This document shows, in pieces, positions 1 through 64,000 of a stretch of 64,000 nucleotides of DNA. The position numbers and the translations under genes are program-made. The stretch is taken from assembly GCA_963665275.2 (NCBI GenBank), contig CAXXIN010000007.1, positions 224,001 through 288,000 on the forward strand. Direction: 5' to 3'. The notes under the pieces are model-generated. The model was given only the letters and a program-made list of their open reading frames with translations. It searched no databases and was not told the DNA's origin. The first letter of the stretch is position 1, and every line of letters starts with the position of its first letter. Source of the DNA: Negativicutes bacterium (lineage in GTDB: Bacteria; Bacillota; Negativicutes; UBA1444).

Positions 1-224
1 GCGGTTTTGGCATGGTTGGGACAATAGCGGATGCACTCGCCGCAGTCGATGCAACGGGATTCAGTAATGCGGGCCTTGCCGCCACGGACACGGATGGCTT
101 CCGTTGGGCAATGGCGGGCGCAGCTCACACAGCCGATGCAACGCTCCGGTAGCAATCGGACTGAATGAAAATATTTCTCCGCGGGAGCACACGCTTTTAA
201 TAACGAACCATCATCTGAATCCAT
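1..224 (-). CDS. N-terminus of a 2x[4Fe-4S] protein, probably the [FeFe]-hydrogenase-like Fe-S protein of DRTGG operons; runs off the window edge
   Basis: Not in the ORF track. Manual translation MDSDDGSLLKACAPAEKYFHSVRLLPERCIGCVSCARHCPTEAIRVRGGKARITESRCIDCGECIRYCPNHAKT has two CxxCxxCxxxCP motifs. Start codon uncertain. Confidence 0.8.
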   Translation of the reverse strand, partial: MDSDDGSLLKACAPAEKYFHSVRLLPERCIGCVSCARHCPTEAIRVRGGKARITESRCIDCGECIRYCPNHAKT

Positions 225-628
225 GTTCCCTTTTCCTTCGACGATTTAATCTGAAACTCGTCAGCAGACCGCGCCATATTGGGCAGTCCCATTCCCGCGC
301 CGAAGCCCATTTCCCGAATGTTGTCGGGCGCAGTCGAAAATCCTTCGCGCATCGCAGCGTCAATATCCGGTATCCCAGGGCCTTCATCTGTAACTTCCAG
401 CTCAGTCCTGTCCGAAAACACCTTGACCCGCATGCGGCCGCCATAGGCATGGATGATGGCATTCAACTCAGCTTCATACGCACACACCGAAATACGCCGG
501 GCAGTCTGCGCATTGACGCCCAATTGCCGAACGACCTGTTTTATTTTGCTGGACGCTTCGCCTGCGGTTTCAAACCGATAATGCTCCAGCGGGAACTCCA
601 GTAATAGTCCCTGTTCCTCAGTTTCCAA
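197..628 (-). CDS. Anti-sigma regulatory factor / RsbT-like Ser/Thr kinase (HATPase_c)
   Basis: N-box EAELNAIIHA, G1 DEGPGI, G2 GFGAGMGL. Confidence 0.85.
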   Translation of the reverse strand: METEEQGLLLEFPLEHYRFETAGEASSKIKQVVRQLGVNAQTARRISVCAYEAELNAIIHAYGGRMRVKVFSDRTELEVTDEGPGIPDIDAAMREGFSTAPDNIREMGFGAGMGLPNMARSADEFQIKSSKEKGTWIQMMVRY

Positions 629-989
629 TCGCTTTTCCCACCAAAGGCGGACAGGGCTTCAGCCCGTTCGCGAATAATATCCCGCACGCTGCAAACAGGG
701 TATGCGGTGTGCTGAAGAGGGGAATATCAAGTTCCTTCGCCATTTCCATCGCCTCTGGCGGCGGAATCTTTCCCCGGACAAAAATAATCGCGGAAAGACC
801 TCCCACATCGGCCGTTCGAACAACCTGAGGATTCGTCAAGCCGGTCAAGAGCAACGCGCCTTCTTTGGTGAACGCGAGAACATCGCTCATGAGATCGGCC
901 CCGCAAGCGGTCGACACTTCCCGTTCCAGGCAATGCTGTCCCCAAAGCTGCGAAGCACCAAGTACTTTTTGAACCTCATGCAGTTTCAA
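618..989 (-). CDS. DRTGG-domain protein
   Basis: ACGADLMSDVL...LLTGLTNPQVVRTA...IIFVRGK pattern; overlaps the kinase gene. Confidence 0.85.
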   Translation of the reverse strand: MKLHEVQKVLGASQLWGQHCLEREVSTACGADLMSDVLAFTKEGALLLTGLTNPQVVRTADVGGLSAIIFVRGKIPPPEAMEMAKELDIPLFSTPHTLFAACGILFANGLKPCPPLVGKAIGN

Positions 990-1025
990 GCCAGGCCCTC
1001 CCTAACGTTATTAATCCAGAAGACA

Positions 1026-1043
1026 TTGTGTACTATTTCACAT
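1026..1043. promoter_or_regulatory. Putative Rex operator
   Basis: TTGTGTACTATTTCACAT versus Rex consensus TTGTGAAnnnnTTCACAA, about 37 bp upstream of the DRTGG operon. Confidence 0.6.
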
Positions 1044-1168
1044 ACATCGGCAAAAAAAGTTGGGCGGTTCGCCCGATTATTACAACCAATTAATAGTTCA
1101 ACATATCATATCATACTATGTTTTTCGTCAAAAAAACATCCCACCAAATTTGTATCTCTTTAATTATT

Positions 1169-2506
1169 CTAGCGTGAACGAAAAATTCCTGCCAATCCAC
1201 AAAACTTTTTATAAAACCAAGTGCGATTTCTCGCGTACGGACCTATGGCCGGCAGCGACGCCGTCAAAGCCAACAGAGTCCAGAATATCGCCGTGACCTG
1301 AATATTAAACAATACATGATCAGTCAGCGAAAAAGCAGCCATCCCCGACATTGCGAGTGCAATCCCCAAATTAAAGCCCTTGGATGAGCGCAGGGAATGT
1401 TTCATGGCCTTGAGCGACCGGACCACCGACATCCCCCAGGCGAGAGCAAAGCAAAGCGCTCCGGGAATTCCGATTTCGGCAGCCAGGCTTAGCAGTGTAT
1501 TGTGTCCATGATAGATGATGACGGCTTCATTCTGAACGAAAAAATCATACTCTGGATACACGAAACGGTAAGACCCCCACCCCAGTCCAATCCACGGGTG
1601 CTCACCGATCATCGCCAGCGTGCTTTCCCACAGCGCCCAGCGCAAAGCTACCGAAGAATCCGCCGAATTGAACATTTCTCTGATCGAAAGCAGCCGCGCC
1701 AGGAAAGCCTCATGCATCGCCGCCAATAAAATGACGAGTACGGCGGCAACCGCCAATAATACCCGCCAGTTCCAATGTCTCCATACGGCAGCCATCATCA
1801 GCGCCATTGCCCCGAGTGAGAGCCACGCGCCCCGTGAATAGGTCAACAGGATGCAAAGAACCGCCAGCGCCGAGACAAAAATCAAAGCGCCCTTACGTTT
1901 CCGTTCATGAGTATCCAGCGACCAGCCGGATGCCAGACCGACGACCATGACCAGGAATGCCGCCAGAACATTGGGGTTTCCCAGCGTTGAAAAAACACGT
2001 TTTTTCAGTTCTGGAAACTGGTCCCCGTCCACCCACCGTTCAGCCGTAACATCCATCCCGGCATGATACTGCAGAAGTCCCCAGATACAAACAACTGCCG
2101 ACGACGCCAATATGGCAATAACGATAAGTCGGCCTTCACGCTTGGTCCTCACGGTCTGTGTTATCAATAGATAGACCAGAATATAAAGCCCCATCAAGTG
2201 GGCATAGTTATAAAAGCCCTCGGCCACGTATGCGGATGTCCATACGGAAACCGCCGCCAGCAAGGCAAAACCGGCAACCCAAAGATCCATCGGGGTACGC
2301 CTCATATAGACCTCACCGGTCCACGCCATCCCCCCGACCAGCAACAGGCCGGCCGAAACCAGAAAGACTACGGCAGCAGTCAAGGAGATCGGCATACAAA
2401 AAATTCCGCCCAGTACGCCTACGCGCATGGCGTTCCTGTACCACGGCCCCAGCGCGGCGGTCTTGGCAAACGGTTTCGTTTTCAACCCTATCAAATCAGT
2501 TCTCAT
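1169..2506 (-). CDS. O-antigen ligase / Wzy_C family membrane protein
   Basis: Many TM segments; RVFSTLGNPNVLA, LTYSRGAW, HPWIGLGWG and HGHN motifs. Confidence 0.85.
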   Translation of the reverse strand: MRTDLIGLKTKPFAKTAALGPWYRNAMRVGVLGGIFCMPISLTAAVVFLVSAGLLLVGGMAWTGEVYMRRTPMDLWVAGFALLAAVSVWTSAYVAEGFYNYAHLMGLYILVYLLITQTVRTKREGRLIVIAILASSAVVCIWGLLQYHAGMDVTAERWVDGDQFPELKKRVFSTLGNPNVLAAFLVMVVGLASGWSLDTHERKRKGALIFVSALAVLCILLTYSRGAWLSLGAMALMMAAVWRHWNWRVLLAVAAVLVILLAAMHEAFLARLLSIREMFNSADSSVALRWALWESTLAMIGEHPWIGLGWGSYRFVYPEYDFFVQNEAVIIYHGHNTLLSLAAEIGIPGALCFALAWGMSVVRSLKAMKHSLRSSKGFNLGIALAMSGMAAFSLTDHVLFNIQVTAIFWTLLALTASLPAIGPYARNRTWFYKKFCGLAGIFRSR

Positions 2507-2562
2507 TTCTCACAAATATATCGGTCTGAAGCCTACAGTATCATTATAACCGAATAACCGAT

Positions 2563-3861
2563 TTACAGCATCAGCTCGCCAACAACCAACCGACGGACTT
2601 CACCGATCATGTACAGCGAGCCTGCCGCACAAACGATCTCCTCCGGGCCCGCCCAACTTTTTGCCCGCATCAGCCCTGTGGCAATACTGCCGGCTGTTTC
2701 AACCTCAGACACAAAGGCGGATATTTCCCTGGCAATATCTTCAACTGCGGCAGCCCGCCCGGAATTGGGACGAACCACTACCGCCCGGTCTGTTTTGCGA
2801 AATAAAATCCGGGCCATCTCCGCATGGTCTTTGTCAGAGAGCACACCAAACAGGAACACAACCGCCCGGCCCGGGAAAACTTCATCCAATGTTTGCCGCA
2901 GGGTTCTGATCCCAGCCGGATTGTGCGCACCATCGAGAACGAGGAGGGGAGATCCCGGAAAAACCTCGAACCGCCCCGGCCATTTCACCTTGGCCAGTCC
3001 TGCTCGGATCACTTCCGTGGACAGTCGCGGTTCCGACTGTCCCAGCAATTGGCATGTTCGAACCGCCAACGCCGCATTGTCGGCCTGATGACGGCCCAGC
3101 ATCCCCGTACAATACTTCTCTGGCGCCCCCCGACCGACAGCCAGCCGGAAAGATTGCCATCCATTCTCATAGCGGCTATCCGTAAGTTGAAAATCCCGGC
3201 CCAACACATTGCACTCAGCCATTGCCCGCTTCGCCGTCGCTTCGATCACCGAGAGCGCTGCCCCGGAGGCGCCTGTCACGACCGGGACTCCCGGCTTGAT
3301 GATGCCGGCCTTGTGATGAGCGATCGCTTCCACCGTATCCCCGCAGCGATCCATATGATCAAGGGTTACGTTAGTGATCACCGAAATCTCCGGCACAATG
3401 ACATTGGTGGAGTCCAGCAGGCCGCCGAGACCCACTTCCACCACGACCAACTCCGCCTGTTCCTGGGCAAACCACAGGAACGCCGCTGCCGTCAGCACTT
3501 CAAATTCAGTCGGGCTCTCCTGTCCGCCTGCGATCATCGCTTCCACCGCCAAGCGAGTCTGGCCGATCACCCCGGCGAAAGCTTCACGGCTGATGTCAAC
3601 TCCATTCAGCCGCATTCTTTCCGGGTAGTCAACCAAATGCGGTGAGGTGTACATGCCGGCGCGAAGCCCGGCCTCCGTCAGCGCGGATGCGATCATGGCC
3701 GTGGTGCTGCCTTTGCCGTTGGTCCCGGTGACATGCACCGACCGGAACCTCCGCTCCGGATGGTCCAGCTGGTCAAGCAGCGCTTCGATCCTTACCAGCC
3801 CGAGCTGAATGCCGAATTTCCCCAGTGATTCGAGATATGCCAGCGCCTCCGTGTAGTTCAT
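2563..3861 (-). CDS. folC: Folylpolyglutamate synthase / dihydrofolate synthase
   Basis: HVTGTNGKGST, YTSPHL, EVGLGGLLDSTN, DGAHNP; follows valS. Confidence 0.97.
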   Translation of the reverse strand: MNYTEALAYLESLGKFGIQLGLVRIEALLDQLDHPERRFRSVHVTGTNGKGSTTAMIASALTEAGLRAGMYTSPHLVDYPERMRLNGVDISREAFAGVIGQTRLAVEAMIAGGQESPTEFEVLTAAAFLWFAQEQAELVVVEVGLGGLLDSTNVIVPEISVITNVTLDHMDRCGDTVEAIAHHKAGIIKPGVPVVTGASGAALSVIEATAKRAMAECNVLGRDFQLTDSRYENGWQSFRLAVGRGAPEKYCTGMLGRHQADNAALAVRTCQLLGQSEPRLSTEVIRAGLAKVKWPGRFEVFPGSPLLVLDGAHNPAGIRTLRQTLDEVFPGRAVVFLFGVLSDKDHAEMARILFRKTDRAVVVRPNSGRAAAVEDIAREISAFVSEVETAGSIATGLMRAKSWAGPEEIVCAAGSLYMIGEVRRLVVGELML

Positions 3862-3883
3862 CTGATTTCTCTCCCGATGTATA

Positions 3884-6535
3884 TTATAGAGTCAAAAAAT
3901 ATTCGATCTGGCCGCGAATGGCCGTCATTTTGTCGGTCACTTCCGCGCGGCGTTCTTTCTGTTGTTCCAGTACTGCTGCCGGTGCTTTGGCAACGAAGCC
4001 GGCATTGGCCAGCTTGCCGTCAATCCGGGTAAGTTCATTTTCAAGAGCCAGCAATTCTTTGTTCATGCGAGCCACTTCTTTTGCCACATCAATCAGGCCT
4101 TTGAGCGGCAGATAGACTTCGATGCCGCTGATAACCCGCGAAACCGAGTTTTCGGGTTTCGCCGCACCCGCCGGAATAATTTCCACCGGGTCCGCCGTCG
4201 CCATCGTCTTGATGAATGGCGTATTTTCCGCCAGAACGGTTGCCAGCTCCTCTGTGGCAGGCTGAAGGATCACTTCGCCTTTGCGGCCTAGCGGCACGTT
4301 CATCTCCGCCCGCATGTTCCGAACCGCTTTGATGGTTTCCATCACGGCGCCCATCTGTGCTTCCGCGGTCTCATCGATTCGGTCCGGTTCCGCCTGCGGC
4401 CAGGCCGCACGCACGATGCTGCCTGCTTCATGCGGCAGATGTTCGCGGATTTCTTCACTGATAAATGGCATGAATGGATGCAGCAGCCGCATTGTCCGCT
4501 CCAGAATGTAAGCCAGGACATATTGGGCCGTATGGCGGCCAGTCGCGCCCTCTTTGTTGTAGAGCCGGGGTTTGGCCAGCTCGATGTACCAGTCGCAGAA
4601 CTCGCCCCAGATGAAATCATACAGCATCCGGGCCGCTTCGCCCAGCTCGAACTTCTCCATGTTCTCGGTCACGCCGGACACCGTCTGCGCATAGCGCGAC
4701 AGGATCCAACGGTCGATGAGGGTCAGTTCGCCGCAGGGCGTTTCAGGATCAAAATCCTCGAGGTTCATGAGCACGAACCGCGAAGCATTCCATATCTTAT
4801 TGGCAAAGTTGCGGCTCGACTCCACCCGCTCCCAGTAAAAACGCATATCGTTGCCGGGGGTGTTGCCTGTCACCAAGGTGAAGCGCAGTGTGTCCGCCCC
4901 GTTCTTTTCGATGACTTCCAGCGGATCAATGCCGTTGCCGAGCGATTTCGACATCTTGCGTCCCTGCGAATCGCGGACCAGTCCGTGGATGAACACGTGA
5001 CGGAACGGTACCTCGTGCATGAATTCCATCCCGGTGAACATCATCCGGGCCACCCAGAAGAAGATGATGTCATAGCCCGTCACCAGCACGCTGGTCGGAT
5101 AATAGCGGGCCAGTTCCTTCGTCTGATCCGGCCACCCCATAGTCGAAAACGGCCACAGAGCCGAACTGAACCAGGTATCCAGCACATCAGGGTCCTGTTC
5201 GATGGCCCCGCCGCAGTGCGGGCAAGAGGTAGGATCCTGACGCGATACGATTGTTTTGCCGCAATCCTGACAGTACCAGGCGGGAATCCTGTGTCCCCAC
5301 CAGATCTGCCTCGAGATACACCAGTCGCGGATGTTTTCCAGCCAGTTCATGTAAGTCTTCGTAAACCGTTCAGGCACGAACTCGGTCCGCCCTGCCCGGA
5401 CCACCTCCATCGCCGGTTCGGCCAGCGGCTGCATCCGCACGAACCACTGCTTGGACACAAGCGGCTCAACAACCGTGTTGCAGCGTTGGCAATGACCCAC
5501 GGCATGCGCATGCTCGTCGATCTTCACCAGATAACCGGCCGCGTCCAGGTCAGCGATGAGTTTTTTGCGGCACTCGTAGCGGTCCAGCCCGGCATAGGCT
5601 TCGCCCGCCTCGGCCGTCATCGCTCCATCATTGCCGATGACCCGGAGGGTAGGCAAATTGTGACGCTGACCCATTTCAAAGTCGTTCGGATCATGCGCCG
5701 GAGTCACTTTCACCGCACCGGTACCAAAGGCAGGGTCAACATAGTCGTCCGCGATAATCGGCAGAATGCGTCCCACTAGCGGCAAAACGAGATTTTTCCC
5801 CACTACCGCCGTGTAGCGTTCATCGGCAGGATTCACCGCCACGCCCGTATCTCCGAGAATCGTCTCCGGTCGGGTGGTAGCCACGGTTACGAATTGCGTC
5901 GGATCATCCTGCAGCGGATAACGCACATGATAGAGCTTGCCGGCGGAATCTTCGTGTTCCACTTCGATGTCCGACAGCGCCGTATTGCAACGAGGGCACC
6001 AGTTGGTGATCCGGTCGCCCTGATAGATCAGTCCTTTTTCGAACAGGCTTACGAATACCTCACGCACGGCCTTCGAACAGCCTTCATCCATCGTGAAGCG
6101 TTCCCTCTCCCAATCGCAGGATGCGCCCAAACGTTTCAGCTGGTTAGTGATGCGATCTCCATATTGGTTCTTCCATTCCCATACCCGTTCGATGAATTTA
6201 TCACGGCCGATATCATAACGGGAGATTCCCTCTTTGGCCAACACTTCTTCCACCTTGATCTGCGTGGCGATTCCAGCATGGTCGCAGCCAGGCATCCACA
6301 AGGTATCGTAGCCCTGCATCCGCCGCCAGCGAATCAGGATATCCTGCAGGGTATTGTCCAGAGCATGCCCCATGTGCAACTGACCTGTAACATTGGGCGG
6401 GGGAATGACGATGCTGTAGTGCTTTCCTTCTGCCGTCGGCTCCGCATGAAACACCCGGTCTTCTTCCCATTTTTTATACCATTTGGTTTCCACCGTCGCC
6501 GGATCATATACTGTTGGAATATTTTCGCGCGTCAT
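3884..6535 (-). CDS. valS: Valine--tRNA ligase
   Basis: PPPNVTGQLHMGH (HIGH), KMSKS, DWCISRQIWWGH; T-box leader. Confidence 0.99.
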   Translation of the reverse strand: MTRENIPTVYDPATVETKWYKKWEEDRVFHAEPTAEGKHYSIVIPPPNVTGQLHMGHALDNTLQDILIRWRRMQGYDTLWMPGCDHAGIATQIKVEEVLAKEGISRYDIGRDKFIERVWEWKNQYGDRITNQLKRLGASCDWERERFTMDEGCSKAVREVFVSLFEKGLIYQGDRITNWCPRCNTALSDIEVEHEDSAGKLYHVRYPLQDDPTQFVTVATTRPETILGDTGVAVNPADERYTAVVGKNLVLPLVGRILPIIADDYVDPAFGTGAVKVTPAHDPNDFEMGQRHNLPTLRVIGNDGAMTAEAGEAYAGLDRYECRKKLIADLDAAGYLVKIDEHAHAVGHCQRCNTVVEPLVSKQWFVRMQPLAEPAMEVVRAGRTEFVPERFTKTYMNWLENIRDWCISRQIWWGHRIPAWYCQDCGKTIVSRQDPTSCPHCGGAIEQDPDVLDTWFSSALWPFSTMGWPDQTKELARYYPTSVLVTGYDIIFFWVARMMFTGMEFMHEVPFRHVFIHGLVRDSQGRKMSKSLGNGIDPLEVIEKNGADTLRFTLVTGNTPGNDMRFYWERVESSRNFANKIWNASRFVLMNLEDFDPETPCGELTLIDRWILSRYAQTVSGVTENMEKFELGEAARMLYDFIWGEFCDWYIELAKPRLYNKEGATGRHTAQYVLAYILERTMRLLHPFMPFISEEIREHLPHEAGSIVRAAWPQAEPDRIDETAEAQMGAVMETIKAVRNMRAEMNVPLGRKGEVILQPATEELATVLAENTPFIKTMATADPVEIIPAGAAKPENSVSRVISGIEVYLPLKGLIDVAKEVARMNKELLALENELTRIDGKLANAGFVAKAPAAVLEQQKERRAEVTDKMTAIRGQIEYFLTL

Positions 6536-6575
6536 CTGTCATTTCCTCCCCATATCTTGAAGTATCTATTATGAA

Positions 6576-6820
6576 TAAAAAAAGCCCTTCCATCCCAAAT
6601 TGCTGGGACGAAAGGACATGCTTCCGCGGTACCACCCGATATTCCTGCCACTTCAGCAGGCTCTTTGCAGTCGTAACGGGACTAACCGGCAGGACTTACT
6701 CTAGATTTCAGTCTTGCAGCTCCAGGATGACTTTCACGTGACCACTCGCCATGGAACCTCACAGCCAAGGGTTCCTTCTCTGGTTGGCTATCGTCCGTTA
6801 CTCTTCCCTTCATCGCCAAT
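6576..6820 (-). ncRNA. T-box riboswitch leader of valS
   Basis: GGTGGTACCGCG T-box (6625-6636), AGTA/GCTG stem I motifs, candidate Val specifier GUC (6729-6731), U-tailed terminator before valS. Confidence 0.93.
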
Positions 6821-6906
6821 GCTCATGAAGTTGTATTCCCAATATATCCATCCACCGCGTTTTTGTCAAGTTGCGCGGCGAATCGTGATAGGTTCTGTAG
6901 GTTTTT

Positions 6907-7632
6907 CTACTTGCGCAGCAGAATTCTGACCGCCCAAATGCTGGCTTCATACAGGATAATGATGGGAATCGCCATCATTATCTGAGAAAAAACATCCGGC
7001 GTCGGCGTAATGATTCCGCCCACGATGAAGGCGACCAGGATCATCATCCGGCGCTGTTTCGCGAGGAAAGCCGAGCTGATGATCCCCATTTTCGCCAGTA
7101 CCAATAGTCCTAGCGGCAGGTTGAATATAATGCCGAACGGCAGAATGAACGATAGCAAAAACGAAAGATACTGACCCAGCGACAGCATCGGCTGCAGCGA
7201 TTCACTGCCAAAACCGAGAAAAAACTTGACGGCGGGCGGCCACACCACCAGGTACGCAAAAGCAATGCCGATAAAAAAAAGAACCGCCGCACCGGGAACC
7301 ATAATGATCGCCCATCTTTTCTCACCGGAAGTTAATGCCGGAGCCACAAAAGCCCATATTTGCCACAAAATGATCGGCAGCGACAGCATGCCTCCTGCGA
7401 AAACCGCCAGTTTCAAAAAAGCGAAGAATCCCTCCGCCGGGCTCATGAAATACAGTTTTCCTGCCGGCGCCGTGACGAACCGCATCAACTCATCGATGTA
7501 AACATAAGCAATGATCGTGCCCACTACAATGGCAAGAACGGAAATGACGATGCGCCGGCGCAACTCGCCCAGATGGCCGACCAGCGTCATTTCACGCAGG
7601 GTTTTGGTTTCCTGCTCCGGATTTTTTTCCAT
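6907..7632 (-). CDS. tatC: Twin-arginine translocase subunit TatC
   Basis: HLGELRRR, WAFVAPAL, ITPTPD, LYE motifs; start moved to MEKNPEQ. Confidence 0.95.
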   Translation of the reverse strand: MEKNPEQETKTLREMTLVGHLGELRRRIVISVLAIVVGTIIAYVYIDELMRFVTAPAGKLYFMSPAEGFFAFLKLAVFAGGMLSLPIILWQIWAFVAPALTSGEKRWAIIMVPGAAVLFFIGIAFAYLVVWPPAVKFFLGFGSESLQPMLSLGQYLSFLLSFILPFGIIFNLPLGLLVLAKMGIISSAFLAKQRRMMILVAFIVGGIITPTPDVFSQIMMAIPIIILYEASIWAVRILLRK

Positions 7633-7642
7633 GCTCAGGGCC

Positions 7643-7849
7643 TCACTTCTTATTTTCGCGGTCTTTTTCCGGCGCCGGGAGTTCTTTCTTGGCCGTGTCG
7701 GACTTTTCAGGATCGACATTGGTCGCGTTGCGGAACTCGTTGATCGTCTTGCCGAGAGCCTTGCCGATATCCGGCAGGTTCTTGGCGCCAAAAATCACCA
7801 GAGCGATGACCAAAATCAGAATCAGTTCAGGCATTCCCAGTCCAAACAT
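7643..7849 (-). CDS. tatA: Twin-arginine translocase subunit TatA/E
   Basis: [33 protein letters not shown]. Confidence 0.96.
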
Positions 7850-7871
7850 TCGTGAGTCTCCTTTCGTTACC

Positions 7872-8783
7872 CTACTTATCCCGACCGCACAAGGATGCCA
7901 AGGCGATGGAGATCACCTTGCTCTCCGGCGTATCAGCCCGGGATGTGACCACTATGGGGCGTCGCGCGCCTACGATCAAGCCGGCGATGGTTCCGCCCGC
8001 CATAAATACCAGTGATTTGCCCAATACATTGCCGACTTCGATATTCGGTACGATCAGCAGATCGGCTTTGCCGGCAACCGGGCTCACTATTCCTTTATGC
8101 CGCGCCGCTTCCTCGTTGACCGCATTGTCGAGCGCCAAGGGGCCATCGACGATGACACCCTTGATCTGTCCCCTGTCGTTCATCTTCGCCAGGGCCGCCG
8201 CATCAATCGTACCCGGCATGTCGGCATTCACCGTTTCGACCGCAGCCAGTACCGCGACCCGGACCGGATCCACTCCCAGCTTGTGGAATACGCCTGCGGC
8301 GTTCTGGATGATATCGGCTTTTTGCTGCAATGTCGGCATGATGTTCATGCCACCGTCCGTGACGCCGATCAGGCGATTGAATTTACTCAGTTCAAACATA
8401 GCCAGATGGCTCAACACCCGGCCGGTACGCAACCCGATCGACTTGTCCAGTACTGCCCGCAGCAGATCGCCGGTATTAATGAGGCCCTTCATGACGATAT
8501 CGGCCTTGCCTGTCGAAACGCATTCGACAGCCTGCATGGCGGAGCGCATATCATCAGGCTCATTCACGATCTTCATCCCATCCAGACGGATTCCTTTTTT
8601 TTGCGCAGCTGCCTCAATCCGCGCCATGTCACCGAACAGGGTGAATGTAGCCAAACCCCGTTCGTAAGCATCCTGACAAGCCTGCAGCACTGCGTCATCC
8701 TGCGCCGCTGCCACTGCAACTCTGGCCGGTTCCATTTTCTGTACTTGTTCAATCAACTCTGAATAACGCGTAATCATGAGCAT
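7872..8783 (-). CDS. ptb: Phosphate butyryltransferase / phosphate acyltransferase
   Basis: [32 protein letters not shown]. Confidence 0.9.
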
Positions 8784-8789
8784 CTCTCC

Positions 8790-9272
8790 TTAGATTGTTT
8801 CGTGCAGCAGCAGCAATTGCGACCGCTTCCAGTTTTTGCGGCTGAACAGCACCCGGTACTCGGTTATGCCGATGTCCTGCGCCATCGCCTCCACCCGTTC
8901 CAGGCACTCTTCGCGTGTATGGCTGTGAAATACCGTATATAAATTATAAGGCCATTTTTCATGCGGCTGCCGCAAATACACATGGGAAATAAAAGTGCAG
9001 GAAGCCATCACAGTCGCTACAGCATTCACTCTTTCGACCGGAATCCTCCAACAGCAAAGAGCGTTCCCGTGAAATCCGGCCATGCGGTGCTGCAATACCG
9101 CCCCCATTTTCCGCAGCATGCCCGCCGCCTTCATCTGATGCAGTCTCGCCAATAATTCCTCTTGCGAAATTCCGATTTCGTCCGCCATGATACGATAAGG
9201 GTCCGGCGCCAGAGGGAACTCCCCCTGCACCCGCCGGATAATTTGCTGATCCACGGTATCCGTCACGCACAC
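8790..9272 (-). CDS. ahbB: Siroheme decarboxylase beta subunit (AhbB/NirH-like, Lrp/AsnC fold)
   Basis: LQHRMAGFHGNALCCW, SHVYLR, WPYNLYTVFH. Confidence 0.8.
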   Translation of the reverse strand: MCVTDTVDQQIIRRVQGEFPLAPDPYRIMADEIGISQEELLARLHQMKAAGMLRKMGAVLQHRMAGFHGNALCCWRIPVERVNAVATVMASCTFISHVYLRQPHEKWPYNLYTVFHSHTREECLERVEAMAQDIGITEYRVLFSRKNWKRSQLLLLHETI

Positions 9273-9728
9273 CTACTCTATCTGAAATTCCACATTTACT
9301 TTGTAACGTTCGGTTGTCGGCATGGAAAACACCTCAAGCACTCCCGGCATGCGCTCCACTTCCAGCAACAAGGCCGACAAATCCGCCTCGTCCCTCACCT
9401 GAAGCGTAAACCAGAGGTTATACTCGTTGTCTCTTTCGTCGTTATGAGTAACCTGGGGCCAGGCATTCACAGCCCGGGCGATCTCCGGCAGAAATTCCGG
9501 CGTTACTTTGACAGCGACCAACCACCCTTTATACCCCAACGAGTCCGCGTCGAAAAAGGCGCCAAACCGCCTGATCACGCCCTGCGCCTTCATGGTGGAA
9601 ATTCTATCGATCACGGTTGCCTCATCAGTGCCGAGTTGCGCCGCAATATCGGCGAACGGGGATGGGGTCAGCGGCAATCCGGTTTGAATAACATTCAACA
9701 GCAGCTTGTCAAACGGCGTCAGTTGCAT
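9273..9728 (-). CDS. ahbA: Siroheme decarboxylase alpha subunit (AhbA/NirD-like)
   Basis: [43 protein letters not shown]; start moved to MQLTPF. Confidence 0.82.
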   Translation of the reverse strand: MQLTPFDKLLLNVIQTGLPLTPSPFADIAAQLGTDEATVIDRISTMKAQGVIRRFGAFFDADSLGYKGWLVAVKVTPEFLPEIARAVNAWPQVTHNDERDNEYNLWFTLQVRDEADLSALLLEVERMPGVLEVFSMPTTERYKVNVEFQIE

Positions 9729-10344
9729 CGAATTCCACTGCCTCCACCAATCTTGCCAGCAGTTCCGTCCGTCCCGAAGGAGTAAGCGCGGAGTACCCCA
9801 GCATCCCGGATTCCGGCGGCAGTCCCAACTTGGCATGCAGCGTTCGCAGAGCGGCTCCGGCCGCTCCCCTGCTCAACTTATCCATTTTGGTAGCGACCGG
9901 TTGAACTTCCAGGCCTTCCTCACGGAGCCATTCGTTGACCTCGACATCAAGAGGCTGCAATTCACGGCGAATGTCCAGCAGCTGCACGACCAGACGCAAT
10001 CGGCTGGACTCGCGAAAATAATGCTGGGTCCATTCATGCAAATCCTGCCGTTCAGACTTACTGCGCTTCGCATAGCCATAGCCTGGCAGATCAACGAGGA
10101 AAAGCGAACGTCGAAGGCCGTCATCGCGTTTCAAAGACACCCGGTAAAAATTGATCGTCCGGGTTTTTCCCGGCGCGCCGCTCGTACGGGCTAGTCCGTT
10201 ATAACGGCAGAGAGAGTTGATCAACGTGGATTTCCCGACATTGGATCGACCGATAAAAGCCACTTCCGGCTCATCCCCGGGTGGAAACTGTGACGCCTTT
10301 ACCGCCGAAGTCACATACTCCGCCTTAATAATTTCCCAGATCAT
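9709..10344 (-). CDS. engB: Ribosome biogenesis GTPase EngB (YihA/YsxC)
   Basis: [19 protein letters not shown]; follows lon. Confidence 0.96.
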
Positions 10345-12686
10345 TCAGAACCTCTTTCGTTCTTGATCAAGGCTTGTTTCAATACTTCATCCAGATGTTC
10401 CACCCAGATGAAGTCCAGATTTTGGCGAACATTTTCCGGTATTTCGATATAGTCCCGTTTATTTTCCTTCGGCAGCAGCAGAGTTTTGATACCGGCCCGA
10501 TGAGCGGCCAGCACTTTTTCCTTAATGCCGCCTACCGGCAGAACCCTTCCGCGCAGGGTAATCTCGCCGGTCATGGCCAGATCGTTACGCACCTTGAGCC
10601 CGGTCAGCGCCGAAATCATCGCCGTAGCCATCGCAATGCCCGCAGACGGTCCATCCTTGGGTATTGCTCCTTCCGGCAGATGCACGTGAATGTCCATTTT
10701 CTCGTAAAAATCATCCGGAATCCCCAATTCCGAAGCCTTGGAGCGGATATAGCTGAATCCGGCCTGCGCCGACTCCTTCATCACATCACCCAGTTGCCCC
10801 GTCAAGGTGAGATTCCCTTTGCCCTTCATCGTAGTTACTTCCACAGGCAGCACATCACCGCCCGCTTCCGTCCAGGCCAATCCTGTCGCAACACCGACCT
10901 GGCTGCTGCGTTCCGCTTCATTCCAATGATATTTGGGCGGCCCCAGGAAAAGCTCCACGTTGGCGGGCGTCATCCTGAGCGACTTTCTCTTTTTCTGCAC
11001 GATCTGCCGCGCCACTTTGCGGCACAGGGTCGCCACGTTGCGTTCGAGACTCCGAACGCCTGCCTCGCGGGTATAACTGCGAATAATTTTCTCGACCCCA
11101 TCCTCCGGAAAAGCGATGAGACGGCCTGTCAGTCCATGATCCTTCTGCTGCTTGGGAATCAGGAACTTCTTGGCTATTTGTATTTTTTCTTCCTGCGTAT
11201 AGCCGGAGATCGTGATCATCTCCATACGGTCGAGGAGCGGCCGCGGGATATTATGCATTGCATTGGCTGTCACCACCCAGAGCACATGGGACAGATCAAA
11301 GGGCAATTCGATATAGTGATCGCTGAACGTGTTGTTCTGCTCGGGGTCGAGAACCTCGAGCAGGGCGGCGCCAGGATCGCCTCGGAAGTCCGAGCTCATC
11401 TTGTCGATTTCATCCAACAGGAAAACAGGGTTCTTCGACCCGACGGTCTTCATCCCCTGGATAATGCGTCCAGGCAGCGCCCCCACATAAGTACGCCGAT
11501 GTCCCCGAATCTCCGCTTCATCGCGCACGCCACCGAGAGATACTCGGACAAACTTGCGTTCCATGGAACGGGCGATGGAGCGGGCCAGGGAAGTCTTGCC
11601 AACGCCAGGCGGCCCAACGAGGCACAGAATCGGTCCCTTCATCGTTTTCGTCAGCTTGCGGACAGACAAATATTCCAAAATGCGTTCTTTGACTTTTTCC
11701 AGCCCATAATGGTCTTCTTCCAAATACTGCTCAGCAATGTTGATGTCCAGTCGGTCCGCAGTTTCGTTGCTCCAGGGAAGTCCGAGCAGCCAGTCAAGAT
11801 AGGTGCGGATCACACCGCTTTCCGCCGACATCGGCGACATCTTTTCCAGTCGCTCGATCTCCTTGGCGACTTTCTCGGCAACCTCTTTCGGCAGTTCCTG
11901 GTCCTTCATCTTTTGCCGGTATTCCTCAACCTCGGAGGCTCGCTCGTCTTTCTCCCCCAGCTCCTGCTGGATCGCCTTCATCTGCTCGCGCAAAAAATAT
12001 TCTTTCTGCGTTTTTTCCATCTGTTTGCGCACACGACCGCTGATTTTCTTTTCTATTTCGAGAATTTCCATTTCGCGGTTGATGATTTCCATGAGAAGGT
12101 CCAGGCGCGTACGGATGTCGACGGCCGCCAACAATTCCTGCTTGTCTTCCAGTTTCAGCGGCAAATGGCCTAATACCAGATCACTGAGCCTGTCGGGGTC
12201 ATCTACAGCCACCACCGTGGCGACAGTTTCCGGGGGGATTTTCTTGCTCAGTTTCGCCCATTGCTCGAACTGATGCGCCAACATACGGGCTTGAGCTTCA
12301 AGTTCAGGGGTTTTGCGCACCGCAACATCCTTGAACTCCTCCACCTCGACCTCGAAAAACGGTTCTTCCTTCACATACCGGACGATCCGGGCACGGTGGA
12401 GACCTTCCACCAAAACACGCATGGTGCCGCCAGGCAGCTTCAGCAACTGTTTGACTTCGGCCACCGTCCCCGCCTCATAGATATCTTCCGGCGTCGGTGC
12501 GTCGTTCTGCGCATCCCGCTGCGTGGCAAGCATGATCAGACGATCCTGCATCATGACCTGCTCCAGCGCATTGATCGATTTTTCCCGGCCAACGTCCAGA
12601 TGGATGATCATGTAGGGAAATACCAATACGCCACGCAGAGGCAACATAATCATGGTCTTTGTATTTTCAACTCTATTTTCCGACAT
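10341..12686 (-). CDS. lon: Lon protease
   Basis: [30 protein letters not shown]. Confidence 0.99.
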
Positions 12687-12776
12687 TGTAAAAGCCTCCT
12701 CTTTCTGGCTGTGAGAATCATTTCATTATTCGCCTGTATTTAACTATGTTCTCACTCAACCCCTTAAATTCCTCTG

Positions 12777-12813
12777 AAAAAAAAATTTCCGGGAGAATAA
12801 TCTCCCGGAAATT
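12777..12813 (-). terminator. Intrinsic terminator after clpX
   Basis: 13-bp inverted repeat aatttccgggaga/tctcccggaaatt with a T-tract on the minus strand. Confidence 0.8.
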
Positions 12814-12853
12814 ATCTAAATGCAGCTTCAAAATCAAAGCAGCTCCAGAAGGA

Positions 12854-14125
12854 TCAGGCCGATTCTTCCTTCTTCTTGGGTTTGCTCCGTTCCCCGCTCG
12901 TCACTAGAATGGGCTCGTCCTTGTTCACGACGCATTCCTTGGTGACAATGCATTTACTGACATCGGTGCGGGAAGGAACATCGTACATCACGTTGCACAT
13001 GACTTCCTCAATGATCGAACGCAGGCCCCGGGCGCCAGTCTTGCGTTGCAACGCAGCGTGGGCTACTGCCCGCAAGGCGTCCTCCTTGAATTCCAGCTGT
13101 ACGCCATCAAGCTCCAGCAGTTTCTGATACTGCTTCACCAGTGCGTTTTTGGGTTCCATCAGAATCCGGACCAACGCGTCTTCATCCAGGGAGTCGAGAG
13201 TCACCGTAACCGGCAAACGACCGACGAATTCCGGGATCAAGCCGAATTTCAGCAGATCTTCCGGCATCAGATGCCGCAATGTCTCACCGACATTCCGTTC
13301 TTCCTTGCCTTTGACTTCCGCGCCGAATCCCATGGTTTTTGTGCCGATGCGGTTTGCGATGATCTTTTCGATCCCATCAAACGCGCCGCCACAAATGAAC
13401 AGCACATTCGTTGTATCGATCTGGATGAATTCCTGATGCGGGTGCTTGCGTCCACCCTGTGGCGGCACACTGGCAACAGTTCCTTCGAGGATTTTCAGCA
13501 GAGCCTGCTGAACGCCTTCACCGGAAACATCGCGGGTGATCGACGGGTTTTCGGATTTGCGGGCGATCTTATCGATCTCATCGATATACACGATCCCGCG
13601 CTCCGCTTTTTCCACGTCATAATCCGCAGCCTGGATCAGTTTGAGTAAAATGTTTTCAACATCTTCCCCGACATAACCGGCTTCCGTCAGCGAAGTGGCG
13701 TCCGCCATCGCGAACGGCACATTCAAAATGCGCGCCAGGGTCTGGGCCAACAGAGTCTTGCCGCAACCCGTGGGGCCCAGCATGATAATGTTGGATTTTT
13801 GCAGTTCAACGTCGGCTGCCTTATTTCCCATTTCGATACGCTTATAATGATTATATACAGCAACCGAAAGGATTTTTTTCGCCTTGGCCTGCCCAATGAC
13901 ATAATCATCAAGGATTCGGTTGATCTCTTTCGGTTTGGGCAGTTCTTTGCCGCCTACCGTAATCTCTTCGCCCAACTCTTCCTCAATAATTTCATTGCAC
14001 AGGTCGATGCATTCGTCGCAAATATAGACACCGGGACCGGCAACGAGTTTTTTGACCTGCTCCTGCAATTTTCCGCAAAAAGAGCATTTGAGTTGAACTT
14101 TATCTTCGCTGAATTTCAAAGTCAT
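12854..14125 (-). CDS. clpX: ATP-dependent Clp protease ATP-binding subunit ClpX
   Basis: CSFCGK zinc finger, [22 protein letters not shown]. Confidence 0.99.
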
Positions 14126-14130
14126 ACCCC

Positions 14131-14745
14131 CTATCGGGCTTGTTCTCCGCCGGTCACCCTGCGGGACATAATTGAGTCGATGATGCCATATTCTTTCGCC
14201 TGCAAACTCGACATGAAATTATCCCGTTCAGTATCCTGCTGGATGCGTTCCATGGTCTGTCCGGTATTGGCAGCCAAAATTTCATTGAGCAATTCACGCA
14301 TCCGCAATATTTCGCGTGCATGAATTTCGATATCGGTAGCTTGCCCTTGGGTTCCACCCAACGGTTGGTGCACCATGATGCGGGAATACGGCAAAGAATA
14401 CCGTTTTCCTTTGGCGCCGGAGGATAGCAACATGGCGCCCATACTGGCGGCTGACCCCAGACAAATCGTCGCCACATCCGGTTTAATATACTGCATGGTG
14501 TCGTAAATCGCCAAGCCTGCAGTCACTGACCCGCCGGGTGAATTGATATACATCTGGACATCCTTGTCCGGGTCCTCGGACTCCAGGAACAACAGTTGCG
14601 CGATAATAAGGTTCGCAACGGTATCATCGATGGGTCCACCCAAAAAGATAATGCGGTCCTTGAGCAGGCGCGACCAGATATCATAGGCGCGCTCGCCCCG
14701 GTTGGACTGTTCCACTACAATCGGCACAAAGTTCAAGGTATTCAC
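14131..14745 (-). CDS. clpP: Clp protease proteolytic subunit
   Basis: [20 protein letters not shown]. Confidence 0.99.
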
Positions 14746-14773
14746 CTCATATCTCTAAATTTTTAATAGTCGT

Positions 14774-16063
14774 TTAGGCTTTTACTGCCGAGTCCGTGAT
14801 GAACTGCGCCGCTTTACGGCGAAGAATGGTTTCTTTGACCGCTTCGGCATGGCGCTTGTCCGCGAGCATTTTCTTCAGCTCGGCATCAGGCATTTTATAA
14901 GCCTTCGCCATCTTGTCCACTTCTTCGGAATACTCTTCATCGGATACAGCCAGTTCTTCCGCTTTGACGATCGCTTCGAGCGTCAGTTCCGTACGAACTT
15001 CTTCCAGGGCGGCCGGGCGATAGCGATCGCGCAGACCAGCCAGATCGGTGTTCATGTAACCCAGATACTTATCGAGAGATAGTCCTCGTTGACTCAAATT
15101 TGCATCCATATCCTGAATCATGTGTTCCACTTGATCATCGACCATGATTTCAGGCACTTCAATCGTAGCATTGGCGACCGCTTGTTTCAATGCCGCTTCG
15201 TGAAAAGCAGACTCATCTTTGTTTTTAGCCGCCTCAGCAAGCTTCGCCAGCGTCTTTTCCTTCATTTCGACCAAAGTGTCGGCATCGCCGGCTTCTTTGG
15301 CGAAGTCATCGTTCAACTCCGGCAGTTCTTTGCGTTTCACATCGTTGATCTTCGTAACGAAAACGGCTTCTTTGCCGGCCAATTCGGGCACAAAGTATTC
15401 CGAAGGGAACGTCACTTTGACTTCCCGTTCCTCACCGGCTTTGGCTCCGAGCAATTGCTCCTCGAATCCCGGAATGAAGCTGCCGGAACCAATTTCCAGC
15501 GGATAACCCTTCGATTGACCGCCGCTGAAAGGTTTACCATCAACCGTGCCGTCAAAATCGATGAGCGCAAAATCTCCCTGGCCCAGCGCCGCATCCTCAG
15601 CCACTACCATTTTGGCGTGCCGTTCACGCAGCGACTCCAGCTGTTTGTCGACTTCTTCCGAGGTGACTTCGGTCACTGGGGCATTCACTGTCAAACCCTT
15701 GTATTCGCCCAAAACCACTTCCGGACGGGTAACAACGCTGACCGTGAAAACGCAGGGTTCGCCGGCGTTCAGTGTAACATCGGTCACTTCCGGGCGACCT
15801 ACCGGATCGATCGTATTTTCTTCGACCGCCCGTCGATAAGCATCGGGAATGACGAAATCAAATGCTTCAGAACGCATCCCATCGGCGCCGACTCGCGCCT
15901 CGATCATTTTGCGTGGGGCTTTTCCTTTGCGGAATCCTGGAATATTTACCTGTTGCGCCAGCTTTTGGTATGCCTTCTCATAAGCCTTGGCAACGTCTTC
16001 CACCGGTAGTTCGATGACCAGTTCGGTGATATTGTGTTCTTTTTTTGATACTGTAACTTTCAC
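14774..16063 (-). CDS. tig: Trigger factor
   Basis: IPGFRKGKAP signature, FKBP domain FIPGFE; GTG start at 16063 after AGGAGG. Confidence 0.98.
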   Translation of the reverse strand: MKVTVSKKEHNITELVIELPVEDVAKAYEKAYQKLAQQVNIPGFRKGKAPRKMIEARVGADGMRSEAFDFVIPDAYRRAVEENTIDPVGRPEVTDVTLNAGEPCVFTVSVVTRPEVVLGEYKGLTVNAPVTEVTSEEVDKQLESLRERHAKMVVAEDAALGQGDFALIDFDGTVDGKPFSGGQSKGYPLEIGSGSFIPGFEEQLLGAKAGEEREVKVTFPSEYFVPELAGKEAVFVTKINDVKRKELPELNDDFAKEAGDADTLVEMKEKTLAKLAEAAKNKDESAFHEAALKQAVANATIEVPEIMVDDQVEHMIQDMDANLSQRGLSLDKYLGYMNTDLAGLRDRYRPAALEEVRTELTLEAIVKAEELAVSDEEYSEEVDKMAKAYKMPDAELKKMLADKRHAEAVKETILRRKAAQFITDSAVKA

Positions 16064-16209
16064 GTATTGTCCTCCTTTGAATCCTGCTGGAAGCTTTTCG
16101 GCAAGGAGCCGAAAACAGCCCTTTGCATTGACTTTTATTGTAACATTCTTGCCTAAAAAAAACAATCGACAAAGAAAAAACCGGCAGAAAACTGCCGGGA
16201 TTCCGTCGA

Positions 16210-16284
16210 TGGAGCGGAAAACGAGATTCGAACTCGCGACCCTCGCCTTGGCAAGGCGATGCTCTACCGCTGAGCTACTTCCGC
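16210..16284 (-). tRNA. tRNA-Gly(GCC)
   Basis: GCGGAAGTAGCTCAG...TTGCCAA...GTTCGAATC...CCA. Confidence 0.98.
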
Positions 16285-16299
16285 ATAGTAACAGAAATT

Positions 16300-16329
16300 A
16301 TTTTACTCTCTGAATGTTTCGTTTGTCAA
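16300..16329 (-). promoter_or_regulatory. sigma-A promoter for tRNA-Gly/tig
   Basis: TTGACA-18 nt-TAAAAT just upstream of the tRNA. Confidence 0.65.
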
Positions 16330-16336
16330 GACTTCT

Positions 16337-16447
16337 TTATTGGTGCGCCAACAGCCACTGTACCAAAACTGCGAGTCCTACCAGGACCCATACCAGCATT
16401 CAGGGACGGCAATAATTCTTCACGAACTCACCGATGCGAGCAAACAT
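16337..16447 (-). CDS. Candidate 36-aa membrane selenoprotein (CxxU), or a small gene with a nonsense mutation
   Basis: AGAGGAG RBS; MFARIGEFVKNYCRP(UGA)MLVWVLVGLAVLVQWLLAHQ-stop; hairpin GGGUCCU-GGU-AGGACUC whose loop starts 17 nt after the UGA. Confidence 0.55.
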
Positions 16448-16672
16448 GGCGTCCAACTCCTCTTTTGATTTGCAAAATTTCATACAGCTTCTTTCAAATT
16501 ATATATGAGGTAGTCAGGGATCACAATAGAGCCTCACGTTAAATTTAAGAGGCTGTTTTATGCTGGCGTTGACTCTTTTCATAATAAATTGGAAGGAATT
16601 AGAGCAAAGTGAGGCGAAGAATATTCTATTATCGAATATCAAAATAAATCAAACAGATGGGAAGGTGGAAAA

Positions 16673-17794
16673 ATGTCCCTGCGCGGAAAAATTCAGTGGC
16701 TATCATTTGTCTTGGTTCTCTTACTAGCAACCACAGTGCCTATGCAATCGACTGCAAATGCCTGCTCTTTCATCCAAGTCGTCGCCCAAGACGGAACCCG
16801 GATTACCGGTCGAACCATGGAGTTCGGCGTTGATATGAAACCGGCATGGGTGGTGACGCCCGCGGGAAAGGAGTTTACCAGCCCTGCGCCGGAAGGATAC
16901 CGGGGACTAGCCTGGAAAACCAAATACGGTTCTGTGGCAGCTCATAACTTTGGTGAGCAAACCATGGCGCTGGACGGAATGAATGAAAAAGGCCTGGTCG
17001 TCAGTGGACTCTGGTATGAAAACGACATGAAGTGGAATGATCCGGCCGATTCCAGCGGCAAGCCGGTTCTATCCCATGCCTTATTGATATCCTGGCTGTT
17101 GGGGAATTTCGAAACGACGGCCGAAGTCGCGAAAGCCGTCAAATCAGTCACCGTTTATGGGCAGCCTATCGCTTCGATGGGAGGAGCAATCCCCCCTCTG
17201 CACTTCGCCGCGCAAGACGCTTCAGGCGGCTCTATCGTCATTGAATGGGATCGTGGCGCCGTCAACGTTTATGATAACCCTCTGGGTATCATGACCAACG
17301 CGCCTAACTTTCCTTATATGATGACGAATCTGCGAAACTATGCCGGCCTCAATGCGGAGCAATGGAGTGCAACTCAATTCAATGGGGTCAAGGTTGTTCC
17401 AACGGGTCATGGAGCCGGCATGTTCGGCTTGCCCGGCGATATCACCCCACCCAGTCGATTCGTTCGGCTTGCCGTTCTGCGGCAATTTGCCGACCCGGCT
17501 CCCGATGCGGCCAATGCGCTGAAACTCGCGCGCCATCTGCTGAACTCCGTCTATATCACGCGGGGAACCATCGTGGACAGGAATGCAACCGGTGCGGTAA
17601 CGGCAGCGGAAAGCACCCAGTGGACGGCCTATTACGACCTGACCAACCGGGCGCTCTACTTTCAAACCTATGACAATTCGACCTTGCGAAAAATCGACCT
17701 GAAAGCGATTGATTTCAAAAGCGCCAATCATCAATCCATCAATTTGTCCTATGAAAACGAAACGATCATTGATGTTACAGGCCAAATCAAGTAA
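16673..17794 (+). CDS. Secreted Ntn-hydrolase, choloylglycine hydrolase / penicillin V acylase family
   Basis: Signal peptide ending ANA, then catalytic Cys (CSFIQ); GRTMEF, DGMNEKGL, TNAP, PGDITPPSRF. Confidence 0.92.
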   Translation: MSLRGKIQWLSFVLVLLLATTVPMQSTANACSFIQVVAQDGTRITGRTMEFGVDMKPAWVVTPAGKEFTSPAPEGYRGLAWKTKYGSVAAHNFGEQTMALDGMNEKGLVVSGLWYENDMKWNDPADSSGKPVLSHALLISWLLGNFETTAEVAKAVKSVTVYGQPIASMGGAIPPLHFAAQDASGGSIVIEWDRGAVNVYDNPLGIMTNAPNFPYMMTNLRNYAGLNAEQWSATQFNGVKVVPTGHGAGMFGLPGDITPPSRFVRLAVLRQFADPAPDAANALKLARHLLNSVYITRGTIVDRNATGAVTAAESTQWTAYYDLTNRALYFQTYDNSTLRKIDLKAIDFKSANHQSINLSYENETIIDVTGQIK

Positions 17795-17828
17795 TAGCTC
17801 CTGCGTGTAGAAATGGAAACAGATAAAG

Positions 17829-17853
17829 AAAAGCGGGGCAAAACCCCGCTTTT
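17829..17853. terminator. Bidirectional intrinsic terminator
   Basis: aaaagcgggg-caaaa-ccccgctttt between the hydrolase gene and tRNA-Leu. Confidence 0.8.
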
Positions 17854-17971
17854 GTCATACTATTTTCCATATAATCATTAGGTTAGGTTGTTGGCAAAAT
17901 TGTTAGCAATTGGCGCAAGACATTTATTAGCGACAGGAATTTCCAGCTTCTCAAGTGCTGGTTGTATTGAT

Positions 17972-18055
17972 TGGTGCGGGCGAGAGGACTTGAACCTCCA
18001 CGAGTTGCCCCGCCAGATCCTAAGTCTGGTGCGTCTGCCGTTCCGCCACGCCCGC
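17972..18055 (-). tRNA. tRNA-Leu(TAG)
   Basis: GCGGGCGTGGCGGAA...ACTTAGGAT, long variable arm, GTTCAAGTC...ACCA. Confidence 0.97.
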
Positions 18056-18225
18056 ACGGTTTCCTGTTGAATTATAGCAGAAATCAGACAAAATGCAAGA
18101 TCTAAAAATCATCGAGGGACCGAGTCGACGCCTTTTCCCGCTAGAAAGCTGATACAATATTAGCATCGATAATACATTGAATCTCCTACTCATATATTGG
18201 AGCATAGCATGAAAGGAAACTTATT

Positions 18226-19164
18226 TTGAAAAAAAGCGCACACCCATTACCTCTGACCGTACTGGTCGCACTTTTCTCCGTCTATGTATTTTGGGGCGGC
18301 ACCTATCTGGCAATGAGATTTGCCATCGAAACCTTGCCGCCCTTTTTCATGGCCGGTACGCGATTTTTGATCGCCGGACTCATCTTGTTCCTTATTGACC
18401 ATTTTCGCGGAACTCCGCTTCCCACTCTGCGTCAATGGAAAACCGCCGGTATCACTGGTGCACTGCTTTTGCTCGGTGGCAATGGGAGCGTTGTTTGGGC
18501 GCAACAATTCGTCCCCTCAGGACTAACTGCCATCATTGTCGCGGCAGTTCCGCTTTGGATGGCTCTGTTTGCCTGGATAGCCCCCGGCGGCAGAAGGCCG
18601 TCGTCGCTCGCTGCCCTGGGGCTTCTATTGGGCTTCGGCGGAATTGTTCTTTTGATCGTCGGTAATTCTAACGCCAAAATATCGACCGATGCGGTACCCT
18701 GGTTCGGTTATGCAACGCTGGCCCTCGGCTCCGTGTCTTGGTCGCTTGGTTCGCTCTATTCTCGCCGCGCCGCCATGCCTGTTTCGCCCTGGACATCGAT
18801 CGCCATGCAAATGATAGCGGGCGGAGCTTTACTCTGGTTTGCCGGACTCGGCGCCGGCGAGTGGGTTGCTCTTGACCTCAGTCACGTTTCCGTACGGTCA
18901 CTCCTTGCGTTCGCCTACCTGATTTTTTTCGGATCCCTTGTCGGATTCAGCGCTTATGTCTGGCTGTTGCAGGCAACTACTCCCGCTCTGGCCTCGACTT
19001 ACGCCTATGTCAACCCGATTATCGCCGTGTTTCTCGGTTGGGCGTTCGCAAATGAAAAATTCACCTTTGTGGACGCGATCGCTTCCGGCCTTATCGTTTG
19101 CTCAGTTGCCATCATCACTTTTGCCAACACCAGGCCGTCCGCGTGCGATGAAAGAAAACAATGA
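18226..19164 (+). CDS. EamA/DMT family transporter (YedA-like)
   Basis: VYVFWGGTYLAMR, YAYVNPIIAVFLG, about 10 TM. Confidence 0.92.
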   Translation: MKKSAHPLPLTVLVALFSVYVFWGGTYLAMRFAIETLPPFFMAGTRFLIAGLILFLIDHFRGTPLPTLRQWKTAGITGALLLLGGNGSVVWAQQFVPSGLTAIIVAAVPLWMALFAWIAPGGRRPSSLAALGLLLGFGGIVLLIVGNSNAKISTDAVPWFGYATLALGSVSWSLGSLYSRRAAMPVSPWTSIAMQMIAGGALLWFAGLGAGEWVALDLSHVSVRSLLAFAYLIFFGSLVGFSAYVWLLQATTPALASTYAYVNPIIAVFLGWAFANEKFTFVDAIASGLIVCSVAIITFANTRPSACDERKQ

Positions 19165-19181
19165 CCTGCTAATCGATTTTC

Positions 19182-20192
19182 TTATTTGTCGGGCGTTATC
19201 GAGCCATGCGGCACCGCCAGGAAAATCAACGAACAATTGGCATAATCGCCGGATTGCAGCAGCGCAACCAAATCGTAGGCGACTCCTTGTACCACGCCAA
19301 CGCCGGATACGCTGGAAAAATTCGGGTACATCAAGGCTGCAGTATTCAGATAGGCCGGAGTCGCAGTTGAACCTGCCGTAATCGAAGTCGGCGCCCAGGC
19401 GGTTTGCGCACCGGCTGCCTGAATTGTGAGAAACTGCGTCACGTTTAATGTGCTGGTATACGGCGGTTTGCCATCAATTGCCCCAATAGCGGTATTGGTT
19501 GTGCTCCAGCCGTAATTATTGGTTCCATCGCCGAAACTGAGTGCTGCGGCCGGCGAGAAAGACCACTTGAACCCAGAACTATAGGCGGGCGTAGCAAATC
19601 CTTCTGATCCGGTCACCATGAAATTCAGGTCAGCTGTTTTGGAATTCAGTTGGCCATTTGTACTGTTGATGACTATCGGCACTGAAAAATATGCCGTATG
19701 AGCGGCATACGATTGATATGGGGTTTGAGTGCTATTGTTGGCTTTATTAGTCAAGTCAATACTGTTGGGATTGTAATTCTTATTGTTCTTGTCACTGGAT
19801 TGAACCCAGGAGTTGTTCGGGTTGTTCAAGCCGATTTGCACGGAATGAAAAGCAAAGCCGCTGCTGCCGGTCGCTTTCCCTCCGCCACCGCTGCTGTCAT
19901 TAGAACCAGTGATCCCCTTCAGCCAAAACGATTCGACGGCAGTGGGCGTGTTAGGAATTTGCGACCCGGAAAAGCCTTTCATGATGTCGTTCTTTTTTGC
20001 GGGATCGCCGATATAAATCTCCCATGGGGTCATGTTGATAATATTTAGCACATTCAGCATATTCATCGTCGGTTTATTATACTGTACCTGGGTATAAGCC
20101 ATGATGCTGGCGTAGGGAGCATTGGCCGAGACCAGGCTGCTAAAAGCAAACACAAATGCCATCAGGCAATAGGCCACCGTTCTTTTAAGCAT
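19182..20192 (-). CDS. Hypothetical secreted Ser/Thr/Asn/Gly-rich protein
   Basis: Sec signal peptide (..SLVSA|NA), 336-aa open frame, no family recognised. Confidence 0.75.
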   Translation of the reverse strand: MLKRTVAYCLMAFVFAFSSLVSANAPYASIMAYTQVQYNKPTMNMLNVLNIINMTPWEIYIGDPAKKNDIMKGFSGSQIPNTPTAVESFWLKGITGSNDSSGGGGKATGSSGFAFHSVQIGLNNPNNSWVQSSDKNNKNYNPNSIDLTNKANNSTQTPYQSYAAHTAYFSVPIVINSTNGQLNSKTADLNFMVTGSEGFATPAYSSGFKWSFSPAAALSFGDGTNNYGWSTTNTAIGAIDGKPPYTSTLNVTQFLTIQAAGAQTAWAPTSITAGSTATPAYLNTAALMYPNFSSVSGVGVVQGVAYDLVALLQSGDYANCSLIFLAVPHGSITPDK

Positions 20193-20226
20193 TGCAAACT
20201 CCTCGCTTTATCGCTTATTTCCGCTA

Positions 20227-21672
20227 TCAGTGCGCCAGTTTCGCCAGATAGGAATGAATCGCTGGAATCTCCGCCTTGTGTTTTTCGAAGATCTCTTTCG
20301 CTTTCATCCTTATGCTCGCCACGCCATTGGGGTCGTGTTTTGCCTTGCCATATTGACCATTCATCCCGAATAAATCAAGCATCTTTTGTGCATCTTGCGG
20401 GTTTTTCTTGGAGATAGTCGTAATAATTTCCAATAATTTGAACGTATCTTGCGACTCCTCACGGCGCGGCTTGTATTGACGCTTCGCCGTGGAAACCATT
20501 GCATTGGACGGACTGTTCAGGCATGTCTGCATTTGCGCAGCGGCATAAACGCCATTGTTGACCAAAATAACAACCAGCGTGTCGGCTGCGTTTCGTTCAG
20601 GGCTCGAGGTATTTAGCGGACTGGTTCGCCAGGTATATACAATCAGCGAATTTTGTTGTTCCAACGGCAGCGTTGTCGTTGAATTCGCCGCAGTCGTATT
20701 ATATACGAGGTAGCTGCTGTTGCCGCTTTGCATCGGCAAGGCAAGTCCCGTGCTACCATTTGCCGGCAATGCTGCCGTAACATTGATTCCCTTGTAGGTT
20801 GCCGGATAGGGTGCGTTGGTATATACCTCCGACCCCGAATCAAGCATTTCCTTAACCGATGTATATATGCCGTAAACCATATCGGCCACGGTCAGCGGAT
20901 TCGGCTCCAGGATCGTGTCGATATCGATCAGCAGCGTAAGTATATCCTCCACCCAATCTTGTTTAGGTGGAAAAGTGCTTTGCCCAGATTGATAGGCACT
21001 CGTGGCGCCACCCAGGCTGTTGATATTGATGGCATAGCCCGGCAGCGTCGCTCCGGTGCTGGAAACCAGTTTCAGATTGATCGAGCTTATCGACGGATTG
21101 GCCATACTTTGCCCAAACGCCTGTTGTTGCGGCGTAACCGAGTGATATGTATTGGCTGGTCCGGGTGTTGCCCCCATGCTGGCGCCGCCCGGAGACTGAT
21201 AGGTTGTATATGAAGTATTGGGAAAACTAACCGTGCCGCTCCAAGACGGAAACAAAGCAAACGCATTGACAAAGCCGAAGTTCGTGTTGGCGGCGGCGCC
21301 GGAAGATAAAACCACCGGCTGCAAGGAGGCATTCGTTGCGCCACTTGGTGTAATGGCGGGCGTAGTCGGATTGCTGAAAAACGGAGTTGTTCCCCCTTGC
21401 GCATAAGCTACCCCAGACAACCCCATGGCGATGGGGGTGTTCGCTTTTGCATATGCCGAGGCCTGGTTGGTGGAAACGTTCATATTGATCGCCGACTGGG
21501 TCAGGTTCATCAGCATTACAGGTAAAACACCATAGGTCTGAATCTGAACCGCCGTTCCTGCTGGCGGCGGCGATACCGGCGCGTCTGCCTGCACGACATT
21601 GTTGGACATGACTACAAAAACAAAAAACAAGGGCAAGGCCAATTTACGAAAGCCACATTTAGCACCACACAT
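20227..21672 (-). CDS. Hypothetical secreted Ser/Thr/Asn-rich protein with charged helical C-terminus
   Basis: Strong RBS, signal peptide (..VVQA|DA), 481-aa open frame, no family recognised. Confidence 0.78.
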   Translation of the reverse strand: MCGAKCGFRKLALPLFFVFVVMSNNVVQADAPVSPPPAGTAVQIQTYGVLPVMLMNLTQSAINMNVSTNQASAYAKANTPIAMGLSGVAYAQGGTTPFFSNPTTPAITPSGATNASLQPVVLSSGAAANTNFGFVNAFALFPSWSGTVSFPNTSYTTYQSPGGASMGATPGPANTYHSVTPQQQAFGQSMANPSISSINLKLVSSTGATLPGYAININSLGGATSAYQSGQSTFPPKQDWVEDILTLLIDIDTILEPNPLTVADMVYGIYTSVKEMLDSGSEVYTNAPYPATYKGINVTAALPANGSTGLALPMQSGNSSYLVYNTTAANSTTTLPLEQQNSLIVYTWRTSPLNTSSPERNAADTLVVILVNNGVYAAAQMQTCLNSPSNAMVSTAKRQYKPRREESQDTFKLLEIITTISKKNPQDAQKMLDLFGMNGQYGKAKHDPNGVASIRMKAKEIFEKHKAEIPAIHSYLAKLAH

Positions 21673-21915
21673 TCCCGTGTCCTCCCTTCCTTTTGACCAC
21701 TGATGAAATTCCAGCTCCGGTCTCTACGGTTTGTCCCCTCCATTGCCAATTTATTCGATTCCTCGATATTGGTTTACCGTTCGACAGCCTTCCCTTTTTT
21801 ACCTTTTTTTAGGTAATTATATTTCATAATTCGATTTTCGGCGATGACACCCTACGCAACGTATGGAACAAAGCAACGTGCGTAAGTTGCACCGTTCTTT
21901 ATCTTGTTCCCCGCG

Positions 21916-23595
21916 TCACGGCTTGATTTCAGCACTTTCCAGAGGGCACTTCAGGTTGTAGGCGCTCACCACCCGGTTACGTCCGGAGTTTTTCGCCTGA
22001 TACATGGCTTTGTCCGCCAGAGCGATGAGTGAAGATGGCGACTCTCCCCTGGATGGCACCATCGAAGCTACCCCAAGGCTGATCGTAACACACCGGCTTG
22101 GCGCCTCGACGTTTGCGATCTGCATGCCTTCCACTCGTTTCCTGATTTTTTCGGCGACAATCATGGCGCCGGCCAAATCCGTATCCGGCAATACAACGGT
22201 AAACTCCTCGCCGCCATATCGGGCAGCAAGGTCCGTGACCCGTTTGATGCTTTTATCCAACACGCCGGCAACATCCCTCAAGCAGTCATCACCGCTCTGA
22301 TGCCCGTAAGTGTCATTATACAGCTTGAAAAAATCGATGTCGGCCATGATAAGGGATAGCGACTTTTGTTGCCGCAACCCTATCCGCCATTCCCTTTCAA
22401 GGGATTCATCAAAATAACGGCGGTTTGCAATGCCTGTCAGACCGTCTACCAAGGTAAGTCGGTGAAGTTCTTCATTTAGGGCTTCGAGTTCTCCGTTCAT
22501 GGCTTCCAGTTCCGCATTCTGCACAGTCAGCTTTTCATTGGCGCTATCCAGCTCCTTGGTACGCTCTTCCACCTTACGATCCAAATTTTCATTGCCTTCC
22601 CGCAACCTTTTCTCCAGTAAAATCAGCAGCCAGCACGCTCCGAGCAAAAATAGGCTCTCCACGGTTGCAGACCCATAGTATTCACTTCGGCGTTGATAAA
22701 AGGGTTTCAACACCTCTGTTTCTTGTTCAGAGATTACCAGGACTATGGGGTATTCCGGCATCCGAAAATAGCTGATGAAACGACGGACATTGTCAATGGC
22801 CGAAGCAGCAGTATAAAATCCCCGTTCAGATTGTTGTAAATGCTTGTATAAGCTGGCCCCGGCAATATTCATCCCCGCAGAGAATTCATCACCCATCTGC
22901 CTCGCCAGCACGTTGCCGTCCATGTCTTGTATGGCAATTGTTGCGCCCTTTCCCAAGTTCATTTGGCGAAATATTTTCGTGAAATACAATGGATCGACGG
23001 CGGCAACTACAACTCCGCCAAAGCTTCCATCCGGCTTATTCAAACGATAACTGAGATGAAAGGCCCAAACCATACTTCCCTGGAATACTTGTTCTGGAAC
23101 AGCTCTCGATATAAGCAACAATTGAAGGTCACGTTCCCGGTGTTTCAGAAAATATTCCCGATAATTCCCATTTTCGTTTAATTGTTCGGGGTTGGAACTG
23201 ACAAAGATTTCTCCCTTTTCATCCATAACGGAAATATGCAACACCGGAAGAGATTTCGTAGAATAAATACGCGTTATTGATTCAGGCCTGATCAACCCAT
23301 TTTTTTCATACTCCTGCTTCAGCGAACCCAAAACGTCATCAATGTTTTCAAAATTGCGCCGGATATTTTCATCGTAGGCTAACAGCAGGTTGGCTGAGGC
23401 TTCATTGGTTTTCTGAATGTCCTGCTGGTATTCGTGATCAATAAGCGTCAAAAAATGAAACCAAACACCGCTGACAGCTATAAGCGTCGTGACAGCAATA
23501 ATAGCGCTTATTCTCCCATATCCAAACAAGGTCCTTTTATTATTGTATGGCGCCTTTCGCGCATCTTGCATGGAGTCACCTCGATTATTTCTCAT
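21916..23595 (-). CDS. dCache-sensor diguanylate cyclase
   Basis: Two TM, Cache-like periplasmic region, coiled coil, DGLTGIANRR, RxxD (RVTD) and GGEEF. Confidence 0.93.
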   Translation of the reverse strand: MRNNRGDSMQDARKAPYNNKRTLFGYGRISAIIAVTTLIAVSGVWFHFLTLIDHEYQQDIQKTNEASANLLLAYDENIRRNFENIDDVLGSLKQEYEKNGLIRPESITRIYSTKSLPVLHISVMDEKGEIFVSSNPEQLNENGNYREYFLKHRERDLQLLLISRAVPEQVFQGSMVWAFHLSYRLNKPDGSFGGVVVAAVDPLYFTKIFRQMNLGKGATIAIQDMDGNVLARQMGDEFSAGMNIAGASLYKHLQQSERGFYTAASAIDNVRRFISYFRMPEYPIVLVISEQETEVLKPFYQRRSEYYGSATVESLFLLGACWLLILLEKRLREGNENLDRKVEERTKELDSANEKLTVQNAELEAMNGELEALNEELHRLTLVDGLTGIANRRYFDESLEREWRIGLRQQKSLSLIMADIDFFKLYNDTYGHQSGDDCLRDVAGVLDKSIKRVTDLAARYGGEEFTVVLPDTDLAGAMIVAEKIRKRVEGMQIANVEAPSRCVTISLGVASMVPSRGESPSSLIALADKAMYQAKNSGRNRVVSAYNLKCPLESAEIKP

Positions 23596-23713
23596 ACTGT
23601 ATTTTATACTACTATTATCGTATTATGATCATTACTTCTGAACGCGACCTGTCGCAACTAAACCGATGCCATCCAGTAAAACCTTTGAAGCGCAAACGCG
23701 TAACAGCATAGAA

Positions 23714-23748
23714 AAATGACCTACCGCATTTATTATAGTAGGTCATTT
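23714..23748 (-). terminator. Probable terminator closing the phage-like module
   Basis: aaatgacctac...gtaggtcattt inverted repeat just after the 118-aa ORF. Confidence 0.6.
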
Positions 23749-23772
23749 CCCTTTTGCAAATTATATTCTTTT

Positions 23773-24129
23773 TTATACCTCTTCGTCTTCCTTCAGCTCG
23801 ATGGTCTCGCCCTCGAGCGTCCCGTCCCACGTCACCTCAGACAGCGGCTCGTCGTCGCCCCCTCCGGCGCCGGTTCCTCCCTCATCCTCCATCGCCAATA
23901 TCGCCGCCACCCGGTGGATGATGTCATGCGCCTCCTCAACGCGCCTCCTGGCCATTGTCTCGCCCTCGTCCGCCGCTTCCTCGTCCTCAGTCACATCATC
24001 CACCGCGCCGATCACTTCGCCGATCTGGCCGATCCGGCGCTGGGTAAGATCATCGCGGGAGGCGACCGCCCCTAATGCTCCGAGCAATACTTTCAATATC
24101 CTCGTTACCTCTGTCAACAACATCGTCAA
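23773..24129 (-). CDS. Hypothetical protein with amphipathic N-terminus and highly acidic C-terminus
   Basis: RBS AAGGAAAGGGG; co-oriented downstream of yvrJ. Confidence 0.7.
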   Translation of the reverse strand: MTMLLTEVTRILKVLLGALGAVASRDDLTQRRIGQIGEVIGAVDDVTEDEEAADEGETMARRRVEEAHDIIHRVAAILAMEDEGGTGAGGGDDEPLSEVTWDGTLEGETIELKEDEEV

Positions 24130-24246
24130 AACCCCTTTCCTTATCTATTTTTAACGGGTTAATGCAAAATCGCGGGACCGTCGCCTTTCCTTCGGCAGCG
24201 TGTCCCGCGTTTTGTTTGCTTTCTTGCCCGGATGGCCGGTCAGCGT

Positions 24247-24368
24247 TTATGCCTTCATTTTTTCATTTCGCGCTCGCCACTCCCGGCATTCGTTGCAACG
24301 GTTCATCTGGTCTTCCATCCGCTGGGCGATCGCCACGGCCGTCTTTTCAAACGCCCCCAGCCGATCGT
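24247..24368 (-). CDS. YvrJ-family protein, exon 2
   Basis: After intron removal it continues exon 1 in frame: D-DRLGAFEKTAVAIAQRMEDQMNRCNECREWRARNEKMKA-stop. Confidence 0.85.
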
Positions 24369-26749
24369 GTTACCCTAAGCCAGCAAGTCGCCCTACTGAC
24401 TCGGCTTCAAAACCGGACTTGACAGTTTCCCGTCATCCGGCTCCTCAACTTTCCATACTTTCTGAAGAGCGGCTCCTATTTCGACAATGCTCATGTGCCA
24501 GTTGACTGATCTCCCGTTGTCTACCATTCTTACTTTTGCCGATTCGCTCCATGACGGCTACCGGTTCCGACATCCGGGTAAAGTACAAACCACATATCGC
24601 GCAGCATCCCTTTTGTTTCTTGAGAAGCCTTGCGACGTAATTGTCCAGTTCCGGATGCCGCCCCATCCGAGTGGCCCAGTACAACCAGTCCCCATCATAA
24701 GGACTGCGTTTTCTGTCCACTTTGATGTGACGACGAATCGGTGTTTCACCGTGCAGGTACAGGGTCGCCCCCTCCGAAGAACGGAATTGCCATCGCTTGC
24801 CGTTATGATGCCAATACTTTCGGTAGATCCATTGCTTCGCTTTGTTTGGGTGTCTGCGTTTCATCCAGGCCCACAGCTTTTCCCACAGAACGTGCTGCAA
24901 TTTGCTGAACATTCTAGATGAAGCCTGGGTGGAATAGTAGCGACACCAGCCCCGAATAATCGGGTTGAGTATGCGAATCAGTTTCTCCTGTGTACCGGCT
25001 TGGAGGCTGTCGATGACTTCTCCCATTCTATCTTGGTGGCGAAGGACACCATCCTTGCTGGGACGAATCAGTGGGAGAAACGTTAATCGCTCCTCACTGT
25101 TCGTATACCGTCGGGTATGGGTTTGCCCCGCTGGTACCTGTTGTATATGGAAGCCGAGGAAATCAAATCCCGGCGGCTGCCCGTTGATCGCTTCCAAGGT
25201 ATGGACGATGCGGGTTTTGGTCGGACTTAATTCCAGACCCATCGTTGCCAGCCATTTCTCCGTAACTTTGCGGAGATTATGGATGACTTCCAAGTCGCGA
25301 TGCATGATCACAAAGTCGTCCGCGTACCGGATGACCCGAGGCCACCACGTCACGTCTTCTCCTGCAATCATACGGCGATAAGGGATTTGACGCTTGATCT
25401 CCTCTTCCAACCCATGCAGCGCGATGTTTGCCAAGAGCGGAGAAATCACCCCTCCTTGCGGCGTCCCTCGCTCTGCCCGCTGGAAGACGTCTCCTTCCAT
25501 TACTCCAGCTTTTAACCACCTTCGCACGATGCGACGCACCCGTGGGGCTGCGTCCATCTTATTGAGTAGCGCGCGGTGGTCGATGCGGTCGAAACATTTT
25601 GCAATGTCCGCATCCAGTACATATTTCGGTTGATGAGCAATTTGTCCGAATATGTATTGAATCGCATCATGGCAGCCCCTGCCGGGACGGAAGCCGTAGC
25701 TGTTTGGTTCAAACCGGGCTTCCCATTCCGGCTCCAGAGCCTGCTTGACCATCGCCTGTGCCGCCCGGTCTTGAAGGACCGGGATTCCCAGCGCTCGTCG
25801 CTCCGTTTTCCCCGGTTTGGGGATGTATATACGGCGCACGGCCTGTGGCACAGGAATCTGCTTGAGCTGTTTGGCCAACTGGATTTTGTCTTCCTGGCTG
25901 ATGGAGGCTATCTTATCCACGCCGGGCGTTTTCTTCCCGGCGTTGTCTTGAGCCACGCGCCGCACGGCGAGTAACCGGGCGGGCCACGAGGCGATAAGCA
26001 GCCGCTGCAGCCGTTGAACATTTCGCTTGTCGCCCTTTAGAGTCGCTTGGTAGATTCGTTTTTGAAGCTTGAAAACCGCCCGCTCGACTTGCGGCCAGCA
26101 AATGGTCTTCCATTCATCCATCGGCAGTTGTGCCGTGTCCATGACATATCCACTCCTACTATCGAAATACCATTTGGAAAACCGGGGCCACGTCTGCTTA
26201 TCCGTCGGCTTTCCCGACGGCATTTGCTTCTTGGCCCATCCTGCCCTCCGTTGGCATACGGTTGACTGCCTGCTCCGAAAAGAATCCGGAGAGCCAGCGG
26301 AGAGTTACCCCGTTCCTGAATATCGTTTTGCGTAAAGGGTAGAACCGCACTATCCACCGGGTTTCTGTGAGTGTGGAACCGGTCGCAACTCGAGACGCCG
26401 GCCTCGTATCCTTGTCCGTTTTGGACCAAGCCCTTCGGTCCGCGTTGGGGGCTTGTTCTGGTTGACGGTGGTTCACGCATGCGTTCGCTTTCGCTGTTCT
26501 TGCTTTACCTGCTTGCGGGAGTTCCCGAGTCGGACTCCGGGTTACCCGCGTTTCGCCCATGCTGGCACCGTTCGGTTTGTCACTTCCGCACAGTGTGGGC
26601 GATGATGTTCCCTGTCCACCACAGGGGCTGGGAATTGAGTTTCCTCGCGCCCAGCTTCGATATTCAAGTTGTCGCTGAAGGCCTTCTGACCTTCACTGCC
26701 TCCCATCCCTTCAAACCCATGGCTTGAATTTCAGGAGAACGGGTCGCAC
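24369..26749 (-). mobile_element. Group II intron (IIB, chloroplast-like class) inserted in yvrJ
   Basis: 5' GTGCGACCCG at 26749; domain V GAGCCGGATGACGGGAAACTGTCAAGTCCGGTTT, domain VI and ...GTAAC 3' end at 24369; candidate EBS1 CGAGUU (26387-26392) pairs with exon end AACTTG. Confidence 0.93.
24445..26142 (-). CDS. ltrA: Group II intron reverse transcriptase/maturase (RVT_N, RT, X, degenerate HNH)
   Basis: VFKLQKRIY, GKKTPGVD, SYGFRPGR, GTPQGGVISPLL, RYADDF, RGWCRYY, KQKGCCAICG; start moved to MDTAQL after AGGAG. Confidence 0.95.
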   Translation of the reverse strand: MDTAQLPMDEWKTICWPQVERAVFKLQKRIYQATLKGDKRNVQRLQRLLIASWPARLLAVRRVAQDNAGKKTPGVDKIASISQEDKIQLAKQLKQIPVPQAVRRIYIPKPGKTERRALGIPVLQDRAAQAMVKQALEPEWEARFEPNSYGFRPGRGCHDAIQYIFGQIAHQPKYVLDADIAKCFDRIDHRALLNKMDAAPRVRRIVRRWLKAGVMEGDVFQRAERGTPQGGVISPLLANIALHGLEEEIKRQIPYRRMIAGEDVTWWPRVIRYADDFVIMHRDLEVIHNLRKVTEKWLATMGLELSPTKTRIVHTLEAINGQPPGFDFLGFHIQQVPAGQTHTRRYTNSEERLTFLPLIRPSKDGVLRHQDRMGEVIDSLQAGTQEKLIRILNPIIRGWCRYYSTQASSRMFSKLQHVLWEKLWAWMKRRHPNKAKQWIYRKYWHHNGKRWQFRSSEGATLYLHGETPIRRHIKVDRKRSPYDGDWLYWATRMGRHPELDNYVARLLKKQKGCCAICGLYFTRMSEPVAVMERIGKSKNGRQREISQLAHEHCRNRSRSSESMES

Positions 26750-26822
26750 CAAGTTTGATCAAGAGCCAAGCGGCCACTGCAATCGGGAATCCCACCTGGG
26801 ATATGAGCTGCGCCCAGTCCAT
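26750..26822 (-). CDS. YvrJ-family small membrane protein, exon 1
   Basis: MDWAQLISQVGFPIAVAAWLLIKL matches the YvrJ GFPIxV motif; follows the DUF2922 gene. Confidence 0.88.
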
Positions 26823-26826
26823 CGGA

Positions 26827-27039
26827 CTACGCCAGCACCGTGGTATCCTGAGTCAGGATGATCGGATCGACTGCCGAGACGAGATCTCCGCCGCTCGATG
26901 CGAACAGGTTCCGGGCGATGATCATGGTTTGTGTGGCAACGGCTTCCGCTTTGGTGAGGTTTTCTTTTGGATTGGCGATGAGGATGTTCACATCCTTGCC
27001 TGCCGCGTTCTTGAAGCCGAGTTTGGCTGTTCTAGTCAT
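26827..27039 (-). CDS. DUF2922-family protein
   Basis: LGFKNAAGKDVNILIANPKENLT...IIARNLF...GGDL pattern; usual neighbour of DUF1659 and YvrJ. Confidence 0.85.
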   Translation of the reverse strand: MTRTAKLGFKNAAGKDVNILIANPKENLTKAEAVATQTMIIARNLFASSGGDLVSAVDPIILTQDTTVLA

Positions 27040-27075
27040 CGGTTGCTCCTCCTTTCGCCAGATTTTTTACCGGCG

Positions 27076-27300
27076 TTACTCGCCGATCAGGTTGGCGCTG
27101 TCGGTGCGAACGATCGCAACGAGCGATTTCGCCTGCAGTCCCGCGAGACTGGCGCCGACATCATAGATGTCCTGGTCGGTGGCGGTCGGTTTCACGTTGG
27201 AAAAGCTCAGCGTCTTGAAGACGTTGGCCCCGGTGGCGCTGACGCCATTCACGACTTTGATGCCGATCCGGGATTCCTGGGGTGCTTTCGTAACAGCCAT
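27076..27300 (-). CDS. DUF1659-family protein
   Basis: MAV...GVSATGANVFKTLSFSNVKPTATDQDIYDVGASLAGLQ pattern; RBS GGAGGG. Confidence 0.87.
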   Translation of the reverse strand: MAVTKAPQESRIGIKVVNGVSATGANVFKTLSFSNVKPTATDQDIYDVGASLAGLQAKSLVAIVRTDSANLIGE

Positions 27301-27414
27301 GAGGATCCCTCCTTCCTGGGTAACGCGGATTTCGCGCTCCCAAACATTCTATGAAAAACGGGACTCAGTGCCCCGATTTTCCGGTTGTGCCCACATCCCG
27401 CCTTTTTTTGCCGC

Positions 27415-27537
27415 CCGACGGTTCAGCAAGGTTCAGCTACAAGGCACGGCGAGGCTTGTACTGCGCCGCGTACAAATCGTACGCAAGCAGGACAAACACA
27501 GTCGTAACGCCGTAGATGGGCCTTGCTGGGCCGCCGG
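27415..27537. repeat. ~123-bp imperfect palindrome (REP/MITE-like)
   Basis: Nested arms ccgacgg/ccgccgg, cagcaagg/ccttgctg, cacggcg/cgccgta, gcgtac/gtacgc. Confidence 0.65.
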
Positions 27538-27713
27538 ACATGAGAAAAGGACACGCCATGGCTGACGTGTCCCAAAAACGGGGATGGAGGTACTATATGG
27601 CAGCCGCAAGGTAATTAGTCCTGCGGGTGAGCCCGGTATCGTGCGCCCCATCCCCATAGAGCCTATGTAGTTTTCAAGGTTTGTTTTTGTCTACAGTCTT
27701 ATTATACGTCGGT

Positions 27714-28286
27714 TTATTCGTCCGTGAACGCCTCCGGCGGAAATCTTTTCAGTTCTTTTTCATAGTCATCCACTCCTACCGCGATGGCGGCTCCCATCCG
27801 CCATTGCTCCAGCGAATCGGTGAGCATTTCTCGATCCACCACATTGGAGATAAAGCCTCCTTCGACGAGCACCGCCGGACAGTCCGTCTCCCGCAGCACC
27901 TGGAAGCTCGCTTCCTTGACGCCCCGGTCGTCGGTGAGCATGGCATCGGTCATGCAGAACTGGATGCAGCGGGCCAGCTGACGCCCTTTGATACTACCGG
28001 GATAGTAGTACGTTTCTGTTCCGTCGGCATCGAGGTTCTCCGAGCTGTTGCAGTGAATACTGATGAACAGGTCGGCTCCCCACTGGTTGGCCCGTTCCGC
28101 CCGAAAAGCCAGTCCATCGCTTTCGATGTGCTTGGGTCGGGTCAGGATCACTGCGTGTCCGCGCAGCTTGAGCTCTGCTCTGGCAAAGCGGGCGATGTAC
28201 CAGTTGATATCGGCTTCATTGCAACCGCCGGCGCACGCCCCCGGCTCCACGGGGCCGCTATGCCCCGGATCAAGTACGATTTTCAT
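27714..28286 (-). CDS. N-acetylmuramoyl-L-alanine amidase (Amidase_3), no signal peptide or cell-wall-binding domain
   Basis: LDPGH, E, FISIHCN, PAVLVE motifs. Confidence 0.93.
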   Translation of the reverse strand: MKIVLDPGHSGPVEPGACAGGCNEADINWYIARFARAELKLRGHAVILTRPKHIESDGLAFRAERANQWGADLFISIHCNSSENLDADGTETYYYPGSIKGRQLARCIQFCMTDAMLTDDRGVKEASFQVLRETDCPAVLVEGGFISNVVDREMLTDSLEQWRMGAAIAVGVDDYEKELKRFPPEAFTDE

Positions 28287-28374
28287 AACACAACCTCCCT
28301 CGAATTATTTTATCGTCACTCGGCTCATCTTCACCAAAATAAGGTGCCATGAAGTCGGGATTATTTGCATCGTG

Positions 28375-28683
28375 TCAGCCATTTTTGAATGGCGCGATCT
28401 CGTCCGCTCGGACGAACCTGTGTTTCCCCGGCACTTCCGGGTCCGTTCCCTCACATGTATGGATCGCCCCATATACCATCACCTGCTGGCCGCGAACTGC
28501 GGCTTTTTTCAACACCTTCAAACATTCGTTAACGCCAACGACTTCCATGATCTCCGGCTTACCGCCCTTGCTGTCGTTGACTCTCAGGGAAAACCAGTAA
28601 CGAAATCTTCCAGACTTTGTCTTTACCTGTTGAGGTTCTCCGGTCAGCGTTCCCGTGATCATTACATGATTCATCGTTATCAT
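28375..28683 (-). CDS. Single-stranded DNA-binding protein-like (OB fold, no acidic tail)
   Basis: MNHVMITGTLTGEPQ...TKSG...FSLRVN...RGQQVMVYGAIHT parallels SSB. Confidence 0.7.
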   Translation of the reverse strand: MITMNHVMITGTLTGEPQQVKTKSGRFRYWFSLRVNDSKGGKPEIMEVVGVNECLKVLKKAAVRGQQVMVYGAIHTCEGTDPEVPGKHRFVRADEIAPFKNG

Positions 28684-28720
28684 CCTCTCTTCTTTTTTTG
28701 ATTCTGATTTTCAACTTAGG

Positions 28721-28935
28721 TTATGCACATTTCCACCCCCTTTATTACTACGACGTTCTTAAATAGTTTATGTCTGGTTTGGTATAGGATCCGCACCAGA
28801 CCTGTATTTACGCGCTTCGCGGCTTGCGCTTGAACACATTCTTGAACACAACCTTAGACACATTCTTGAACACAATCGTGAACCTCATGGGTTCAAGCAG
28901 CTTTTATGCACAAACTTATCCACAGGTTATCCACA
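28721..28935. other. Putative replication origin of the module: 12-bp iterons plus DnaA boxes
   Basis: Five 12-bp tandem units (ttgaacacattc-like, 28830-28889); perfect TTATCCACA at 28916-28924 and 28927-28935; one-mismatch TTATGCACA at 28904 and 28721. Confidence 0.65.
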
Positions 28936-28948
28936 GATTTTGAGCTAA

Positions 28949-29356
28949 CTAGCGCACGATATGCAGATTGAGCCGATTCAGGCGATGCGGACTGTTGGCA
29001 GGCAACCGTTTTCGCTTCGGCGGCTTCTCCTCTTGCTGTGCGCCATAATTTCCAGCATCATTAGTGACTTTTGCTTCTTCAAATCCCAAGAGACAATATA
29101 TCGCCGGGCGTCCGCCTTTTTGCTGAAAGTGCAGAATCCGCCCTGCTTCGACCAATTCTTTGCGGCATCGGGTTAGCTGAGTCCGGCTTACACGCAGCAA
29201 CGAAGCTAGCGAGACCGTAGGCACGGCGAACTCTTCCGGCCACCCTGCTTTGTTATCTATCGACATCAACAGGTTCCAGAGCGCCTGAGCGTGCGGCGAT
29301 AGCGGATGTGTTGCCAGCCAGCTGTAAAAATGATTGATTTCAAACAGGTAGTTCAT
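28949..29356 (-). CDS. Phage-type replication initiator N-terminal wHTH (DnaD-like / replisome organizer), short form
   Basis: MNYLFEINHFYSWL...LSPHAQALWNLLMSIDNKAGWPEEF...RCRKELVEAGRI pattern. Confidence 0.8.
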   Translation of the reverse strand: MNYLFEINHFYSWLATHPLSPHAQALWNLLMSIDNKAGWPEEFAVPTVSLASLLRVSRTQLTRCRKELVEAGRILHFQQKGGRPAIYCLLGFEEAKVTNDAGNYGAQQEEKPPKRKRLPANSPHRLNRLNLHIVR

Positions 29357-29540
29357 GACAAACGGACGCGCACGCCGCGCTGAAATTCAGAGATGCCCCG
29401 ATAGACATAGATAAGGCGGGTCTTTCACCCGCCTTCAATTTTCGTGGATCACACATAATATTCACAGGTTTCTCCGCCTTTGCGTCCGGTATATCGGGCG
29501 GCAGCTCTCCCTGTCGCATGATTGAATAGAGTTTTTTCAT
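29340..29540 (-). CDS. Small hypothetical protein
   Basis: RBS AAGGGG; overlaps the rep start; first gene divergent from the repressor. Confidence 0.5.
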   Translation of the reverse strand: MKKLYSIMRQGELPPDIPDAKAEKPVNIMCDPRKLKAGERPALSMSIGASLNFSAACASVCHELPV

Positions 29541-29572
29541 TACACGCATCCCCTTTCTTTTTTGTGCCAAAT

Positions 29573-29607
29573 AATCACATGATTGTAATAATCACAAAAT
29601 TGATTAT
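29573..29607. promoter_or_regulatory. Candidate Xre operators in the divergent promoter region
   Basis: Related palindromes aatca-ca-tgatt and ataatca-caaaat-tgattat. Confidence 0.45.
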
Positions 29608-29708
29608 ATTCCTGCTCACTCAGAATTGCAATAGCTTACGATTGCGTCATTTTTTGCACCTTGTTAAATCGTTATCGTATCGCTAAAATAGAATTTGAGG
29701 TGATAACG

Positions 29709-30047
29709 TTGCTGGCAAGAAATATTCAGACCGCTCGAAAAAAATTAGGCCTAACCCAGGAGGAACTGGCCGATCAAATCGGCGTCAAGCGAGCCGCTCT
29801 CGCCTCTTGGGAAACGCGCCGCTCCAAACCGGACATCGACGACTTCATGAAATTGTGTAATACGCTGAAAATAAGGCCAGAAGATCTATCCGGTTTTTCG
29901 TTCGCGGGCGAACTTTCCAATTTCCAGCAGCCAGTGATCGATTTGGCAATCATTTTGGCCACTCTTCCTCCCTCTGTGTTTCCAATGGTCAGGAAAATGA
30001 TCCTGTCGCTATCGGATGAAGTCAACGGCGACAAGCCCGAGGAATAG
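29709..30047 (+). CDS. Xre/Cro-CI family HTH repressor
   Basis: ARKKLGLTQEELADQIGVKRAALASWETRRSKP; TTG start after GAGGTG. Confidence 0.92.
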   Translation: MLARNIQTARKKLGLTQEELADQIGVKRAALASWETRRSKPDIDDFMKLCNTLKIRPEDLSGFSFAGELSNFQQPVIDLAIILATLPPSVFPMVRKMILSLSDEVNGDKPEE

Positions 30048-30099
30048 CTAGGACTGGTATTAAAATACTGGCCGGATGCGGCAGAGGTGGGTATTAAGC

Positions 30100-30675
30100 A
30101 TGTACACCTGCGAAAAATGTGGCGAAAACTATCGTGGAAATTTCGGCAAATGCGCCAATTGTGGTGGAGAAATTGTCATTGCCCCGCCACGCCCGACGTG
30201 GAAACAGAGGTTCGCTGCTAAATCCATTCAAGCAAAAACCACTCCCAAAAAAACCACGCAGAAAATTCGACGAAGAAAAAAAGACTTTATCATTTTTTTT
30301 ATTGTCGCAGGAATAATCGCATTAGTATTTTTCACAACTAAAAGCACTCCGTCTACATCGGCTTTACCCGGTCCAACGAATAATGTCGTTGCCAATGAAG
30401 CCACTTCCGCCAAACGCCCAGGCGACATTACCGTCCTGAAGCATAATGCGCTCATCGCGGTTAATGACGACGCCTATGCCGCCTTCGGCAAGTTTTCATC
30501 TGCAAACAACAAAGACGAAATAGCCCGCATGATAACCAGCGGTCGCTTAGTTCTCGTTGGCATCGGCGCAAAAATCACGATTACCAAAGTTAACGGTGAC
30601 ATTTCTTTTGTTGAGGTAACAGACGGACCAACTACCGGGACAAAAGGCTGGCTATTAAATTCTTTGATGCGATAA
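30100..30675 (+). CDS. Zinc-ribbon membrane protein (type seen in prophage immunity regions)
   Basis: CEKCG...CANCG, basic linker, one TM, extracytoplasmic domain. Confidence 0.7.
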   Translation: MYTCEKCGENYRGNFGKCANCGGEIVIAPPRPTWKQRFAAKSIQAKTTPKKTTQKIRRRKKDFIIFFIVAGIIALVFFTTKSTPSTSALPGPTNNVVANEATSAKRPGDITVLKHNALIAVNDDAYAAFGKFSSANNKDEIARMITSGRLVLVGIGAKITITKVNGDISFVEVTDGPTTGTKGWLLNSLMR

Positions 30676-30704
30676 TCGTCTGCAATTTACCAAAAACCAC
30701 TTTT

Positions 30705-30845
30705 ATGACAAATACAGGTTCTACTACAGAAAGGATCTTTGAAACGAAAACCCTGATGATTATACTGATCATTGCGCTGCCGGCGCTCGTTGCCGGAGGG
30801 ATACTGGCTGACCTGATGGTTTGGCTTTTGTATTCCTGCTATTAA
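30705..30845 (+). CDS. Small hydrophobic protein, copy 1
   Basis: MTNTGSTTERIFETKTLMIILIIALPALVAGGILADLMVWLLYSCY; paralogous to 33825-33953. Confidence 0.5.
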   Translation: MTNTGSTTERIFETKTLMIILIIALPALVAGGILADLMVWLLYSCY

Positions 30846-30904
30846 AAGCCTGGCTGGAATCGGCAGGGGTGATTGGCGAGAAACTTGAGGAAACGGGAGA
30901 AAAA

Positions 30905-31843
30905 ATGCTGGAACATTTATCAAGAAAAGGCTTGCTACATTTATTTGTTGTTTACACGGTATGGAGCACGACTTACCTGGCGATGAGAGTCGGAGTCACT
31001 CCAGCCAATGGATTTCCGCCCTTCGTGTTTGGCGCTGTCAGAATGGCTGCCGCCGCCCTCATTTTGTTCGGCCTCGCCCGAATACAGAGACAGCCATTGA
31101 AAGCTACCCGGGACGAGCTTTTTTCCTTGGCTTTAGTTGGAAACATGTTGTGGATGGGTGGAAATGGACTCGTGCTGTGGGCGGTGCAATACGCTGGCTC
31201 GGGTTTCGCTTCTCTCATCGTCGCATCGGCTCCGATCTGGGCAACAATGATCGAACTGGTGCTATTCAAGAAAAAGCCGTCAGTTACCCTTATCGTTTCG
31301 CTTTTTGTTGGGTTTATAGGAGTTGCGGTTCTCAGCCTGCCTTCTTTTAGCAAGGGGACTTCTCAGGACATGTTCGCCGTAATTGCCTTGGTAGCGTCCG
31401 CAGTATGTTGGTCGCTGGGTTCGGTGATCCAAACTCGACGGCCCGTAAATCTACCGCCGCAAGTAATGTCCGGGTATCATCAGTTGTTCGCCAGCGTTGG
31501 CTTTTTACTGATGTCTCTTGCATTGGGCGAACCGGCCCCGCACCCAACCTCTTCAGCTTGGCTGGCCTGGGGTTATTTGGTGGTTTTCGGTTCGGTTTTC
31601 GCTTTTACCTCTTACATTTTTGCCTTGAAGCTTTTGCCGATCAATATCGTGATGACCTACGCCTATGTCAACCCCGCAATTGCATTGTTTTTGGGCTGGC
31701 TCATCCTCAAGGAGCCCATCGGAACTTGGACCTTGTTAGGCGCAGCTTTGGTGGTAGTCAGCGTCTTTGGTATTTTCCGCGTTAAGCAACAGGTCAAACC
31801 GAGCCTGCCATTAAAACCCGAATGTGTCTCGGAGAACCCTTGA
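30905..31843 (+). CDS. EamA/DMT family transporter (YedA-like)
   Basis: VYTVWSTTYLAMR, YAYVNPAIALFLG; start moved to MLEHLS. Confidence 0.92.
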   Translation: MLEHLSRKGLLHLFVVYTVWSTTYLAMRVGVTPANGFPPFVFGAVRMAAAALILFGLARIQRQPLKATRDELFSLALVGNMLWMGGNGLVLWAVQYAGSGFASLIVASAPIWATMIELVLFKKKPSVTLIVSLFVGFIGVAVLSLPSFSKGTSQDMFAVIALVASAVCWSLGSVIQTRRPVNLPPQVMSGYHQLFASVGFLLMSLALGEPAPHPTSSAWLAWGYLVVFGSVFAFTSYIFALKLLPINIVMTYAYVNPAIALFLGWLILKEPIGTWTLLGAALVVVSVFGIFRVKQQVKPSLPLKPECVSENP

Positions 31844-32043
31844 TCCGATGATGGTGGGCCAGTTAAACGTGTTGGATATCCCCAGCATTTCCATCATCTT
31901 TTTATGATCCAGTTCATTTTCCGTACAAATTTTTTTCTATTATATATAGTCATGTCGGCCGCCTCCCAAGTTTAGGAATCGTTAACATTAAGTTGGTTCA
32001 CATTTTATGAACTATCAATAGTTTTTGTGAGAAAGTTTCCGAT

Positions 32044-32184
32044 TTGAATACTTTTCAACTCCAGGTTCCCGAGAATGCATTGCAAAAAGGCTGTTGCTCA
32101 TGGCATAACGGGGTGTGCGGCTGCCAGAATGGCAGGACAGTCTGCTGCGACGGTTCATATAGCCCAACGTGCAGATGTAATTGA
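32044..32184 (+). CDS. Small 8-Cys protein or remnant (GCCSxHxGVCGC type)
   Basis: Manual translation (L/M)NTFQLQVPENALQKGCCSWHNGVCGCQNGRTVCCDGSYSPTCRCN; start uncertain. Confidence 0.55.
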   Translation: MNTFQLQVPENALQKGCCSWHNGVCGCQNGRTVCCDGSYSPTCRCN

Positions 32185-32210
32185 TCTTGATTTAACGAGG
32201 AGGCCTCTCA

Positions 32211-32924
32211 ATGAATTATGTTTACGCCATGTTATTAATCGGCTTCGCCATTCTCTTTCATGAGTTCGGTCATTTTTTTGCTGCCCGTCTTGTGAAAATA
32301 CCAATTCAAACTTTCTCCATTGGATTTGGGCCAGCATTGTGGAAAAAACAAATCGGTGAAACCGAATATCGAGTTTCTTGGATTCCCATGGGCGGATATG
32401 TTTTGCCGGCAATCGAAGATGAGCAGCAATTCTTCAAAATTCCCGTCTACAAGCGAATAGTCATGACTGTAGCCGGACCACTGGCAAGCGCCCTGCTGCC
32501 AGTGATTTGCATTGCCCTCATGAACACCTGCAACACTGGCTTTTCATTCATCGGAACCATTATCCTACCGTTCCAAAAGACATGGGCCATAGGATATCAG
32601 ATGCTGGTATCGCTCCCTCAGTTGTTCTCGAGCCCCGGTCAGATAATGGGCGTCGTTGGTATTGTCGCTCAGGGCGGGAATTACGTCGGCGGCAGTATCG
32701 CAAAATCGCTTCAATTTCTTGCGATGATGAGCATGAATCTCTGCATCATCAACCTCCTCCCCATTCCTGCGCTGGATGGCGGAAAGTTTTTGCTGTACAT
32801 CGGAGAGAAGATCCATCCGCGATTTGTGAAGCTGCATATTCCTTTGTCTATTGCCGGGTGGGTATTCATCATGGGACTTACCGCGTATACAGTAATCCTT
32901 GATGTCGTAAAGCTTATGGCTTAA
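32211..32924 (+). CDS. Site-2 protease (M50, RseP-like) lacking PDZ
   Basis: HEFGH, FSIGFGP, AGP and NLLPIPALDGG motifs. Confidence 0.92.
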   Translation: MNYVYAMLLIGFAILFHEFGHFFAARLVKIPIQTFSIGFGPALWKKQIGETEYRVSWIPMGGYVLPAIEDEQQFFKIPVYKRIVMTVAGPLASALLPVICIALMNTCNTGFSFIGTIILPFQKTWAIGYQMLVSLPQLFSSPGQIMGVVGIVAQGGNYVGGSIAKSLQFLAMMSMNLCIINLLPIPALDGGKFLLYIGEKIHPRFVKLHIPLSIAGWVFIMGLTAYTVILDVVKLMA

Positions 32925-32943
32925 AAAAGGAGGGCTTCGTGTA

Positions 32944-33342
32944 ATGCAAAAGACATTAGGCGTTTCCTGCGCCTTCTGCACCAATAAAGTGGCTGAATCA
33001 CGCGATTTTTATGTTAAACGCCTTGGAGCGAAAGTTACCTTTGATTGCGGCTGGTATGTCAATTTGGAATTTGGCCATAGCGCTGCCACACTTCAGTTCA
33101 TGGCTCCCCAAAACCCGCAGCACAAGCTGAGCCAAAGTGATGGTTTGAGCTATAACTTTCATGTAATGGATGCAAACGAAGAGTACCAGCGATTGACTGC
33201 TGCAGGATTACAGGTCATTATCCCGTTAGAAGACCATCCGTGGGGAGACCGAGGTTTCGGCGTCCAGGACCCTAACGGCATCACACTGTATTTTTATCAC
33301 GACACAGAGCCAAGTCCTGAGTTCAAACAGTTTTACAAATGA
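32944..33342 (+). CDS. VOC / glyoxalase family protein
   Basis: ESRDFY, DHPWGDRGFGVQDPNG. Confidence 0.9.
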   Translation: MQKTLGVSCAFCTNKVAESRDFYVKRLGAKVTFDCGWYVNLEFGHSAATLQFMAPQNPQHKLSQSDGLSYNFHVMDANEEYQRLTAAGLQVIIPLEDHPWGDRGFGVQDPNGITLYFYHDTEPSPEFKQFYK

Positions 33343-33388
33343 TGGGGAGGCGCCCTCACCCATAAATTCCACTACGCTTCATGCCGCT

Positions 33389-33739
33389 ATGTATAGGAAA
33401 AGAAGGAGTGTGTTGAATTTGGCAGTAGCAAAAACGCCCACCCCGCCCTATTATGCGGTCATTTTTACATCAACAAGAACAGACGGAGATAAAGGTTATG
33501 CTGCAATCGCCGAAGAGGTTGTACAACTTGCCGAGAAGCAGCCGGGCTTTCTGGGCGCGGAAAGCGTTCGCGACGCCGAAAAGGTTGGAATCACGGTGTC
33601 ATATTGGGATTCACTGGAGTCTATCCAAAAATTCAAAGCCGTTGCCAAACATGTAGAAGCACAAAAGCGCAGCAGAGAATGGTATTCTGAGTTCAGACTT
33701 CGCGTCTGCAAAGTTGAAAAAGATCTGTTTACCGAGTAG
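33389..33739 (+). CDS. Antibiotic biosynthesis monooxygenase (ABM) family protein
   Basis: PPYYAVIFTS, QPGFLGAES, GITVSYW, WY...RVCKV; true start may be about 24 nt downstream. Confidence 0.88.
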   Translation: MYRKRRSVLNLAVAKTPTPPYYAVIFTSTRTDGDKGYAAIAEEVVQLAEKQPGFLGAESVRDAEKVGITVSYWDSLESIQKFKAVAKHVEAQKRSREWYSEFRLRVCKVEKDLFTE

Positions 33740-33824
33740 GGTTGCGGCCGAAATAATCTCTAAGCCGATACTTCAATGAGTGCAAAATCCAACATTCACT
33801 TGTAATTGTGGCTCTCATTCAATA

Positions 33825-33953
33825 AATACAGGTTCCATTACGGAAAGGATCTTTGAGACGAACCCCCTGATGATTATATTGGGCATTGTGTTGCCGGCAC
33901 TATTTGCCGGTGAGTTAGTAGCTGATCTGATGGTTTGGTTCTTGCATCCCTAG
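33825..33953 (+). repeat. Second, diverged copy of 30711-30845 (small hydrophobic ORF, copy 2)
   Basis: Gapless 126-nt alignment with 24 differences by manual count; NTGSITERIFETNPLMIILGIVLPALFAGELVADLMVWFLHP-stop. Confidence 0.75.
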
Positions 33954-34009
33954 CAATAAAAAAACATAGCGGGCTACGGCCCGCATTTTTTCCGGCAGCC
34001 AACCGCAGG

Positions 34010-34398
34010 ATTATTCGTCATACTACAAAAACTGTATCTTATTCCCGAACTTGGCGAAAAGACCATAGGGGAAATCCAAACGTTTGAAATTCAGGCCCTC
34101 ATTGACCGTCTGACGGGCGAAGGGAAGTCATATAGCCAATCCCATAAGATATACACAATAATTAGCTCCAGCCTCGCCACGGCCGTTCCTGACGGAAGAG
34201 TACTTGGGCATCATAAATGCACAGCCCAAAAACGGCGACTATGTTTTTTCAACGGCATCAGGCAAGCACTACAGCTATGCCAAGCACTCCGCAAAAGAGC
34301 GTCAATTGGAAATGGCGAAAGCGACAAAATATCAAACAGGTGTCAGTTTGGGTGCGTACACGAAAAAAGAGTCTTCAGCTGAAGCTGAAGACTCTTGA
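34010..34398 (+). pseudogene. Tyrosine integrase remnant beside tRNA-Lys
   Basis: LQKLYLIPELGEKTIGEIQTFEIQALIDRLTGEGKSYSQSHKIYTIISSSLATAV resembles the integrase core-binding domain; DYVFSTASGK in another frame; no intact catalytic domain. Confidence 0.7.
34363..34396 (-). terminator. Terminator after the tRNA cluster
   Basis: aagagtcttcagct-ga-agctgaagactctt with T-tract on the minus strand. Confidence 0.75.
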
Positions 34399-34404
34399 TA
34401 TTCT

Positions 34405-34480
34405 TGGTGACCCACCCGCGACTCGAACGCGGGACTCCCTGATTAAAAGTCAGGTGCTCTACCGACTGAGCTAGTGGGTC
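34405..34480 (-). tRNA. tRNA-Lys(TTT)
   Basis: Anticodon loop CTTTTAA, GTTCGAGTC, CCA. Confidence 0.98.
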
Positions 34481-34483
34481 AAG

Positions 34484-34559
34484 TGGCTGGGGCGGCTGGA
34501 CTCGAACCAACGCATGCGGGAGTCAAAGTCCCGTGCCTTACCAGCTTGGCGACGCCCCA
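34484..34559 (-). tRNA. tRNA-Gln(TTG)
   Basis: TGGGGCGTCGCCAAG...CTTTGAC...GTTCGAGTCC...GCCA. Confidence 0.98.
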
Positions 34560-34597
34560 AAGGCAGTTGTCTTGGGGAAATATTTGGGAAAATTATA

Positions 34598-34671
34598 TGG
34601 CTGGGGCGGATGGATTCGAACCACCGATGCGGGAGTCAGAGTCCCGAGCCTTACCGCTTGGCTACGCCCCA
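34598..34671 (-). tRNA. tRNA-Gln(CTG)
   Basis: TGGGGCGTAGCCAAG...CTCTGAC...GTTCGAATCC...GCCA. Confidence 0.97.
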
Positions 34672-34694
34672 ATAAGAGGTAAGTTTGGTAAGTT

Positions 34695-34771
34695 TGGGGT
34701 GACTGATGGGGATCGAACCCACGCATAACGGAACCACAATCCGCCGTGTTAACCACTTCACCACAGTCACC
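34695..34771 (-). tRNA. tRNA-His(GTG)
   Basis: Encoded G-1, anticodon loop TTGTGGT, GTTCGATCC, CCA. Confidence 0.97.
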
Positions 34772-34891
34772 ATACATCCGATGATGTCGGCGTTGATTCG
34801 CCCCGCGCGACAGGGTTTATTGTATCATCGGTTTCACATCGTTGTCAATACGCCCAGCAGTATTTTTCGGATTCGAATTTCATATTGTTGT

Positions 34892-36154
34892 TCATTCCTT
34901 TGTCCCACCATCAATGGAACGAGCAGCGGCGCGCCCTGCGACAAATCCGGTAGAAAAAGCGGCCTGAAGGTTGAACCCGCCGGTATATCCATCCACATCC
35001 ATAATTTCGCCGGCGAAAAACAGTCCGCCAACCAATCTGGACTCCATCGTTTTCGGTTGTATCTCCTTGACCTCCACGCCGCCGGATGTCACTACCGCTT
35101 CTGCGACAGGCCGGGTTCCTCGGATAGAAACCCGCAGGTTTTGCAAAAGATCGACCAGATGCGCCCTTTCTTCCCGCGTAATCTGGTTCACAAATTTTTC
35201 CGGTGCGATTCCGCTGAGCTGTATAATCACCGGGATCATTTTGGCCGGCAGCAACTCGCCCAGAGCATTTTTGAACTGTTTGCGGGAAAATGCCGAAAAG
35301 TCCCTCTGCAACCGTTTGTCAAGAATCTCCGGAGTCAAGGCCGGCTTCAAGTTCACTTCCACATAGATCTCCGGTTTCGGAGTCTGTTTGAGAGCCTTGG
35401 AAACCGCCTGGCTCAGGCTGAGAATGATCGGACCTGATATTCCATAATGGGTAAAGAGCATTTCGCCAAAATCGCCGTCAACTTTCCGATCGTTGACACG
35501 CACCAACGCTTCCACGTTTTTCAGTGAAAGTCCCTGCAGTTCTTTGACCCAGCTTTCCACCGCTTCCAGCGGGACAAGCGCCGGAGCCAGCGGCGTCACC
35601 GTGTGACCCAGTTCTTTCGCCATGCGATAGCCATCGCCAGAGGAACCTGTACCAGGATAGGATAGTCCGCCAGTAGCCAGTACGACCGAGTCCGCCGGCA
35701 AAGTTTCTGCGCCGGCGACCACCCCGGATACCCTTCCATTCTTAGTCCGAATCGACTGAACCGGGCGGTTGGTGAGGATGCGCACGCCAGCCCGCCTGAC
35801 GGCTTGGGTCAGCGCCTCTACAATATCCGCCGCCTTATCGGATACAGGGAACAAACGGCCGCCACGTTCTACTTTCGACGGCACACCACGATTCATGAAA
35901 AAATCGATCAAATCCTGATTATCGAACGCGCGCAGCGCACTATAAAGAAAAGCACCGTTAGTGGGGAAGAATTTCGGGAAATCGGCTAATTCACAGCGGT
36001 TGGTGAAATTGCAGCGACCTTTGCCGGTAATCAGTATTTTGCGGCCCGGCGCCGCCATCTTCTCCAGCAGACAAACGTCCGCTCCATTTTCGGCTGCACC
36101 CAGAGCAGCCATCAGACCGGCAGCGCCAGCCCCGATCACAATAACTCGGTTCAT
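34892..36154 (-). CDS. HI0933/BaiN-family flavoprotein
   Basis: GAGAAG, ITGKGRCNFTN, LFTHYGISGP, TGGFNLQAAFSTG. Confidence 0.95.
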   Translation of the reverse strand: MNRVIVIGAGAAGLMAALGAAENGADVCLLEKMAAPGRKILITGKGRCNFTNRCELADFPKFFPTNGAFLYSALRAFDNQDLIDFFMNRGVPSKVERGGRLFPVSDKAADIVEALTQAVRRAGVRILTNRPVQSIRTKNGRVSGVVAGAETLPADSVVLATGGLSYPGTGSSGDGYRMAKELGHTVTPLAPALVPLEAVESWVKELQGLSLKNVEALVRVNDRKVDGDFGEMLFTHYGISGPIILSLSQAVSKALKQTPKPEIYVEVNLKPALTPEILDKRLQRDFSAFSRKQFKNALGELLPAKMIPVIIQLSGIAPEKFVNQITREERAHLVDLLQNLRVSIRGTRPVAEAVVTSGGVEVKEIQPKTMESRLVGGLFFAGEIMDVDGYTGGFNLQAAFSTGFVAGRAAARSIDGGTKE

Positions 36155-36172
36155 CGATTACAGACCCTCATT

Positions 36173-37993
36173 TCAACCAACTTTTTGCACCCAACTCCGG
36201 GGATCCGTCTTGCAAAACAAATTAACCAGGAAGGGATCAAACTGGGTGCCGGAACATCGCCGCAGTTCCCGCAGCGCTTCTTCATGGCTTACTGCGGACC
36301 GATAGGGACGGTCGCTCGTCATCGCGTCGTAAGCATCAGCAATCGCCAAAATTCGGCATTCCAAAGGAATATCGTCGCCGGAAATGCCCAGAGGGTATCC
36401 CTGCCCATCCCACCACTCCTGATGTTTGAGAATCCATTCTGCGATTGGACGAGCCGCGTTGACAGACAAAGCGATCCGATGGCCGATCTCGCTGTGGCGC
36501 TGTATTTCCTGCAGCTCCAAGGCATTGAGCGAACCTTGTTTGAAGAGAATTTTGTCAGGAATGCCAACCTTGCCGAGGTCATGGTATTGCGCTAATAGCC
36601 GCAAATGCTGCACCCTTTCTTCCGGCAATCCAAGTTCCTCCGCCAGATGGAGACAAAGATCAGTCACTCGTTGAGTATGCCCCTCAGCAAAAAAATCTCG
36701 CTGTTCCATTACCCGGACAACGTTGCGGGTGATGGACTCCCTGATCTGCAGACTTCGTTTATTCTTCTCCCGGTACATGTTATTGTCAGCCTCTCTGAAC
36801 AACTGGGTCAGATTCGCATTCTTGCTGAAGCTATACGCCACCCCGGTTGAAATGCTCAATAAAAATTCGTCATTTTTCTCGTTATCGGCATCAATGGAAT
36901 CCTGAAGTCTGACAAGGGCTTTTTCCACCGTTTCTTGCGAGATACGGGACAATAATATCGCAAATTCATCGCCGCCGATGCGCGCAACCACGTCCCCTGC
37001 GCGGAAAGTTTTCGTCAACAACTCAGCCGCCTTTTTTATCAACCGGTCGCCAAGCAAATGTCCGAAGCTGTCGTTATAGAGTTTCAGTCCGTCAACGTCA
37101 CATACAATCACAGCCAACGGAGCATAACGTCCATCGTTGAGCCGACGCAGCTCTTCCTGGAAATAAGCGCGGTTATAAAGCCCTGTCAGCGAATCACGCA
37201 GGCTGATATTGATCAATTTTTCTTCCATTTGTTTTCGTTCGGATATGTCTGTGAGCGAGCCCGCCATCCGGATCGGAACTCCACGCTCATTCCAGAGCGC
37301 CTGCCCACGGTCCAGCACCCATTTATATTGCCCATCCTTGGAGAGGCAACGATATTCAGCTTCGTAATTCGGCGTCAGGCGCTGCAGGTGCTCGGCAAGC
37401 TTTTGTGTTACGGCAGGCAAATCTTCCGGATGCACAGTCGCCAGGAATTCGTCCCGGTTTGCAGGCCCCCCGCCCGCTTCGAAGCCTAACATTTCGCTGC
37501 AACGCTCTGATTGAAAACTCTCGTTCGTCAGCACATTCCAGTCCCAAATACCGTCTTTGTTCCCTCGCAATGCCAACTGCCACCGTTCCTCTTCTTGAGC
37601 CAGAATCGCATTCGCTTTTTCCAGGGAACGTATCTGCATATTGATTTTTTCGGCCATACGGGCGAAAGTATAAAAAAGTTCACGCACTTCCAGCGGCCCC
37701 TGCGATTGGGCGCGCGCTTCCATTTGATAGTCAAAGTTCCCTTCCCGGATCGCCCTGGCTGCTTCAGTCAACTGGCGAATCGGAACGATTACCCAGTAGA
37801 ACCCCCCCAGAATCAAAAGAACGCCAAGCAAAACAAGCCCTGCCGCCCCTGCCAGCGCAACGCTCATCTGAACATCCGGAACCGATTCACCGGTTTGTTG
37901 AATGCTGTGGAAGAAAAAATTTCCCAGCAGCAGTGCCGGCAACGAAACCAGCAAAAATCCCCAAAAAAGCAATTGAGACCGCAAGGTCTTCAC
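36173..37993 (-). CDS. HAMP-PAS-GGDEF-HD-GYP signalling protein
   Basis: Two TM, HAMP, PAS (DGIWDW), RIGGDEF, HDLGK and DGQGYP. Confidence 0.93.
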   Translation of the reverse strand: MKTLRSQLLFWGFLLVSLPALLLGNFFFHSIQQTGESVPDVQMSVALAGAAGLVLLGVLLILGGFYWVIVPIRQLTEAARAIREGNFDYQMEARAQSQGPLEVRELFYTFARMAEKINMQIRSLEKANAILAQEEERWQLALRGNKDGIWDWNVLTNESFQSERCSEMLGFEAGGGPANRDEFLATVHPEDLPAVTQKLAEHLQRLTPNYEAEYRCLSKDGQYKWVLDRGQALWNERGVPIRMAGSLTDISERKQMEEKLINISLRDSLTGLYNRAYFQEELRRLNDGRYAPLAVIVCDVDGLKLYNDSFGHLLGDRLIKKAAELLTKTFRAGDVVARIGGDEFAILLSRISQETVEKALVRLQDSIDADNEKNDEFLLSISTGVAYSFSKNANLTQLFREADNNMYREKNKRSLQIRESITRNVVRVMEQRDFFAEGHTQRVTDLCLHLAEELGLPEERVQHLRLLAQYHDLGKVGIPDKILFKQGSLNALELQEIQRHSEIGHRIALSVNAARPIAEWILKHQEWWDGQGYPLGISGDDIPLECRILAIADAYDAMTSDRPYRSAVSHEEALRELRRCSGTQFDPFLVNLFCKTDPRSWVQKVG

Positions 37994-38152
37994 CCTATCG
38001 CCATCCTATTCAAAAGTCGATCGAAACCATGCCAAAATGATCCTGACAAGTTATTATTATCCAACCAGACCAGAAATCCTTCATTTTTGAGTGAACTTAT
38101 GAAAAAACCTGCGGCTGGATGACCGCAGGCTTGTGATGTTCAAAGGCAACGC

Positions 38153-38437
38153 TTAATGCTGCGCGGATCGCTGCAAAATCATACTGGGAGATTGCGGGTC
38201 CAGTCGTGACTCTAACAAGGAATATTCGCCGGTGATAATCAGCAGTGACGATATTCCAAATCGCGAAACTCCACTCGCTTCATTAATAGCTGTTTCATCC
38301 TTGCCCTTGTAGCTCTTTGACAGGTAGGCCTCATGAACGTTGGTCGCCAAGCTCCCTGTCACTAATATTTCCCCAGCCCCTTCGCGGATGGCTTCCTCCA
38401 ACTGGTTCACGGTATGCACCACAAACATAGTGAGCAC
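38153..38437 (-). CDS. Hypothetical protein
   Basis: RBS AAAGGAG, 94 aa, followed by a hairpin near 38107. Confidence 0.6.
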   Translation of the reverse strand: MLTMFVVHTVNQLEEAIREGAGEILVTGSLATNVHEAYLSKSYKGKDETAINEASGVSRFGISSLLIITGEYSLLESRLDPQSPSMILQRSAQH

Positions 38438-38576
38438 TCCTTTCTCCTGTCGGGCGATCCTTCTTCCGAATCAAAATATTAGCTTCTATATTGTTGTAAT
38501 TATACTTCTGTCGATTGGGTTATGTCCATATGCTGCAAGTCCCTTTTTTGTAAAGCTGAGACTAGACGACGCCGAC

Positions 38577-39647
38577 TCATTCAAGGTTCTTTTCATTTTC
38601 AGGCAACCCCTGCCAAACGATCCGCAAGGTTTCTCTTTTGTCTGACCCTACCTGCGGCAGCAACCTGACTCGATAAGCTTTGCCAATTTCATTCAACATC
38701 GCGTATCCAATTTCCCAACGCCTCCGGTCGTCGGAGGACATCACCGTGGGAAAGCGATGTTCGAAGATCACGAAGCAAGGACCGGCTTCTTTGGACTCGA
38801 CTGAAACGGCCAACCGCATAGGGGTACTGGTGTCAGCTCCCTGAAGATCTACAATGATTTTAAAGGTCATCTCCAAAAAGCCATAGTAACCACAAAGCAA
38901 CGGGTCATCGTTTTCGCGGCGTTGAATTATCAATCGGTCCTCACAAACTTTGTTTATTCCTGAAATAATCTGCGCTATCGAACGACACTCAAAAACGGTT
39001 GGCAAAATACTCATATACATTAAATGTATTTTTTCGATAAGATCGAGATGTCCCGTTGCACTTTCAATCGTGTCTGAAGAATGAATCGAACACATTTCCA
39101 GATGTTTTTTCCAGAAGGAAAACATCCAATGGTTAAGGTTTTTCAGACCCGCCAGGTCTTTTTTTTCATTAACCATCTTTTGTTCCATAACGTGAAGAAT
39201 GTGCAAATAGGCTTGATTTTTGTGAACCAGTCCCTCCCGAAGGTCGTCGCGCTCACTCTCAAGGTTAAAGCGCTCGATTGCCTGACGAACAGCAGCCAGT
39301 AATTCCGCCTCCATTTGCCAAGGTTTCGAAATGAACTGAAAAACTTCACCTTGGTTGATCGTCGCTAACACCTGAGAAAGCTGTGTATACCCCGACAATA
39401 CCATCCTGATAATCTTCGGTTGCTTCTCCCTGACAATTTTCAACAACATCAGCCCATCCATTACCGGCATTCGCATGTCCGTAACAATGACACTGACCGA
39501 GCGCTCCTCAATGATTTTGAGCGCCTCCTGTGCAGAACCGGCGAACAGCGCTTCAAAGGGTTCATCGATCACCGCTCTGCGGATTGCCGCCAAAATATGC
39601 GATTCATCATCCACAAAAAGAACCACATTCTTATTTGTTGCCATCAA
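38577..39647 (-). CDS. Response regulator with degenerate kinase-like C-terminus
   Basis: FVDDE, TDMRMP, SKPW; C-terminus has no clear catalytic boxes. Confidence 0.85.
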   Translation of the reverse strand: MMATNKNVVLFVDDESHILAAIRRAVIDEPFEALFAGSAQEALKIIEERSVSVIVTDMRMPVMDGLMLLKIVREKQPKIIRMVLSGYTQLSQVLATINQGEVFQFISKPWQMEAELLAAVRQAIERFNLESERDDLREGLVHKNQAYLHILHVMEQKMVNEKKDLAGLKNLNHWMFSFWKKHLEMCSIHSSDTIESATGHLDLIEKIHLMYMSILPTVFECRSIAQIISGINKVCEDRLIIQRRENDDPLLCGYYGFLEMTFKIIVDLQGADTSTPMRLAVSVESKEAGPCFVIFEHRFPTVMSSDDRRRWEIGYAMLNEIGKAYRVRLLPQVGSDKRETLRIVWQGLPENEKNLE

Positions 39648-40705
39648 AGATCACCTGCACGCCTTAGCATTCCCGTAGCTACTAGTTCCTGGTTAGTAAA
39701 ACATTCAACCACATCCGCATCAAAATGACTGCCGACATCCTGTTTGAGAATCGCCAACACTTCTTGTCGCGGCACTCCTTTGCGATAAATGCGACCCGAT
39801 ATCAATGCATCGTACGCATCGGCCACTGCCAGAATTCTTGCTTCCAGCAGAATTTCCGCCGCCTTCAGATGGTACGGGTATCCTGAGCCATCATATTTTT
39901 CATGATGTTGCAAAACAATTTCGGCGGCATCATTCCACAAGCCCAACTCTCGCAATATTTCCGCGCCATAGATGGGATGCTCTTTCATAAAAGCATATTC
40001 GCTTTCATCCAACCGTCCCGCCTTATAAAGGATTTGGTCACGAATAGCGATCTTGCCGATATCATGAAAGACTCCGGCATATTCAAGGTTCTGCTGCCGC
40101 TGCTCCGACAGCTGCATCGATCGCGCCACCTGAACAGCATATTGGCTCACACGCAAGCTGTGTTGCAGCAGTTCACTGTCTTTGACCTGGATGATTTTTT
40201 TCAGCGCATTGGCCTCATTCTCTATCGTTTGTTTCATCCGCGCATGCGAATGTTCCAGCAACACCTTCCAAGTCTCTTTCTCGCACAGGCTTTGCGCGAG
40301 AATAAGTTCTCGATCCAACGCGTCCTGCCGAAACTGAAACGCCGCCTTCACCGCATCAATAAGTTCCTCATCTTCCCAGGGTTTGCTGATGTATTGAAAA
40401 ATTTGTCCGTTGTTGATCGCCGAAATAACAACATCAATGTCTGAATAACCGGAAATGAGCAACCGCACAGTACTCGGCGATAGCGCGCGCGCCCGCAGCA
40501 AAAGCTCAACTCCCGACATTTTCGGCATCCGTTGGTCACAAATGAGAAGCGCCGGAGGAGTAAGCTTCAAAATTTGGAGGGCCTCCTCAGCATCCGGCGT
40601 GCTGCGTACTTGATACCCGGCAAAGACTAATGTTCTGGTGATCGCCCGCAGCACATGCTCTTCATCGTCAACGATCAATACCATTTTATTTTCTGACACT
40701 GACAT
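39644..40705 (-). CDS. Response regulator with HD-GYP phosphodiesterase domain
   Basis: VDDE, DQRMP, HDIGK, HHEKYDGSGYP. Confidence 0.93.
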   Translation of the reverse strand: MSVSENKMVLIVDDEEHVLRAITRTLVFAGYQVRSTPDAEEALQILKLTPPALLICDQRMPKMSGVELLLRARALSPSTVRLLISGYSDIDVVISAINNGQIFQYISKPWEDEELIDAVKAAFQFRQDALDRELILAQSLCEKETWKVLLEHSHARMKQTIENEANALKKIIQVKDSELLQHSLRVSQYAVQVARSMQLSEQRQQNLEYAGVFHDIGKIAIRDQILYKAGRLDESEYAFMKEHPIYGAEILRELGLWNDAAEIVLQHHEKYDGSGYPYHLKAAEILLEARILAVADAYDALISGRIYRKGVPRQEVLAILKQDVGSHFDADVVECFTNQELVATGMLRRAGDL

Positions 40706-41884
40706 TCACTCCTTGCTCTCATCGCGCAGCCATTGTTCAAAGTGTTGTTGAGTAGTACTTATTTGCCGGAATGCCTCGGGATTCAACATTTGAGGCAACT
40801 TTGGCAAGATCGCCTTCCAGGCGTAATGACTGGCCAAATGGACCGAAGCTACAGCCTCGGTTTCGATAACGGCGCTATGCAAGGGTGTATCGTGAAACAA
40901 GGCACATTCCACAATCGGGTACGGAAGTCCCCACCAATCCAATAGATGACCCCCTAATTCGGCATGAGTAATCCCAAACGCTTCCTTTTCCAAAGCCGAT
41001 AACGACAAGAGATTACCGGATTGCAAGTGCTTTTGGATTATTATCTTGCATTTTTCCGGGAAATAGTGCAAAAGCATGACAAATCCAATATTATGAAGCA
41101 ACCCCGCAGTTGCCAAATTATCAGGCAGTCTTTTGCCAAGAAGCTTGGTGTAAATTGCAGCCGTAAGCATGTTGGTGTGAGTTGCGTGACGCGCCAAACG
41201 CGACAGATTGAAAGGGGGAACCTGAATGCGGACCGTCTGCAGAAGATTGCAGGACAATACAATAGACTTGACAACCGGTAATCCCAAATACGTGATTGCC
41301 TGAATAATCGAGCCGGTCTTGATATTATAAAACGCGGAATTAACGACTCGGAGAACGGACGCCGCCACGGTCGGGTCTGTCTCAATCACGCGCGCTATGG
41401 CGCTGACATCGGCATCTTGTTCTATGAGACGGCACACTGAATTGTATACGCCGGTGATCATCGACAAATTTTCAAGTTTATTGGCAAATTCAAGAATGGA
41501 CAAGCTGCGATACATCTCGCGGGCTTCGAATATTCGTCCGATTTTATCTTTGAATTCTGCTCCGACCCATGGTTTCAACAGGTAGAGGCTACTGGACCCA
41601 TCAATGATGGTCTCAAAAAGTTCATTTTCGCTTGCGTAGCCGCTCAAAATAATTCGGGTTGTCCAAGGGAACCGTTCTTTCACTTTACGCAAGAACTGGT
41701 GCCCATCCATCACCGGCATCCGCATATCGGAAATAACGACATCAATAGGTTGGCTTTCCAAGATTTTCAGCCCTTCTTCGCCGCTTTCCGCCAGAGAAAC
41801 TTCAAAATCGCTATCGAAAAAGAGGCGGTCCAGGGCCGTGAGAATTGATTTTTCATCATCAACAAAAAGTATGCTCTTGCCCAC
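40706..41884 (-). CDS. Response regulator with HDOD domain
   Basis: VDDE, DMRMP, LRVVNSAFY, AGLLHNIG, HAELGGHLLDWWGLP. Confidence 0.92.
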   Translation of the reverse strand: MGKSILFVDDEKSILTALDRLFFDSDFEVSLAESGEEGLKILESQPIDVVISDMRMPVMDGHQFLRKVKERFPWTTRIILSGYASENELFETIIDGSSSLYLLKPWVGAEFKDKIGRIFEAREMYRSLSILEFANKLENLSMITGVYNSVCRLIEQDADVSAIARVIETDPTVAASVLRVVNSAFYNIKTGSIIQAITYLGLPVVKSIVLSCNLLQTVRIQVPPFNLSRLARHATHTNMLTAAIYTKLLGKRLPDNLATAGLLHNIGFVMLLHYFPEKCKIIIQKHLQSGNLLSLSALEKEAFGITHAELGGHLLDWWGLPYPIVECALFHDTPLHSAVIETEAVASVHLASHYAWKAILPKLPQMLNPEAFRQISTTQQHFEQWLRDESKE

Positions 41885-41890
41885 GTTGCA

Positions 41891-43135
41891 TCAACTCCGT
41901 TTCACTTCAGACACTACAGGAAGTTTAATCCAAAAAGTCGCTCCGGCCCCATATTCACTCTCCACCAACAATTCACCGGCAAATTTCTTGATGATGCCAT
42001 AAGCAATGCTGAGCCCAAGCCCAGTGCCGCTGCCAATTTCTTTGGTGGTAAAAAACGGGTCAAATATCCGGTTGATATGATCGGGTTTGATCCCCGGTCC
42101 ATCATCGGTAATCCGGCATACAACATAGTCACCTTCCGAATAGGTATCAATCGCGATCTTACCGAGTTCACCCCGAGACTGGCCTTTGATGGCTTGAACC
42201 GCATTATGCAGAACATTGATCATTACCTGCGCGACTTGACCTTTATCGCAAAGCGCCAGGCTTGCCGCTGTTTGCTTCTTCTCAACAACCGCAACATATT
42301 TAATCTCATTCTTCATGATCAACAACGCATCTTCCACGATCTGATTCATGTCATTGCTTGTGGCCGCGTCTTCGTTGCCGCTTCTGGCAAAATTTCGCAA
42401 ACTCCGGACAATTTTTGCAACCCGTTCTACTCCATCCCGCGATTCTGTGATAATCGGCGTAAAATCCGCCAAAACCCGATCAAGCTTACCTTTCGTTTCG
42501 TTTTCAAGAATATGTTGCTGGAGGAGTACCAGTTGTTCACGCGAAACATCGGTGTCAAGCACCAGCCGTCCCAGAGTGCGGTATTGTTCAATAATATCCT
42601 TGGCCTTATCCAGATATTTCGCCATAGTTTCCAGATTACTACTGATGAATCCGACCGGATTGTTGATTTCATGCGCCACCCCAGCAGCCAATTCGCCCAA
42701 CGACATCAACTTTTCGGCTTGCACGAGATACGACTGGGTTTGTTTCAACTTCAAAACATTTTTCCGTGTTTTGGCCGCAGCCTGCATCCTGACAACAAAC
42801 TCCGTGGGTTCAATTGGTTTGTTAATATAGTCATTGGCGCCATTTTCAAAGCATTGGCGAAAACTTTCCTTATCAGCGAGACCGGTAAACATGACGACTT
42901 GTATATCCTGGTATTTTTCTTCACTCCGGATGATTTTCAATAAAGCGATGCCATCAATCTTCGGCATGATGATGTCCAACAACACAATGCCGACATCTTC
43001 CGAAGCAAGAATATTCATTACAGCATCCGGGTCATTGCACAATATAACCCCTTGATTTTCGACATGCGCCTCCAAAAGGTCACGGGCAACCGCCAAATTG
43101 AATTTCTCATCATCAACTACCAGTATTTTCATCAT
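41891..43135 (-). CDS. Hybrid REC-histidine kinase (NtrB-type)
   Basis: N-terminal REC, AHEINNP, DDGPGI, PFFTTK, GTGLGL. Confidence 0.93.
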   Translation of the reverse strand: MMKILVVDDEKFNLAVARDLLEAHVENQGVILCNDPDAVMNILASEDVGIVLLDIIMPKIDGIALLKIIRSEEKYQDIQVVMFTGLADKESFRQCFENGANDYINKPIEPTEFVVRMQAAAKTRKNVLKLKQTQSYLVQAEKLMSLGELAAGVAHEINNPVGFISSNLETMAKYLDKAKDIIEQYRTLGRLVLDTDVSREQLVLLQQHILENETKGKLDRVLADFTPIITESRDGVERVAKIVRSLRNFARSGNEDAATSNDMNQIVEDALLIMKNEIKYVAVVEKKQTAASLALCDKGQVAQVMINVLHNAVQAIKGQSRGELGKIAIDTYSEGDYVVCRITDDGPGIKPDHINRIFDPFFTTKEIGSGTGLGLSIAYGIIKKFAGELLVESEYGAGATFWIKLPVVSEVKRS

Positions 43136-43174
43136 CCAACTCCTCAATGCCGCTCAACTTTCCCGAAAAAGACT

Positions 43175-45100
43175 TTATCCCAGCGACGACTGCATGCGCG
43201 GCAACCGAATAGTAAACGTCGTCCCCTCGCCTTCCACGCTGCAAAAAGAAATATCTCCATGGTGCTTATTGGTAATAATATCGTACGAAATACTCAAACC
43301 CAAGCCTGTTCCCTGTCCCACCGGTTTGGTCGTAAAGAAGGGGTTGAATATGTCTTTCTTTATATGTTCCGGGATTCCCTGCCCGTTATCTTGAATAGAG
43401 CAATATACAGATTTTTCATCAAAATACGTGCGGATCGTGATGAGGCCCATTTCACCCAAGTCCTTGTCTTTGATCGCATAAGCCGCATTCAAAATAATAT
43501 TCAACAACACTTGGTTGATTTGTCCCCCGACAGCACTGACTTGCGGTAAATCAGCAAGTTCCTCTTTGATTTTCGCAATATATTTCACTTCGTTTCTGGA
43601 AACTATCAGCGAATTGCGTACTCCTTCGGTTAAATCATAGTCCTCAGCCTTTCCCTGTTGGTCAACGCGGGAAAATATACGCAACGCTTTAACGATATCG
43701 GCAACCCGCTTAAAGCCTTCTTGGGTTTCCTGGAAAATGGTATCCATATCCTGCAAAATATATTCCAATTTATTCTTTTTCTCAAATGCGGAGATATCCT
43801 CAGCCTTCTTTTGCAGAGAAACATCTCCGGTGTTCACGGCCTCTGCCCGAAAAGAGCGATATTCGTTAATGACCTCGACCAAACGCACCGTATACTTGTG
43901 AAGCGTCTCAAAATTGCTCATCGTGAATCCGAGGGGGTTATTGATTTCGTGTGCGACGCCAGCGGCCAGTTGGCCGATAGAAGCCATCTTCTCCTGGTGA
44001 ATCACTTGGCTTTGAACGTTTTGCAACTCTTTGTACGCCACTTCCAACTCAGCGTTTTTATGTCTGAGCTCCTTTGTCCGTTCAGATACTTGATTTTCCA
44101 GTCCATCCAACATATTTTCCAGCTTTGCTTCAGCGAAGTACTGACGCCTGATTACAAATAGCATCGCCAGAGTAAAGGCCACTATCGACAGTGAAATCAG
44201 TATGACTGCAAGGTAGTACCCTTTTATTCTTTGCGTCACCGTCGCAAAATATACTTCTTCATCCACCCCGACCAATACTGCCAGAGGATAATCATTCATA
44301 GTGCGGTAACTATAAATCCGATTAATCCCATCAACCACGCTTTTTGCAATATAAGTGCCCTGATGCGCTGCAGAGATATGTTCCATCAATCCACTTTCTA
44401 CAACATTTTGCCCAACTGAATTATCCTGTCCGGACTGTCTGGCCCTTACCACCCCATCCAGGCCCAGCAAGGTCACGGATGAATTTTTCCCCAGGTCCAG
44501 TTCTTTATAAAACGCAGTAAAGTAAAAAGGATCTACCGATACTACCACCGCGCCGCCAAAGCTCCCATCAGGATTATTGATTCGACGTGTCATCTGGAGG
44601 GCCCATTTTCCCGAAGATCTCCTCATTACGGGTTTACCGATAAACAATTGCCTGCTGTCCCGGTCTTTATGCACGAGAAAATGTTCCCGATCCTTTAAGT
44701 TGGAAGGCACAAACGGCACTTGATTGCTGACGGCAAAATCACCATTTTCATCAATAACACCCATGAGCACAAACGGCTGGCTGGCAAACCGGCCCTCTCT
44801 GACATAACCGGGAATATCAATGGATCGCCCTTCTCGTTCGTATTGAAATTTCAAAAACAAGACGGCCTGATCGGCGCCACGAATAGTGCGCAAGGTATGT
44901 TCTTCAAAGGCTTTGGCGAAATTCATCGTTTCTTTGAATGCAGCCTCTTTTTCCTGTTTCATTTCCGATTCAATTTTATAATACAGTCCCATCCATACAA
45001 TAAGGAACAAAAAAAGCGCAAATGAAATAGTCACAAGGCTTAAATTTCGAAAAACGAAGTGATTGAGCCGAGGAAACTTAGGGCGCATTTTCTCCTCCAC
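43175..45100 (-). CDS. dCache-sensor histidine kinase
   Basis: Two TM, Cache region, AHEINNP, DNGQGI, PFFTTK, GTGLGL. Confidence 0.94.
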   Translation of the reverse strand: MEEKMRPKFPRLNHFVFRNLSLVTISFALFLFLIVWMGLYYKIESEMKQEKEAAFKETMNFAKAFEEHTLRTIRGADQAVLFLKFQYEREGRSIDIPGYVREGRFASQPFVLMGVIDENGDFAVSNQVPFVPSNLKDREHFLVHKDRDSRQLFIGKPVMRRSSGKWALQMTRRINNPDGSFGGAVVVSVDPFYFTAFYKELDLGKNSSVTLLGLDGVVRARQSGQDNSVGQNVVESGLMEHISAAHQGTYIAKSVVDGINRIYSYRTMNDYPLAVLVGVDEEVYFATVTQRIKGYYLAVILISLSIVAFTLAMLFVIRRQYFAEAKLENMLDGLENQVSERTKELRHKNAELEVAYKELQNVQSQVIHQEKMASIGQLAAGVAHEINNPLGFTMSNFETLHKYTVRLVEVINEYRSFRAEAVNTGDVSLQKKAEDISAFEKKNKLEYILQDMDTIFQETQEGFKRVADIVKALRIFSRVDQQGKAEDYDLTEGVRNSLIVSRNEVKYIAKIKEELADLPQVSAVGGQINQVLLNIILNAAYAIKDKDLGEMGLITIRTYFDEKSVYCSIQDNGQGIPEHIKKDIFNPFFTTKPVGQGTGLGLSISYDIITNKHHGDISFCSVEGEGTTFTIRLPRMQSSLG

Positions 45101-45198
45101 CTTTGTCGCTACTATCTCAAGTATAAAATTCGACTTATCTTCCCATTCCCCTGTTTATGTGCGAATAGTCAAATTATGTTACAAAAAATCGACAAAGT

Positions 45199-45237
45199 AA
45201 ATCAGCCTCCTCACCTTTGAAGTGAAGAGGCTGATTT
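45199..45237 (-). terminator. Terminator after ftsH
   Basis: aaatcagcctc...gaggctgattt inverted repeat. Confidence 0.7.
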
Positions 45238-45245
45238 CAAGCATT

Positions 45246-47054
45246 TTATTTCGTTGCTTTCACAATTTCGGCAAGTTGATCACCGGACATTACTTCCTTA
45301 TCCCTTAGAAATTGCGCAACCTGATGCAGGACATTAAGGTGGTCCTGTAATATTTTCGTGGCTGATTCTTGTGCGTCATGTATCAGAGCGCGAATCTCTT
45401 CATCAATGGAAGAAACCGTCGTGACGCTTAGGTCCGTTCTCGCCGCTACCCCGCTTGGCAGATAGTTTCCCGTAGCGGAAGCATATCGAACAGGGCCCAG
45501 TTTTTTGGACATGCCGAATTCGATGATCATGCGCCGCGCCATTTCCGTAGCCCGTTCCAGATCGTTCGCCGCGCCTGTTGAAGCTTCATTGAAAATGATC
45601 AGTTCAGATGCACGCCCCCCAAGCATAACGGCCAGCCTTGTCCTCAATTCTGATTCACTGATAAGATAACGATCTTCCTCCGGCATCTGCATAGTATATC
45701 CCAGCGCCCCCTTGGACGTAGGAATGATGCTGATCTTGTGAACCGGATCGGCGCCGGTAAGATAATAAGCTGTGAGAGCATGGCCAACTTCGTGATAAGC
45801 CACTTTCTTGCGCACATCTTCCGATAGGGGCGTTTTTCGCTGCAATCCTGCAACAACCCGCTCAATCGCCAAGTCAAGATCGATCATGGTGATCGTGCTG
45901 GCATCTCGACGAACGGCCAATAGAGATGCTTCGTTAACAATGTTTGCCAAATCAGCGCCGGAGAACCCGACGGTGACCTTGGCAAGGCTCTCTAGATTGA
46001 CATCATCTCCAAGCGGCATGCCCTGAGTATGTATGGTAAGTATTTCGAGGCGGCCAGGCTCAGTAGGCAAGTTGACCTGAATTTGGCGGTCAAAACGGCC
46101 GGGTCGTACCAATGCAGGATCGAGAATTTCGGGACGGTTGGTTGCCGCCATGAGCACTACGCCGGAATTCGCCTCGAATCCATCCATTTCGGCCAGCAAC
46201 TGGTTGAGAGTGTTTTCCTGTTCACTATTACCACCCATGATGCCGACATTGGAACGCGCTTGGCCAATTGCATCAATTTCGTCAATGAAAATTATACAGG
46301 GTGCTTTTTTCTGAGCCTGTTGAAACAAGTCACGGACCCTGGCAGCACCAACACCGACAAACATTTCGACGAAACTGGAACCAGTCAGTGAAAAAAAAGG
46401 AACGCCAGCCTCGCCTGCCGTAGCTTTGGCCAATAGAGTTTTTCCTGTGCCGGGCGGGCCGGCCAACAGAACCCCTTTAGGGAGTTTTGCGCCCATATGG
46501 GTAAATTTCTCCGGGGTTTTCAAATACTCAATAATTTCCCGCAGCTCCACCTCTGCTTCACCGACACCGCCCACATCTTTGAACTTGACGCCAAGCAGCT
46601 CTCCCGTAATTTCATGCGCCTTGCTTTGACCAAAAGACATTGCATTCGTCCCTGCACCGCCCATGCGTTTCAAAACGAACTGCCAAATCAGGAACAATGG
46701 CACCAGCGGCAGAATCCAGCCAAATATCGTGGAAAGAATACTTTGGGTTTGCTGCTGCGCGGAAAACGATACGCCTGCTGCAATGAGCCGGTTAATTAAT
46801 GCCGGATCATTGACAACAACCACGTTGGCCACCGATTTTTTTTGGCCATCCGTGGCTTTTAAGGTGAAAGTGATCCGGTCATTCGATAGACTAACCTGCT
46901 CGATTTTATTCTCATTTAAATCTTGAAGAAAAACATTATAGCTGACCTCTGTTTCACGAATCATCATCGGCTGAAAAATCAAATCGTTGAAGAGCCAAGC
47001 CAGCATCAGGGCGAATAGAAAATACCCTGTGGAAATAGTACGTTTTTTGTCCAT
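45246..47054 (-). CDS. ftsH: ATP-dependent zinc metalloprotease FtsH (probable paralog)
   Basis: Two [22 protein letters not shown]. Confidence 0.95.
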
Positions 47055-47353
47055 GATTTCTCCCTTGTCCTTTCCTTGAGTCCAAGCATGATTAATATAT
47101 GATATATTTGACTATCAGCAGCATTAATCCTGCGCAGCCGGGGTAGCCGCAATATAATTCAATAAAAATAACAGCCCAAAAGTCATCTACGCCCTGATGC
47201 CAGGCACTCCTGTTTACTGTTCTAGTCGAAAGAATTATACTAATGCATAGAATATATTATTTTACCTTAAATATTCTTTGAATTAATCGCCTTATTTCTT
47301 CCTCCGCAATTTTTAAATTTAAGTTCCACACATAACTTGGAGGCGTAATTTAT

Positions 47354-49294
47354 TTGGAAATTTTAAAAAACAACAACTGGTGCAAAATTAACGAAGCCTT
47401 TCAGCTATTCGTAAATACCGGTCGCATTATGCCGGCAGCACTCCGTCCGGAAGTAGAGCGATCATGGAATAGATGTCGAAACATTGATCCATGGACGCCT
47501 CGCCCCAATCCCGTTTCTCAAGCCGAATGCAATCAGTTGGTGAAAAAAAATGCGGAACTTATGGAATTTACCAGGCCTGTTTTGCAGTACATGTATGCTA
47601 CCAACACTCCAAACTTTGAAGATAATATAGCACAATTAACCGAAAAAACCGGGGTGATACTGGATATATGCACCCGGGTATGCACACTGCCCAATCCCTT
47701 AAACAAAAAAGTCTCTGAAGAGTCGATTGGCACAAGCATCACCGGAATAGCGCTTGCAGAAAATATTCCGATTGAATTGGGCGGTACCGAACTGTTGAAA
47801 GCATGTTACCAGACTTGCTATGGTGGGGCTGCGCCGGTTAATGACTCGGATGGAAAAATGCTGGGTGTTATTTCTTTGTATAACAATTATGGCAAGATAC
47901 CCGAACAACCTTTGGAGTTTGTGATAACGGCCGCCAAGCTCATTGAAGACTTACTCAAAAACAAACACCAAGCGCACAGCAGACCAATAACCGACAACAA
48001 ATATTTCACCGAAATGATCAATTATATTGACAGCTGCATTGTCGTAGTGGATAAAGAAGGTAAAATTCAAAACTGCAATGACCGTTTCGTGCATTTGATG
48101 AACGTGCCCCGGGATCAATTGCTCGGCAAAAAATGCGGAACGTATGGTATTGAACTGGAAAACCTTATTTCCGACTTGGTGTTCCAAAACAAGGACTATT
48201 TTAGCGTACAAGTTCAGAATCAATCCTATTCCTGTCTTTTGCAAAACAATAAGACGATTAAGTGGGGTAAACATTACGAAAACACCCTTCTATTATTCCG
48301 TGTTGCTGACTTGCCAAAAGCACGACTTATAACATCTCCCGCCAAGGAAAACTCTGTCGAGGCCATCATCAATAAGGGATTACTCCAAACTGAATTGATG
48401 GAAACCATCCTTCGAGCTGCCAAATTCCCCAGCAATGTTCTGTTGGAGGGAGAAAGTGGAACAGGCAAAGAGCTGTTCGCCAGAGCCATCCACAATGCAA
48501 GTCGTAGAGCAAACAAACCTTTTATCGCCATCAACTGCGGCGCCATTCCGAAAGAAATTTTGCAGAGTGAATTTTTCGGTTACGAAGATGGCGCTTTTAC
48601 TGGAGGGAAAAAAGGCGGCAAAGTCGGGCAGTTCGAAGCGGCCCATGAAGGCACCATTTTATTGGACGAAATTGGTGAAATGCCCTTGGAAATGCAAGTC
48701 AGTTTGCTGCGGTTTCTGCAGGATAAAAAAATCGTCCGGGTTGGTGGGCATAGTTCCAAAAATCTAGATGTCAGAATCATCGCCGCTACCAATCGCAACC
48801 TCAAAAAACTGGTTGCTGACGGATTGTTCCGAGAGGATCTTTTTTATCGCCTCAATGTCATTCCCATAGTGATTCCACCTTTGCGCGACCGAAAAGAAGA
48901 GATCCTCCCCATTGCCAATTATTATCTTAATTACTATTCGGATCTGTATGAATTGCCCAAAATGACCCTGCTGGAAGAAACACAGAACTTGCTGTATCAG
49001 TTTAACTGGCCGGGAAATATTCGACAGTTGATGAATGTGATTGAAAATGCCATGGTGTTTTGCAATAGCAACGAAATTTCCCCCGACCTTTTACCTGTAG
49101 AAATTTTGACTTACAAGCCGGGACTCTTGGAAGATAATCTGGGAATTTCCGCCCACAAGGAAAGAGAATTGATTCTCAGGGCCCTGAACATGTCGAAGGG
49201 CAACGTATCACTGGCAGCCAAATCAATGGGAATATCACGCAATACCATGTATCGCAAGATTGATAAATATGGTCTGCATTGCACAAAAGAATAG
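47354..49294 (+). CDS. Sigma54-dependent activator (GAF-PAS-AAA+-Fis HTH; AcoR-like)
   Basis: GESGTGKE, GAFTGG, LDEIGEM, FREDLFYRLNV, WPGNIRQL, C-terminal HTH. Confidence 0.95.
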   Translation: MEILKNNNWCKINEAFQLFVNTGRIMPAALRPEVERSWNRCRNIDPWTPRPNPVSQAECNQLVKKNAELMEFTRPVLQYMYATNTPNFEDNIAQLTEKTGVILDICTRVCTLPNPLNKKVSEESIGTSITGIALAENIPIELGGTELLKACYQTCYGGAAPVNDSDGKMLGVISLYNNYGKIPEQPLEFVITAAKLIEDLLKNKHQAHSRPITDNKYFTEMINYIDSCIVVVDKEGKIQNCNDRFVHLMNVPRDQLLGKKCGTYGIELENLISDLVFQNKDYFSVQVQNQSYSCLLQNNKTIKWGKHYENTLLLFRVADLPKARLITSPAKENSVEAIINKGLLQTELMETILRAAKFPSNVLLEGESGTGKELFARAIHNASRRANKPFIAINCGAIPKEILQSEFFGYEDGAFTGGKKGGKVGQFEAAHEGTILLDEIGEMPLEMQVSLLRFLQDKKIVRVGGHSSKNLDVRIIAATNRNLKKLVADGLFREDLFYRLNVIPIVIPPLRDRKEEILPIANYYLNYYSDLYELPKMTLLEETQNLLYQFNWPGNIRQLMNVIENAMVFCNSNEISPDLLPVEILTYKPGLLEDNLGISAHKERELILRALNMSKGNVSLAAKSMGISRNTMYRKIDKYGLHCTKE

Positions 49295-49337
49295 AAAAGA
49301 GGCTGCGTTCGCACGCAGCCTCTTTTCTATTCTTTTG
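49284..49337. terminator. Bidirectional terminator between the activator and the catabolic operon
   Basis: Long inverted repeat caaaagaatagaaaagaggctgcg/cgcagcctcttttctattcttttg. Confidence 0.85.
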
Positions 49338-49344
49338 CTATTTG

Positions 49345-49541
49345 TTATTGAATCAGACCCGTCATTTTCCACACAGGCACGCGAAAGTTTGATCATCTGC
49401 TTGTGTTCGACCATTTCGCCATTTGCAGAAAGATAATACGAGGTTGCGTATTGGATGTTCTGGTACATGACGAACCAGGGATTGATTCCTGTCTTTAACG
49501 CAACAGGCGTCAGCAACCGTAGAATTTTTATTTTCCGCCAT
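49345..49541 (-). pseudogene. Heavily deleted SLC13/DASS-type permease remnant
   Basis: RBS plus MAENKNST start, then in another frame GINPWFVMYQNIQYATSYYLSANGEMVEHKQMIKLS, which resembles the C-terminus of Firmicute SLC13 permeases. Confidence 0.5.
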
Positions 49542-49571
49542 CGCTCTTCCCCCTCTTATCTATTCATTGGT

Positions 49572-50510
49572 TCAGTCTTTAAACTTGGCGATCAGCGCCG
49601 GAACCACTTTTTGCAAGTCGCCCACGATTCCGTAATCCACCTGTTTGAAGATAGGGGCGTTCTTGTCTTTGTTTACCGCCAGGGTAACCCGCGCCTGATT
49701 CACACCGACCATGTGCTGGATCTGTCCTGAAAGCCCCAGGGCAAGATACAGGTCCGGCTTCAGCATAACTCCGGACACTCCAATATATCGCTCCCGTGCA
49801 AGCCACTTTTCACCTTCCGCTACGGGGCGCGTGCACCCCAGCTCAGCTTCCAGCAAACCAGCTAGTTCTTGCACCAGACCAATATTCTCCTGCTTCTCGA
49901 TGCCACGGCCCACTGCAACAACTCTTTTCGCCGCGCTCAAATTTACGGACTCACCGATTCTTTTCCGTGTTTCGATTCGTTTCATTTTCTGTTCTGTTTG
50001 CACGGTTTCAACCTGGGTCACCGTTCCCTGTCTGTTTCCCTGTTCTTTGCCTGCCTCAAACACACCCGTTCCTACAGTGGCGATGGTGGTCCTAGACAAA
50101 GCAGTCTCCGAACGTTCGGCCGCCCCGCCGAATACTCTGCGTACCCCTTTTATGCCGTCGGACTCCGGAGACAAAACCATGATGTCGGTCATCACAGAGG
50201 TGCGCAAAATCGCTGCCAGCCTCCCTGCAATCACCTTTCCTCGCTGCGTAGCTCGTATCAGAAGCAACTCGGGAACATCCGCCTGCAGAAGCCGGGCAAT
50301 TGTCGGCGTCAGCTCTTCCAGCATCACGGACGAGTCGAGTTCCCCCAGCCAGAATACTTGGTCAACTATTTTTGCAGCCTCATCCGCTTCCGCTTTGGAC
50401 CCAACAACTATAGCCGCCGCAAATTCGCCGAGCTGACGTCCACCTGCAGAAAGCTCTGGCAGCGCTGAATTTTTTTCAGCGAAAACAAATACTTTTTTTA
50501 ACATATTCAT
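49572..50510 (-). CDS. ETF alpha subunit (FixB/YdiR-like)
   Basis: VGRGI, GCTRPVAE, YIGVSG, SGQIQHMVG, NKDKNAPIF, DYGIVGD. Confidence 0.93.
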   Translation of the reverse strand: MNMLKKVFVFAEKNSALPELSAGGRQLGEFAAAIVVGSKAEADEAAKIVDQVFWLGELDSSVMLEELTPTIARLLQADVPELLLIRATQRGKVIAGRLAAILRTSVMTDIMVLSPESDGIKGVRRVFGGAAERSETALSRTTIATVGTGVFEAGKEQGNRQGTVTQVETVQTEQKMKRIETRKRIGESVNLSAAKRVVAVGRGIEKQENIGLVQELAGLLEAELGCTRPVAEGEKWLARERYIGVSGVMLKPDLYLALGLSGQIQHMVGVNQARVTLAVNKDKNAPIFKQVDYGIVGDLQKVVPALIAKFKD

Positions 50511-50524
50511 ACTTGCTGTCCCCT

Positions 50525-51292
50525 CTACCTGAGTTCCTTACGGATATATTCGCAAAATACAGCGATGTTTTCTGCCGAATCCGACTCAAGAATGATTTTT
50601 TTGCGGTCCATTTGTTCTGGCGCCAATACGCTTTCCAGCTTCAACCGTTTCATGTCGTCCACTACTTCAACATCTTTGAGGGTCCACGTGGCAACAGGCT
50701 TTTTGCTGGCGCTCAAAATTTCTTTCATCCCCGGAATTCTGGAGATATTGATATCTGAACTGACAGATACGACTGCCGGTAAAGAAATTTCCACTACTTC
50801 CACTTCATCTTCCAGGTTTCGTTCCACAAGGATTGATTCACCCTGAGGAGTGATTTTGCTGACAGCATTGACCACCGGTACGCCGAGCATTTCTCCAAGC
50901 TGGATTCCTACCTGTTGGTTATACAGATCCGCCGAGCCCTCTCCACACAGGATCAGATCAAAGCCGATCTTGCTTGCGGCGCCTGCCAGCGTGCGGGCTG
51001 TCAGATAGGTGTCCGCGTCCTTGAGATTCTCGTCGATAACCAGGCACAGGTCTGACGGGCCCCTGGATAGAATGCTTTTCTTTAGTTTTGAATTGTCCAG
51101 TGTTTTATCGCCAACACTAAGGGCAGAAACCTTCCCGCCCACTTCCTCCATGATTTTCACGCCGGCTTCCACTGCATTTAGGTCGTACTGACCAATCTTC
51201 CACTCCGCCCTTTCAAAAGACAGGGTTCGGTCTTGGCGCACAACGATATCTTGCTCTTCCGCTGCAATTTTATAGCAAACAATTATGTTCAT
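50525..51292 (-). CDS. ETF beta subunit (FixA/YdiQ-like)
   Basis: MNIIVCYK, YDLNAVE, LSRGP, GEGSADLY; start moved to 51292. Confidence 0.93.
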   Translation of the reverse strand: MNIIVCYKIAAEEQDIVVRQDRTLSFERAEWKIGQYDLNAVEAGVKIMEEVGGKVSALSVGDKTLDNSKLKKSILSRGPSDLCLVIDENLKDADTYLTARTLAGAASKIGFDLILCGEGSADLYNQQVGIQLGEMLGVPVVNAVSKITPQGESILVERNLEDEVEVVEISLPAVVSVSSDINISRIPGMKEILSASKKPVATWTLKDVEVVDDMKRLKLESVLAPEQMDRKKIILESDSAENIAVFCEYIRKELR

Positions 51293-51324
51293 ATCGTACC
51301 TCTTGATGTATATTTTTCTTTCGC

Positions 51325-52467
51325 TTATTTTGCCTGCTTTAAGAGCGCCCGACCGGCAATATGAATCATGATCTGATCTGTGCCGCCGCCGATGCGATTG
51401 ACACGGCTGTCTCGCCAAAGTCTCGCCACCCGGTGATCGGCATAACCGATGCCGCCCAGAATCTGCATGGCGTCGTCAATGACCTCAAAGGCTGACTGCG
51501 CACAATACAGCTTCGCTTGCGCGGAAGATATCTGTATGGATATGCCATTGTCTTTTTGCCAGGCAGTCTTATAGACAAAGTTTTTCATGTTTTCAATCTT
51601 GATGGACATGTCGACCAATTTTTCCTGGATAAGTTGGAAACTGCCGATGGTTTTGCCGAATTGAATGCGCTGGTTGGCATAGCGAAGCGCATCGCCATAA
51701 GCGCACTCCGCTTGCCCAAGAGCGCCGGCAGCCATTTGCAGCCGCTCAACTTCATAGTTGTGCATCAGGTTTTTGAAGCCTTGACCTTCTTTGCCCACAA
51801 TGTCTTTTTCTTCAACTTCAACATTGTCCAGATAGACTTCGCATGTGTTCTTCATATGCCAGCCCACTTTTTTGAGCGGTTCTATTTTCACACCCGGCGC
51901 ATTCATCGGCACCCACCACAAGGTGCAGGACTCATAGGCGGATTTCGTGCTCTCAAGGTCTTTGGTCATGCATAACATGTACGGAACCCGGTCCGCACCG
52001 GTGATGAAGGTTTTGTGGCCATTGATGTACACCTTGCCGTTTTTCCGGGTTGCCGTGGCCGTGATGGCTGTGCTGTCGGAGCCGGATTGAGGCTCGGTAA
52101 AGCCCAGGCAAAAAGCGTACTCGCCTTTCATCGCGTATTCCATCGTGATTTTCTTTTGTTCTTCGCTACCAAATTGCATCATATCGTCGATCTGAATCGA
52201 ACGGCCCATGAAATAGTAAGGGCAACCCTGCTTGGCGAATTCTTCGGTAACCAGCATGAGAGTAAGGATATCCACCGGTGTGCCGCCGTATTCTTCCGGA
52301 ACACCCAGCAACCCAAAACCATTGTCAGTCATGGCCTTCATCAACGTCTCAGGATAGAGGCTCTTTTCATCGCATTCACGGATATACTCTTCCGATCCCT
52401 CACGGGCGATAAGCTCCTGCAACCCTTCCAGCAACAATTCTTGTTCTTCCGACATTCGAAAATCCAT
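51325..52467 (-). CDS. Acyl-CoA dehydrogenase (CaiA/YdiO-like)
   Basis: FTEPQSGSD, INGHKTFIT, ANQRIQFGK, RIGGGTDQI. Confidence 0.92.
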   Translation of the reverse strand: MDFRMSEEQELLLEGLQELIAREGSEEYIRECDEKSLYPETLMKAMTDNGFGLLGVPEEYGGTPVDILTLMLVTEEFAKQGCPYYFMGRSIQIDDMMQFGSEEQKKITMEYAMKGEYAFCLGFTEPQSGSDSTAITATATRKNGKVYINGHKTFITGADRVPYMLCMTKDLESTKSAYESCTLWWVPMNAPGVKIEPLKKVGWHMKNTCEVYLDNVEVEEKDIVGKEGQGFKNLMHNYEVERLQMAAGALGQAECAYGDALRYANQRIQFGKTIGSFQLIQEKLVDMSIKIENMKNFVYKTAWQKDNGISIQISSAQAKLYCAQSAFEVIDDAMQILGGIGYADHRVARLWRDSRVNRIGGGTDQIMIHIAGRALLKQAK

Positions 52468-52530
52468 TGATACGTCACTCCTCCAGCTTGATTTGATGGC
52501 CGATGATAATGATCGGACCCGCTTTTTTAC

Positions 52531-53715
52531 TCAGGCCTCGATGCTCCATTTTGCCTTGATATCCGCAATGGCTTCATCGCTGTACCCAAGACTCTTTAAT
52601 ACTTCGTCCTGATTTTGACCAAGAGCCGGCGGTCGGTTATTGTTGGCTTTCACTGCCGAGAATTTCAGCGGATTTCCCTTCATCTTCAAGGGGGTTCCTT
52701 TGTGCGTCGCATTTTCGACGATCATCTCGCGTGACAGCAGTTGCTCATTGGTGAACAAGTCCCGGGTTGTGTTGATTTTGGCGCACGGCACGCCGACTTT
52801 ATCAAGTTGGGCCAGCGGAACATCGATGTCATCGAAGGTTTTCAGCCAGTCTTCAATCAGTTTGATCATTTTGGGCAAGTTTTTGATCCGCGCCACAACC
52901 GTGTTGAATTCAGGATCATCTATTAGGTCCGGCCGTTGCATCACATTACAGAGCGCCGCCCACAACTTGACATTGGGAGCGCAAATGACTGCGAAATCCT
53001 CTTTCCCCTGAAATACGCCAAACGGAGCCAACGTAAGAGGATTGTTGCCGCTCCGACGGACATAGTTTCCGGCCGCATTGTGCTCGACATATGCGTTAAA
53101 GGCGACAATGGAATCCAGGAGTGCGATATCGATCTGTTGGCCCTGACCGGTACGCTCGCGGTGATACAAGGCACTGGCGATAGCTCCGAAGGCATGTGCG
53201 CCTGCACTGCAGTCAGCCAGCACAATGCCGAGCCTTGTCGGAGGACCACCGGGCTCACCTGTCAAATCCATGACTCCGCTCAAGGCTTGAGCGATCATGT
53301 CATAGCCCGGTTTGCTCTTCATCGGTCCGGTTTGTCCGTAGGCTGATACAGAACAGTAGATTACTTTGGGGTTGATCTTCTTGACATCTTCGTAACTCAG
53401 ACCGAACTTGGCCATGGTCCCCGGTTTGAAGCTTTCCGTTACAACATCGGCGGTCTCAATCAACTTTTTGGCGATTTCAATTCCTTGCGGGTCATCCATG
53501 TCCAGAACGATAGACTTTTTACCGCGATTTCCCCAGAAAAAACCCACAGCAGTTCCATCAAGCTGCGGCGAATAATTTCTCTGATCATCGCCAAGTTTTG
53601 GTTTTTCGATTTTGATGACTTCAGCGCCAAAATCAGCCAGCATTACTGTAGAATAGGGCCCCGCCGTGTTCATCGTAAAGTCCACTACTTTTACCCCATC
53701 AAAAATGTTTTGCAT
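52531..53715 (-). CDS. CaiB/BaiF family III CoA-transferase
   Basis: LADFGAEVIKIE, NRGKKS, YGQTGP, PGYD, PPALGQ. Confidence 0.94.
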   Translation of the reverse strand: MQNIFDGVKVVDFTMNTAGPYSTVMLADFGAEVIKIEKPKLGDDQRNYSPQLDGTAVGFFWGNRGKKSIVLDMDDPQGIEIAKKLIETADVVTESFKPGTMAKFGLSYEDVKKINPKVIYCSVSAYGQTGPMKSKPGYDMIAQALSGVMDLTGEPGGPPTRLGIVLADCSAGAHAFGAIASALYHRERTGQGQQIDIALLDSIVAFNAYVEHNAAGNYVRRSGNNPLTLAPFGVFQGKEDFAVICAPNVKLWAALCNVMQRPDLIDDPEFNTVVARIKNLPKMIKLIEDWLKTFDDIDVPLAQLDKVGVPCAKINTTRDLFTNEQLLSREMIVENATHKGTPLKMKGNPLKFSAVKANNNRPPALGQNQDEVLKSLGYSDEAIADIKAKWSIEA

Positions 53716-53732
53716 GACAAACTCTCCTTTTG

Positions 53733-54425
53733 TTATTTACTGTTTTTTTCGTATTCGGCCAGTACTTCCTGATACCTACGGTATCCTGGAGATATCGGTT
53801 CCTTGCTGAGCAGCGTCAGAACGACCAGGATCGCCAGGCCCAAACCCAGGGATGGCCACAACGGCTGCACTCCGAACGGATTATTGGCAAAATGCCATGC
53901 AGCTGCCAACAATCCGCCAATGCACAAAGACCAAAACGCGGCATCTTTTGTCACCCGTGGCCAGAAGAGAGCTATGGCCAGCACAACTCCGCAATAGCCC
54001 TGATTTGAAAGGCGCCAAGCGCAGAATGCAAAATCGACGTCGCCTGCAAACCAAAGTAGGTACCGATCACCCCTACCGCCACGACCATAATTCTGGAAAA
54101 AACCAGCTGTTCCTGCGGCGTTGCTTCAGGTTTCATGAAACCTTTGTAAAAATCTCTGGTCAACACTGTTGCAACGATGAGTAGGACCGACGGAGCCGTT
54201 GAAAATATGGCTGCAATTACCGCCATGCTGGCCAATCCGCCCATCAGCTTTACCCACCGTTGCGGCGCCTGAAATCATTTCGCCAAAAAGCAGCATCGTT
54301 ACCATTAAAGCGCCCAGATTTCTCTTGGCGACCAAATAATCTTGAACGTCTTTACTTTTTCTTACAGCATAAATACCGATCAGAGTGGTGCCCACAAGAT
54401 ATAAGACCATTAAAGAAGCAGCCAA
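53733..54425 (-). pseudogene. Sodium:solute symporter pseudogene (large internal deletion plus frameshift)
   Basis: N-terminal piece (DYLVAKRNLG...ISGAATVG) joined near 54246 to a late piece (IAAIFSTA...LTRDFYK); frameshift near 53990 into ALFWPRVTK; total only about 230 codons. Confidence 0.85.
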
Positions 54426-54493
54426 ACTATCGCCTTCTTTTATTTATTTGAATGTTCACCTTCCCGGCGAACATTCAATCGCCAAGTTCTCGG

Positions 54494-55780
54494 TCAAATC
54501 GCCCGAAAAGCAGTCCACCCGTCAGAGATTAGCTGCCCGAAAGTCGCGTGTTTTTTCATAATGCCCAGCATAGCCTTGGTCATTTTTTCCGGCGTCTTAC
54601 CATCCACTGTGAACATAAACTTCATGGCGTCGTTAGCAAGTGCAGGGTATTGTTTGGCCATACGAGGAATTTCAATAATATGGGGCCAGCCTGCAAAAAG
54701 CCTCATGGTAGGCATTAGGCCCAATTGCTCCAACTCATTCATATACATTGAACCCATCTTCGCTGGCTCCCCGTTCGCCGCGATCACCGCATTGGCAGCT
54801 GCCAGCCCGCTGACAATCGCCAGGTCGATGCCTCGCAGGATCGTTCCGGAGTTAACGCAGAAACCGGCCGCATCGCCGACCAGCAGCAATCCTTCACGGT
54901 GCAGTTTGGCAGGCATTCCACTTAGACCCAGCTCGGGCACCAGATGCGCCCCGTATTCCACCGTTTTTCCCCCTGCAATCAGAGGAGCGATGGCTGGATG
55001 CATTTTGAAGTCCTGCATGATTTCGTGAACACTGCGCTTGTTTTTGCCTGCTTGTTCTGGATTGAACACCACACCCAGTGAGACGCTGCCCTGATTTGTA
55101 TAGATAAAACCGCCGCCGGAAATCCCGTCCGTGCAGCCGATGACCACACGCGCGGCTCCTTCATCCCCCTGCAGGTTAAACCGGGAAGCAATCAAATCAT
55201 CAGAAATCTCGATGATCTCCTTGACTCCCACACCGACAGAGGCGGCGGTGATATCTTGACGCAAGCCAGCTTTTTGGGCGATGAACGAACTGATACCGTC
55301 TGCAGCAATCACCACATCGGCGTACATTTCATCTTCGCCGGCAACGATACCGACGATTTTCCCGTCTTTTTCAATCAGATTATCCACCAGAATCCCTGTA
55401 GCTACCATGGCGCCCTGATTTTCGGCTTCGCCGGCGAACCACTCATCGAATGGAGCCCTTAGAACCGAATACGACTGGGGCACATCTTCGCCGAACTCAT
55501 AATCCACATAATCCATGGTAACGGCGCTCTTGGACCCGAGCATCATGACCTGTTCGCGAATTACCTTGCGCTGCAGGGGCGCTTTGGCATAAAGGCCCGG
55601 CTCAATAAGCTCCAATGCATAGGTGTAGAGCCGGCCGCCTGTGACATTCTTGCTGCCTGCCGAGTTGCCGCGCTCTACCAGCAGCACATTTTCCCCCGCG
55701 CGTGCGAGCACATAGGCGCAGGCAGATCCGGCAGGGCCGGCGCCTATGATAATGGCATCAAATTTTTCCTCGTCTGACAT
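54494..55780 (-). CDS. fixC: FixC-family ETF:quinone oxidoreductase flavoprotein
   Basis: GAGPAG, KNVTGGRLY, EYGAHLVPE, GDAAG, RGIDLAI; start moved to MSDEEK. Confidence 0.92.
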   Translation of the reverse strand: MSDEEKFDAIIIGAGPAGSACAYVLARAGENVLLVERGNSAGSKNVTGGRLYTYALELIEPGLYAKAPLQRKVIREQVMMLGSKSAVTMDYVDYEFGEDVPQSYSVLRAPFDEWFAGEAENQGAMVATGILVDNLIEKDGKIVGIVAGEDEMYADVVIAADGISSFIAQKAGLRQDITAASVGVGVKEIIEISDDLIASRFNLQGDEGAARVVIGCTDGISGGGFIYTNQGSVSLGVVFNPEQAGKNKRSVHEIMQDFKMHPAIAPLIAGGKTVEYGAHLVPELGLSGMPAKLHREGLLLVGDAAGFCVNSGTILRGIDLAIVSGLAAANAVIAANGEPAKMGSMYMNELEQLGLMPTMRLFAGWPHIIEIPRMAKQYPALANDAMKFMFTVDGKTPEKMTKAMLGIMKKHATFGQLISDGWTAFRAI

Positions 55781-55832
55781 CAGAGCACCTCTGCTTTCTG
55801 TACTTGTTAACGATTGGGCTACTTTTTCACGC

Positions 55833-56126
55833 TCAGCCGAATCGATAACTAATCCCAAAAGTTCCTCTGGGATACACCCATTTGACAATTCCTTTGTTCT
55901 TGCATACCACCCGGCAAGTTCCGCACTCTAGACATCCGGCATAATCAAAGCTGATTTCGTCGGTATTCTCCAGTTTGTAAAGAACGGCCGGACAAGCATA
56001 CAGACATGGCTTTTCAACGCATTTTGCACAGATAGACTTATTTAGCATAATATGAGGTTCTTCCTCATCCACGTTAAACTTGTCAAGGCTTAACAATTCT
56101 GTCGCTTCTAAGCGATTAATGCTCAT
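55833..56126 (-). CDS. fixX: FixX-like ferredoxin
   Basis: CPAVLY, GCLECGTCRVVC, WVYPRGTFGISYRFG. Confidence 0.93.
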   Translation of the reverse strand: MSINRLEATELLSLDKFNVDEEEPHIMLNKSICAKCVEKPCLYACPAVLYKLENTDEISFDYAGCLECGTCRVVCKNKGIVKWVYPRGTFGISYRFG

Positions 56127-56151
56127 TTCGTCTCTCCCCTTTGAATTCCAA

Positions 56152-57057
56152 TTAGCCCTTTTTCACTTCTTGCGTCAGCAGAGGAGCAATTTCATACAAG
56201 TCGCCTACGATACTATAATCAGCTGCTTGAAAAATAGGCGCTTTTTCATTGTTATTGATCGCTACGATAATTTTCGAATCCCGTATTCCCACCACATGCT
56301 GCACTTGTCCCGAAACGCCCAGAGAGACGTATAGGGAGGGTTTGACGGATACGCCGGAAATACCGATGTAACTCGGCAGCCATCGGCGCTCTTCAGCAAT
56401 TGTCCGTGTGCAGCCTATTTCAGCACCGATTGCCTGAGCTAGCTCCTCGACCATTTTCAGATCTTCTTTTTTGTCCACGCCCAACCCGATACAGACGATT
56501 TTATCGGCTGCGGACAAATCGACAGAAGTCCTGACCGCGCAGGCCGTTTCCAGAAGCGCGACCCGCGAATCCGCTTCTGCTTGGACCTTCACTATTTCAG
56601 CGCAACCTGTTGCTGCTGCTTCGAATTTGCCTGAGGGGATGGTGACAACTGCCAGACCTTCGCTAACCTCTGACAAACTGACCGCACCGCCATACATCAT
56701 CCGGGTAGTGGTTAGCTTGCCGGCATCCAGTTGCACTTCAGACACATCGCTGATCATCGCACATCCGAGATAACCGGCGACCCGTGCCGCGATGTCCCGG
56801 CCCCGGTCGGAAACACCGACTGCAAAAAGTTCGGCGCCTTCCGTTTGCAAAAAAGCGGCTACTGCTTTGGCGTAATTTTCTACCAAGAGGCTTTCCCCCT
56901 TGAACAGAAAAACCTTTTGCGCGCCAGATCCAGCAACCTCTGCTGCTGTTTTCTCATCAAACGCAATAATGTTGGCAGCTTTTCCTGACTTTTGTGCGAA
57001 TCCCACAAGTTCCGCGGCCGCGCCCGCATCTTCGCAATAAATATATATACCCGCCAT
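56152..57057 (-). CDS. ETF alpha subunit (second copy)
   Basis: GCTRTIAE, YIGISG, SGQVQHVVG, APIF, DYSIVGD. Confidence 0.92.
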   Translation of the reverse strand: MAGIYIYCEDAGAAAELVGFAQKSGKAANIIAFDEKTAAEVAGSGAQKVFLFKGESLLVENYAKAVAAFLQTEGAELFAVGVSDRGRDIAARVAGYLGCAMISDVSEVQLDAGKLTTTRMMYGGAVSLSEVSEGLAVVTIPSGKFEAAATGCAEIVKVQAEADSRVALLETACAVRTSVDLSAADKIVCIGLGVDKKEDLKMVEELAQAIGAEIGCTRTIAEERRWLPSYIGISGVSVKPSLYVSLGVSGQVQHVVGIRDSKIIVAINNNEKAPIFQAADYSIVGDLYEIAPLLTQEVKKG

Positions 57058-57827
57058 TACAGGACACCCTCCTTTTTAAGGTTGGAGACCAGCTCGCGCA
57101 CTTTACTGGAAGAGTCCCCTTCGGCAATGATGATATTCTTGCGCTGCATGACATAGGCTTTCATGGCTTGTCTTTGCGTTTTTGCCTTTAGGTCCGCAAC
57201 ACCCAATTGTTCCGCGCTAAGTTCCACAACCTTCTTTTTGCTTGCGCCAATAACCGCTTTCAAACTGGGAATAGGAGCTGGATTAATTTCAGGAAGAACA
57301 CTGACGACTGCCGGCAATTCGACCTGCACCGTCTCGGTACATTCCTTCAAACTTCTTACTGCCGTGAGCATATTGCCATCAACGCTGAGCCGGGTCACCG
57401 AAGTAATGACCGGCCAGTCAAGCGTTGCACCGAGCCGGGGAGCTGTCTGGCGTGCGTAAACGTCGCTGGAGCCTTCAGCGCATATCACTAATTTTGCTTC
57501 TTCTATCTGTGTGACTGCCGCCACGAGAACCTTGGAAGTCACGAACCCATCAGCTGTATCTGCCAGCGAACTATTTACCCAGTACGCTTCTTCCGGTCCC
57601 CTGGACAAAACGTCCTTAAGGGAGGTTTTGGCTTGTGCCGTCCCAAAGGTCAGCGCCACCGCTTTCCCTCCGATATTTTTCGCAGCCAGAACTGCTGCTT
57701 CGATTGCATTCTTGTCATAGTCGCTGATTTTCCATTTTGCTTTACTGCAATCGATGGACAGATCAGCATTCACTTTGATATCCGCTTCATCCACTACCCA
57801 CTTATAGCAAGCTATTATAGTTGGCAT
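57057..57827 (-). CDS. ETF beta subunit (second copy)
   Basis: IIACYKWV, YDKNAIE, LSRGP, EGSSD. Confidence 0.92.
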   Translation of the reverse strand: MPTIIACYKWVVDEADIKVNADLSIDCSKAKWKISDYDKNAIEAAVLAAKNIGGKAVALTFGTAQAKTSLKDVLSRGPEEAYWVNSSLADTADGFVTSKVLVAAVTQIEEAKLVICAEGSSDVYARQTAPRLGATLDWPVITSVTRLSVDGNMLTAVRSLKECTETVQVELPAVVSVLPEINPAPIPSLKAVIGASKKKVVELSAEQLGVADLKAKTQRQAMKAYVMQRKNIIIAEGDSSSKVRELVSNLKKEGVL

Positions 57828-57882
57828 CTTGTGCCCTCCTTAAAAGAAAATTTAAGACGCTTTCCGTGATTTCATCGCCACC

Positions 57883-59010
57883 TTATTTGGTTTTGGGGAA
57901 AATCTTCCGGGCGATGATCATTTTCTGGATTTCGCTGCTGCCCTCGACGATCGGCAGGATTCGGGCATCCCTGAAATAGCGTTCCACTCCGCCGTCCTCG
58001 ATCACACCATATCCGCCACAGATTTGAATCGCACGATCAGTGACATGACAGGCCATTTCAGTCGAAAACAGTTTGGCGATGGACGCTTCCAGCGAAAACG
58101 GCTGATTTGCATCTGCCAGTTCAGCGGCACGATACACCATGGCCCTGGCAACTTCAATTTCTTTCAACATATCAGCGGCATAATGCTGAATAACCTGCAA
58201 GTGCGAAAGCGGTTTACCGAACTGTACTCTCTGCTTGGCATACTCAACAGTGAGATTGAACGCGCCTTGCGCGAGTCCTAGCGCCATCGCGGCAATATTC
58301 ATCCGGCCGACATCGAGAGAGGACAACACGACATGCAACCCTTTGTTCTCGACGCCCATCATGTTCTGTGCCGGGACACGACAATTTTTCAAATAAAGTT
58401 CGGCCGTGTCCGAGCCATGCATGCCCAGCTTCCGATAGTGTCCGCCGATAGAATAACCCGGGAAAGTTTTCTCTACGATGAATGACGAAATCCCTCCAGG
58501 GGCAGTCTCGTTCGTGAGCGCCGAAACCAGAAAAGCATCGGCATGGATCGAACTGATGTAGATTTTAGTTCCGTTCAACACCCATTCGTTGCCATCTTTC
58601 ACAGCTGTTGTCTGGATATTGGCGGCATCGGAACCTGCAGAGGCCTCCGTAAAGGCAAATCCCATATGATATTCACCAGTGGCGAGTTTACTCAGATATT
58701 TTTCCTTGTGCAGTTGTGTTCCGGCTTTATTGATTGCAATGGCGCCCAAGTTATTGCACATGGACCCACCGATAAACCCTTCTTTGGACAATTCTTCCAT
58801 GATCAGAGCTTGGGTCATCATTCCTGCGCCCAGTCCGCCCCACTCTTCTGGAATCATGATCCCTCTCAGGCCCAACTCGCCGGCGCGTGCAAGCAAATCA
58901 TCGGGACGCGTGTCGGTTTGATCGATTTCCTTGGCCCGCGGGCGAATTTCATTCACCGCGAACTCCTTGGCGATATTGACCATCAACTGTTGATCTTCTG
59001 TAAGCATCAT
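57883..59010 (-). CDS. Acyl-CoA dehydrogenase
   Basis: FTEASAGSD, LNGTKIYIS, KLGMHGSDT, RVQFGK, EGSSEIQ. Confidence 0.95.
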   Translation of the reverse strand: MMLTEDQQLMVNIAKEFAVNEIRPRAKEIDQTDTRPDDLLARAGELGLRGIMIPEEWGGLGAGMMTQALIMEELSKEGFIGGSMCNNLGAIAINKAGTQLHKEKYLSKLATGEYHMGFAFTEASAGSDAANIQTTAVKDGNEWVLNGTKIYISSIHADAFLVSALTNETAPGGISSFIVEKTFPGYSIGGHYRKLGMHGSDTAELYLKNCRVPAQNMMGVENKGLHVVLSSLDVGRMNIAAMALGLAQGAFNLTVEYAKQRVQFGKPLSHLQVIQHYAADMLKEIEVARAMVYRAAELADANQPFSLEASIAKLFSTEMACHVTDRAIQICGGYGVIEDGGVERYFRDARILPIVEGSSEIQKMIIARKIFPKTK

Positions 59011-59152
59011 AATTTTTTGTCCCCTTTTCTTTTTTTACTATTTTGGCTGTCATATCCCGACTCCATCTGTTAGGAATGCACAGCAAAAAACCAAAATATA
59101 ACTATACATGCGCAACATTGTGAAATTTTGAACGATACACCCATAACCGTAT

Positions 59153-59169
59153 CGCAAGTATCATGCCAA
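59153..59169 (-). promoter_or_regulatory. Sigma54 -24/-12 promoter of the acyl-CoA dehydrogenase/ETF operon
   Basis: TTGGCATGATACTTGCG matches TGGCA-N7-TTGC; a sigma54 activator gene lies at the far end of the operon. Confidence 0.85.
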
Positions 59170-59261
59170 TCTTTTTATGCTTTTTCCCCGCAATCGTAAA
59201 AACCATTGGAAATCCCGGTGTTGTTGATTTTTATTCACCCTGTAGCGTAAGCCAAATTAAT

Positions 59262-59289
59262 ATGTGGAGCACCCTAAAGTGCTCCACAT
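59262..59289. promoter_or_regulatory. Candidate upstream activator sequence
   Basis: Perfect 11-bp inverted repeat ATGTGGAGCAC-N6-GTGCTCCACAT about 100 bp upstream of the sigma54 promoter. Confidence 0.6.
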
Positions 59290-59553
59290 TGTGTACCATA
59301 AATAAAAAAACGTCACCTACCAATGTGACATTTTGATTTGCTTATCCGCATGCCAATTTGGGCTTCGTGGGTTCGTTGCGCGCCCATTGAATAAACAAAT
59401 TTTCCCTATCTTACTCTTAATAGCAATCACAGTTGTGGTAAAATAATTTCCAGATTGGTCAAGCAGGTTTTGAGTTAAGCATTATTTCAAGTTACATTGA
59501 CAAGACAAAACGAAATGAGAACGCTGAAATGAACAAGCTAGGAGAAAATAGCG

Positions 59554-60054
59554 ATGGATATTATTAAGGGACAGAAAGAAGACCTATCCGACATTCTTGA
59601 TATAATTTCTAAATGTATAAAGCATATGGAAAGTCAAGGCATATACCAATGGAATAAATTTTATCCAAATTTAGATATTATTGAAAATGATATTAAGAGT
59701 GCGGACTGCTACGTTTTAAAGGATAATGGAAAGTGTGTAGCATATGTAGCAATAAATGAGGAGCAATCCCCAGAATACAGTCAAATAAACTGGTTTACTG
59801 ATGGAAGAAAGATATTAGTTATTCATAGATTATCTGTTCATCCTGAATTTCAGGGAAAAGGGATTGCAAAAAAAATATTAAAATTTATTGAGGATTTTGC
59901 TACTGAAAATAACTATTCATGTATTAGATTAGATGCTTATAGTGGAAATGAAAAAGCACTTAAGCTATATGAGAATTTTGGTTATAAGAAAGTCGGACAG
60001 TTTCATTTTCCCAAAAGAGACCTTCCTTTCTATTGCTATGAGAAAAACACTTAG
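59554..60054 (+). CDS. GNAT family N-acetyltransferase (AT-rich, likely foreign)
   Basis: IHRLSVHPEFQGKGIA, RLDAYSGNEKALKLYENFGY. Confidence 0.93.
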   Translation: MDIIKGQKEDLSDILDIISKCIKHMESQGIYQWNKFYPNLDIIENDIKSADCYVLKDNGKCVAYVAINEEQSPEYSQINWFTDGRKILVIHRLSVHPEFQGKGIAKKILKFIEDFATENNYSCIRLDAYSGNEKALKLYENFGYKKVGQFHFPKRDLPFYCYEKNT

Positions 60055-60075
60055 TTTATTGATAACTGCTCCCCA

Positions 60076-61953
60076 ATCGAGTAGGAGGGGGCGGCGAGCC
60101 CCCGACCTCTCACACCACCGGACATGCGGGTCCGCATCCGGCGGTTCCCAAGGATTGACGAAGTTTTCCATAGTGTGCAAGCAAACTCAACAGCCCTTGA
60201 CGTTCCCAATAGGTAACGTCGAGGGCATTATTTGTGTTGCGGGCCATGGCCCAGGGTCCCTTGCTGGATTTGGCCATCATCCACGCCGCCCACTCCGGTA
60301 CGCCCAGCGCCCGGAGGTTTCGGAAACGTGTCCACGCCCTCTTCCATTGTTTCCAGAGGCACATGCGCAGTCGCCGCCGTAACCATTGGTCCAGTTCCCC
60401 GCAATGCTTCTTGGCCGATGCCACATGGAAATATCCAATCCAGCCCCGCAGATACTGGTTAACCTGCCGGATTCTTTCTTCCATCGCCACGGACCATGTT
60501 CGGTTCGTGAGTTGTCGGATTCTCTCCTTGCAACGCTCCAGCGTCTTTGGCGCTAACCGGATGGTTCCCGCTTTGTCGTTCAAGAAACTAAAGCCAAGAA
60601 ACTTTCGCTTCCACGGTCGGTCTACTGCACTCTTCTCCCGGTTTACCTTGAGTTTGAGCTTGCCTTCCACAAACCGGACCACCGATTCCATCACCCGAAC
60701 TCCTGCCCGCCTGCTTCGCACGAACAAGTTGCAGTCGTCCGCGTAGCGGACGAACCGATGCCCGCGCCGCGCCAGTTCCCGGTCCAAGTCATCGAGCAGA
60801 ATGTTCGACAATAGCGGACTCAACGGACCGCCCTGCGGCGTTCCCTCTGTTGTCCTACTTACTACGCCACATTCCATGACTCCGGCGCTTAAGTAACTGC
60901 GGATGAGTTTCAGAACTCGTTTGTCTCCCACTCTTCGCGCCACCCGCGCCATCAACATGTCGTGGTTGACCCGGTCGAAGAATTTCTCTAGGTCCATGTC
61001 CACGACAAACCGATAGCCTTCCCGGATGTGTTCCTGCGCCCGCCGGATTGCGTCATGCGACCGTTTCCCCGGCCGGAAGCCGTAGCTTTCCGGGCTGAAG
61101 TAAGGATCGAATATCTGGGTCAGTGTCTGCAGAAGGGCCTGCTGGATCAGGCGATCCAATACGGTTGGGATACCCAGCGCCCGCGTCCCGCCTCCGGGTT
61201 TTGGAATGTCCACCCGTTTCACGGGTTGCGGCCGGTAAGTTCCCGTTCGGAGCTGTTCTTTAGTTGTTTCCCAGTTGGTCTGGAGATATCCCGCCAGTGT
61301 GGCGGTATCCATCCCGTCGACGCCGGGAGCTCCTCCGTTTTGTTTCACCCGCTGGTAGGCGCGTTTCATGTTTTCCCGCTCCAGCGTTTTCTCCAGCAGT
61401 TCACCAGGGTCTTCGCGAGAGGGCAGGTCCACTTGTGCCGGTGATGGGCTCAGCGCTCCGGCATACTTTTGCGGCTTCACCGCTACTTTTTGCCGTAAGC
61501 CTTCTTCTGAAGTTGGCTGCTGTAATTGCTCATCACGCGAACGCATAGTTTCCCTCTCTTTCTTTGGGTTCGGCCCTTCCGGCGCGGCGTCCCGCTCTCC
61601 GTACTATGGCCTCGGCTGACTCCTGCGATTTCAGCGCCGCCTCACGGCGGCGGTTGCCGACTCAGTCGGCGTGACCGCAGGCCTCCCCGGATAAGAACGT
61701 CATCTTTCCACTCATGCACCTGCCCAAGTTTACTGCTTCAGCCCTTGGCGGCTTCGGACTTCGTCTTCTCGTGCAGACTCGTCCGGCTGAAACAGCCTCA
61801 AATTGGGTTCGTATACCTCAGGTCGAGCATTTGCCTCCAGCTTCCTTCAGATTCCGTCTCGCGACGGACACCCTTGCTCTTGGCTAACGGTAGGCGCTCG
61901 CCAGCCCCCGCTCGGGACTTTCACCCTATAGACGACGCCCATGCCGGGCGTAC
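60076..61953 (-). mobile_element. Group IIC (class C) intron
   Basis: 5' GTACGCCCGGCATGGG 3 nt after a terminator stem; short domain V AACCGCCGGATGCGGACCCGCATGTCCGGTGGT with CGC triad; ends CTACTCGAT. Confidence 0.93.
60110..61546 (-). CDS. ltrA: Group IIC intron RT/maturase (no endonuclease domain)
   Basis: GAPGVDG, SYGFRPGK, GTPQGGPLSPLL, RYADD, RGWIGYF; ORF runs into domain V. Confidence 0.96.
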   Translation of the reverse strand: MRSRDEQLQQPTSEEGLRQKVAVKPQKYAGALSPSPAQVDLPSREDPGELLEKTLERENMKRAYQRVKQNGGAPGVDGMDTATLAGYLQTNWETTKEQLRTGTYRPQPVKRVDIPKPGGGTRALGIPTVLDRLIQQALLQTLTQIFDPYFSPESYGFRPGKRSHDAIRRAQEHIREGYRFVVDMDLEKFFDRVNHDMLMARVARRVGDKRVLKLIRSYLSAGVMECGVVSRTTEGTPQGGPLSPLLSNILLDDLDRELARRGHRFVRYADDCNLFVRSRRAGVRVMESVVRFVEGKLKLKVNREKSAVDRPWKRKFLGFSFLNDKAGTIRLAPKTLERCKERIRQLTNRTWSVAMEERIRQVNQYLRGWIGYFHVASAKKHCGELDQWLRRRLRMCLWKQWKRAWTRFRNLRALGVPEWAAWMMAKSSKGPWAMARNTNNALDVTYWERQGLLSLLAHYGKLRQSLGTAGCGPACPVV

Positions 61954-61956
61954 ACG

Positions 61957-61994
61957 AGAAACGCCTTCCAGTTAATACTCTGGAAGGCGTTTCT
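61957..61994 (-). terminator. Terminator stem used as the IIC intron target
   Basis: 15-bp inverted repeat agaaacgccttccag/ctggaaggcgtttct. Confidence 0.88.
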
Positions 61995-62229
61995 ATCGGA
62001 GTTCTTTTTGTTCCGAACTATTACTGAGCCACAAGGCCAATCCCGGCTCATCCATTTCGCTTTGCGCCACTCTCAACACAGCAGTGGCAGCTGCAGCTTC
62101 CGGGGCAATTATTTTCCAATCATTTAACAAGAGAAAAATATATGCTACAAGAAAACTTGTCCGTTTATTTCCATCAATAAATGGGGGATTCTGAATAGCC
62201 AGTGCAGACGATAAGAGCCCTATGTCGCG
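61993..62229 (-). pseudogene. Doc/Fic toxin remnant
   Basis: Manual translation RDIGLLSSALA|IQNPPFIDGNKRTSFLVAYIFLLLN...LALWL; Fic motif HPFxDGNKR has H replaced by P; no start codon; internal deletion. Confidence 0.8.
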
Positions 62230-62261
62230 ATATAGTCATTTTTATATTACACTATTTATTA

Positions 62262-63407
62262 TTAACCCAATACACTGGAATTCCCCCCAGAGTTTTTAGC
62301 TCGGTACAACGCATCATCAGCTATACGCATCAATTCTTCTCCATTGCGTACCGCGTCATTGGATAAAGCCAAACCAATGCTTATCGTCGAATGCAATGAA
62401 TGGCCTTGCCAAGAAACCGTAAGTTCTTCGATTTTCTGCCGCAACCGCTCTGCCGTATTCATCAAACTCACTTCATCACAATTTTGCACTACTACTACAA
62501 ATTCATCTCCTGCATAGCGAAAAACGAAATCACTAGTTCGTACAGCATCGCTAATTTCCTGTCCAAATCGGATCAAAAAACGATCACCTGCTTGATGCCC
62601 AAATTGGTCGTTGATCTCTTTGAAATCATCGATATCAATTAACAGAAATCCAATGCATTCTGCCCTTGATGACATCAATGTTTCAATCCGATTATCCATC
62701 GCTCGCCGATTAGCAATTCCCGTTAGTGTGTCGGTTAATGCTTGTCTTTGGACGTCCAGTCCCAAGCGATGTGATATGAGCCAAAATATGCAGAGAGACA
62801 TGCCTGTGCAGAAACATAGCATTCCTAAAGTGATCCACTCATGCACAAATCCCGGGTTCGTTAAATCAGTCTGTTGCCCCTGAATCATGGTAAATATGGC
62901 GCGAAAAATCATTAGGCCTGTAAACAAGGCAAGCAAGGTCATCATAAAACGCCGCGGAGCATTTTCGTCATCGTCACTCACTCGCAGAATTTTCATGCTG
63001 ATCAAAGCTAGGAATGCTGCAGAAACGCTATAAACAACGATCCGATTATTAATCGAAGGAGTAATATATGTCATGAAAAGGAACGATGTAATCATAAGGC
63101 CCCATACTGTCCAAGCTGCTCTCCTCAAATACCCGGGTTTCTCCATATATTGAGCGATCCCTTCCTGGGTTGCAATTTGGCTACCCAAGATACATGCTCC
63201 TGCGATAATAATGGAGAAAAAATCAGATATCACGCCTCGAAGGGCCAGTAAAACCATGCTCGTTCCTGATAAAACATGGCTTAAACCCCAATACCCAATA
63301 ATTGTACGTAATGATTTTGCATTACGCCACGCCAACGTAAAAATAATCGCATTGACTAATGTGATTGCCGCAGTTGCGATAAATAGCGTCCTGAAATCCA
63401 AGTACAT
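62262..63407 (-). CDS. Multi-TM diguanylate cyclase (AGDEF variant)
   Basis: About 7 TM, TDTLTGIANRR, RTSD I-site, FRYAGDEF. Confidence 0.9.
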   Translation of the reverse strand: MYLDFRTLFIATAAITLVNAIIFTLAWRNAKSLRTIIGYWGLSHVLSGTSMVLLALRGVISDFFSIIIAGACILGSQIATQEGIAQYMEKPGYLRRAAWTVWGLMITSFLFMTYITPSINNRIVVYSVSAAFLALISMKILRVSDDDENAPRRFMMTLLALFTGLMIFRAIFTMIQGQQTDLTNPGFVHEWITLGMLCFCTGMSLCIFWLISHRLGLDVQRQALTDTLTGIANRRAMDNRIETLMSSRAECIGFLLIDIDDFKEINDQFGHQAGDRFLIRFGQEISDAVRTSDFVFRYAGDEFVVVVQNCDEVSLMNTAERLRQKIEELTVSWQGHSLHSTISIGLALSNDAVRNGEELMRIADDALYRAKNSGGNSSVLG

Positions 63408-63715
63408 GGCGTAGATCCTCCAAATCCAATCAAATCATTCGCATAAAATACACCCGATGTTCTTTAGTTTTTGCAAAACCGAAGTCTTCTTTCTCCGGTT
63501 AATAATAAACAACCTCAATGTACTTTGCAAATAAATTGTTATGGGCATTACCCTTTAGATAACATGACTGCTGCCGGCAGATTTCCGCCAGCCAACACCA
63601 ACGCGTTTACGCCCCACCTGGCTTTGTCGAGCGTTATCCATTTAATTCACCTCTTCACTTTGCAGGAATACCTGCATGATTGTTGAAATCATCTCCCAAG
63701 AATGGAGGTGACGCT

Positions 63716-63859
63716 GTGATTTGTCCGTTTTTCAGCACCGTCGAAATACCGGCAGTTTGCCAAGAAGCTGATTGTGCTATTTGGGTTCCCGAGAAGCAAG
63801 CCTGTGGAATTAAAGTAATTGCCACTAAATCGCCACCGGCGCAACCAGCACAGGGATAA
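63716..63859 (+). CDS. Small 4-Cys protein (putative metal-binding)
   Basis: GGAGGTG RBS, GTG start, MICPFFSTVEIPAVCQEADCAIWVPEKQACGIKVIATKSPPAQPAQG, followed by a terminator. Confidence 0.7.
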   Translation: MICPFFSTVEIPAVCQEADCAIWVPEKQACGIKVIATKSPPAQPAQG

Positions 63860-63894
63860 TAAGCTTCAAGCTGAAACAGCAAACTGTGAGCAAA

Positions 63895-63937
63895 TGAGAA
63901 AAGCCTTCCGAGATAAATTCTCGGAAGGCTTTTCTCA
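63895..63937. terminator. Bidirectional terminator
   Basis: tgagaaaagccttccgaga/tctcggaaggcttttctca. Confidence 0.85.
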
Positions 63938-63939
63938 CT

Positions 63940-63986
63940 TGGCGTCCCAGGTAGGAATCGAATCTACGACCAATGGATTAGAAGTC
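63940..63986 (-). other. 3' fragment of tRNA-Arg(TCT), probable att site
   Basis: GACTTCTAATCCATTGGTCGTAGATTCGATTCCTACCTGGGACGCCA: anticodon loop to CCA, with no D arm upstream within the window. Confidence 0.75.
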
Positions 63987-64000
63987 ATTTTTTTAAAACC

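Follow-up and report, generated by a model that had tools for sequence, protein, structure and literature searches.

Can a frame of 36 codons that is interrupted by an in-frame TGA be a gene in its own right and, if so, is its UGA decoded as selenocysteine (Sec)? This question is raised by a small ORF on the minus strand (16447 to 16337) of a 64,000-nt stretch of a Negativicutes contig, which was analysed as a whole and is called the window below. The original prediction had described a minimal membrane selenoprotein at this site: an AGAGGAG ribosome-binding site 9 nt before an ATG, a frame that continues through the UGA at 16400-16402 into a hydrophobic stretch and up to a TAA, a Cys three codons before the UGA (codon at 16411-16409), and a 7-bp hairpin at 16373-16389 with a G-initiated loop 17 nt after the UGA. 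This layout was found as described, on the minus strand (Table 1). An extra in-frame ATG is located at 16483, 12 codons 5' of ATG 16447; given that it is without a Shine-Dalgarno (SD) sequence and not conserved in the other loci, the corresponding 48-codon version was rejected and ATG 16447 is the likely start. As for general stop usage, the 38 stops counted in the window comprise 18 TGA, 13 TAA and 7 TAG codons.

Table 1. Features of the small gene and its direct surroundings (positions in the window)
Feature	Position	Strand	Remarks
Promoter-like TTGTGA-17-TATAAT, 5' of the small ORF	16498..16526	-	10/12 consensus matches; seen in the window only
Shine-Dalgarno AGAGGAG	16457..16463	-	9 nt 5' of ATG
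Start ATG	16445..16447	-	opens the first 15 codons
First 15 codons, MFARIGEFVKNYCRP, ending C-R-P	16403..16447	-	amphipathic, net charge +2
Cys codon, C-x-x-U spacing	16409..16411	-	three codons 5' of UGA; TGC in 7 loci, TGT in 3
In-frame TGA, candidate Sec codon	16400..16402	-	TGA in 10/10 loci
ATG straight after TGA	16397..16399	-	Met17, or restart codon of a second mini-ORF; 10/10
20 hydrophobic codons, MLVWVLVGLAVLVQWLLAHQ	16340..16399	-	predicted membrane helix, no charged residue
Hairpin GGGUCCU-GGU-AGGACUC (17 nt), candidate SECIS minihelix	16373..16389	-	7-bp stem, 10 nt after UGA
Final stop TAA	16337..16339	-	read from the sequence
Strong promoter TTGACA-18-TAAAAT of tRNA-Gly/tig	16300..16329	-	11/12 matches; directly 3' of the ORF; kept 10/10
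tRNA-Gly(GCC), constant downstream neighbour	16210..16284	-	then tig, clpP, clpX, lon, ysxC
Choloylglycine-hydrolase-family gene, upstream neighbour	16673..17794		transcribed opposite to the small ORF

Within the single sequence of the window, the combination of ORF, TGA and hairpin does not go beyond chance. Folding of the 63 nt that follow the UGA is not more stable than that of shuffled sequences (z = -0.30; 65 of 200 shuffles are at least as stable), and a simple hairpin within simplified limits for bacterial SECIS elements (bSECIS) follows 82 of the 2315 TGA triplets of the window, which shows that such limits are loose. The same combination of ORF, TGA and hairpin recurs, however, in nine out of nine related loci (ten out of ten with the window), and this recurrence argues that the element is real. 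We are dealing with a real, conserved small gene.

The way in which these relatives were obtained determines how their conservation can be read. An exhaustive phmmer search with the read-through peptide against 1.84 billion representative proteins yielded one match, P0002, which aligns across the UGA with a W at that position and originates from a 668-bp contig. As a Trp homolog P0002 was rejected: it is identical to DNA of the L006 type in which all three TGAs are read as W, and is thus a miscall. Relatives were collected by scanning a genome collection, seeded with an alignment of two peptides (the read-through peptide and P0002). The scan matched 100 stretches, nine of which were confirmed as relatives (L001-L009), all in Negativicutes MAGs. 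As a set, the contigs behind them are DCTI01000238, DATMYT010000422, CAZRQI010000098, JAHDPL010000037, JBGSKE010000072, CAZRLN010000054, CAZYJK010000033, CAZFSM010000036 and CAYLSL010000226. Two peptide patterns were used, one of which demanded W (TGG) at the UGA position; since that pattern cannot match loci with a TGA, all nine entered through the other, M[LV][VI]WVL[VA]GL. This second pattern spans M17 to L25, and relatives that are altered there (including possible Cys forms) are missed by it. Because it begins with M, the invariance of Met17 and of W-V-L-x-G-L is partly forced. The invariance of the TGA and of the synonymous sites is not forced by the pattern, if the back-translation is fully degenerate.

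A homolog with Cys or another sense codon at the UGA position, or a longer fused form, was found neither by phmmer among the 1.84 billion representatives nor by word-indexed searches of proteins of 26-84, 18-84 and 85-2000 aa. The two ranges of short proteins gave no match at all (the 48-codon version served as query for that of 26-84 aa), and the range of 85-2000 aa returned only P0002. Cys-containing homologs are usual for selenoprotein genes but not obligatory. Very short ORFs, moreover, are often skipped by gene finders, and for this reason the missing Cys homologs are weak evidence.

With four read-through peptides, NCBIfam and Pfam returned only noise at E <= 10, and Rfam contained nothing relevant either at its gathering thresholds or at E <= 10; the family, which had not been recognised at the outset either, therefore has no relevant match in these three collections. 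No match was obtained with blastn against plasmid and phage collections. Further copies of the hairpin were absent from the window (allowing up to 3 mismatches) and from the loci, each of which holds one. A scan of the window and the loci for long TGA-interrupted frames listed only neighbouring genes that share the frame and out-of-frame noise. A narrow literature search, from which unpublished status does not follow, found no description of the element, and the accessible parts of PMC13449736, PMC3772150 and PMC5609420 contain nothing relevant to it.

Comparison of the ten loci shows in the first place that the TGA is fixed. It is present in 10/10 and is followed directly by ATG in 10/10 (TGAATG), whereas the terminal stop is TAA in some loci and TGA in others, with L003 and L006 differing in this respect. 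Homologs with TGG or another sense codon at this position, which had been named at the outset as refuting Sec, are thus not seen, the only W match being the miscall described above. A GGAGG-type SD precedes the start codon by 7-9 nt in all ten loci. The start codon itself is ATG in seven and GTG in two; L001 has ATT at the aligned position and an in-frame GTG further upstream, while L004 and L007 possess an in-frame TTG, two codons 5' of the ATG, for which the SD spacing is more favourable.

The encoded residues are conserved on both sides of the UGA. The first half ends with N-[Y/H/F]-C-[R/S]-P in every locus, where N11, C13 and P15 are invariant despite codon changes (AAT/AAC, TGC/TGT and CCC/CCA/CCT, respectively). 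After the UGA, 9 of the 17 aligned residues are invariant, and the hydrophobic tail ends 18-20 codons downstream, giving a product of 34-36 residues. For each of Asn, Cys, Pro, Gln and Leu, differing codons preserve the residue (after the UGA, CAG/CAA for Q and CTG/TTG/CTA/TTA for L are examples), which shows that one frame is translated on both sides of the UGA; the conservation of the downstream frame is thus of the coding type. The trigger factor proteins (encoded by tig) of seven of the genomes are 79-98% identical. At this distance synonymous sites are expected to be well mixed, and this is what we observe. Two other coding models were rejected. An antisense ORF (16340-16468, plus strand) is excluded, since the variable sites of the small ORF are its first codon positions. 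A +1 frameshift at CCC-UGA does not agree with the data either: the Pro codon is CCA or CCT in three loci, and downstream it is the zero frame that is conserved.

The loci L003 and L006 form a special pair. In the small ORF they differ at approximately 20 of 105 nt (mostly conservative amino-acid changes), whereas their tig DNA is 97.1% identical and their upstream flank 94% (the range for upstream flank, tRNA-Gly and tig is 94-100%).

The hairpin is conserved even more strictly than the peptide requires. All 17 nt are identical in 10/10 loci except for the third loop base (U in four, C in six), and its spacing from the UGA is fixed: the hairpin begins 10 nt and its loop 17 nt after the UGA. 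The minimum free energy (MFE) is -9.2 kcal/mol in eight loci and -8.9 in two. Third codon positions are invariant in 5 of the 5 degenerate codons of the hairpin against 1 of the 23 others (Fisher p = 6.1e-5), so the nucleic acid of this stretch is itself constrained, beyond what the encoded protein imposes. RNAalifold recovers the stem; as this stem is invariant, compensatory changes are seen in 0 of the 14 predicted pairs. A lower-stem extension that pairs UGAAU with GUNCA was rejected; it is not conserved and has no compensatory change.

According to the available part of PMC13188914 (legend of Fig. 2), the loop of a consensus bSECIS measures 3-9 nt and its stem 4-16 bp, the UGA-loop distance is 16-37 nt and the MFE at most -7.5 kcal/mol; the loop has a G within its first two nucleotides and mostly reads N1-G-[G|U]-N-N2, where N1 pairs with N2. 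All ten hairpins fall within these limits (PMC13188914, same excerpt), having the loop U-G-G-[U/C]-A (closed by U-A), a stem of 7-8 bp and a UGA-loop distance of 17 nt. The hairpin is thus kept in the homologs, a check suggested at the outset, and fits the published model. In E. coli, the portion of PMC8659212 that we could consult places the functional part in a 17-nt upper stem-loop at 11 nt from the UGA. As the third loop base is U in only four of our loci and C in six, the G-U dinucleotide that is important in E. coli is not conserved here. We also considered the hairpin as a DNA site linked to the nearby promoter, which is unlikely: its distance to the -35 box varies among loci (approximately 26-80 nt) whereas its distance to the UGA is fixed, which ties the hairpin to the reading frame rather than to the promoter.

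The genomic setting is constant on the downstream side. In the window and the nine loci the small ORF lies directly 5' of the promoter of tRNA-Gly(GCC), and tig follows in the six loci compared. In five loci (L004, L005, L007, L008 and L009) the TGA that forms the last stop of the ORF is even located inside the TTGACA of the -35 box. On the upstream side, L002, L004 and L007 carry a tRNA cluster (His-Gln-Gln-Lys-Leu(UAG)), followed by the small ORF, the promoter and tRNA-Gly. The gap between tRNA-Leu and the start codon is 26 nt in L002, which leaves no room for a separate promoter there; the small ORF is likely co-transcribed with the upstream tRNAs. In other loci a protein gene ends shortly before the start codon, at 19 nt in L008 and L009 and at 46 nt in L005.

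What, then, does the gene encode? The answer that we favour, at slightly better than even confidence, is a putative new tail-anchored membrane selenoprotein of 34-36 residues with a CxxU motif. Translation would start at the strong SD, and the first 15 codons would yield a short basic amphipathic segment ending with N-[Y/H/F]-C-[R/S]-P. The ribosome would then meet the UGA, with the 17-nt stem-loop 10 nt downstream acting as a minimal bacterial SECIS. This stem-loop may recruit SelB with Sec-tRNA, by which Sec would be inserted, and translation would run on into a membrane helix of 18-20 residues. The resulting C-x-P-U pair would be positioned at the N-terminal end of this helix, probably at the cytoplasmic face of the membrane, where it might serve as a selenenylsulfide-type redox site or as a chalcogen/metal-binding site.

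The selenoprotein reading is the best explanation for the fixed TGA, the C-x-P, the constraint on the SECIS-like hairpin and the fused topology. The fused product makes topological sense, with a basic amphipathic head followed by an uncharged membrane helix (for three computed sequences the net charge of the first half is +1 to +2 and the second half is uncharged). An AlphaFold2 model contains a helix at residues 3-11, a break at 12 and a second helix at 13-35 (mean pLDDT 75.6). Placement of the C-x-P-U motif at the start of a long helix in this predicted structure is weak evidence; the model fits the fused reading, but does not discriminate between the hypotheses. Weaknesses of the selenoprotein reading are the missing Cys homologs, the ATG that adjoins the TGA, the lack of covariation, the loop U that is not conserved, the lack of an Rfam match, the absence of Sec genes from the ORFs and tRNAs scanned (see below) and the fast divergence of L003 and L006. 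Of the membrane selenoprotein as originally proposed, the conserved TGA, the coding frame and the hairpin thus stand, while the absence of a Cys homolog and the AUG next to the UGA, which allows for a restart, count against it.

Whether the host could decode Sec was approached from the same sequences. Genes for selA, selB or selD were found neither among the 58 ORFs of the window nor among the locus ORFs, of which 24 out of 46 were scanned (the remaining 22 being those at tig/clpP/clpX/lon positions and short frames that overlap tRNAs), and ARAGORN reported no tRNA-Sec among 6 window tRNAs and 29 locus tRNAs. In the available part of the supplement of PMC5029168, the Sec trait is present in Acetonema longum, Sporomusa ovata and Thermosinus carboxydivorans and absent from Pelosinus, Selenomonas and Succinispira. 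Such a patchy distribution among Negativicutes makes Sec decoding plausible for the clade, though it cannot be assumed.

The alternative that survives best, although we consider it rather unlikely, concerns two coupled mini-ORFs: the ribosome stops at the UGA, releasing a peptide of 15 residues, and restarts at the AUG to produce a hydrophobic peptide of 18-20 residues. The second peptide might function as a small membrane regulator or resemble a toxin, and the hairpin could keep the second start dependent on the first ORF. The direct succession of TGA and ATG in 10/10 loci is what a restart would need. Nonetheless, the invariance of this ATG is largely forced by the search pattern starting with M, and with 9 of 17 residues after the UGA invariant anyway, one more invariant position adds little. 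Moreover, neither GGAG, GAGG, AGGA nor an SD-like purine run is present within 15 nt 5' of the second ATG in any of the ten loci; restart without an SD is possible but inefficient. A stop followed by a restart would agree with the failure of phmmer and the word-indexed searches to find a Cys or fused form, and with the absence of the Sec trait from several Negativicutes genera (PMC5029168, part of the supplement). It leaves unexplained, however, why the internal TGA is constant when the terminal stop can be either TAA or TGA, and ad hoc reasons are needed for the C-x-P at the end of the first peptide and for a SECIS-like hairpin that is held at synonymous sites. Also, the second peptide on its own has no charged residue with which to orient itself in the membrane. 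The small ORF being a hot-spot of divergence between L003 and L006 might point to a small toxin or immunity peptide, for which such a pattern would be more usual. Against a toxin-type function, the gene is single-copy and syntenic, phage and plasmid collections gave no match, and the plus strand of the window contains no promoter-like site between 16150 and 16750.

Stop and restart could also be combined with selenium decoding in a single gene with two outputs. When Sec-tRNA and SelB are present, one selenopeptide would be made; when they are absent, the ribosome would stop, restart at the AUG and deliver two peptides. We regard this selenium-gated arrangement as improbable. If it were true, selenium status would be read inside a tRNA operon, beside the proteostasis genes tig/clpPX/lon.

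Recoding or regulation without selenium is, in our judgement, very unlikely. Here the hairpin would stimulate near-cognate read-through of the UGA (by Trp, Cys or Arg), or the ribosome would stall TnaC-like with C-x-P at Pro-UGA; in the stalling version, ribosome occupancy would control whether transcription that comes from the upstream tRNA cluster reads through into tRNA-Gly/tig/clpPX. Pro-UGA is indeed kept in 10/10, the hairpin would lie at the mRNA entry of a ribosome paused on the UGA, and the element is always located between upstream transcription (from tRNA-Leu, or from a protein gene ending 19-46 nt before) and the tig operon. Yet a near-consensus promoter separates the ORF from tRNA-Gly in all ten loci, so that downstream expression can do without the element, and the coding-type conservation after the UGA requires that this part is translated. 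With respect to read-through, we know of no programmed case of this kind described for bacterial chromosomal genes.

Finally, the hairpin could serve the tRNA operon purely as an RNA or DNA signal, such as a protein-binding palindrome, a processing site or a weak intrinsic terminator, with incidental reading frames; this we regard as highly improbable. A terminator scan does flag the hairpin of the window (8 pairs, tail CAGTTTTGGT), and in L008 and L009 T5 comes right after the stem, but L001, L003, L004 and L007 lack a T-run. Furthermore, a strong SD and a start codon are kept in 10/10 (for L001, ATT at the aligned position and GTG upstream), and the substitutions follow one frame, changing third codon positions while different codons preserve the amino acids. 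Overall, both stalling or read-through without selenium and a pure RNA signal fit fewer observations.

If Sec is inserted, the gene would represent a new bacterial selenoprotein family within known Sec decoding and a rare case of membrane anchoring, consisting of little beyond C-x-P-U on a membrane helix and a minimal SECIS of 17 nt. At 34-36 residues it would, to our knowledge, be the smallest selenoprotein known and by far the shortest that has been put forward. A natural unit this small could help to study what SelB and SECIS require, and could provide a compact tag for selenopeptide production. Genes of this type are missed by gene callers and by selenoprotein pipelines because both halves are below the ORF length cut-offs and no Cys seed is available. 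Should the locus instead encode a stop-restart pair, it would still be a conserved, unannotated small-protein locus in which a hairpin inside a tRNA operon is held at synonymous sites, and this would need an explanation of its own.

Several known systems resemble the element in part. TnaC-type leader peptides stall at Pro-UGA, and the small ORF likewise is short and has a conserved Pro followed by UGA; unlike in TnaC, however, coding-type conservation of its frame extends past the UGA, and a strong promoter of their own serves the downstream genes. In mok/hok and other type I toxins, leader and toxin are translationally coupled pairs. Similar to these, our locus would specify a very short hydrophobic peptide whose translation would hinge on an upstream ORF and on mRNA structure near its start, but no antisense promoter was found in the window, the site is a single-copy, fixed chromosomal one and the first ORF is conserved as protein. 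The eukaryotic SelK and SelS are short proteins with a single membrane helix and one Sec, which lies in a cytosolic tail close to the C-terminus; the SECIS of both is located in the 3' UTR. The peptide described here shares the short length, the single membrane helix and the single candidate Sec, which is an analogy only, as SelK and SelS are about three times longer and show no sequence similarity to it.

With regard to the motif itself, thioredoxin-type CxxC sites (CGPC) have a Pro that precedes the second Cys. A Pro before the second chalcogen residue is also found in our peptide, with the motif at the N-terminal end of a helix in the AlphaFold2 model. Among CxxU proteins, those in the accessible part of PMC13188914 (GrdA, AhpD-like, DUF1858, the CC/Se-motif family and others; Table 1 of that paper) likewise have a Cys three residues before the Sec position. 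In contrast to these proteins, we see no thioredoxin-like or globular fold, and the helix behind the motif is a predicted membrane span.

The closest resemblance in terms of decoding is to the Sec-UGA and SECIS of the E. coli fdhF type. The differences are that the present ORF has only 34-36 codons, belongs to no listed selenoprotein family and has no Cys homolog; compared with the E. coli SECIS, the stem has no bulged U, and six of the ten loci carry a C in place of the loop U. What is shared is a conserved in-frame UGA followed by a 17-nt stem-loop, at 10 nt here against 11 nt in E. coli (PMC8659212, consulted portion), and a loop that starts with GG, within a hairpin that stays inside the consensus bSECIS limits (PMC13188914, available part).

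Between L003 and L006, two of the nine related Negativicutes loci that carry the 36-codon candidate selenoprotein gene (here the small ORF), pairwise comparison shows about 20 of 105 nt to differ within the small ORF itself (L003:168-272 against L006:5998-6102). In the same genome pair the tig DNA is 97.1% identical, the upstream flank 94% and the tRNA-Gly gene is unchanged: the small ORF is a local divergence hot-spot between these two loci. The resulting amino-acid changes are for the most part conservative, with a CRPU..VGLAV type on one side and a CSPU..AGLVL type on the other.

In L001 an ATT occupies the position of the ATG or GTG start found in the other loci, and a GTG lies in frame 9 nt upstream of it, abutting the SD (L001:6013-6024). 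At the 3' end of the small ORF, the terminal TGA of five loci (see the table) is located within TTGACA, the -35 hexamer of the promoter for tRNA-Gly. RNA polymerase, on binding this promoter, and the ribosomes that complete translation of the ORF would there rely on the same DNA.

The only protein-database match to the read-through peptide, P0002, shows Trp at the UGA position, but was rejected as a Trp homolog. This 168-residue 'protein' from a 668-bp contig is intergenic and small-ORF DNA translated with three TGA codons as Trp (L006:5911-6156), and the case shows that code-4-style gene calling can make a UGA site look as if it had a 'Trp homolog'.

Genes for c-di-GMP and two-component signalling form a dense set in the window (38577-45100, 21916-23595, 36173-37993 and 62262-63407); two of them encode histidine kinases, and several encode response regulators of the GGDEF and HD-GYP types. 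The gene whose end lies immediately 5' of the small ORF in L005, L008 and L009 had no family-model match at E <= 1e-40; its C-terminal sequence, judged by eye, we take to be HD-GYP-like.

In relatives, the His-Gln-Gln-Lys-Leu(UAG) tRNA genes form one tight cluster immediately 5' of the small ORF. In the window tRNA-Lys and tRNA-Leu are about 16 kb apart and a divergent hydrolase gene lies between tRNA-Leu and the small ORF; here the cluster seems to have been broken up by insertions. Of two group II introns, each with its own reverse transcriptase/maturase ORF, the one at 24369-26223 falls within the region splitting the cluster.

Coordinates of features in the window and of terminal stop codons in related loci
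Feature	Location	Strand	Remark
T-box leader	window 6601-6822	minus	113 bits; upstream of valS (3884-6535)
Separated tRNA-cluster part	window 17972-18055	minus	
Separated tRNA-cluster part	window 34405-34770	minus	
Group II intron	window 24369-26223	minus	Rfam intron-domain match
Reverse transcriptase/maturase ORF	window 24445-26223	minus	
Group II intron	window 60076-61868	minus	Rfam intron-domain match
Reverse transcriptase/maturase ORF	window 60110-61546	minus	
Terminal TGA	L004:5203-5205		inside TTGACA
Terminal TGA	L005:4096-4098		inside TTGACA
Terminal TGA	L007:4779-4781		inside TTGACA
Terminal TGA	L008:6094-6096		inside TTGACA
Terminal TGA	L009:2127-2129		inside TTGACA

Follow-up and report, generated by a model that had tools for sequence, protein, structure and literature searches.

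A compact repressor, replication and lysis-type gene block in a Negativicutes chromosome that resembles a minimal mobile element

Organization of the block

The chromosomal block at positions 23714-30675 of the window (the whole 64-kb stretch of DNA that was analyzed) spans 6962 bp and comprises a repressor switch, a very small set of replication genes and a lysis cassette of the holin/endolysin type (Table 1). It is flanked on both sides by housekeeping genes (valS, folC, tatC, lon, clpXP, tig, and ftsH, by Pfam). Every feature listed for it in the initial annotation was found in its place by the ORF list and by Pfam, NCBIfam and PHROG searches, and removal of the 2381-nt group II intron leaves 4581 bp, matching the earlier figure of ~4.6 kb. 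All ORFs of the block are open, and all of its recognizable genes are phage-type by PHROG. Terminase, portal, capsid, tail, relaxase and integrase genes, which had been described as absent, were not found by Pfam among 53 ORFs of the window (13 + 40), and tblastn of the relatives' integrases against the window gave no match. As the copy in the window has no integrase and no detectable att-like repeat, its own mobility is doubtful.

Table 1. Features of the block, in window coordinates.
Feature	Position	Strand	Evidence
AT-rich hairpin and T-run closing the late operon	23712-23748	-	Direct sequence reading; 11-nt arms, then T-run
Acidic 118-aa protein, hydrophobic N-terminal stretch	23773-24129	-	ORF list; homologs after YvrJ in 12 MAG loci
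yvrJ exon 2	24247-24368	-	YvrJ profile built from the loci, E 2e-10
Group II intron, 2381 nt	24369-26749	-	Rfam Intron_gpII; domain V/VI at 24369-24446; 5' GTGCG, 3' AC
Intron reverse-transcriptase/maturase ORF	24445-26223	-	RVT_N, RVT_1, GIIM domains
yvrJ exon 1, single transmembrane helix	26750-26822	-	Pfam YvrJ 29.0 bits, profile positions 1-19 of 36; PHROG 4898 "holin" E 7e-4
DUF2922 protein, 70 aa	26827-27039	-	PF11148 E 3e-16
DUF1659 protein, 74 aa	27076-27300	-	PF07872 E 1e-23
Second short hairpin and T-run	27359-27375	-	Terminator-like scan; just before DUF1659 ribosome-binding site
Conserved structured leader RNA	27538-27677	-	Alignment, RNAalifold, covariance model R1
Sigma-70-type promoter of leader, TTCACG-16-TATAAT	27701-27728	-	Promoter scan, 10/12 matches
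Catalytic-only N-acetylmuramoyl-L-alanine amidase (endolysin type), 190 aa	27714-28286	-	Amidase_3 E 3e-43
SSB-like OB-fold protein, 102 aa	28375-28683	-	PF00436 E 1e-9
Origin-like region	28829-28935		12-bp iterons and two tandem perfect DnaA boxes
Winged-helix protein, putative replication initiator, 135 aa	28949-29356	-	PHROG 19658 "replication initiation protein" E 3e-7
76-aa ORF, head of leftward operon, candidate gene	29340-29570	-	ORF list only
Divergent switch region	29571-29708		Back-to-back promoter-like sites (promoter scan); repeated AATCA/TGATT half-sites (direct sequence reading)
Xre-family repressor	29661-30047	+	HTH_3 E 9e-15; many PHROG repressor families
Zn-ribbon, single-TM protein, co-oriented with Xre	30076-30675	+	Weak NCBIfam TcaA and zinc-ribbon matches

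The true start of the Xre repressor is likely the TTG codon at 29709, giving a product of 112 aa. The Zn-ribbon protein encoded downstream of it had no Pfam match and no homolog in the surveyed loci. The 76-aa ORF on the other side of the switch is regarded as a candidate gene only, since it matched no family and had no homolog in any surveyed locus; relatives have an HTH_17 excisionase-like gene in its position.

The 135-aa winged-helix protein had been described as the N-terminus of a DnaD-type initiator. A putative initiator does lie at this place, as suggested by its position and by weak PHROG matches, of which that to PHROG 19658 spans only the first 71 profile positions and that to PHROG 186 ("DnaD-like helicase loader") has an E of 2e-4. 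No Pfam match was above the cut-off, winged-helix models scoring below threshold, as HTH_36 does in 10 of 21 members of the family. A truncated gene was rejected, however, because members of this family are 118-148 aa long and 135 aa is thus full length. The protein is 38-44% identical to its counterpart in five related loci (L019, L028, L037, L074, and L077). In the adjacent origin-like region, 4.6 copies of the iteron (28829-28887) lie beside two DnaA boxes (28916-28935), which are the only perfect ones in the window (0.47 expected; at least two occurred anywhere in 8 of 100 shuffles). The SSB-like protein is without an acidic C-terminal tail and is 27% identical to a 119-aa SSB at the same position in integrase-bearing elements.

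The amidase has no signal peptide or wall-binding domain. It matched the endolysin family PHROG 435 with an E of 1e-48, solved amidase structures and 133 phage records, the top one being the endolysin of Moorella phage MTATph1 (39% identity), while the NCBIfam CwlD model scored 105.7 bits, under its cut-off of 221.55. The gene belongs to the early unit, upstream of the holin-like yvrJ, unlike the usual holin-then-endolysin order, which was seen at only two of the surveyed loci (L057 and L073).

A conserved leader RNA precedes the late genes

The promoter of the leader overlaps the amidase stop codon; its -10 box is conserved among copies, three of which have TTGACA-17-TATACT. The transcript would close with an intrinsic terminator (27573-27548) upstream of DUF1659. 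Fourteen close copies were aligned and folded with RNAalifold, and covariance model R1 was built from them; the leader in the window scores 135.6 bits, and divergent copies were detected before DUF1659 in six further loci. Covariation is seen at 21 of the 29 pairs of the consensus structure, with 98.1% of cells paired, and the MFE z-score is -4.2. The maintenance of the structure through compensatory changes implies selection, and the RNA matched no Rfam family. The hairpin closing the operon was missed by the consensus terminator scan because it is too AT-rich.

DUF1659 has 274 representatives (E≤1e-3) in a library of 1.84 billion proteins, and in the best 80 of 115 matching loci DUF2922 adjoins it in 73. 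Neither protein had a credible match by tblastn against 50,697 phage records. The earlier suggestion that they are structural subunits found no evidence in its favor, and the S. aureus pair, SroA/SroB, is sigma-factor-induced and is reported to behave as regulators (bioRxiv 10.1101/2022.10.19.512975; PMC13192611). Most likely, DUF1659 and DUF2922 are a small soluble regulatory or adaptor pair.

A detail new to this analysis is that the group II intron splits yvrJ. The YvrJ profile matches both exon fragments, and the joined exons encode 64 aa without a stop, with 54-57 residues identical to the uninterrupted 63-64-aa homologs of L001, L002, and L005. That YvrJ may act as a holin-like partner of the amidase, as initially proposed, is backed by comparison: PHROG 4898, whose "holin" label is a database annotation, was matched by 25 of 27 YvrJ homologs, and in the Bacillus podophage QCM11 (NC_049959.1) the endolysin gene is directly preceded by a member of the YvrJ family. 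The same role is favored by the presence of Peptidase_M15_3 genes after the triad in 5 of 59 clustered loci, by the Amidase_3 genes near many triads and by the listing of an amidase, PF11148 and PF12841 among the 20 commonest functions in a paper on a virus-like-particle virome. The acidic protein encoded last matched no Pfam, NCBIfam or PHROG family.

Relatives of the block

The DUF1659 loci surveyed, all from other genomes, were the best 80 of 115 matches to patterns drawn from close relatives, and the sample is biased as a consequence; in the 59 other loci among them small ORFs were annotated only where recurrent. Seven loci of cultured Sporomusaceae (L019, L028, L029, L031, L037, L074, and L077) repeat the layout of the window behind a leading integrase gene: integrase (PF00589), Xre, HTH_17, a 123-126-aa winged-helix protein, DUF1659, DUF2922 and YvrJ. 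An Amidase_3 gene immediately precedes the triad and, in five of the seven, an SSB of 116-119 aa (PF00436, E 1e-25) comes after the winged-helix gene. The tyrosine integrase opens each locus and, in all but one of the seven, adjoins a tRNA gene; this is tRNA-Arg(ACG) in five loci, whose left flanks all differ, and tRNA-Lys in L077, while L019 has the 3' part only of a tRNA-Arg. The two Anaerospora copies are 90% identical across the module, but their integrases differ and so do the tRNAs at which these sit. The S. aerivorans and Propionispora copies are 83.6% identical at the DNA level over a stretch that begins at the tRNA and extends ~90 nt beyond the yvrJ stop codon, where the similarity ends, and the two S. 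aerivorans copies lie within a duplicated segment 15 kb or more in length. The copy in L077 carries inserted defense cargo (an OLD-family ATPase and a UvrD helicase). The integrase-bearing loci likewise yielded no att repeat, and they have no defined right boundary.

A further 13 MAG loci, from several genera, have the late part, in most cases preceded by phage-type replication genes of other kinds; the amidase is present in eight of these loci. Six of eight upstream replication-type ORFs from MAG loci of the window's clade that were sent to PHROGs or Pfam gave such matches (phrog_270, 5810, 16167, 2562, and 9804; DnaD_N, DnaB_2, and Lin1244_N), and Bro/ANT antirepressor genes are present in this clade. 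No integrase was found among the examined ORFs of the 13 MAG loci, which are the nearest to the window copy, and since that copy has none itself the clade may be immobile. Genomes contain 2-4 paralogous copies in varied contexts. Pfam detected no terminase, portal, capsid or tail domain in the 297 ORFs or cluster representatives examined from the neighborhoods of these loci (within 10 kb).

In 48 loci that have both flanks, Xre homologs diverge from replication genes in 12, Amidase_3 lies at -3.6 to +1.5 kb in 18, and the winged-helix initiator is present in eight, all from Negativicutes. The linkage of the triad to Xre, initiator, SSB and amidase genes, whose absence elsewhere would have counted against the initial proposal, is present in Negativicutes, but most loci from other groups have the triad without a replication gene. 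Those contexts are ordinary chromosomal ones, by a CwlD-like amidase or an M15 peptidase, or plasmids beside sigma-70-family genes; in four Pelotomaculum-type loci (L027, L034, L035, and L051) a CwlD-like amidase of 271-282 aa is encoded just before the triad, with rplM upstream in L027 and rpsI in L034. The triad is not specific to compact replication/lysis elements, and given these settings its function need not be phage lysis.

Interpretation

On balance, we lean toward viewing the block as one copy, lacking an integrase, from a recurrent and mosaic family of Negativicutes elements that are compact, derive from prophages and combine immunity, replication and lysis genes. It appears to represent a poorly known type of minimal mobile element, a reading that follows from the occurrence of the same layout beside integrases and tRNA genes in relatives. 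The gene content supports the immunity, replication and lysis layout proposed initially, the linkage in relatives holds, and the holin-like YvrJ gains ground; a structural role for DUF1659/DUF2922 found no support.

We envisage that the Xre repressor, divergent from the remaining genes, would constitute the immunity module. Once its repression was lifted, the early operon would be switched on: the winged-helix initiator would bind the adjacent iterons and recruit host DnaA at the two DnaA boxes, the element would replicate with its SSB-like protein, and the signal-less Amidase_3 endolysin would build up in the cytoplasm. From the near-consensus late promoter, transcription would pass through the structured leader to its strong terminator, and read-through, which could be by antitermination or by ligand- or protein-controlled attenuation, would express DUF1659, DUF2922, YvrJ and the acidic protein. 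YvrJ, as a one-TM holin-type protein, would then let the amidase reach the wall, with the DUF1659/DUF2922 pair probably in its regulatory or adaptor role.

It is possible, although unlikely, that the block is instead an inert relic, in which an ordinary tailed prophage has lost its morphogenesis genes and only its eroded left end (repressor and replication genes) and its lysis end are left, with no independent life and residual or no function. The missing integrase and att repeat, the intron in yvrJ, the uniformly phage-type genes and the phage-like mosaicism of the replication modules are all compatible with decay; the YvrJ family also occurs in real phages, and PF11148 and PF12841 occur in the contigs of the virus-like-particle virome. 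A relic is harder to reconcile with intact ORFs and an intron that leaves a spliceable 64-aa gene, with a compact order kept in at least seven integrase-bearing loci and a late part kept in the MAG loci, with the lack of any structural gene among the 297 ORFs examined within 10 kb, with 2-4 copies per genome and with the selection implied by the leader.

We consider it rather improbable that the cassette from amidase and leader to acidic protein is a cellular system for wall remodeling, stress, sporulation or holin-like export, often captured by mobile DNA, with Xre, initiator and SSB as unrelated hitch-hikers. The Pelotomaculum-type loci, the prevalence of triads without replication genes outside Negativicutes, the plasmid copies by sigma-70-family genes and the regulatory SroA/SroB would suit such a system, as would the grouping of DUF1659 with sporulation domains reported in a phenotype-prediction study. 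Against it, the Negativicutes cassette moves with integrase and replication genes as a unit (L074 and L077 are duplicates, and the segment shared by L028 and L037 ends just after yvrJ), its paralogs occupy varied contexts, and the amidase, which has no signal for export, fits phage endolysins far better than CwlD by score.

Least probable, and quite doubtful, is an active phage satellite that (at least in the integrase-bearing relatives) excises and replicates on helper infection and is packaged in helper capsids, with amidase and YvrJ tuning lysis timing: the tRNA-linked integrase of six among the seven loci, the divergent repressor, excisionase-like HTH_17 gene, initiator with origin, small size and defense cargo of L077 would fit, but nothing recognizable as a small terminase or as a gene for capsid size or packaging interference was seen (the sole terS-like signal being a weak HTH-domain match), no helper is known, the window copy is without an integrase, and known satellites usually have no lysis cassette of their own.

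Comparison with known systems

Late-operon antitermination units, such as the lambda pR'-tR' region with Q and the put RNA of HK022, and terminator-type riboswitches resemble the leader in that a strong, constitutive-looking promoter yields a short structured transcript that ends at an intrinsic terminator directly before lysis-type genes. They differ in that no Q-like protein was recognized here, the leader has no obvious alternative antiterminator helix and no Rfam family, and no ligand or factor is known for it.

In B. subtilis, yvrJ is SigO-RsoA-dependent. The S. aureus sroAB genes belong to the same Pfam families in the same tandem order (DUF1659-DUF2922), with expression tightly gated by a dedicated regulator (bioRxiv 10.1101/2022.10.19.512975; PMC13192611). 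Both sroAB and B. subtilis yvrJ are chromosomal and sigma-factor-controlled and are not known to lie with amidase or replication genes, whereas the putative gate in the window is a terminator-bearing leader RNA, with no sigma factor gene close by.

PICMIs are minimal satellites that excise and replicate with a core of three proteins only (PMC10803314), which favors the satellite reading. The elements described here resemble PICIs and PICMIs in being small, in the integrase at a fixed chromosomal site (in our relatives), in having no capsid genes, in the defense cargo (in L077), and in a repressor that is divergent both from an excisionase-like gene and from an initiator with an adjacent origin. 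They differ in having no packaging or capsid-redirection genes, in having their own amidase and holin-like genes, in their Negativicutes hosts, and in having no known helper phage (and, in the window copy, no integrase); the integration site of PICMIs is next to fis, unlike that of these elements.

In phi29-like Bacillus podophages such as QCM11, a 49-64-aa one-TM YvrJ/PHROG 4898 protein likewise adjoins a peptidoglycan hydrolase. There, however, the holin gene directly precedes that for the endolysin, and DUF1659 and DUF2922 are absent; in the window the amidase lies upstream in a separate transcription unit and the intron-split yvrJ is third in its operon.

Relics of prophages tend to be idiosyncratic and in decay. 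Such cryptic or defective remnants share with the block chromosomal phage-type repressor, replication and lysis genes without morphogenesis genes; the block is unlike them in its compact order conserved across genera, its multiple copies, its intact genes and a structured leader kept by compensatory changes.

Gene Content and Surroundings of the Module

The inventory that the initial annotation had drawn up for the ~7-kb module was borne out by the ORF list and family scans (see the table). A divergent repressor switch, a replication module and lysis genes are all present, and DUF1659, DUF2922 and YvrJ (PF07872, PF11148 and PF12841; hereafter the triad) stand in tandem and in that order by Pfam. 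A profile scan found each of the module's families once across the window. The first ORF of the leftward order can be regarded only as a putative gene, because it has neither a family in the family scans nor a homologue in the related loci. The module is flanked by housekeeping genes, including valS with a T-box, folC, tatC, lon, clpX, clpP, tig, ftsH and tRNAs.

Two further features lie in or near the module. A 36-nt direct repeat (81% identical, 30054-30089 and 30836-30871) brackets the Zn-ribbon gene, its first copy starting 7 nt past the Xre stop codon and its second lying upstream of an EamA transporter gene; by a rough estimate chance is unlikely, and the repeat may be an insertion or duplication scar. 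In addition, the stretch 19182-21672 (-) encodes a pair of neighbouring proteins rich in Ser, Thr, Ala and Asn (336 and 481 residues) with apparent N-terminal signal-like sequences. Neither has a family in Pfam, NCBIfam or PHROG, and both may be located at the surface of the diderm envelope.

Features of the module and its relatives (window positions unless a locus is named)
Feature	Position	Strand	Evidence or remark
Xre repressor	29661-30047	+	HTH_3 E 9e-15; likely start TTG 29709
Zn-ribbon, single-TM protein	30076-30675	+
Putative 76-aa ORF, first in leftward order	29340-29570	-	ORF list
135-aa winged-helix protein	28949-29356	-
Origin-like spacer	between winged-helix and SSB-like genes
SSB-like OB-fold protein	28375-28683	-	PF00436 E 1e-9
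Catalytic-only Amidase_3	27714-28286	-	E 3e-43; PHROG 435 endolysin E 1e-48; under CwlD-model cut-off
Promoter	27701-27728	-	TTCACG-16-TATAAT
Leader RNA	27538-27677	-	conserved part ~110 nt
Intrinsic terminator of leader	27573-27548		11 bp
DUF1659	27076-27300	-
DUF2922	26827-27039	-
YvrJ, intron-split	exons 26822-26750 + 24368-24247	-
Group II intron within yvrJ	26749 to 24369		2,381 nt; ends GTGCG...AC
Domain V/VI of yvrJ intron	24369-24446
Acidic 118-aa ORF	23773-24129	-	hydrophobic N-terminal stretch
Hairpin + T-run	23748-23712	-
GC-rich repeat	L019 15050-15350; L028 8860-9160 (inverted); L037 19780-20120; L074 5950-6250; L077 11940-12240

Predicted Replication Module

The spacer between the winged-helix and SSB-like genes carries 4.6 copies of a 12-bp iteron and the window's only two perfect DnaA boxes, 11 bp apart. 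As these repeats and boxes adjoin the putative initiator gene, the spacer is a predicted origin. The winged-helix (wHTH) protein had no Pfam match above cut-off, to DnaD_N or any other initiator domain, and HTH_36 was found below threshold in 10 of 21 members of its family. It weakly matches PHROG 19658 (E 3e-7) and PHROG 186 (E 2e-4). A homologue search found no longer relatives of the 135-residue protein, and a search of PDB sequences with its profile gave nothing significant.

Putative Lysis Cassette

The amidase covers positions 1-173 of the 174 in the Amidase_3 profile, so that its catalytic domain is intact; it aligns with solved amidases along the entire domain and is 35-42% identical to phage endolysins. 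We deduce that it has no leader peptide, because the protein starts directly at the catalytic domain. The best phage match, in Moorella phage MTATph1, lies in a region whose annotation lists no DUF1659, DUF2922 or YvrJ.

YvrJ has one transmembrane helix. The PHROG 4898 profile, labeled "holin" by annotation rather than by assay, was matched by 25 of 27 YvrJ homologues from the loci (best E 4e-8), and tblastn identified YvrJ-like genes in 33 small Bacillus podophage records. In phage QCM11, for instance, a 49-aa YvrJ-family gene lies between the tail lysin and the endolysin, the classical holin position. The module would therefore have the content of a holin-endolysin cassette, that is, a cytoplasmic hydrolase and a nearby small holin-family membrane protein, and the simplest reading of the sequences is that of a holin-requiring endolysin with a holin-family gene 1 kb away. 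The gene order differs from the usual one in that the amidase comes first and in another transcription unit, whereas the usual order is present in two related loci (L057 and L073).

A Conserved Leader RNA Precedes DUF1659

The amidase and DUF1659 are separated by 413 nt, in which a promoter and a conserved RNA were recognised. The promoter overlaps the amidase stop codon and has the form TTGACA-17-TATACT in three relatives. The conserved part of the RNA consists of a 9-12-bp closing helix, an inner hairpin and an invariant GYCAUA, and the leader ends in the intrinsic terminator. Fourteen close copies were identified, each upstream of DUF1659, and a covariance model built from 14 copies recovered divergent ones in L074, L077, L037, L057, L063 and L022 (E 1e-6 to 1e-9); in L028 the architecture was recognised by eye. 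Leader copies lie upstream of DUF1659 in the window and in L001-L007, L009-L014, L022, L028, L037, L057, L063, L074 and L077 (L numbers denote DUF1659 loci from other genomes, L001-L010 and L012-L014 being the metagenome-assembled, or MAG, loci nearest the window copy).

In the divergent copies the closing helix is wholly different in sequence yet pairs. Across 20 sequences, 98.1% of cells pair and both sides have changed in 21 of 29 pairs, in a model-fitted alignment that itself favours structure; on this alignment none of 500 shuffles reached the observed covariation, and slid controls gave at most 0.092 vs. 0.413. Single sequences fold into the same shape (z-scores of -4.2 and -7.1). Rfam models matched nothing in 27301-27713 with the threshold relaxed to E<=1, and nothing by gathering scores at the homologous place in L028, L037, L074 and L077.

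With its predicted promoter, covarying structure and intrinsic terminator before DUF1659, the RNA would be a generic terminator-type leader. We lean toward factor-dependent antitermination of the late operon, because no convincing alternative antiterminator helix was seen in the leader; that it is a ligand-controlled switch or an independent small RNA seems less likely. The leader is possibly a new cis-regulatory RNA, of an antitermination or riboswitch-like kind, of the DUF1659-DUF2922-YvrJ operon.

In the window (~27380-27535, -), L007 and L009, but in none of the other copies, an extra stretch of ~150 nt follows the leader terminator and precedes DUF1659. It could be either a short insert or an additional RNA element.

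Group II Introns

The window's yvrJ contains a group II intron with all the features of the bacterial class: an RT/maturase ORF (RVT_N/RVT_1/GIIM), a domain V, GUGYG...AY ends and in-frame exons. Joined, the two exons encode 64 residues, of which 54-57 are identical to those of the uninterrupted 63-64-aa homologues in L001, L002 and L005. Because the exons join in frame and closely match these homologues, we conclude that the gene is interrupted and not destroyed. Exon 1 alone scores 29.0 against a Pfam cut-off of 29.5, and both exon fragments match the profile built from the loci.

In L005, a group II intron (7617-9602, RT ORF 8193-9602) lies between the leader terminator and DUF1659, and a GTGCG motif begins a few nucleotides past the T-run of the terminator. 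Group II introns have entered the cassette at least twice, in yvrJ in the window and before DUF1659 in L005. A second intron of this type is present in the window at 60076-61868 (-), with an RT/maturase ORF (60110-61546) and Rfam matches to D1-D4 and domain V.

Recurrence of the Module in Related Loci

To survey related loci, patterns were derived from 19 close DUF1659 sequences, one genome was taken per species, and the best 80 of 115 relatives were kept; all six-frame ORFs were scanned with profiles iterated from the window proteins. Because the 19 queries were close, the sample is biased to Negativicutes, Pelotomaculum, Desulfosporosinus and Moorella and to Peptococcaceae-like clades. DUF2922 adjoins DUF1659 in 73 of the 80 loci, and YvrJ is downstream in 49 of the 58 that have at least 1.5 kb of downstream DNA. 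Both flanks are available for 48 loci; 18 of these have an Amidase_3 gene between -3.6 and +1.5 kb, 12 have an Xre gene, and eight, all of Negativicutes, have the window-type wHTH protein. Several genomes have 2-4 loci each.

The thirteen MAG loci (L001-L010 and L012-L014) have DUF1659 (62-78% identical), DUF2922 and YvrJ, followed in 12 by a homologue of the acidic protein and preceded in eight, at no more than 3.6 kb, by Amidase_3; L011 has the leader and DUF1659 only. In most MAG loci the upstream phage-type genes differ from the window-type initiator. Six of eight replication-type ORFs there matched PHROGs 270, 5810, 16167 and 2562 and the domains DnaD_N, DnaB_2 and Lin1244_N in PHROG or Pfam scans, one of them being helicase-loader-like. 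Genes for an SbcC-like ATPase and for Bro/ANT antirepressors occur there as well. The window module is itself a mosaic, with an initiator of the Sporomusa/Anaerospora type and late genes of the MAG type.

Integrase-Bearing Relatives and Mobility

Seven loci from cultured Sporomusaceae carry an integrase: L019 (Sporomusa sp. KB1), L028 and L031 (S. aerivorans), L029 (labeled Pelosinus propionicus), L037 (Propionispora), and L074 and L077 (Anaerospora hongkongensis). Their order begins with a tyrosine integrase (~415 aa; PF00589 and a SAM-like domain) and an Xre gene on the same strand. The divergent arm has an HTH_17 excisionase-like gene and a 123-126-aa wHTH protein that is 38-44% identical to that of the window, followed in five of the seven by a 116-119-aa SSB (PF00436, E 1e-25). 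Where the window has iterons, these loci show a single near-consensus DnaA box together with an inverted repeat. The distal part comprises sometimes one gene of no family, an Amidase_3 of 178-291 aa, and then DUF1659, DUF2922 and YvrJ.

A tRNA gene abuts the integrase in six of the seven, namely tRNA-Arg(ACG) in five and tRNA-Lys in L077; L019 has only the 3' part of tRNA-Arg. The left flanks of the five tRNA-Arg loci are all different (23S rRNA; 5S rRNA and tRNA-Trp; hexokinase; sulfatase; impB and tRNA-Leu). The two Anaerospora copies are 90% identical across the module and have different integrases, and the S. aerivorans and Propionispora copies have in common a DNA stretch, 83.6% identical, that begins at the tRNA and ends ~90 nt after the yvrJ stop codon. 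The two S. aerivorans copies sit in a duplication of at least 15 kb.

A search for att sites found no downstream repeat of the tRNA 3' end in six integrase-bearing loci, leaving the right boundary undefined, and in an alignment of the right ends the only shared feature was a small ORF overlapping the yvrJ stop codon. The window itself has no integrase or integrase remnant by Pfam and tblastn, no repeat of its tRNA cluster near the module and no att-like repeat, and there was no integrase among the ORFs examined at the MAG loci of its clade. We therefore doubt that the window copy is a still-autonomous element, because the integrase is missing in its clade and att sites are absent.

Other observations concern individual relatives. 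In L077, an OLD-family ATPase (AAA_15 and TOPRIM) and a UvrD-type helicase, which we take to be a Gabija-like pair, are inserted in the right arm relative to L074 (12872-16837). L028 (S. aerivorans DSM 13326) and L029 (labeled Pelosinus propionicus DSM 13327) are 95% identical over 7 kb, which is unusually high across genera and points to recent transfer or a labeling issue. A GC-rich repeat of ~250 nt, 84-92% identical between genera, occurs in or near the elements in either orientation (see the table), and 11 nt of it match the 3' region of tRNA-Arg.

The Triad in Other Contexts

No evidence supports the suggestion of the initial annotation that DUF1659 and DUF2922 could be structural subunits, and they are most simply considered a regulatory or adaptor pair. 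A tblastn search of 50,697 phage records with the window DUF1659 and DUF2922 and a clostridial DUF2922 gave no match at E<=0.01, and at E<=10 only chance-level matches in tail genes. Profiles of the two families found nothing significant among PDB sequences. The possibility that they are paralogues, suggested by their look-alike sequence patterns, was rejected on a non-significant hhalign probability of 0.56%. In Staphylococcus aureus, SroA/SroB (DUF1659/DUF2922) are reported to be SigS-induced and to act on sigS mRNA stability and metabolism (10.1101/2022.10.19.512975; PMC13192611).

One rival explanation is that the module belongs to the host, where it would serve wall remodelling or sporulation, and that mobile DNA has captured it. 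A 271-282-aa CwlD-like amidase directly precedes the triad in four Pelotomaculum-type loci (L027, L034, L035 and L051), with rplM upstream in L027 and rpsI in L034; this context is conserved, chromosomal and without replication genes. A Peptidase_M15_3 gene follows the triad in 5 of 59 clustered loci, and a phenotype study is reported to group DUF1659 with sporulation domains. The triad's families also occur on mobile DNA: 43 PLSDB plasmids carry DUF1659. On a 19-kb plasmid of Paraclostridium the triad is accompanied by an amidase, a Mor activator and a sigma-70-family gene, and on one of C. estertheticum YvrJ and DUF1659 come after a sigma factor. The 20 commonest functions of a virus-like-particle virome study include amidase, Mor, recombinase, PF11148 and PF12841 (PMC11170907). 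The capture explanation remains alongside that of a mobile element.

Proposed Mechanism and Significance

The mechanism that we propose builds on what was directly observed, namely the parts in their order, which recur as a unit, the integrase of the seven relatives (with a tRNA gene beside it in six), the lack of virion genes and a conserved RNA structure. The leftward operon would be held off by Xre. On induction, the wHTH protein would load the replication machinery of the host onto the region of iterons and DnaA boxes, assisted by the SSB-like protein, while the amidase builds up. Read-through of the leader terminator would then allow DUF1659, DUF2922, spliced YvrJ and the acidic protein to be made, and YvrJ would release the amidase. 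Speculatively, the acidic protein could serve the outer-membrane step needed in a diderm host.

In its full form the proposal is a long shot, and we put it forward tentatively: Negativicutes would hold undescribed capsid-less integrative elements of ~5-6 kb with their own origin, self-lysis by a YvrJ holin and amidase, and a late operon gated by a new class of leader RNA (antitermination or riboswitch-like), spreading as satellites or via lysis-released DNA or vesicles. The accessible text of the literature on DUF1659, DUF2922, YvrJ and sroAB has no description of such an element, and the paper listings on Sporomusa/Negativicutes prophages and integrative elements showed none.

The triad is frequent in Firmicutes genomes, plasmids and virus-like-particle contigs without an assigned role. 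It is now tied to an amidase of endolysin type that has no signal peptide, to the assignment of YvrJ to a holin family and to a conserved leader RNA, which yields testable hypotheses. If the proposal is true, the first function of the triad would be that of a mobile-element late/lysis module. Should the integrase-bearing relatives prove active, few self-replicating integrative elements known in Firmicutes would be as small, and no earlier example of the kind would come from diderm Firmicutes; the leader would count as a new structured RNA with a regulatory role. Should they prove inactive, the case would still show how a prophage replication-plus-lysis core can persist as a conserved multi-copy unit.

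Comparison With Prophages and Satellites

By Pfam, no terminase, portal, capsid or tail gene is present among the 53 window ORFs, nor among 297 ORFs or cluster representatives from the related loci, a set that took in small ORFs of the 59 non-Negativicutes loci where they recurred; the 64-kb window likewise has no relaxase or integrase. The module shares with temperate tailed prophages (Caudoviricetes) the divergent repressor, replication and lysis genes, but in the window it lacks their morphogenesis genes, integrase and flanking att repeats. An inert prophage relic remains an explanation; a simple relic is, however, at odds with a compact form that is conserved, multi-copy and intact, and with the covariation in the leader RNA.

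An active helper-dependent satellite is a further rival explanation. Scans of Pfam and PHROG found none of the packaging or capsid-interference genes of phage-inducible chromosomal islands (PICIs; terS, ppi, cpm or equivalents), and the window module is missing the integrase and a recognisable excisionase. In contrast, the PICI-like integrase, divergent repressor/excisionase pair and initiator with an origin are present in the seven integrase-bearing relatives. We rate the module as belonging to the small prophage-derived or satellite-like kind of integrative element.
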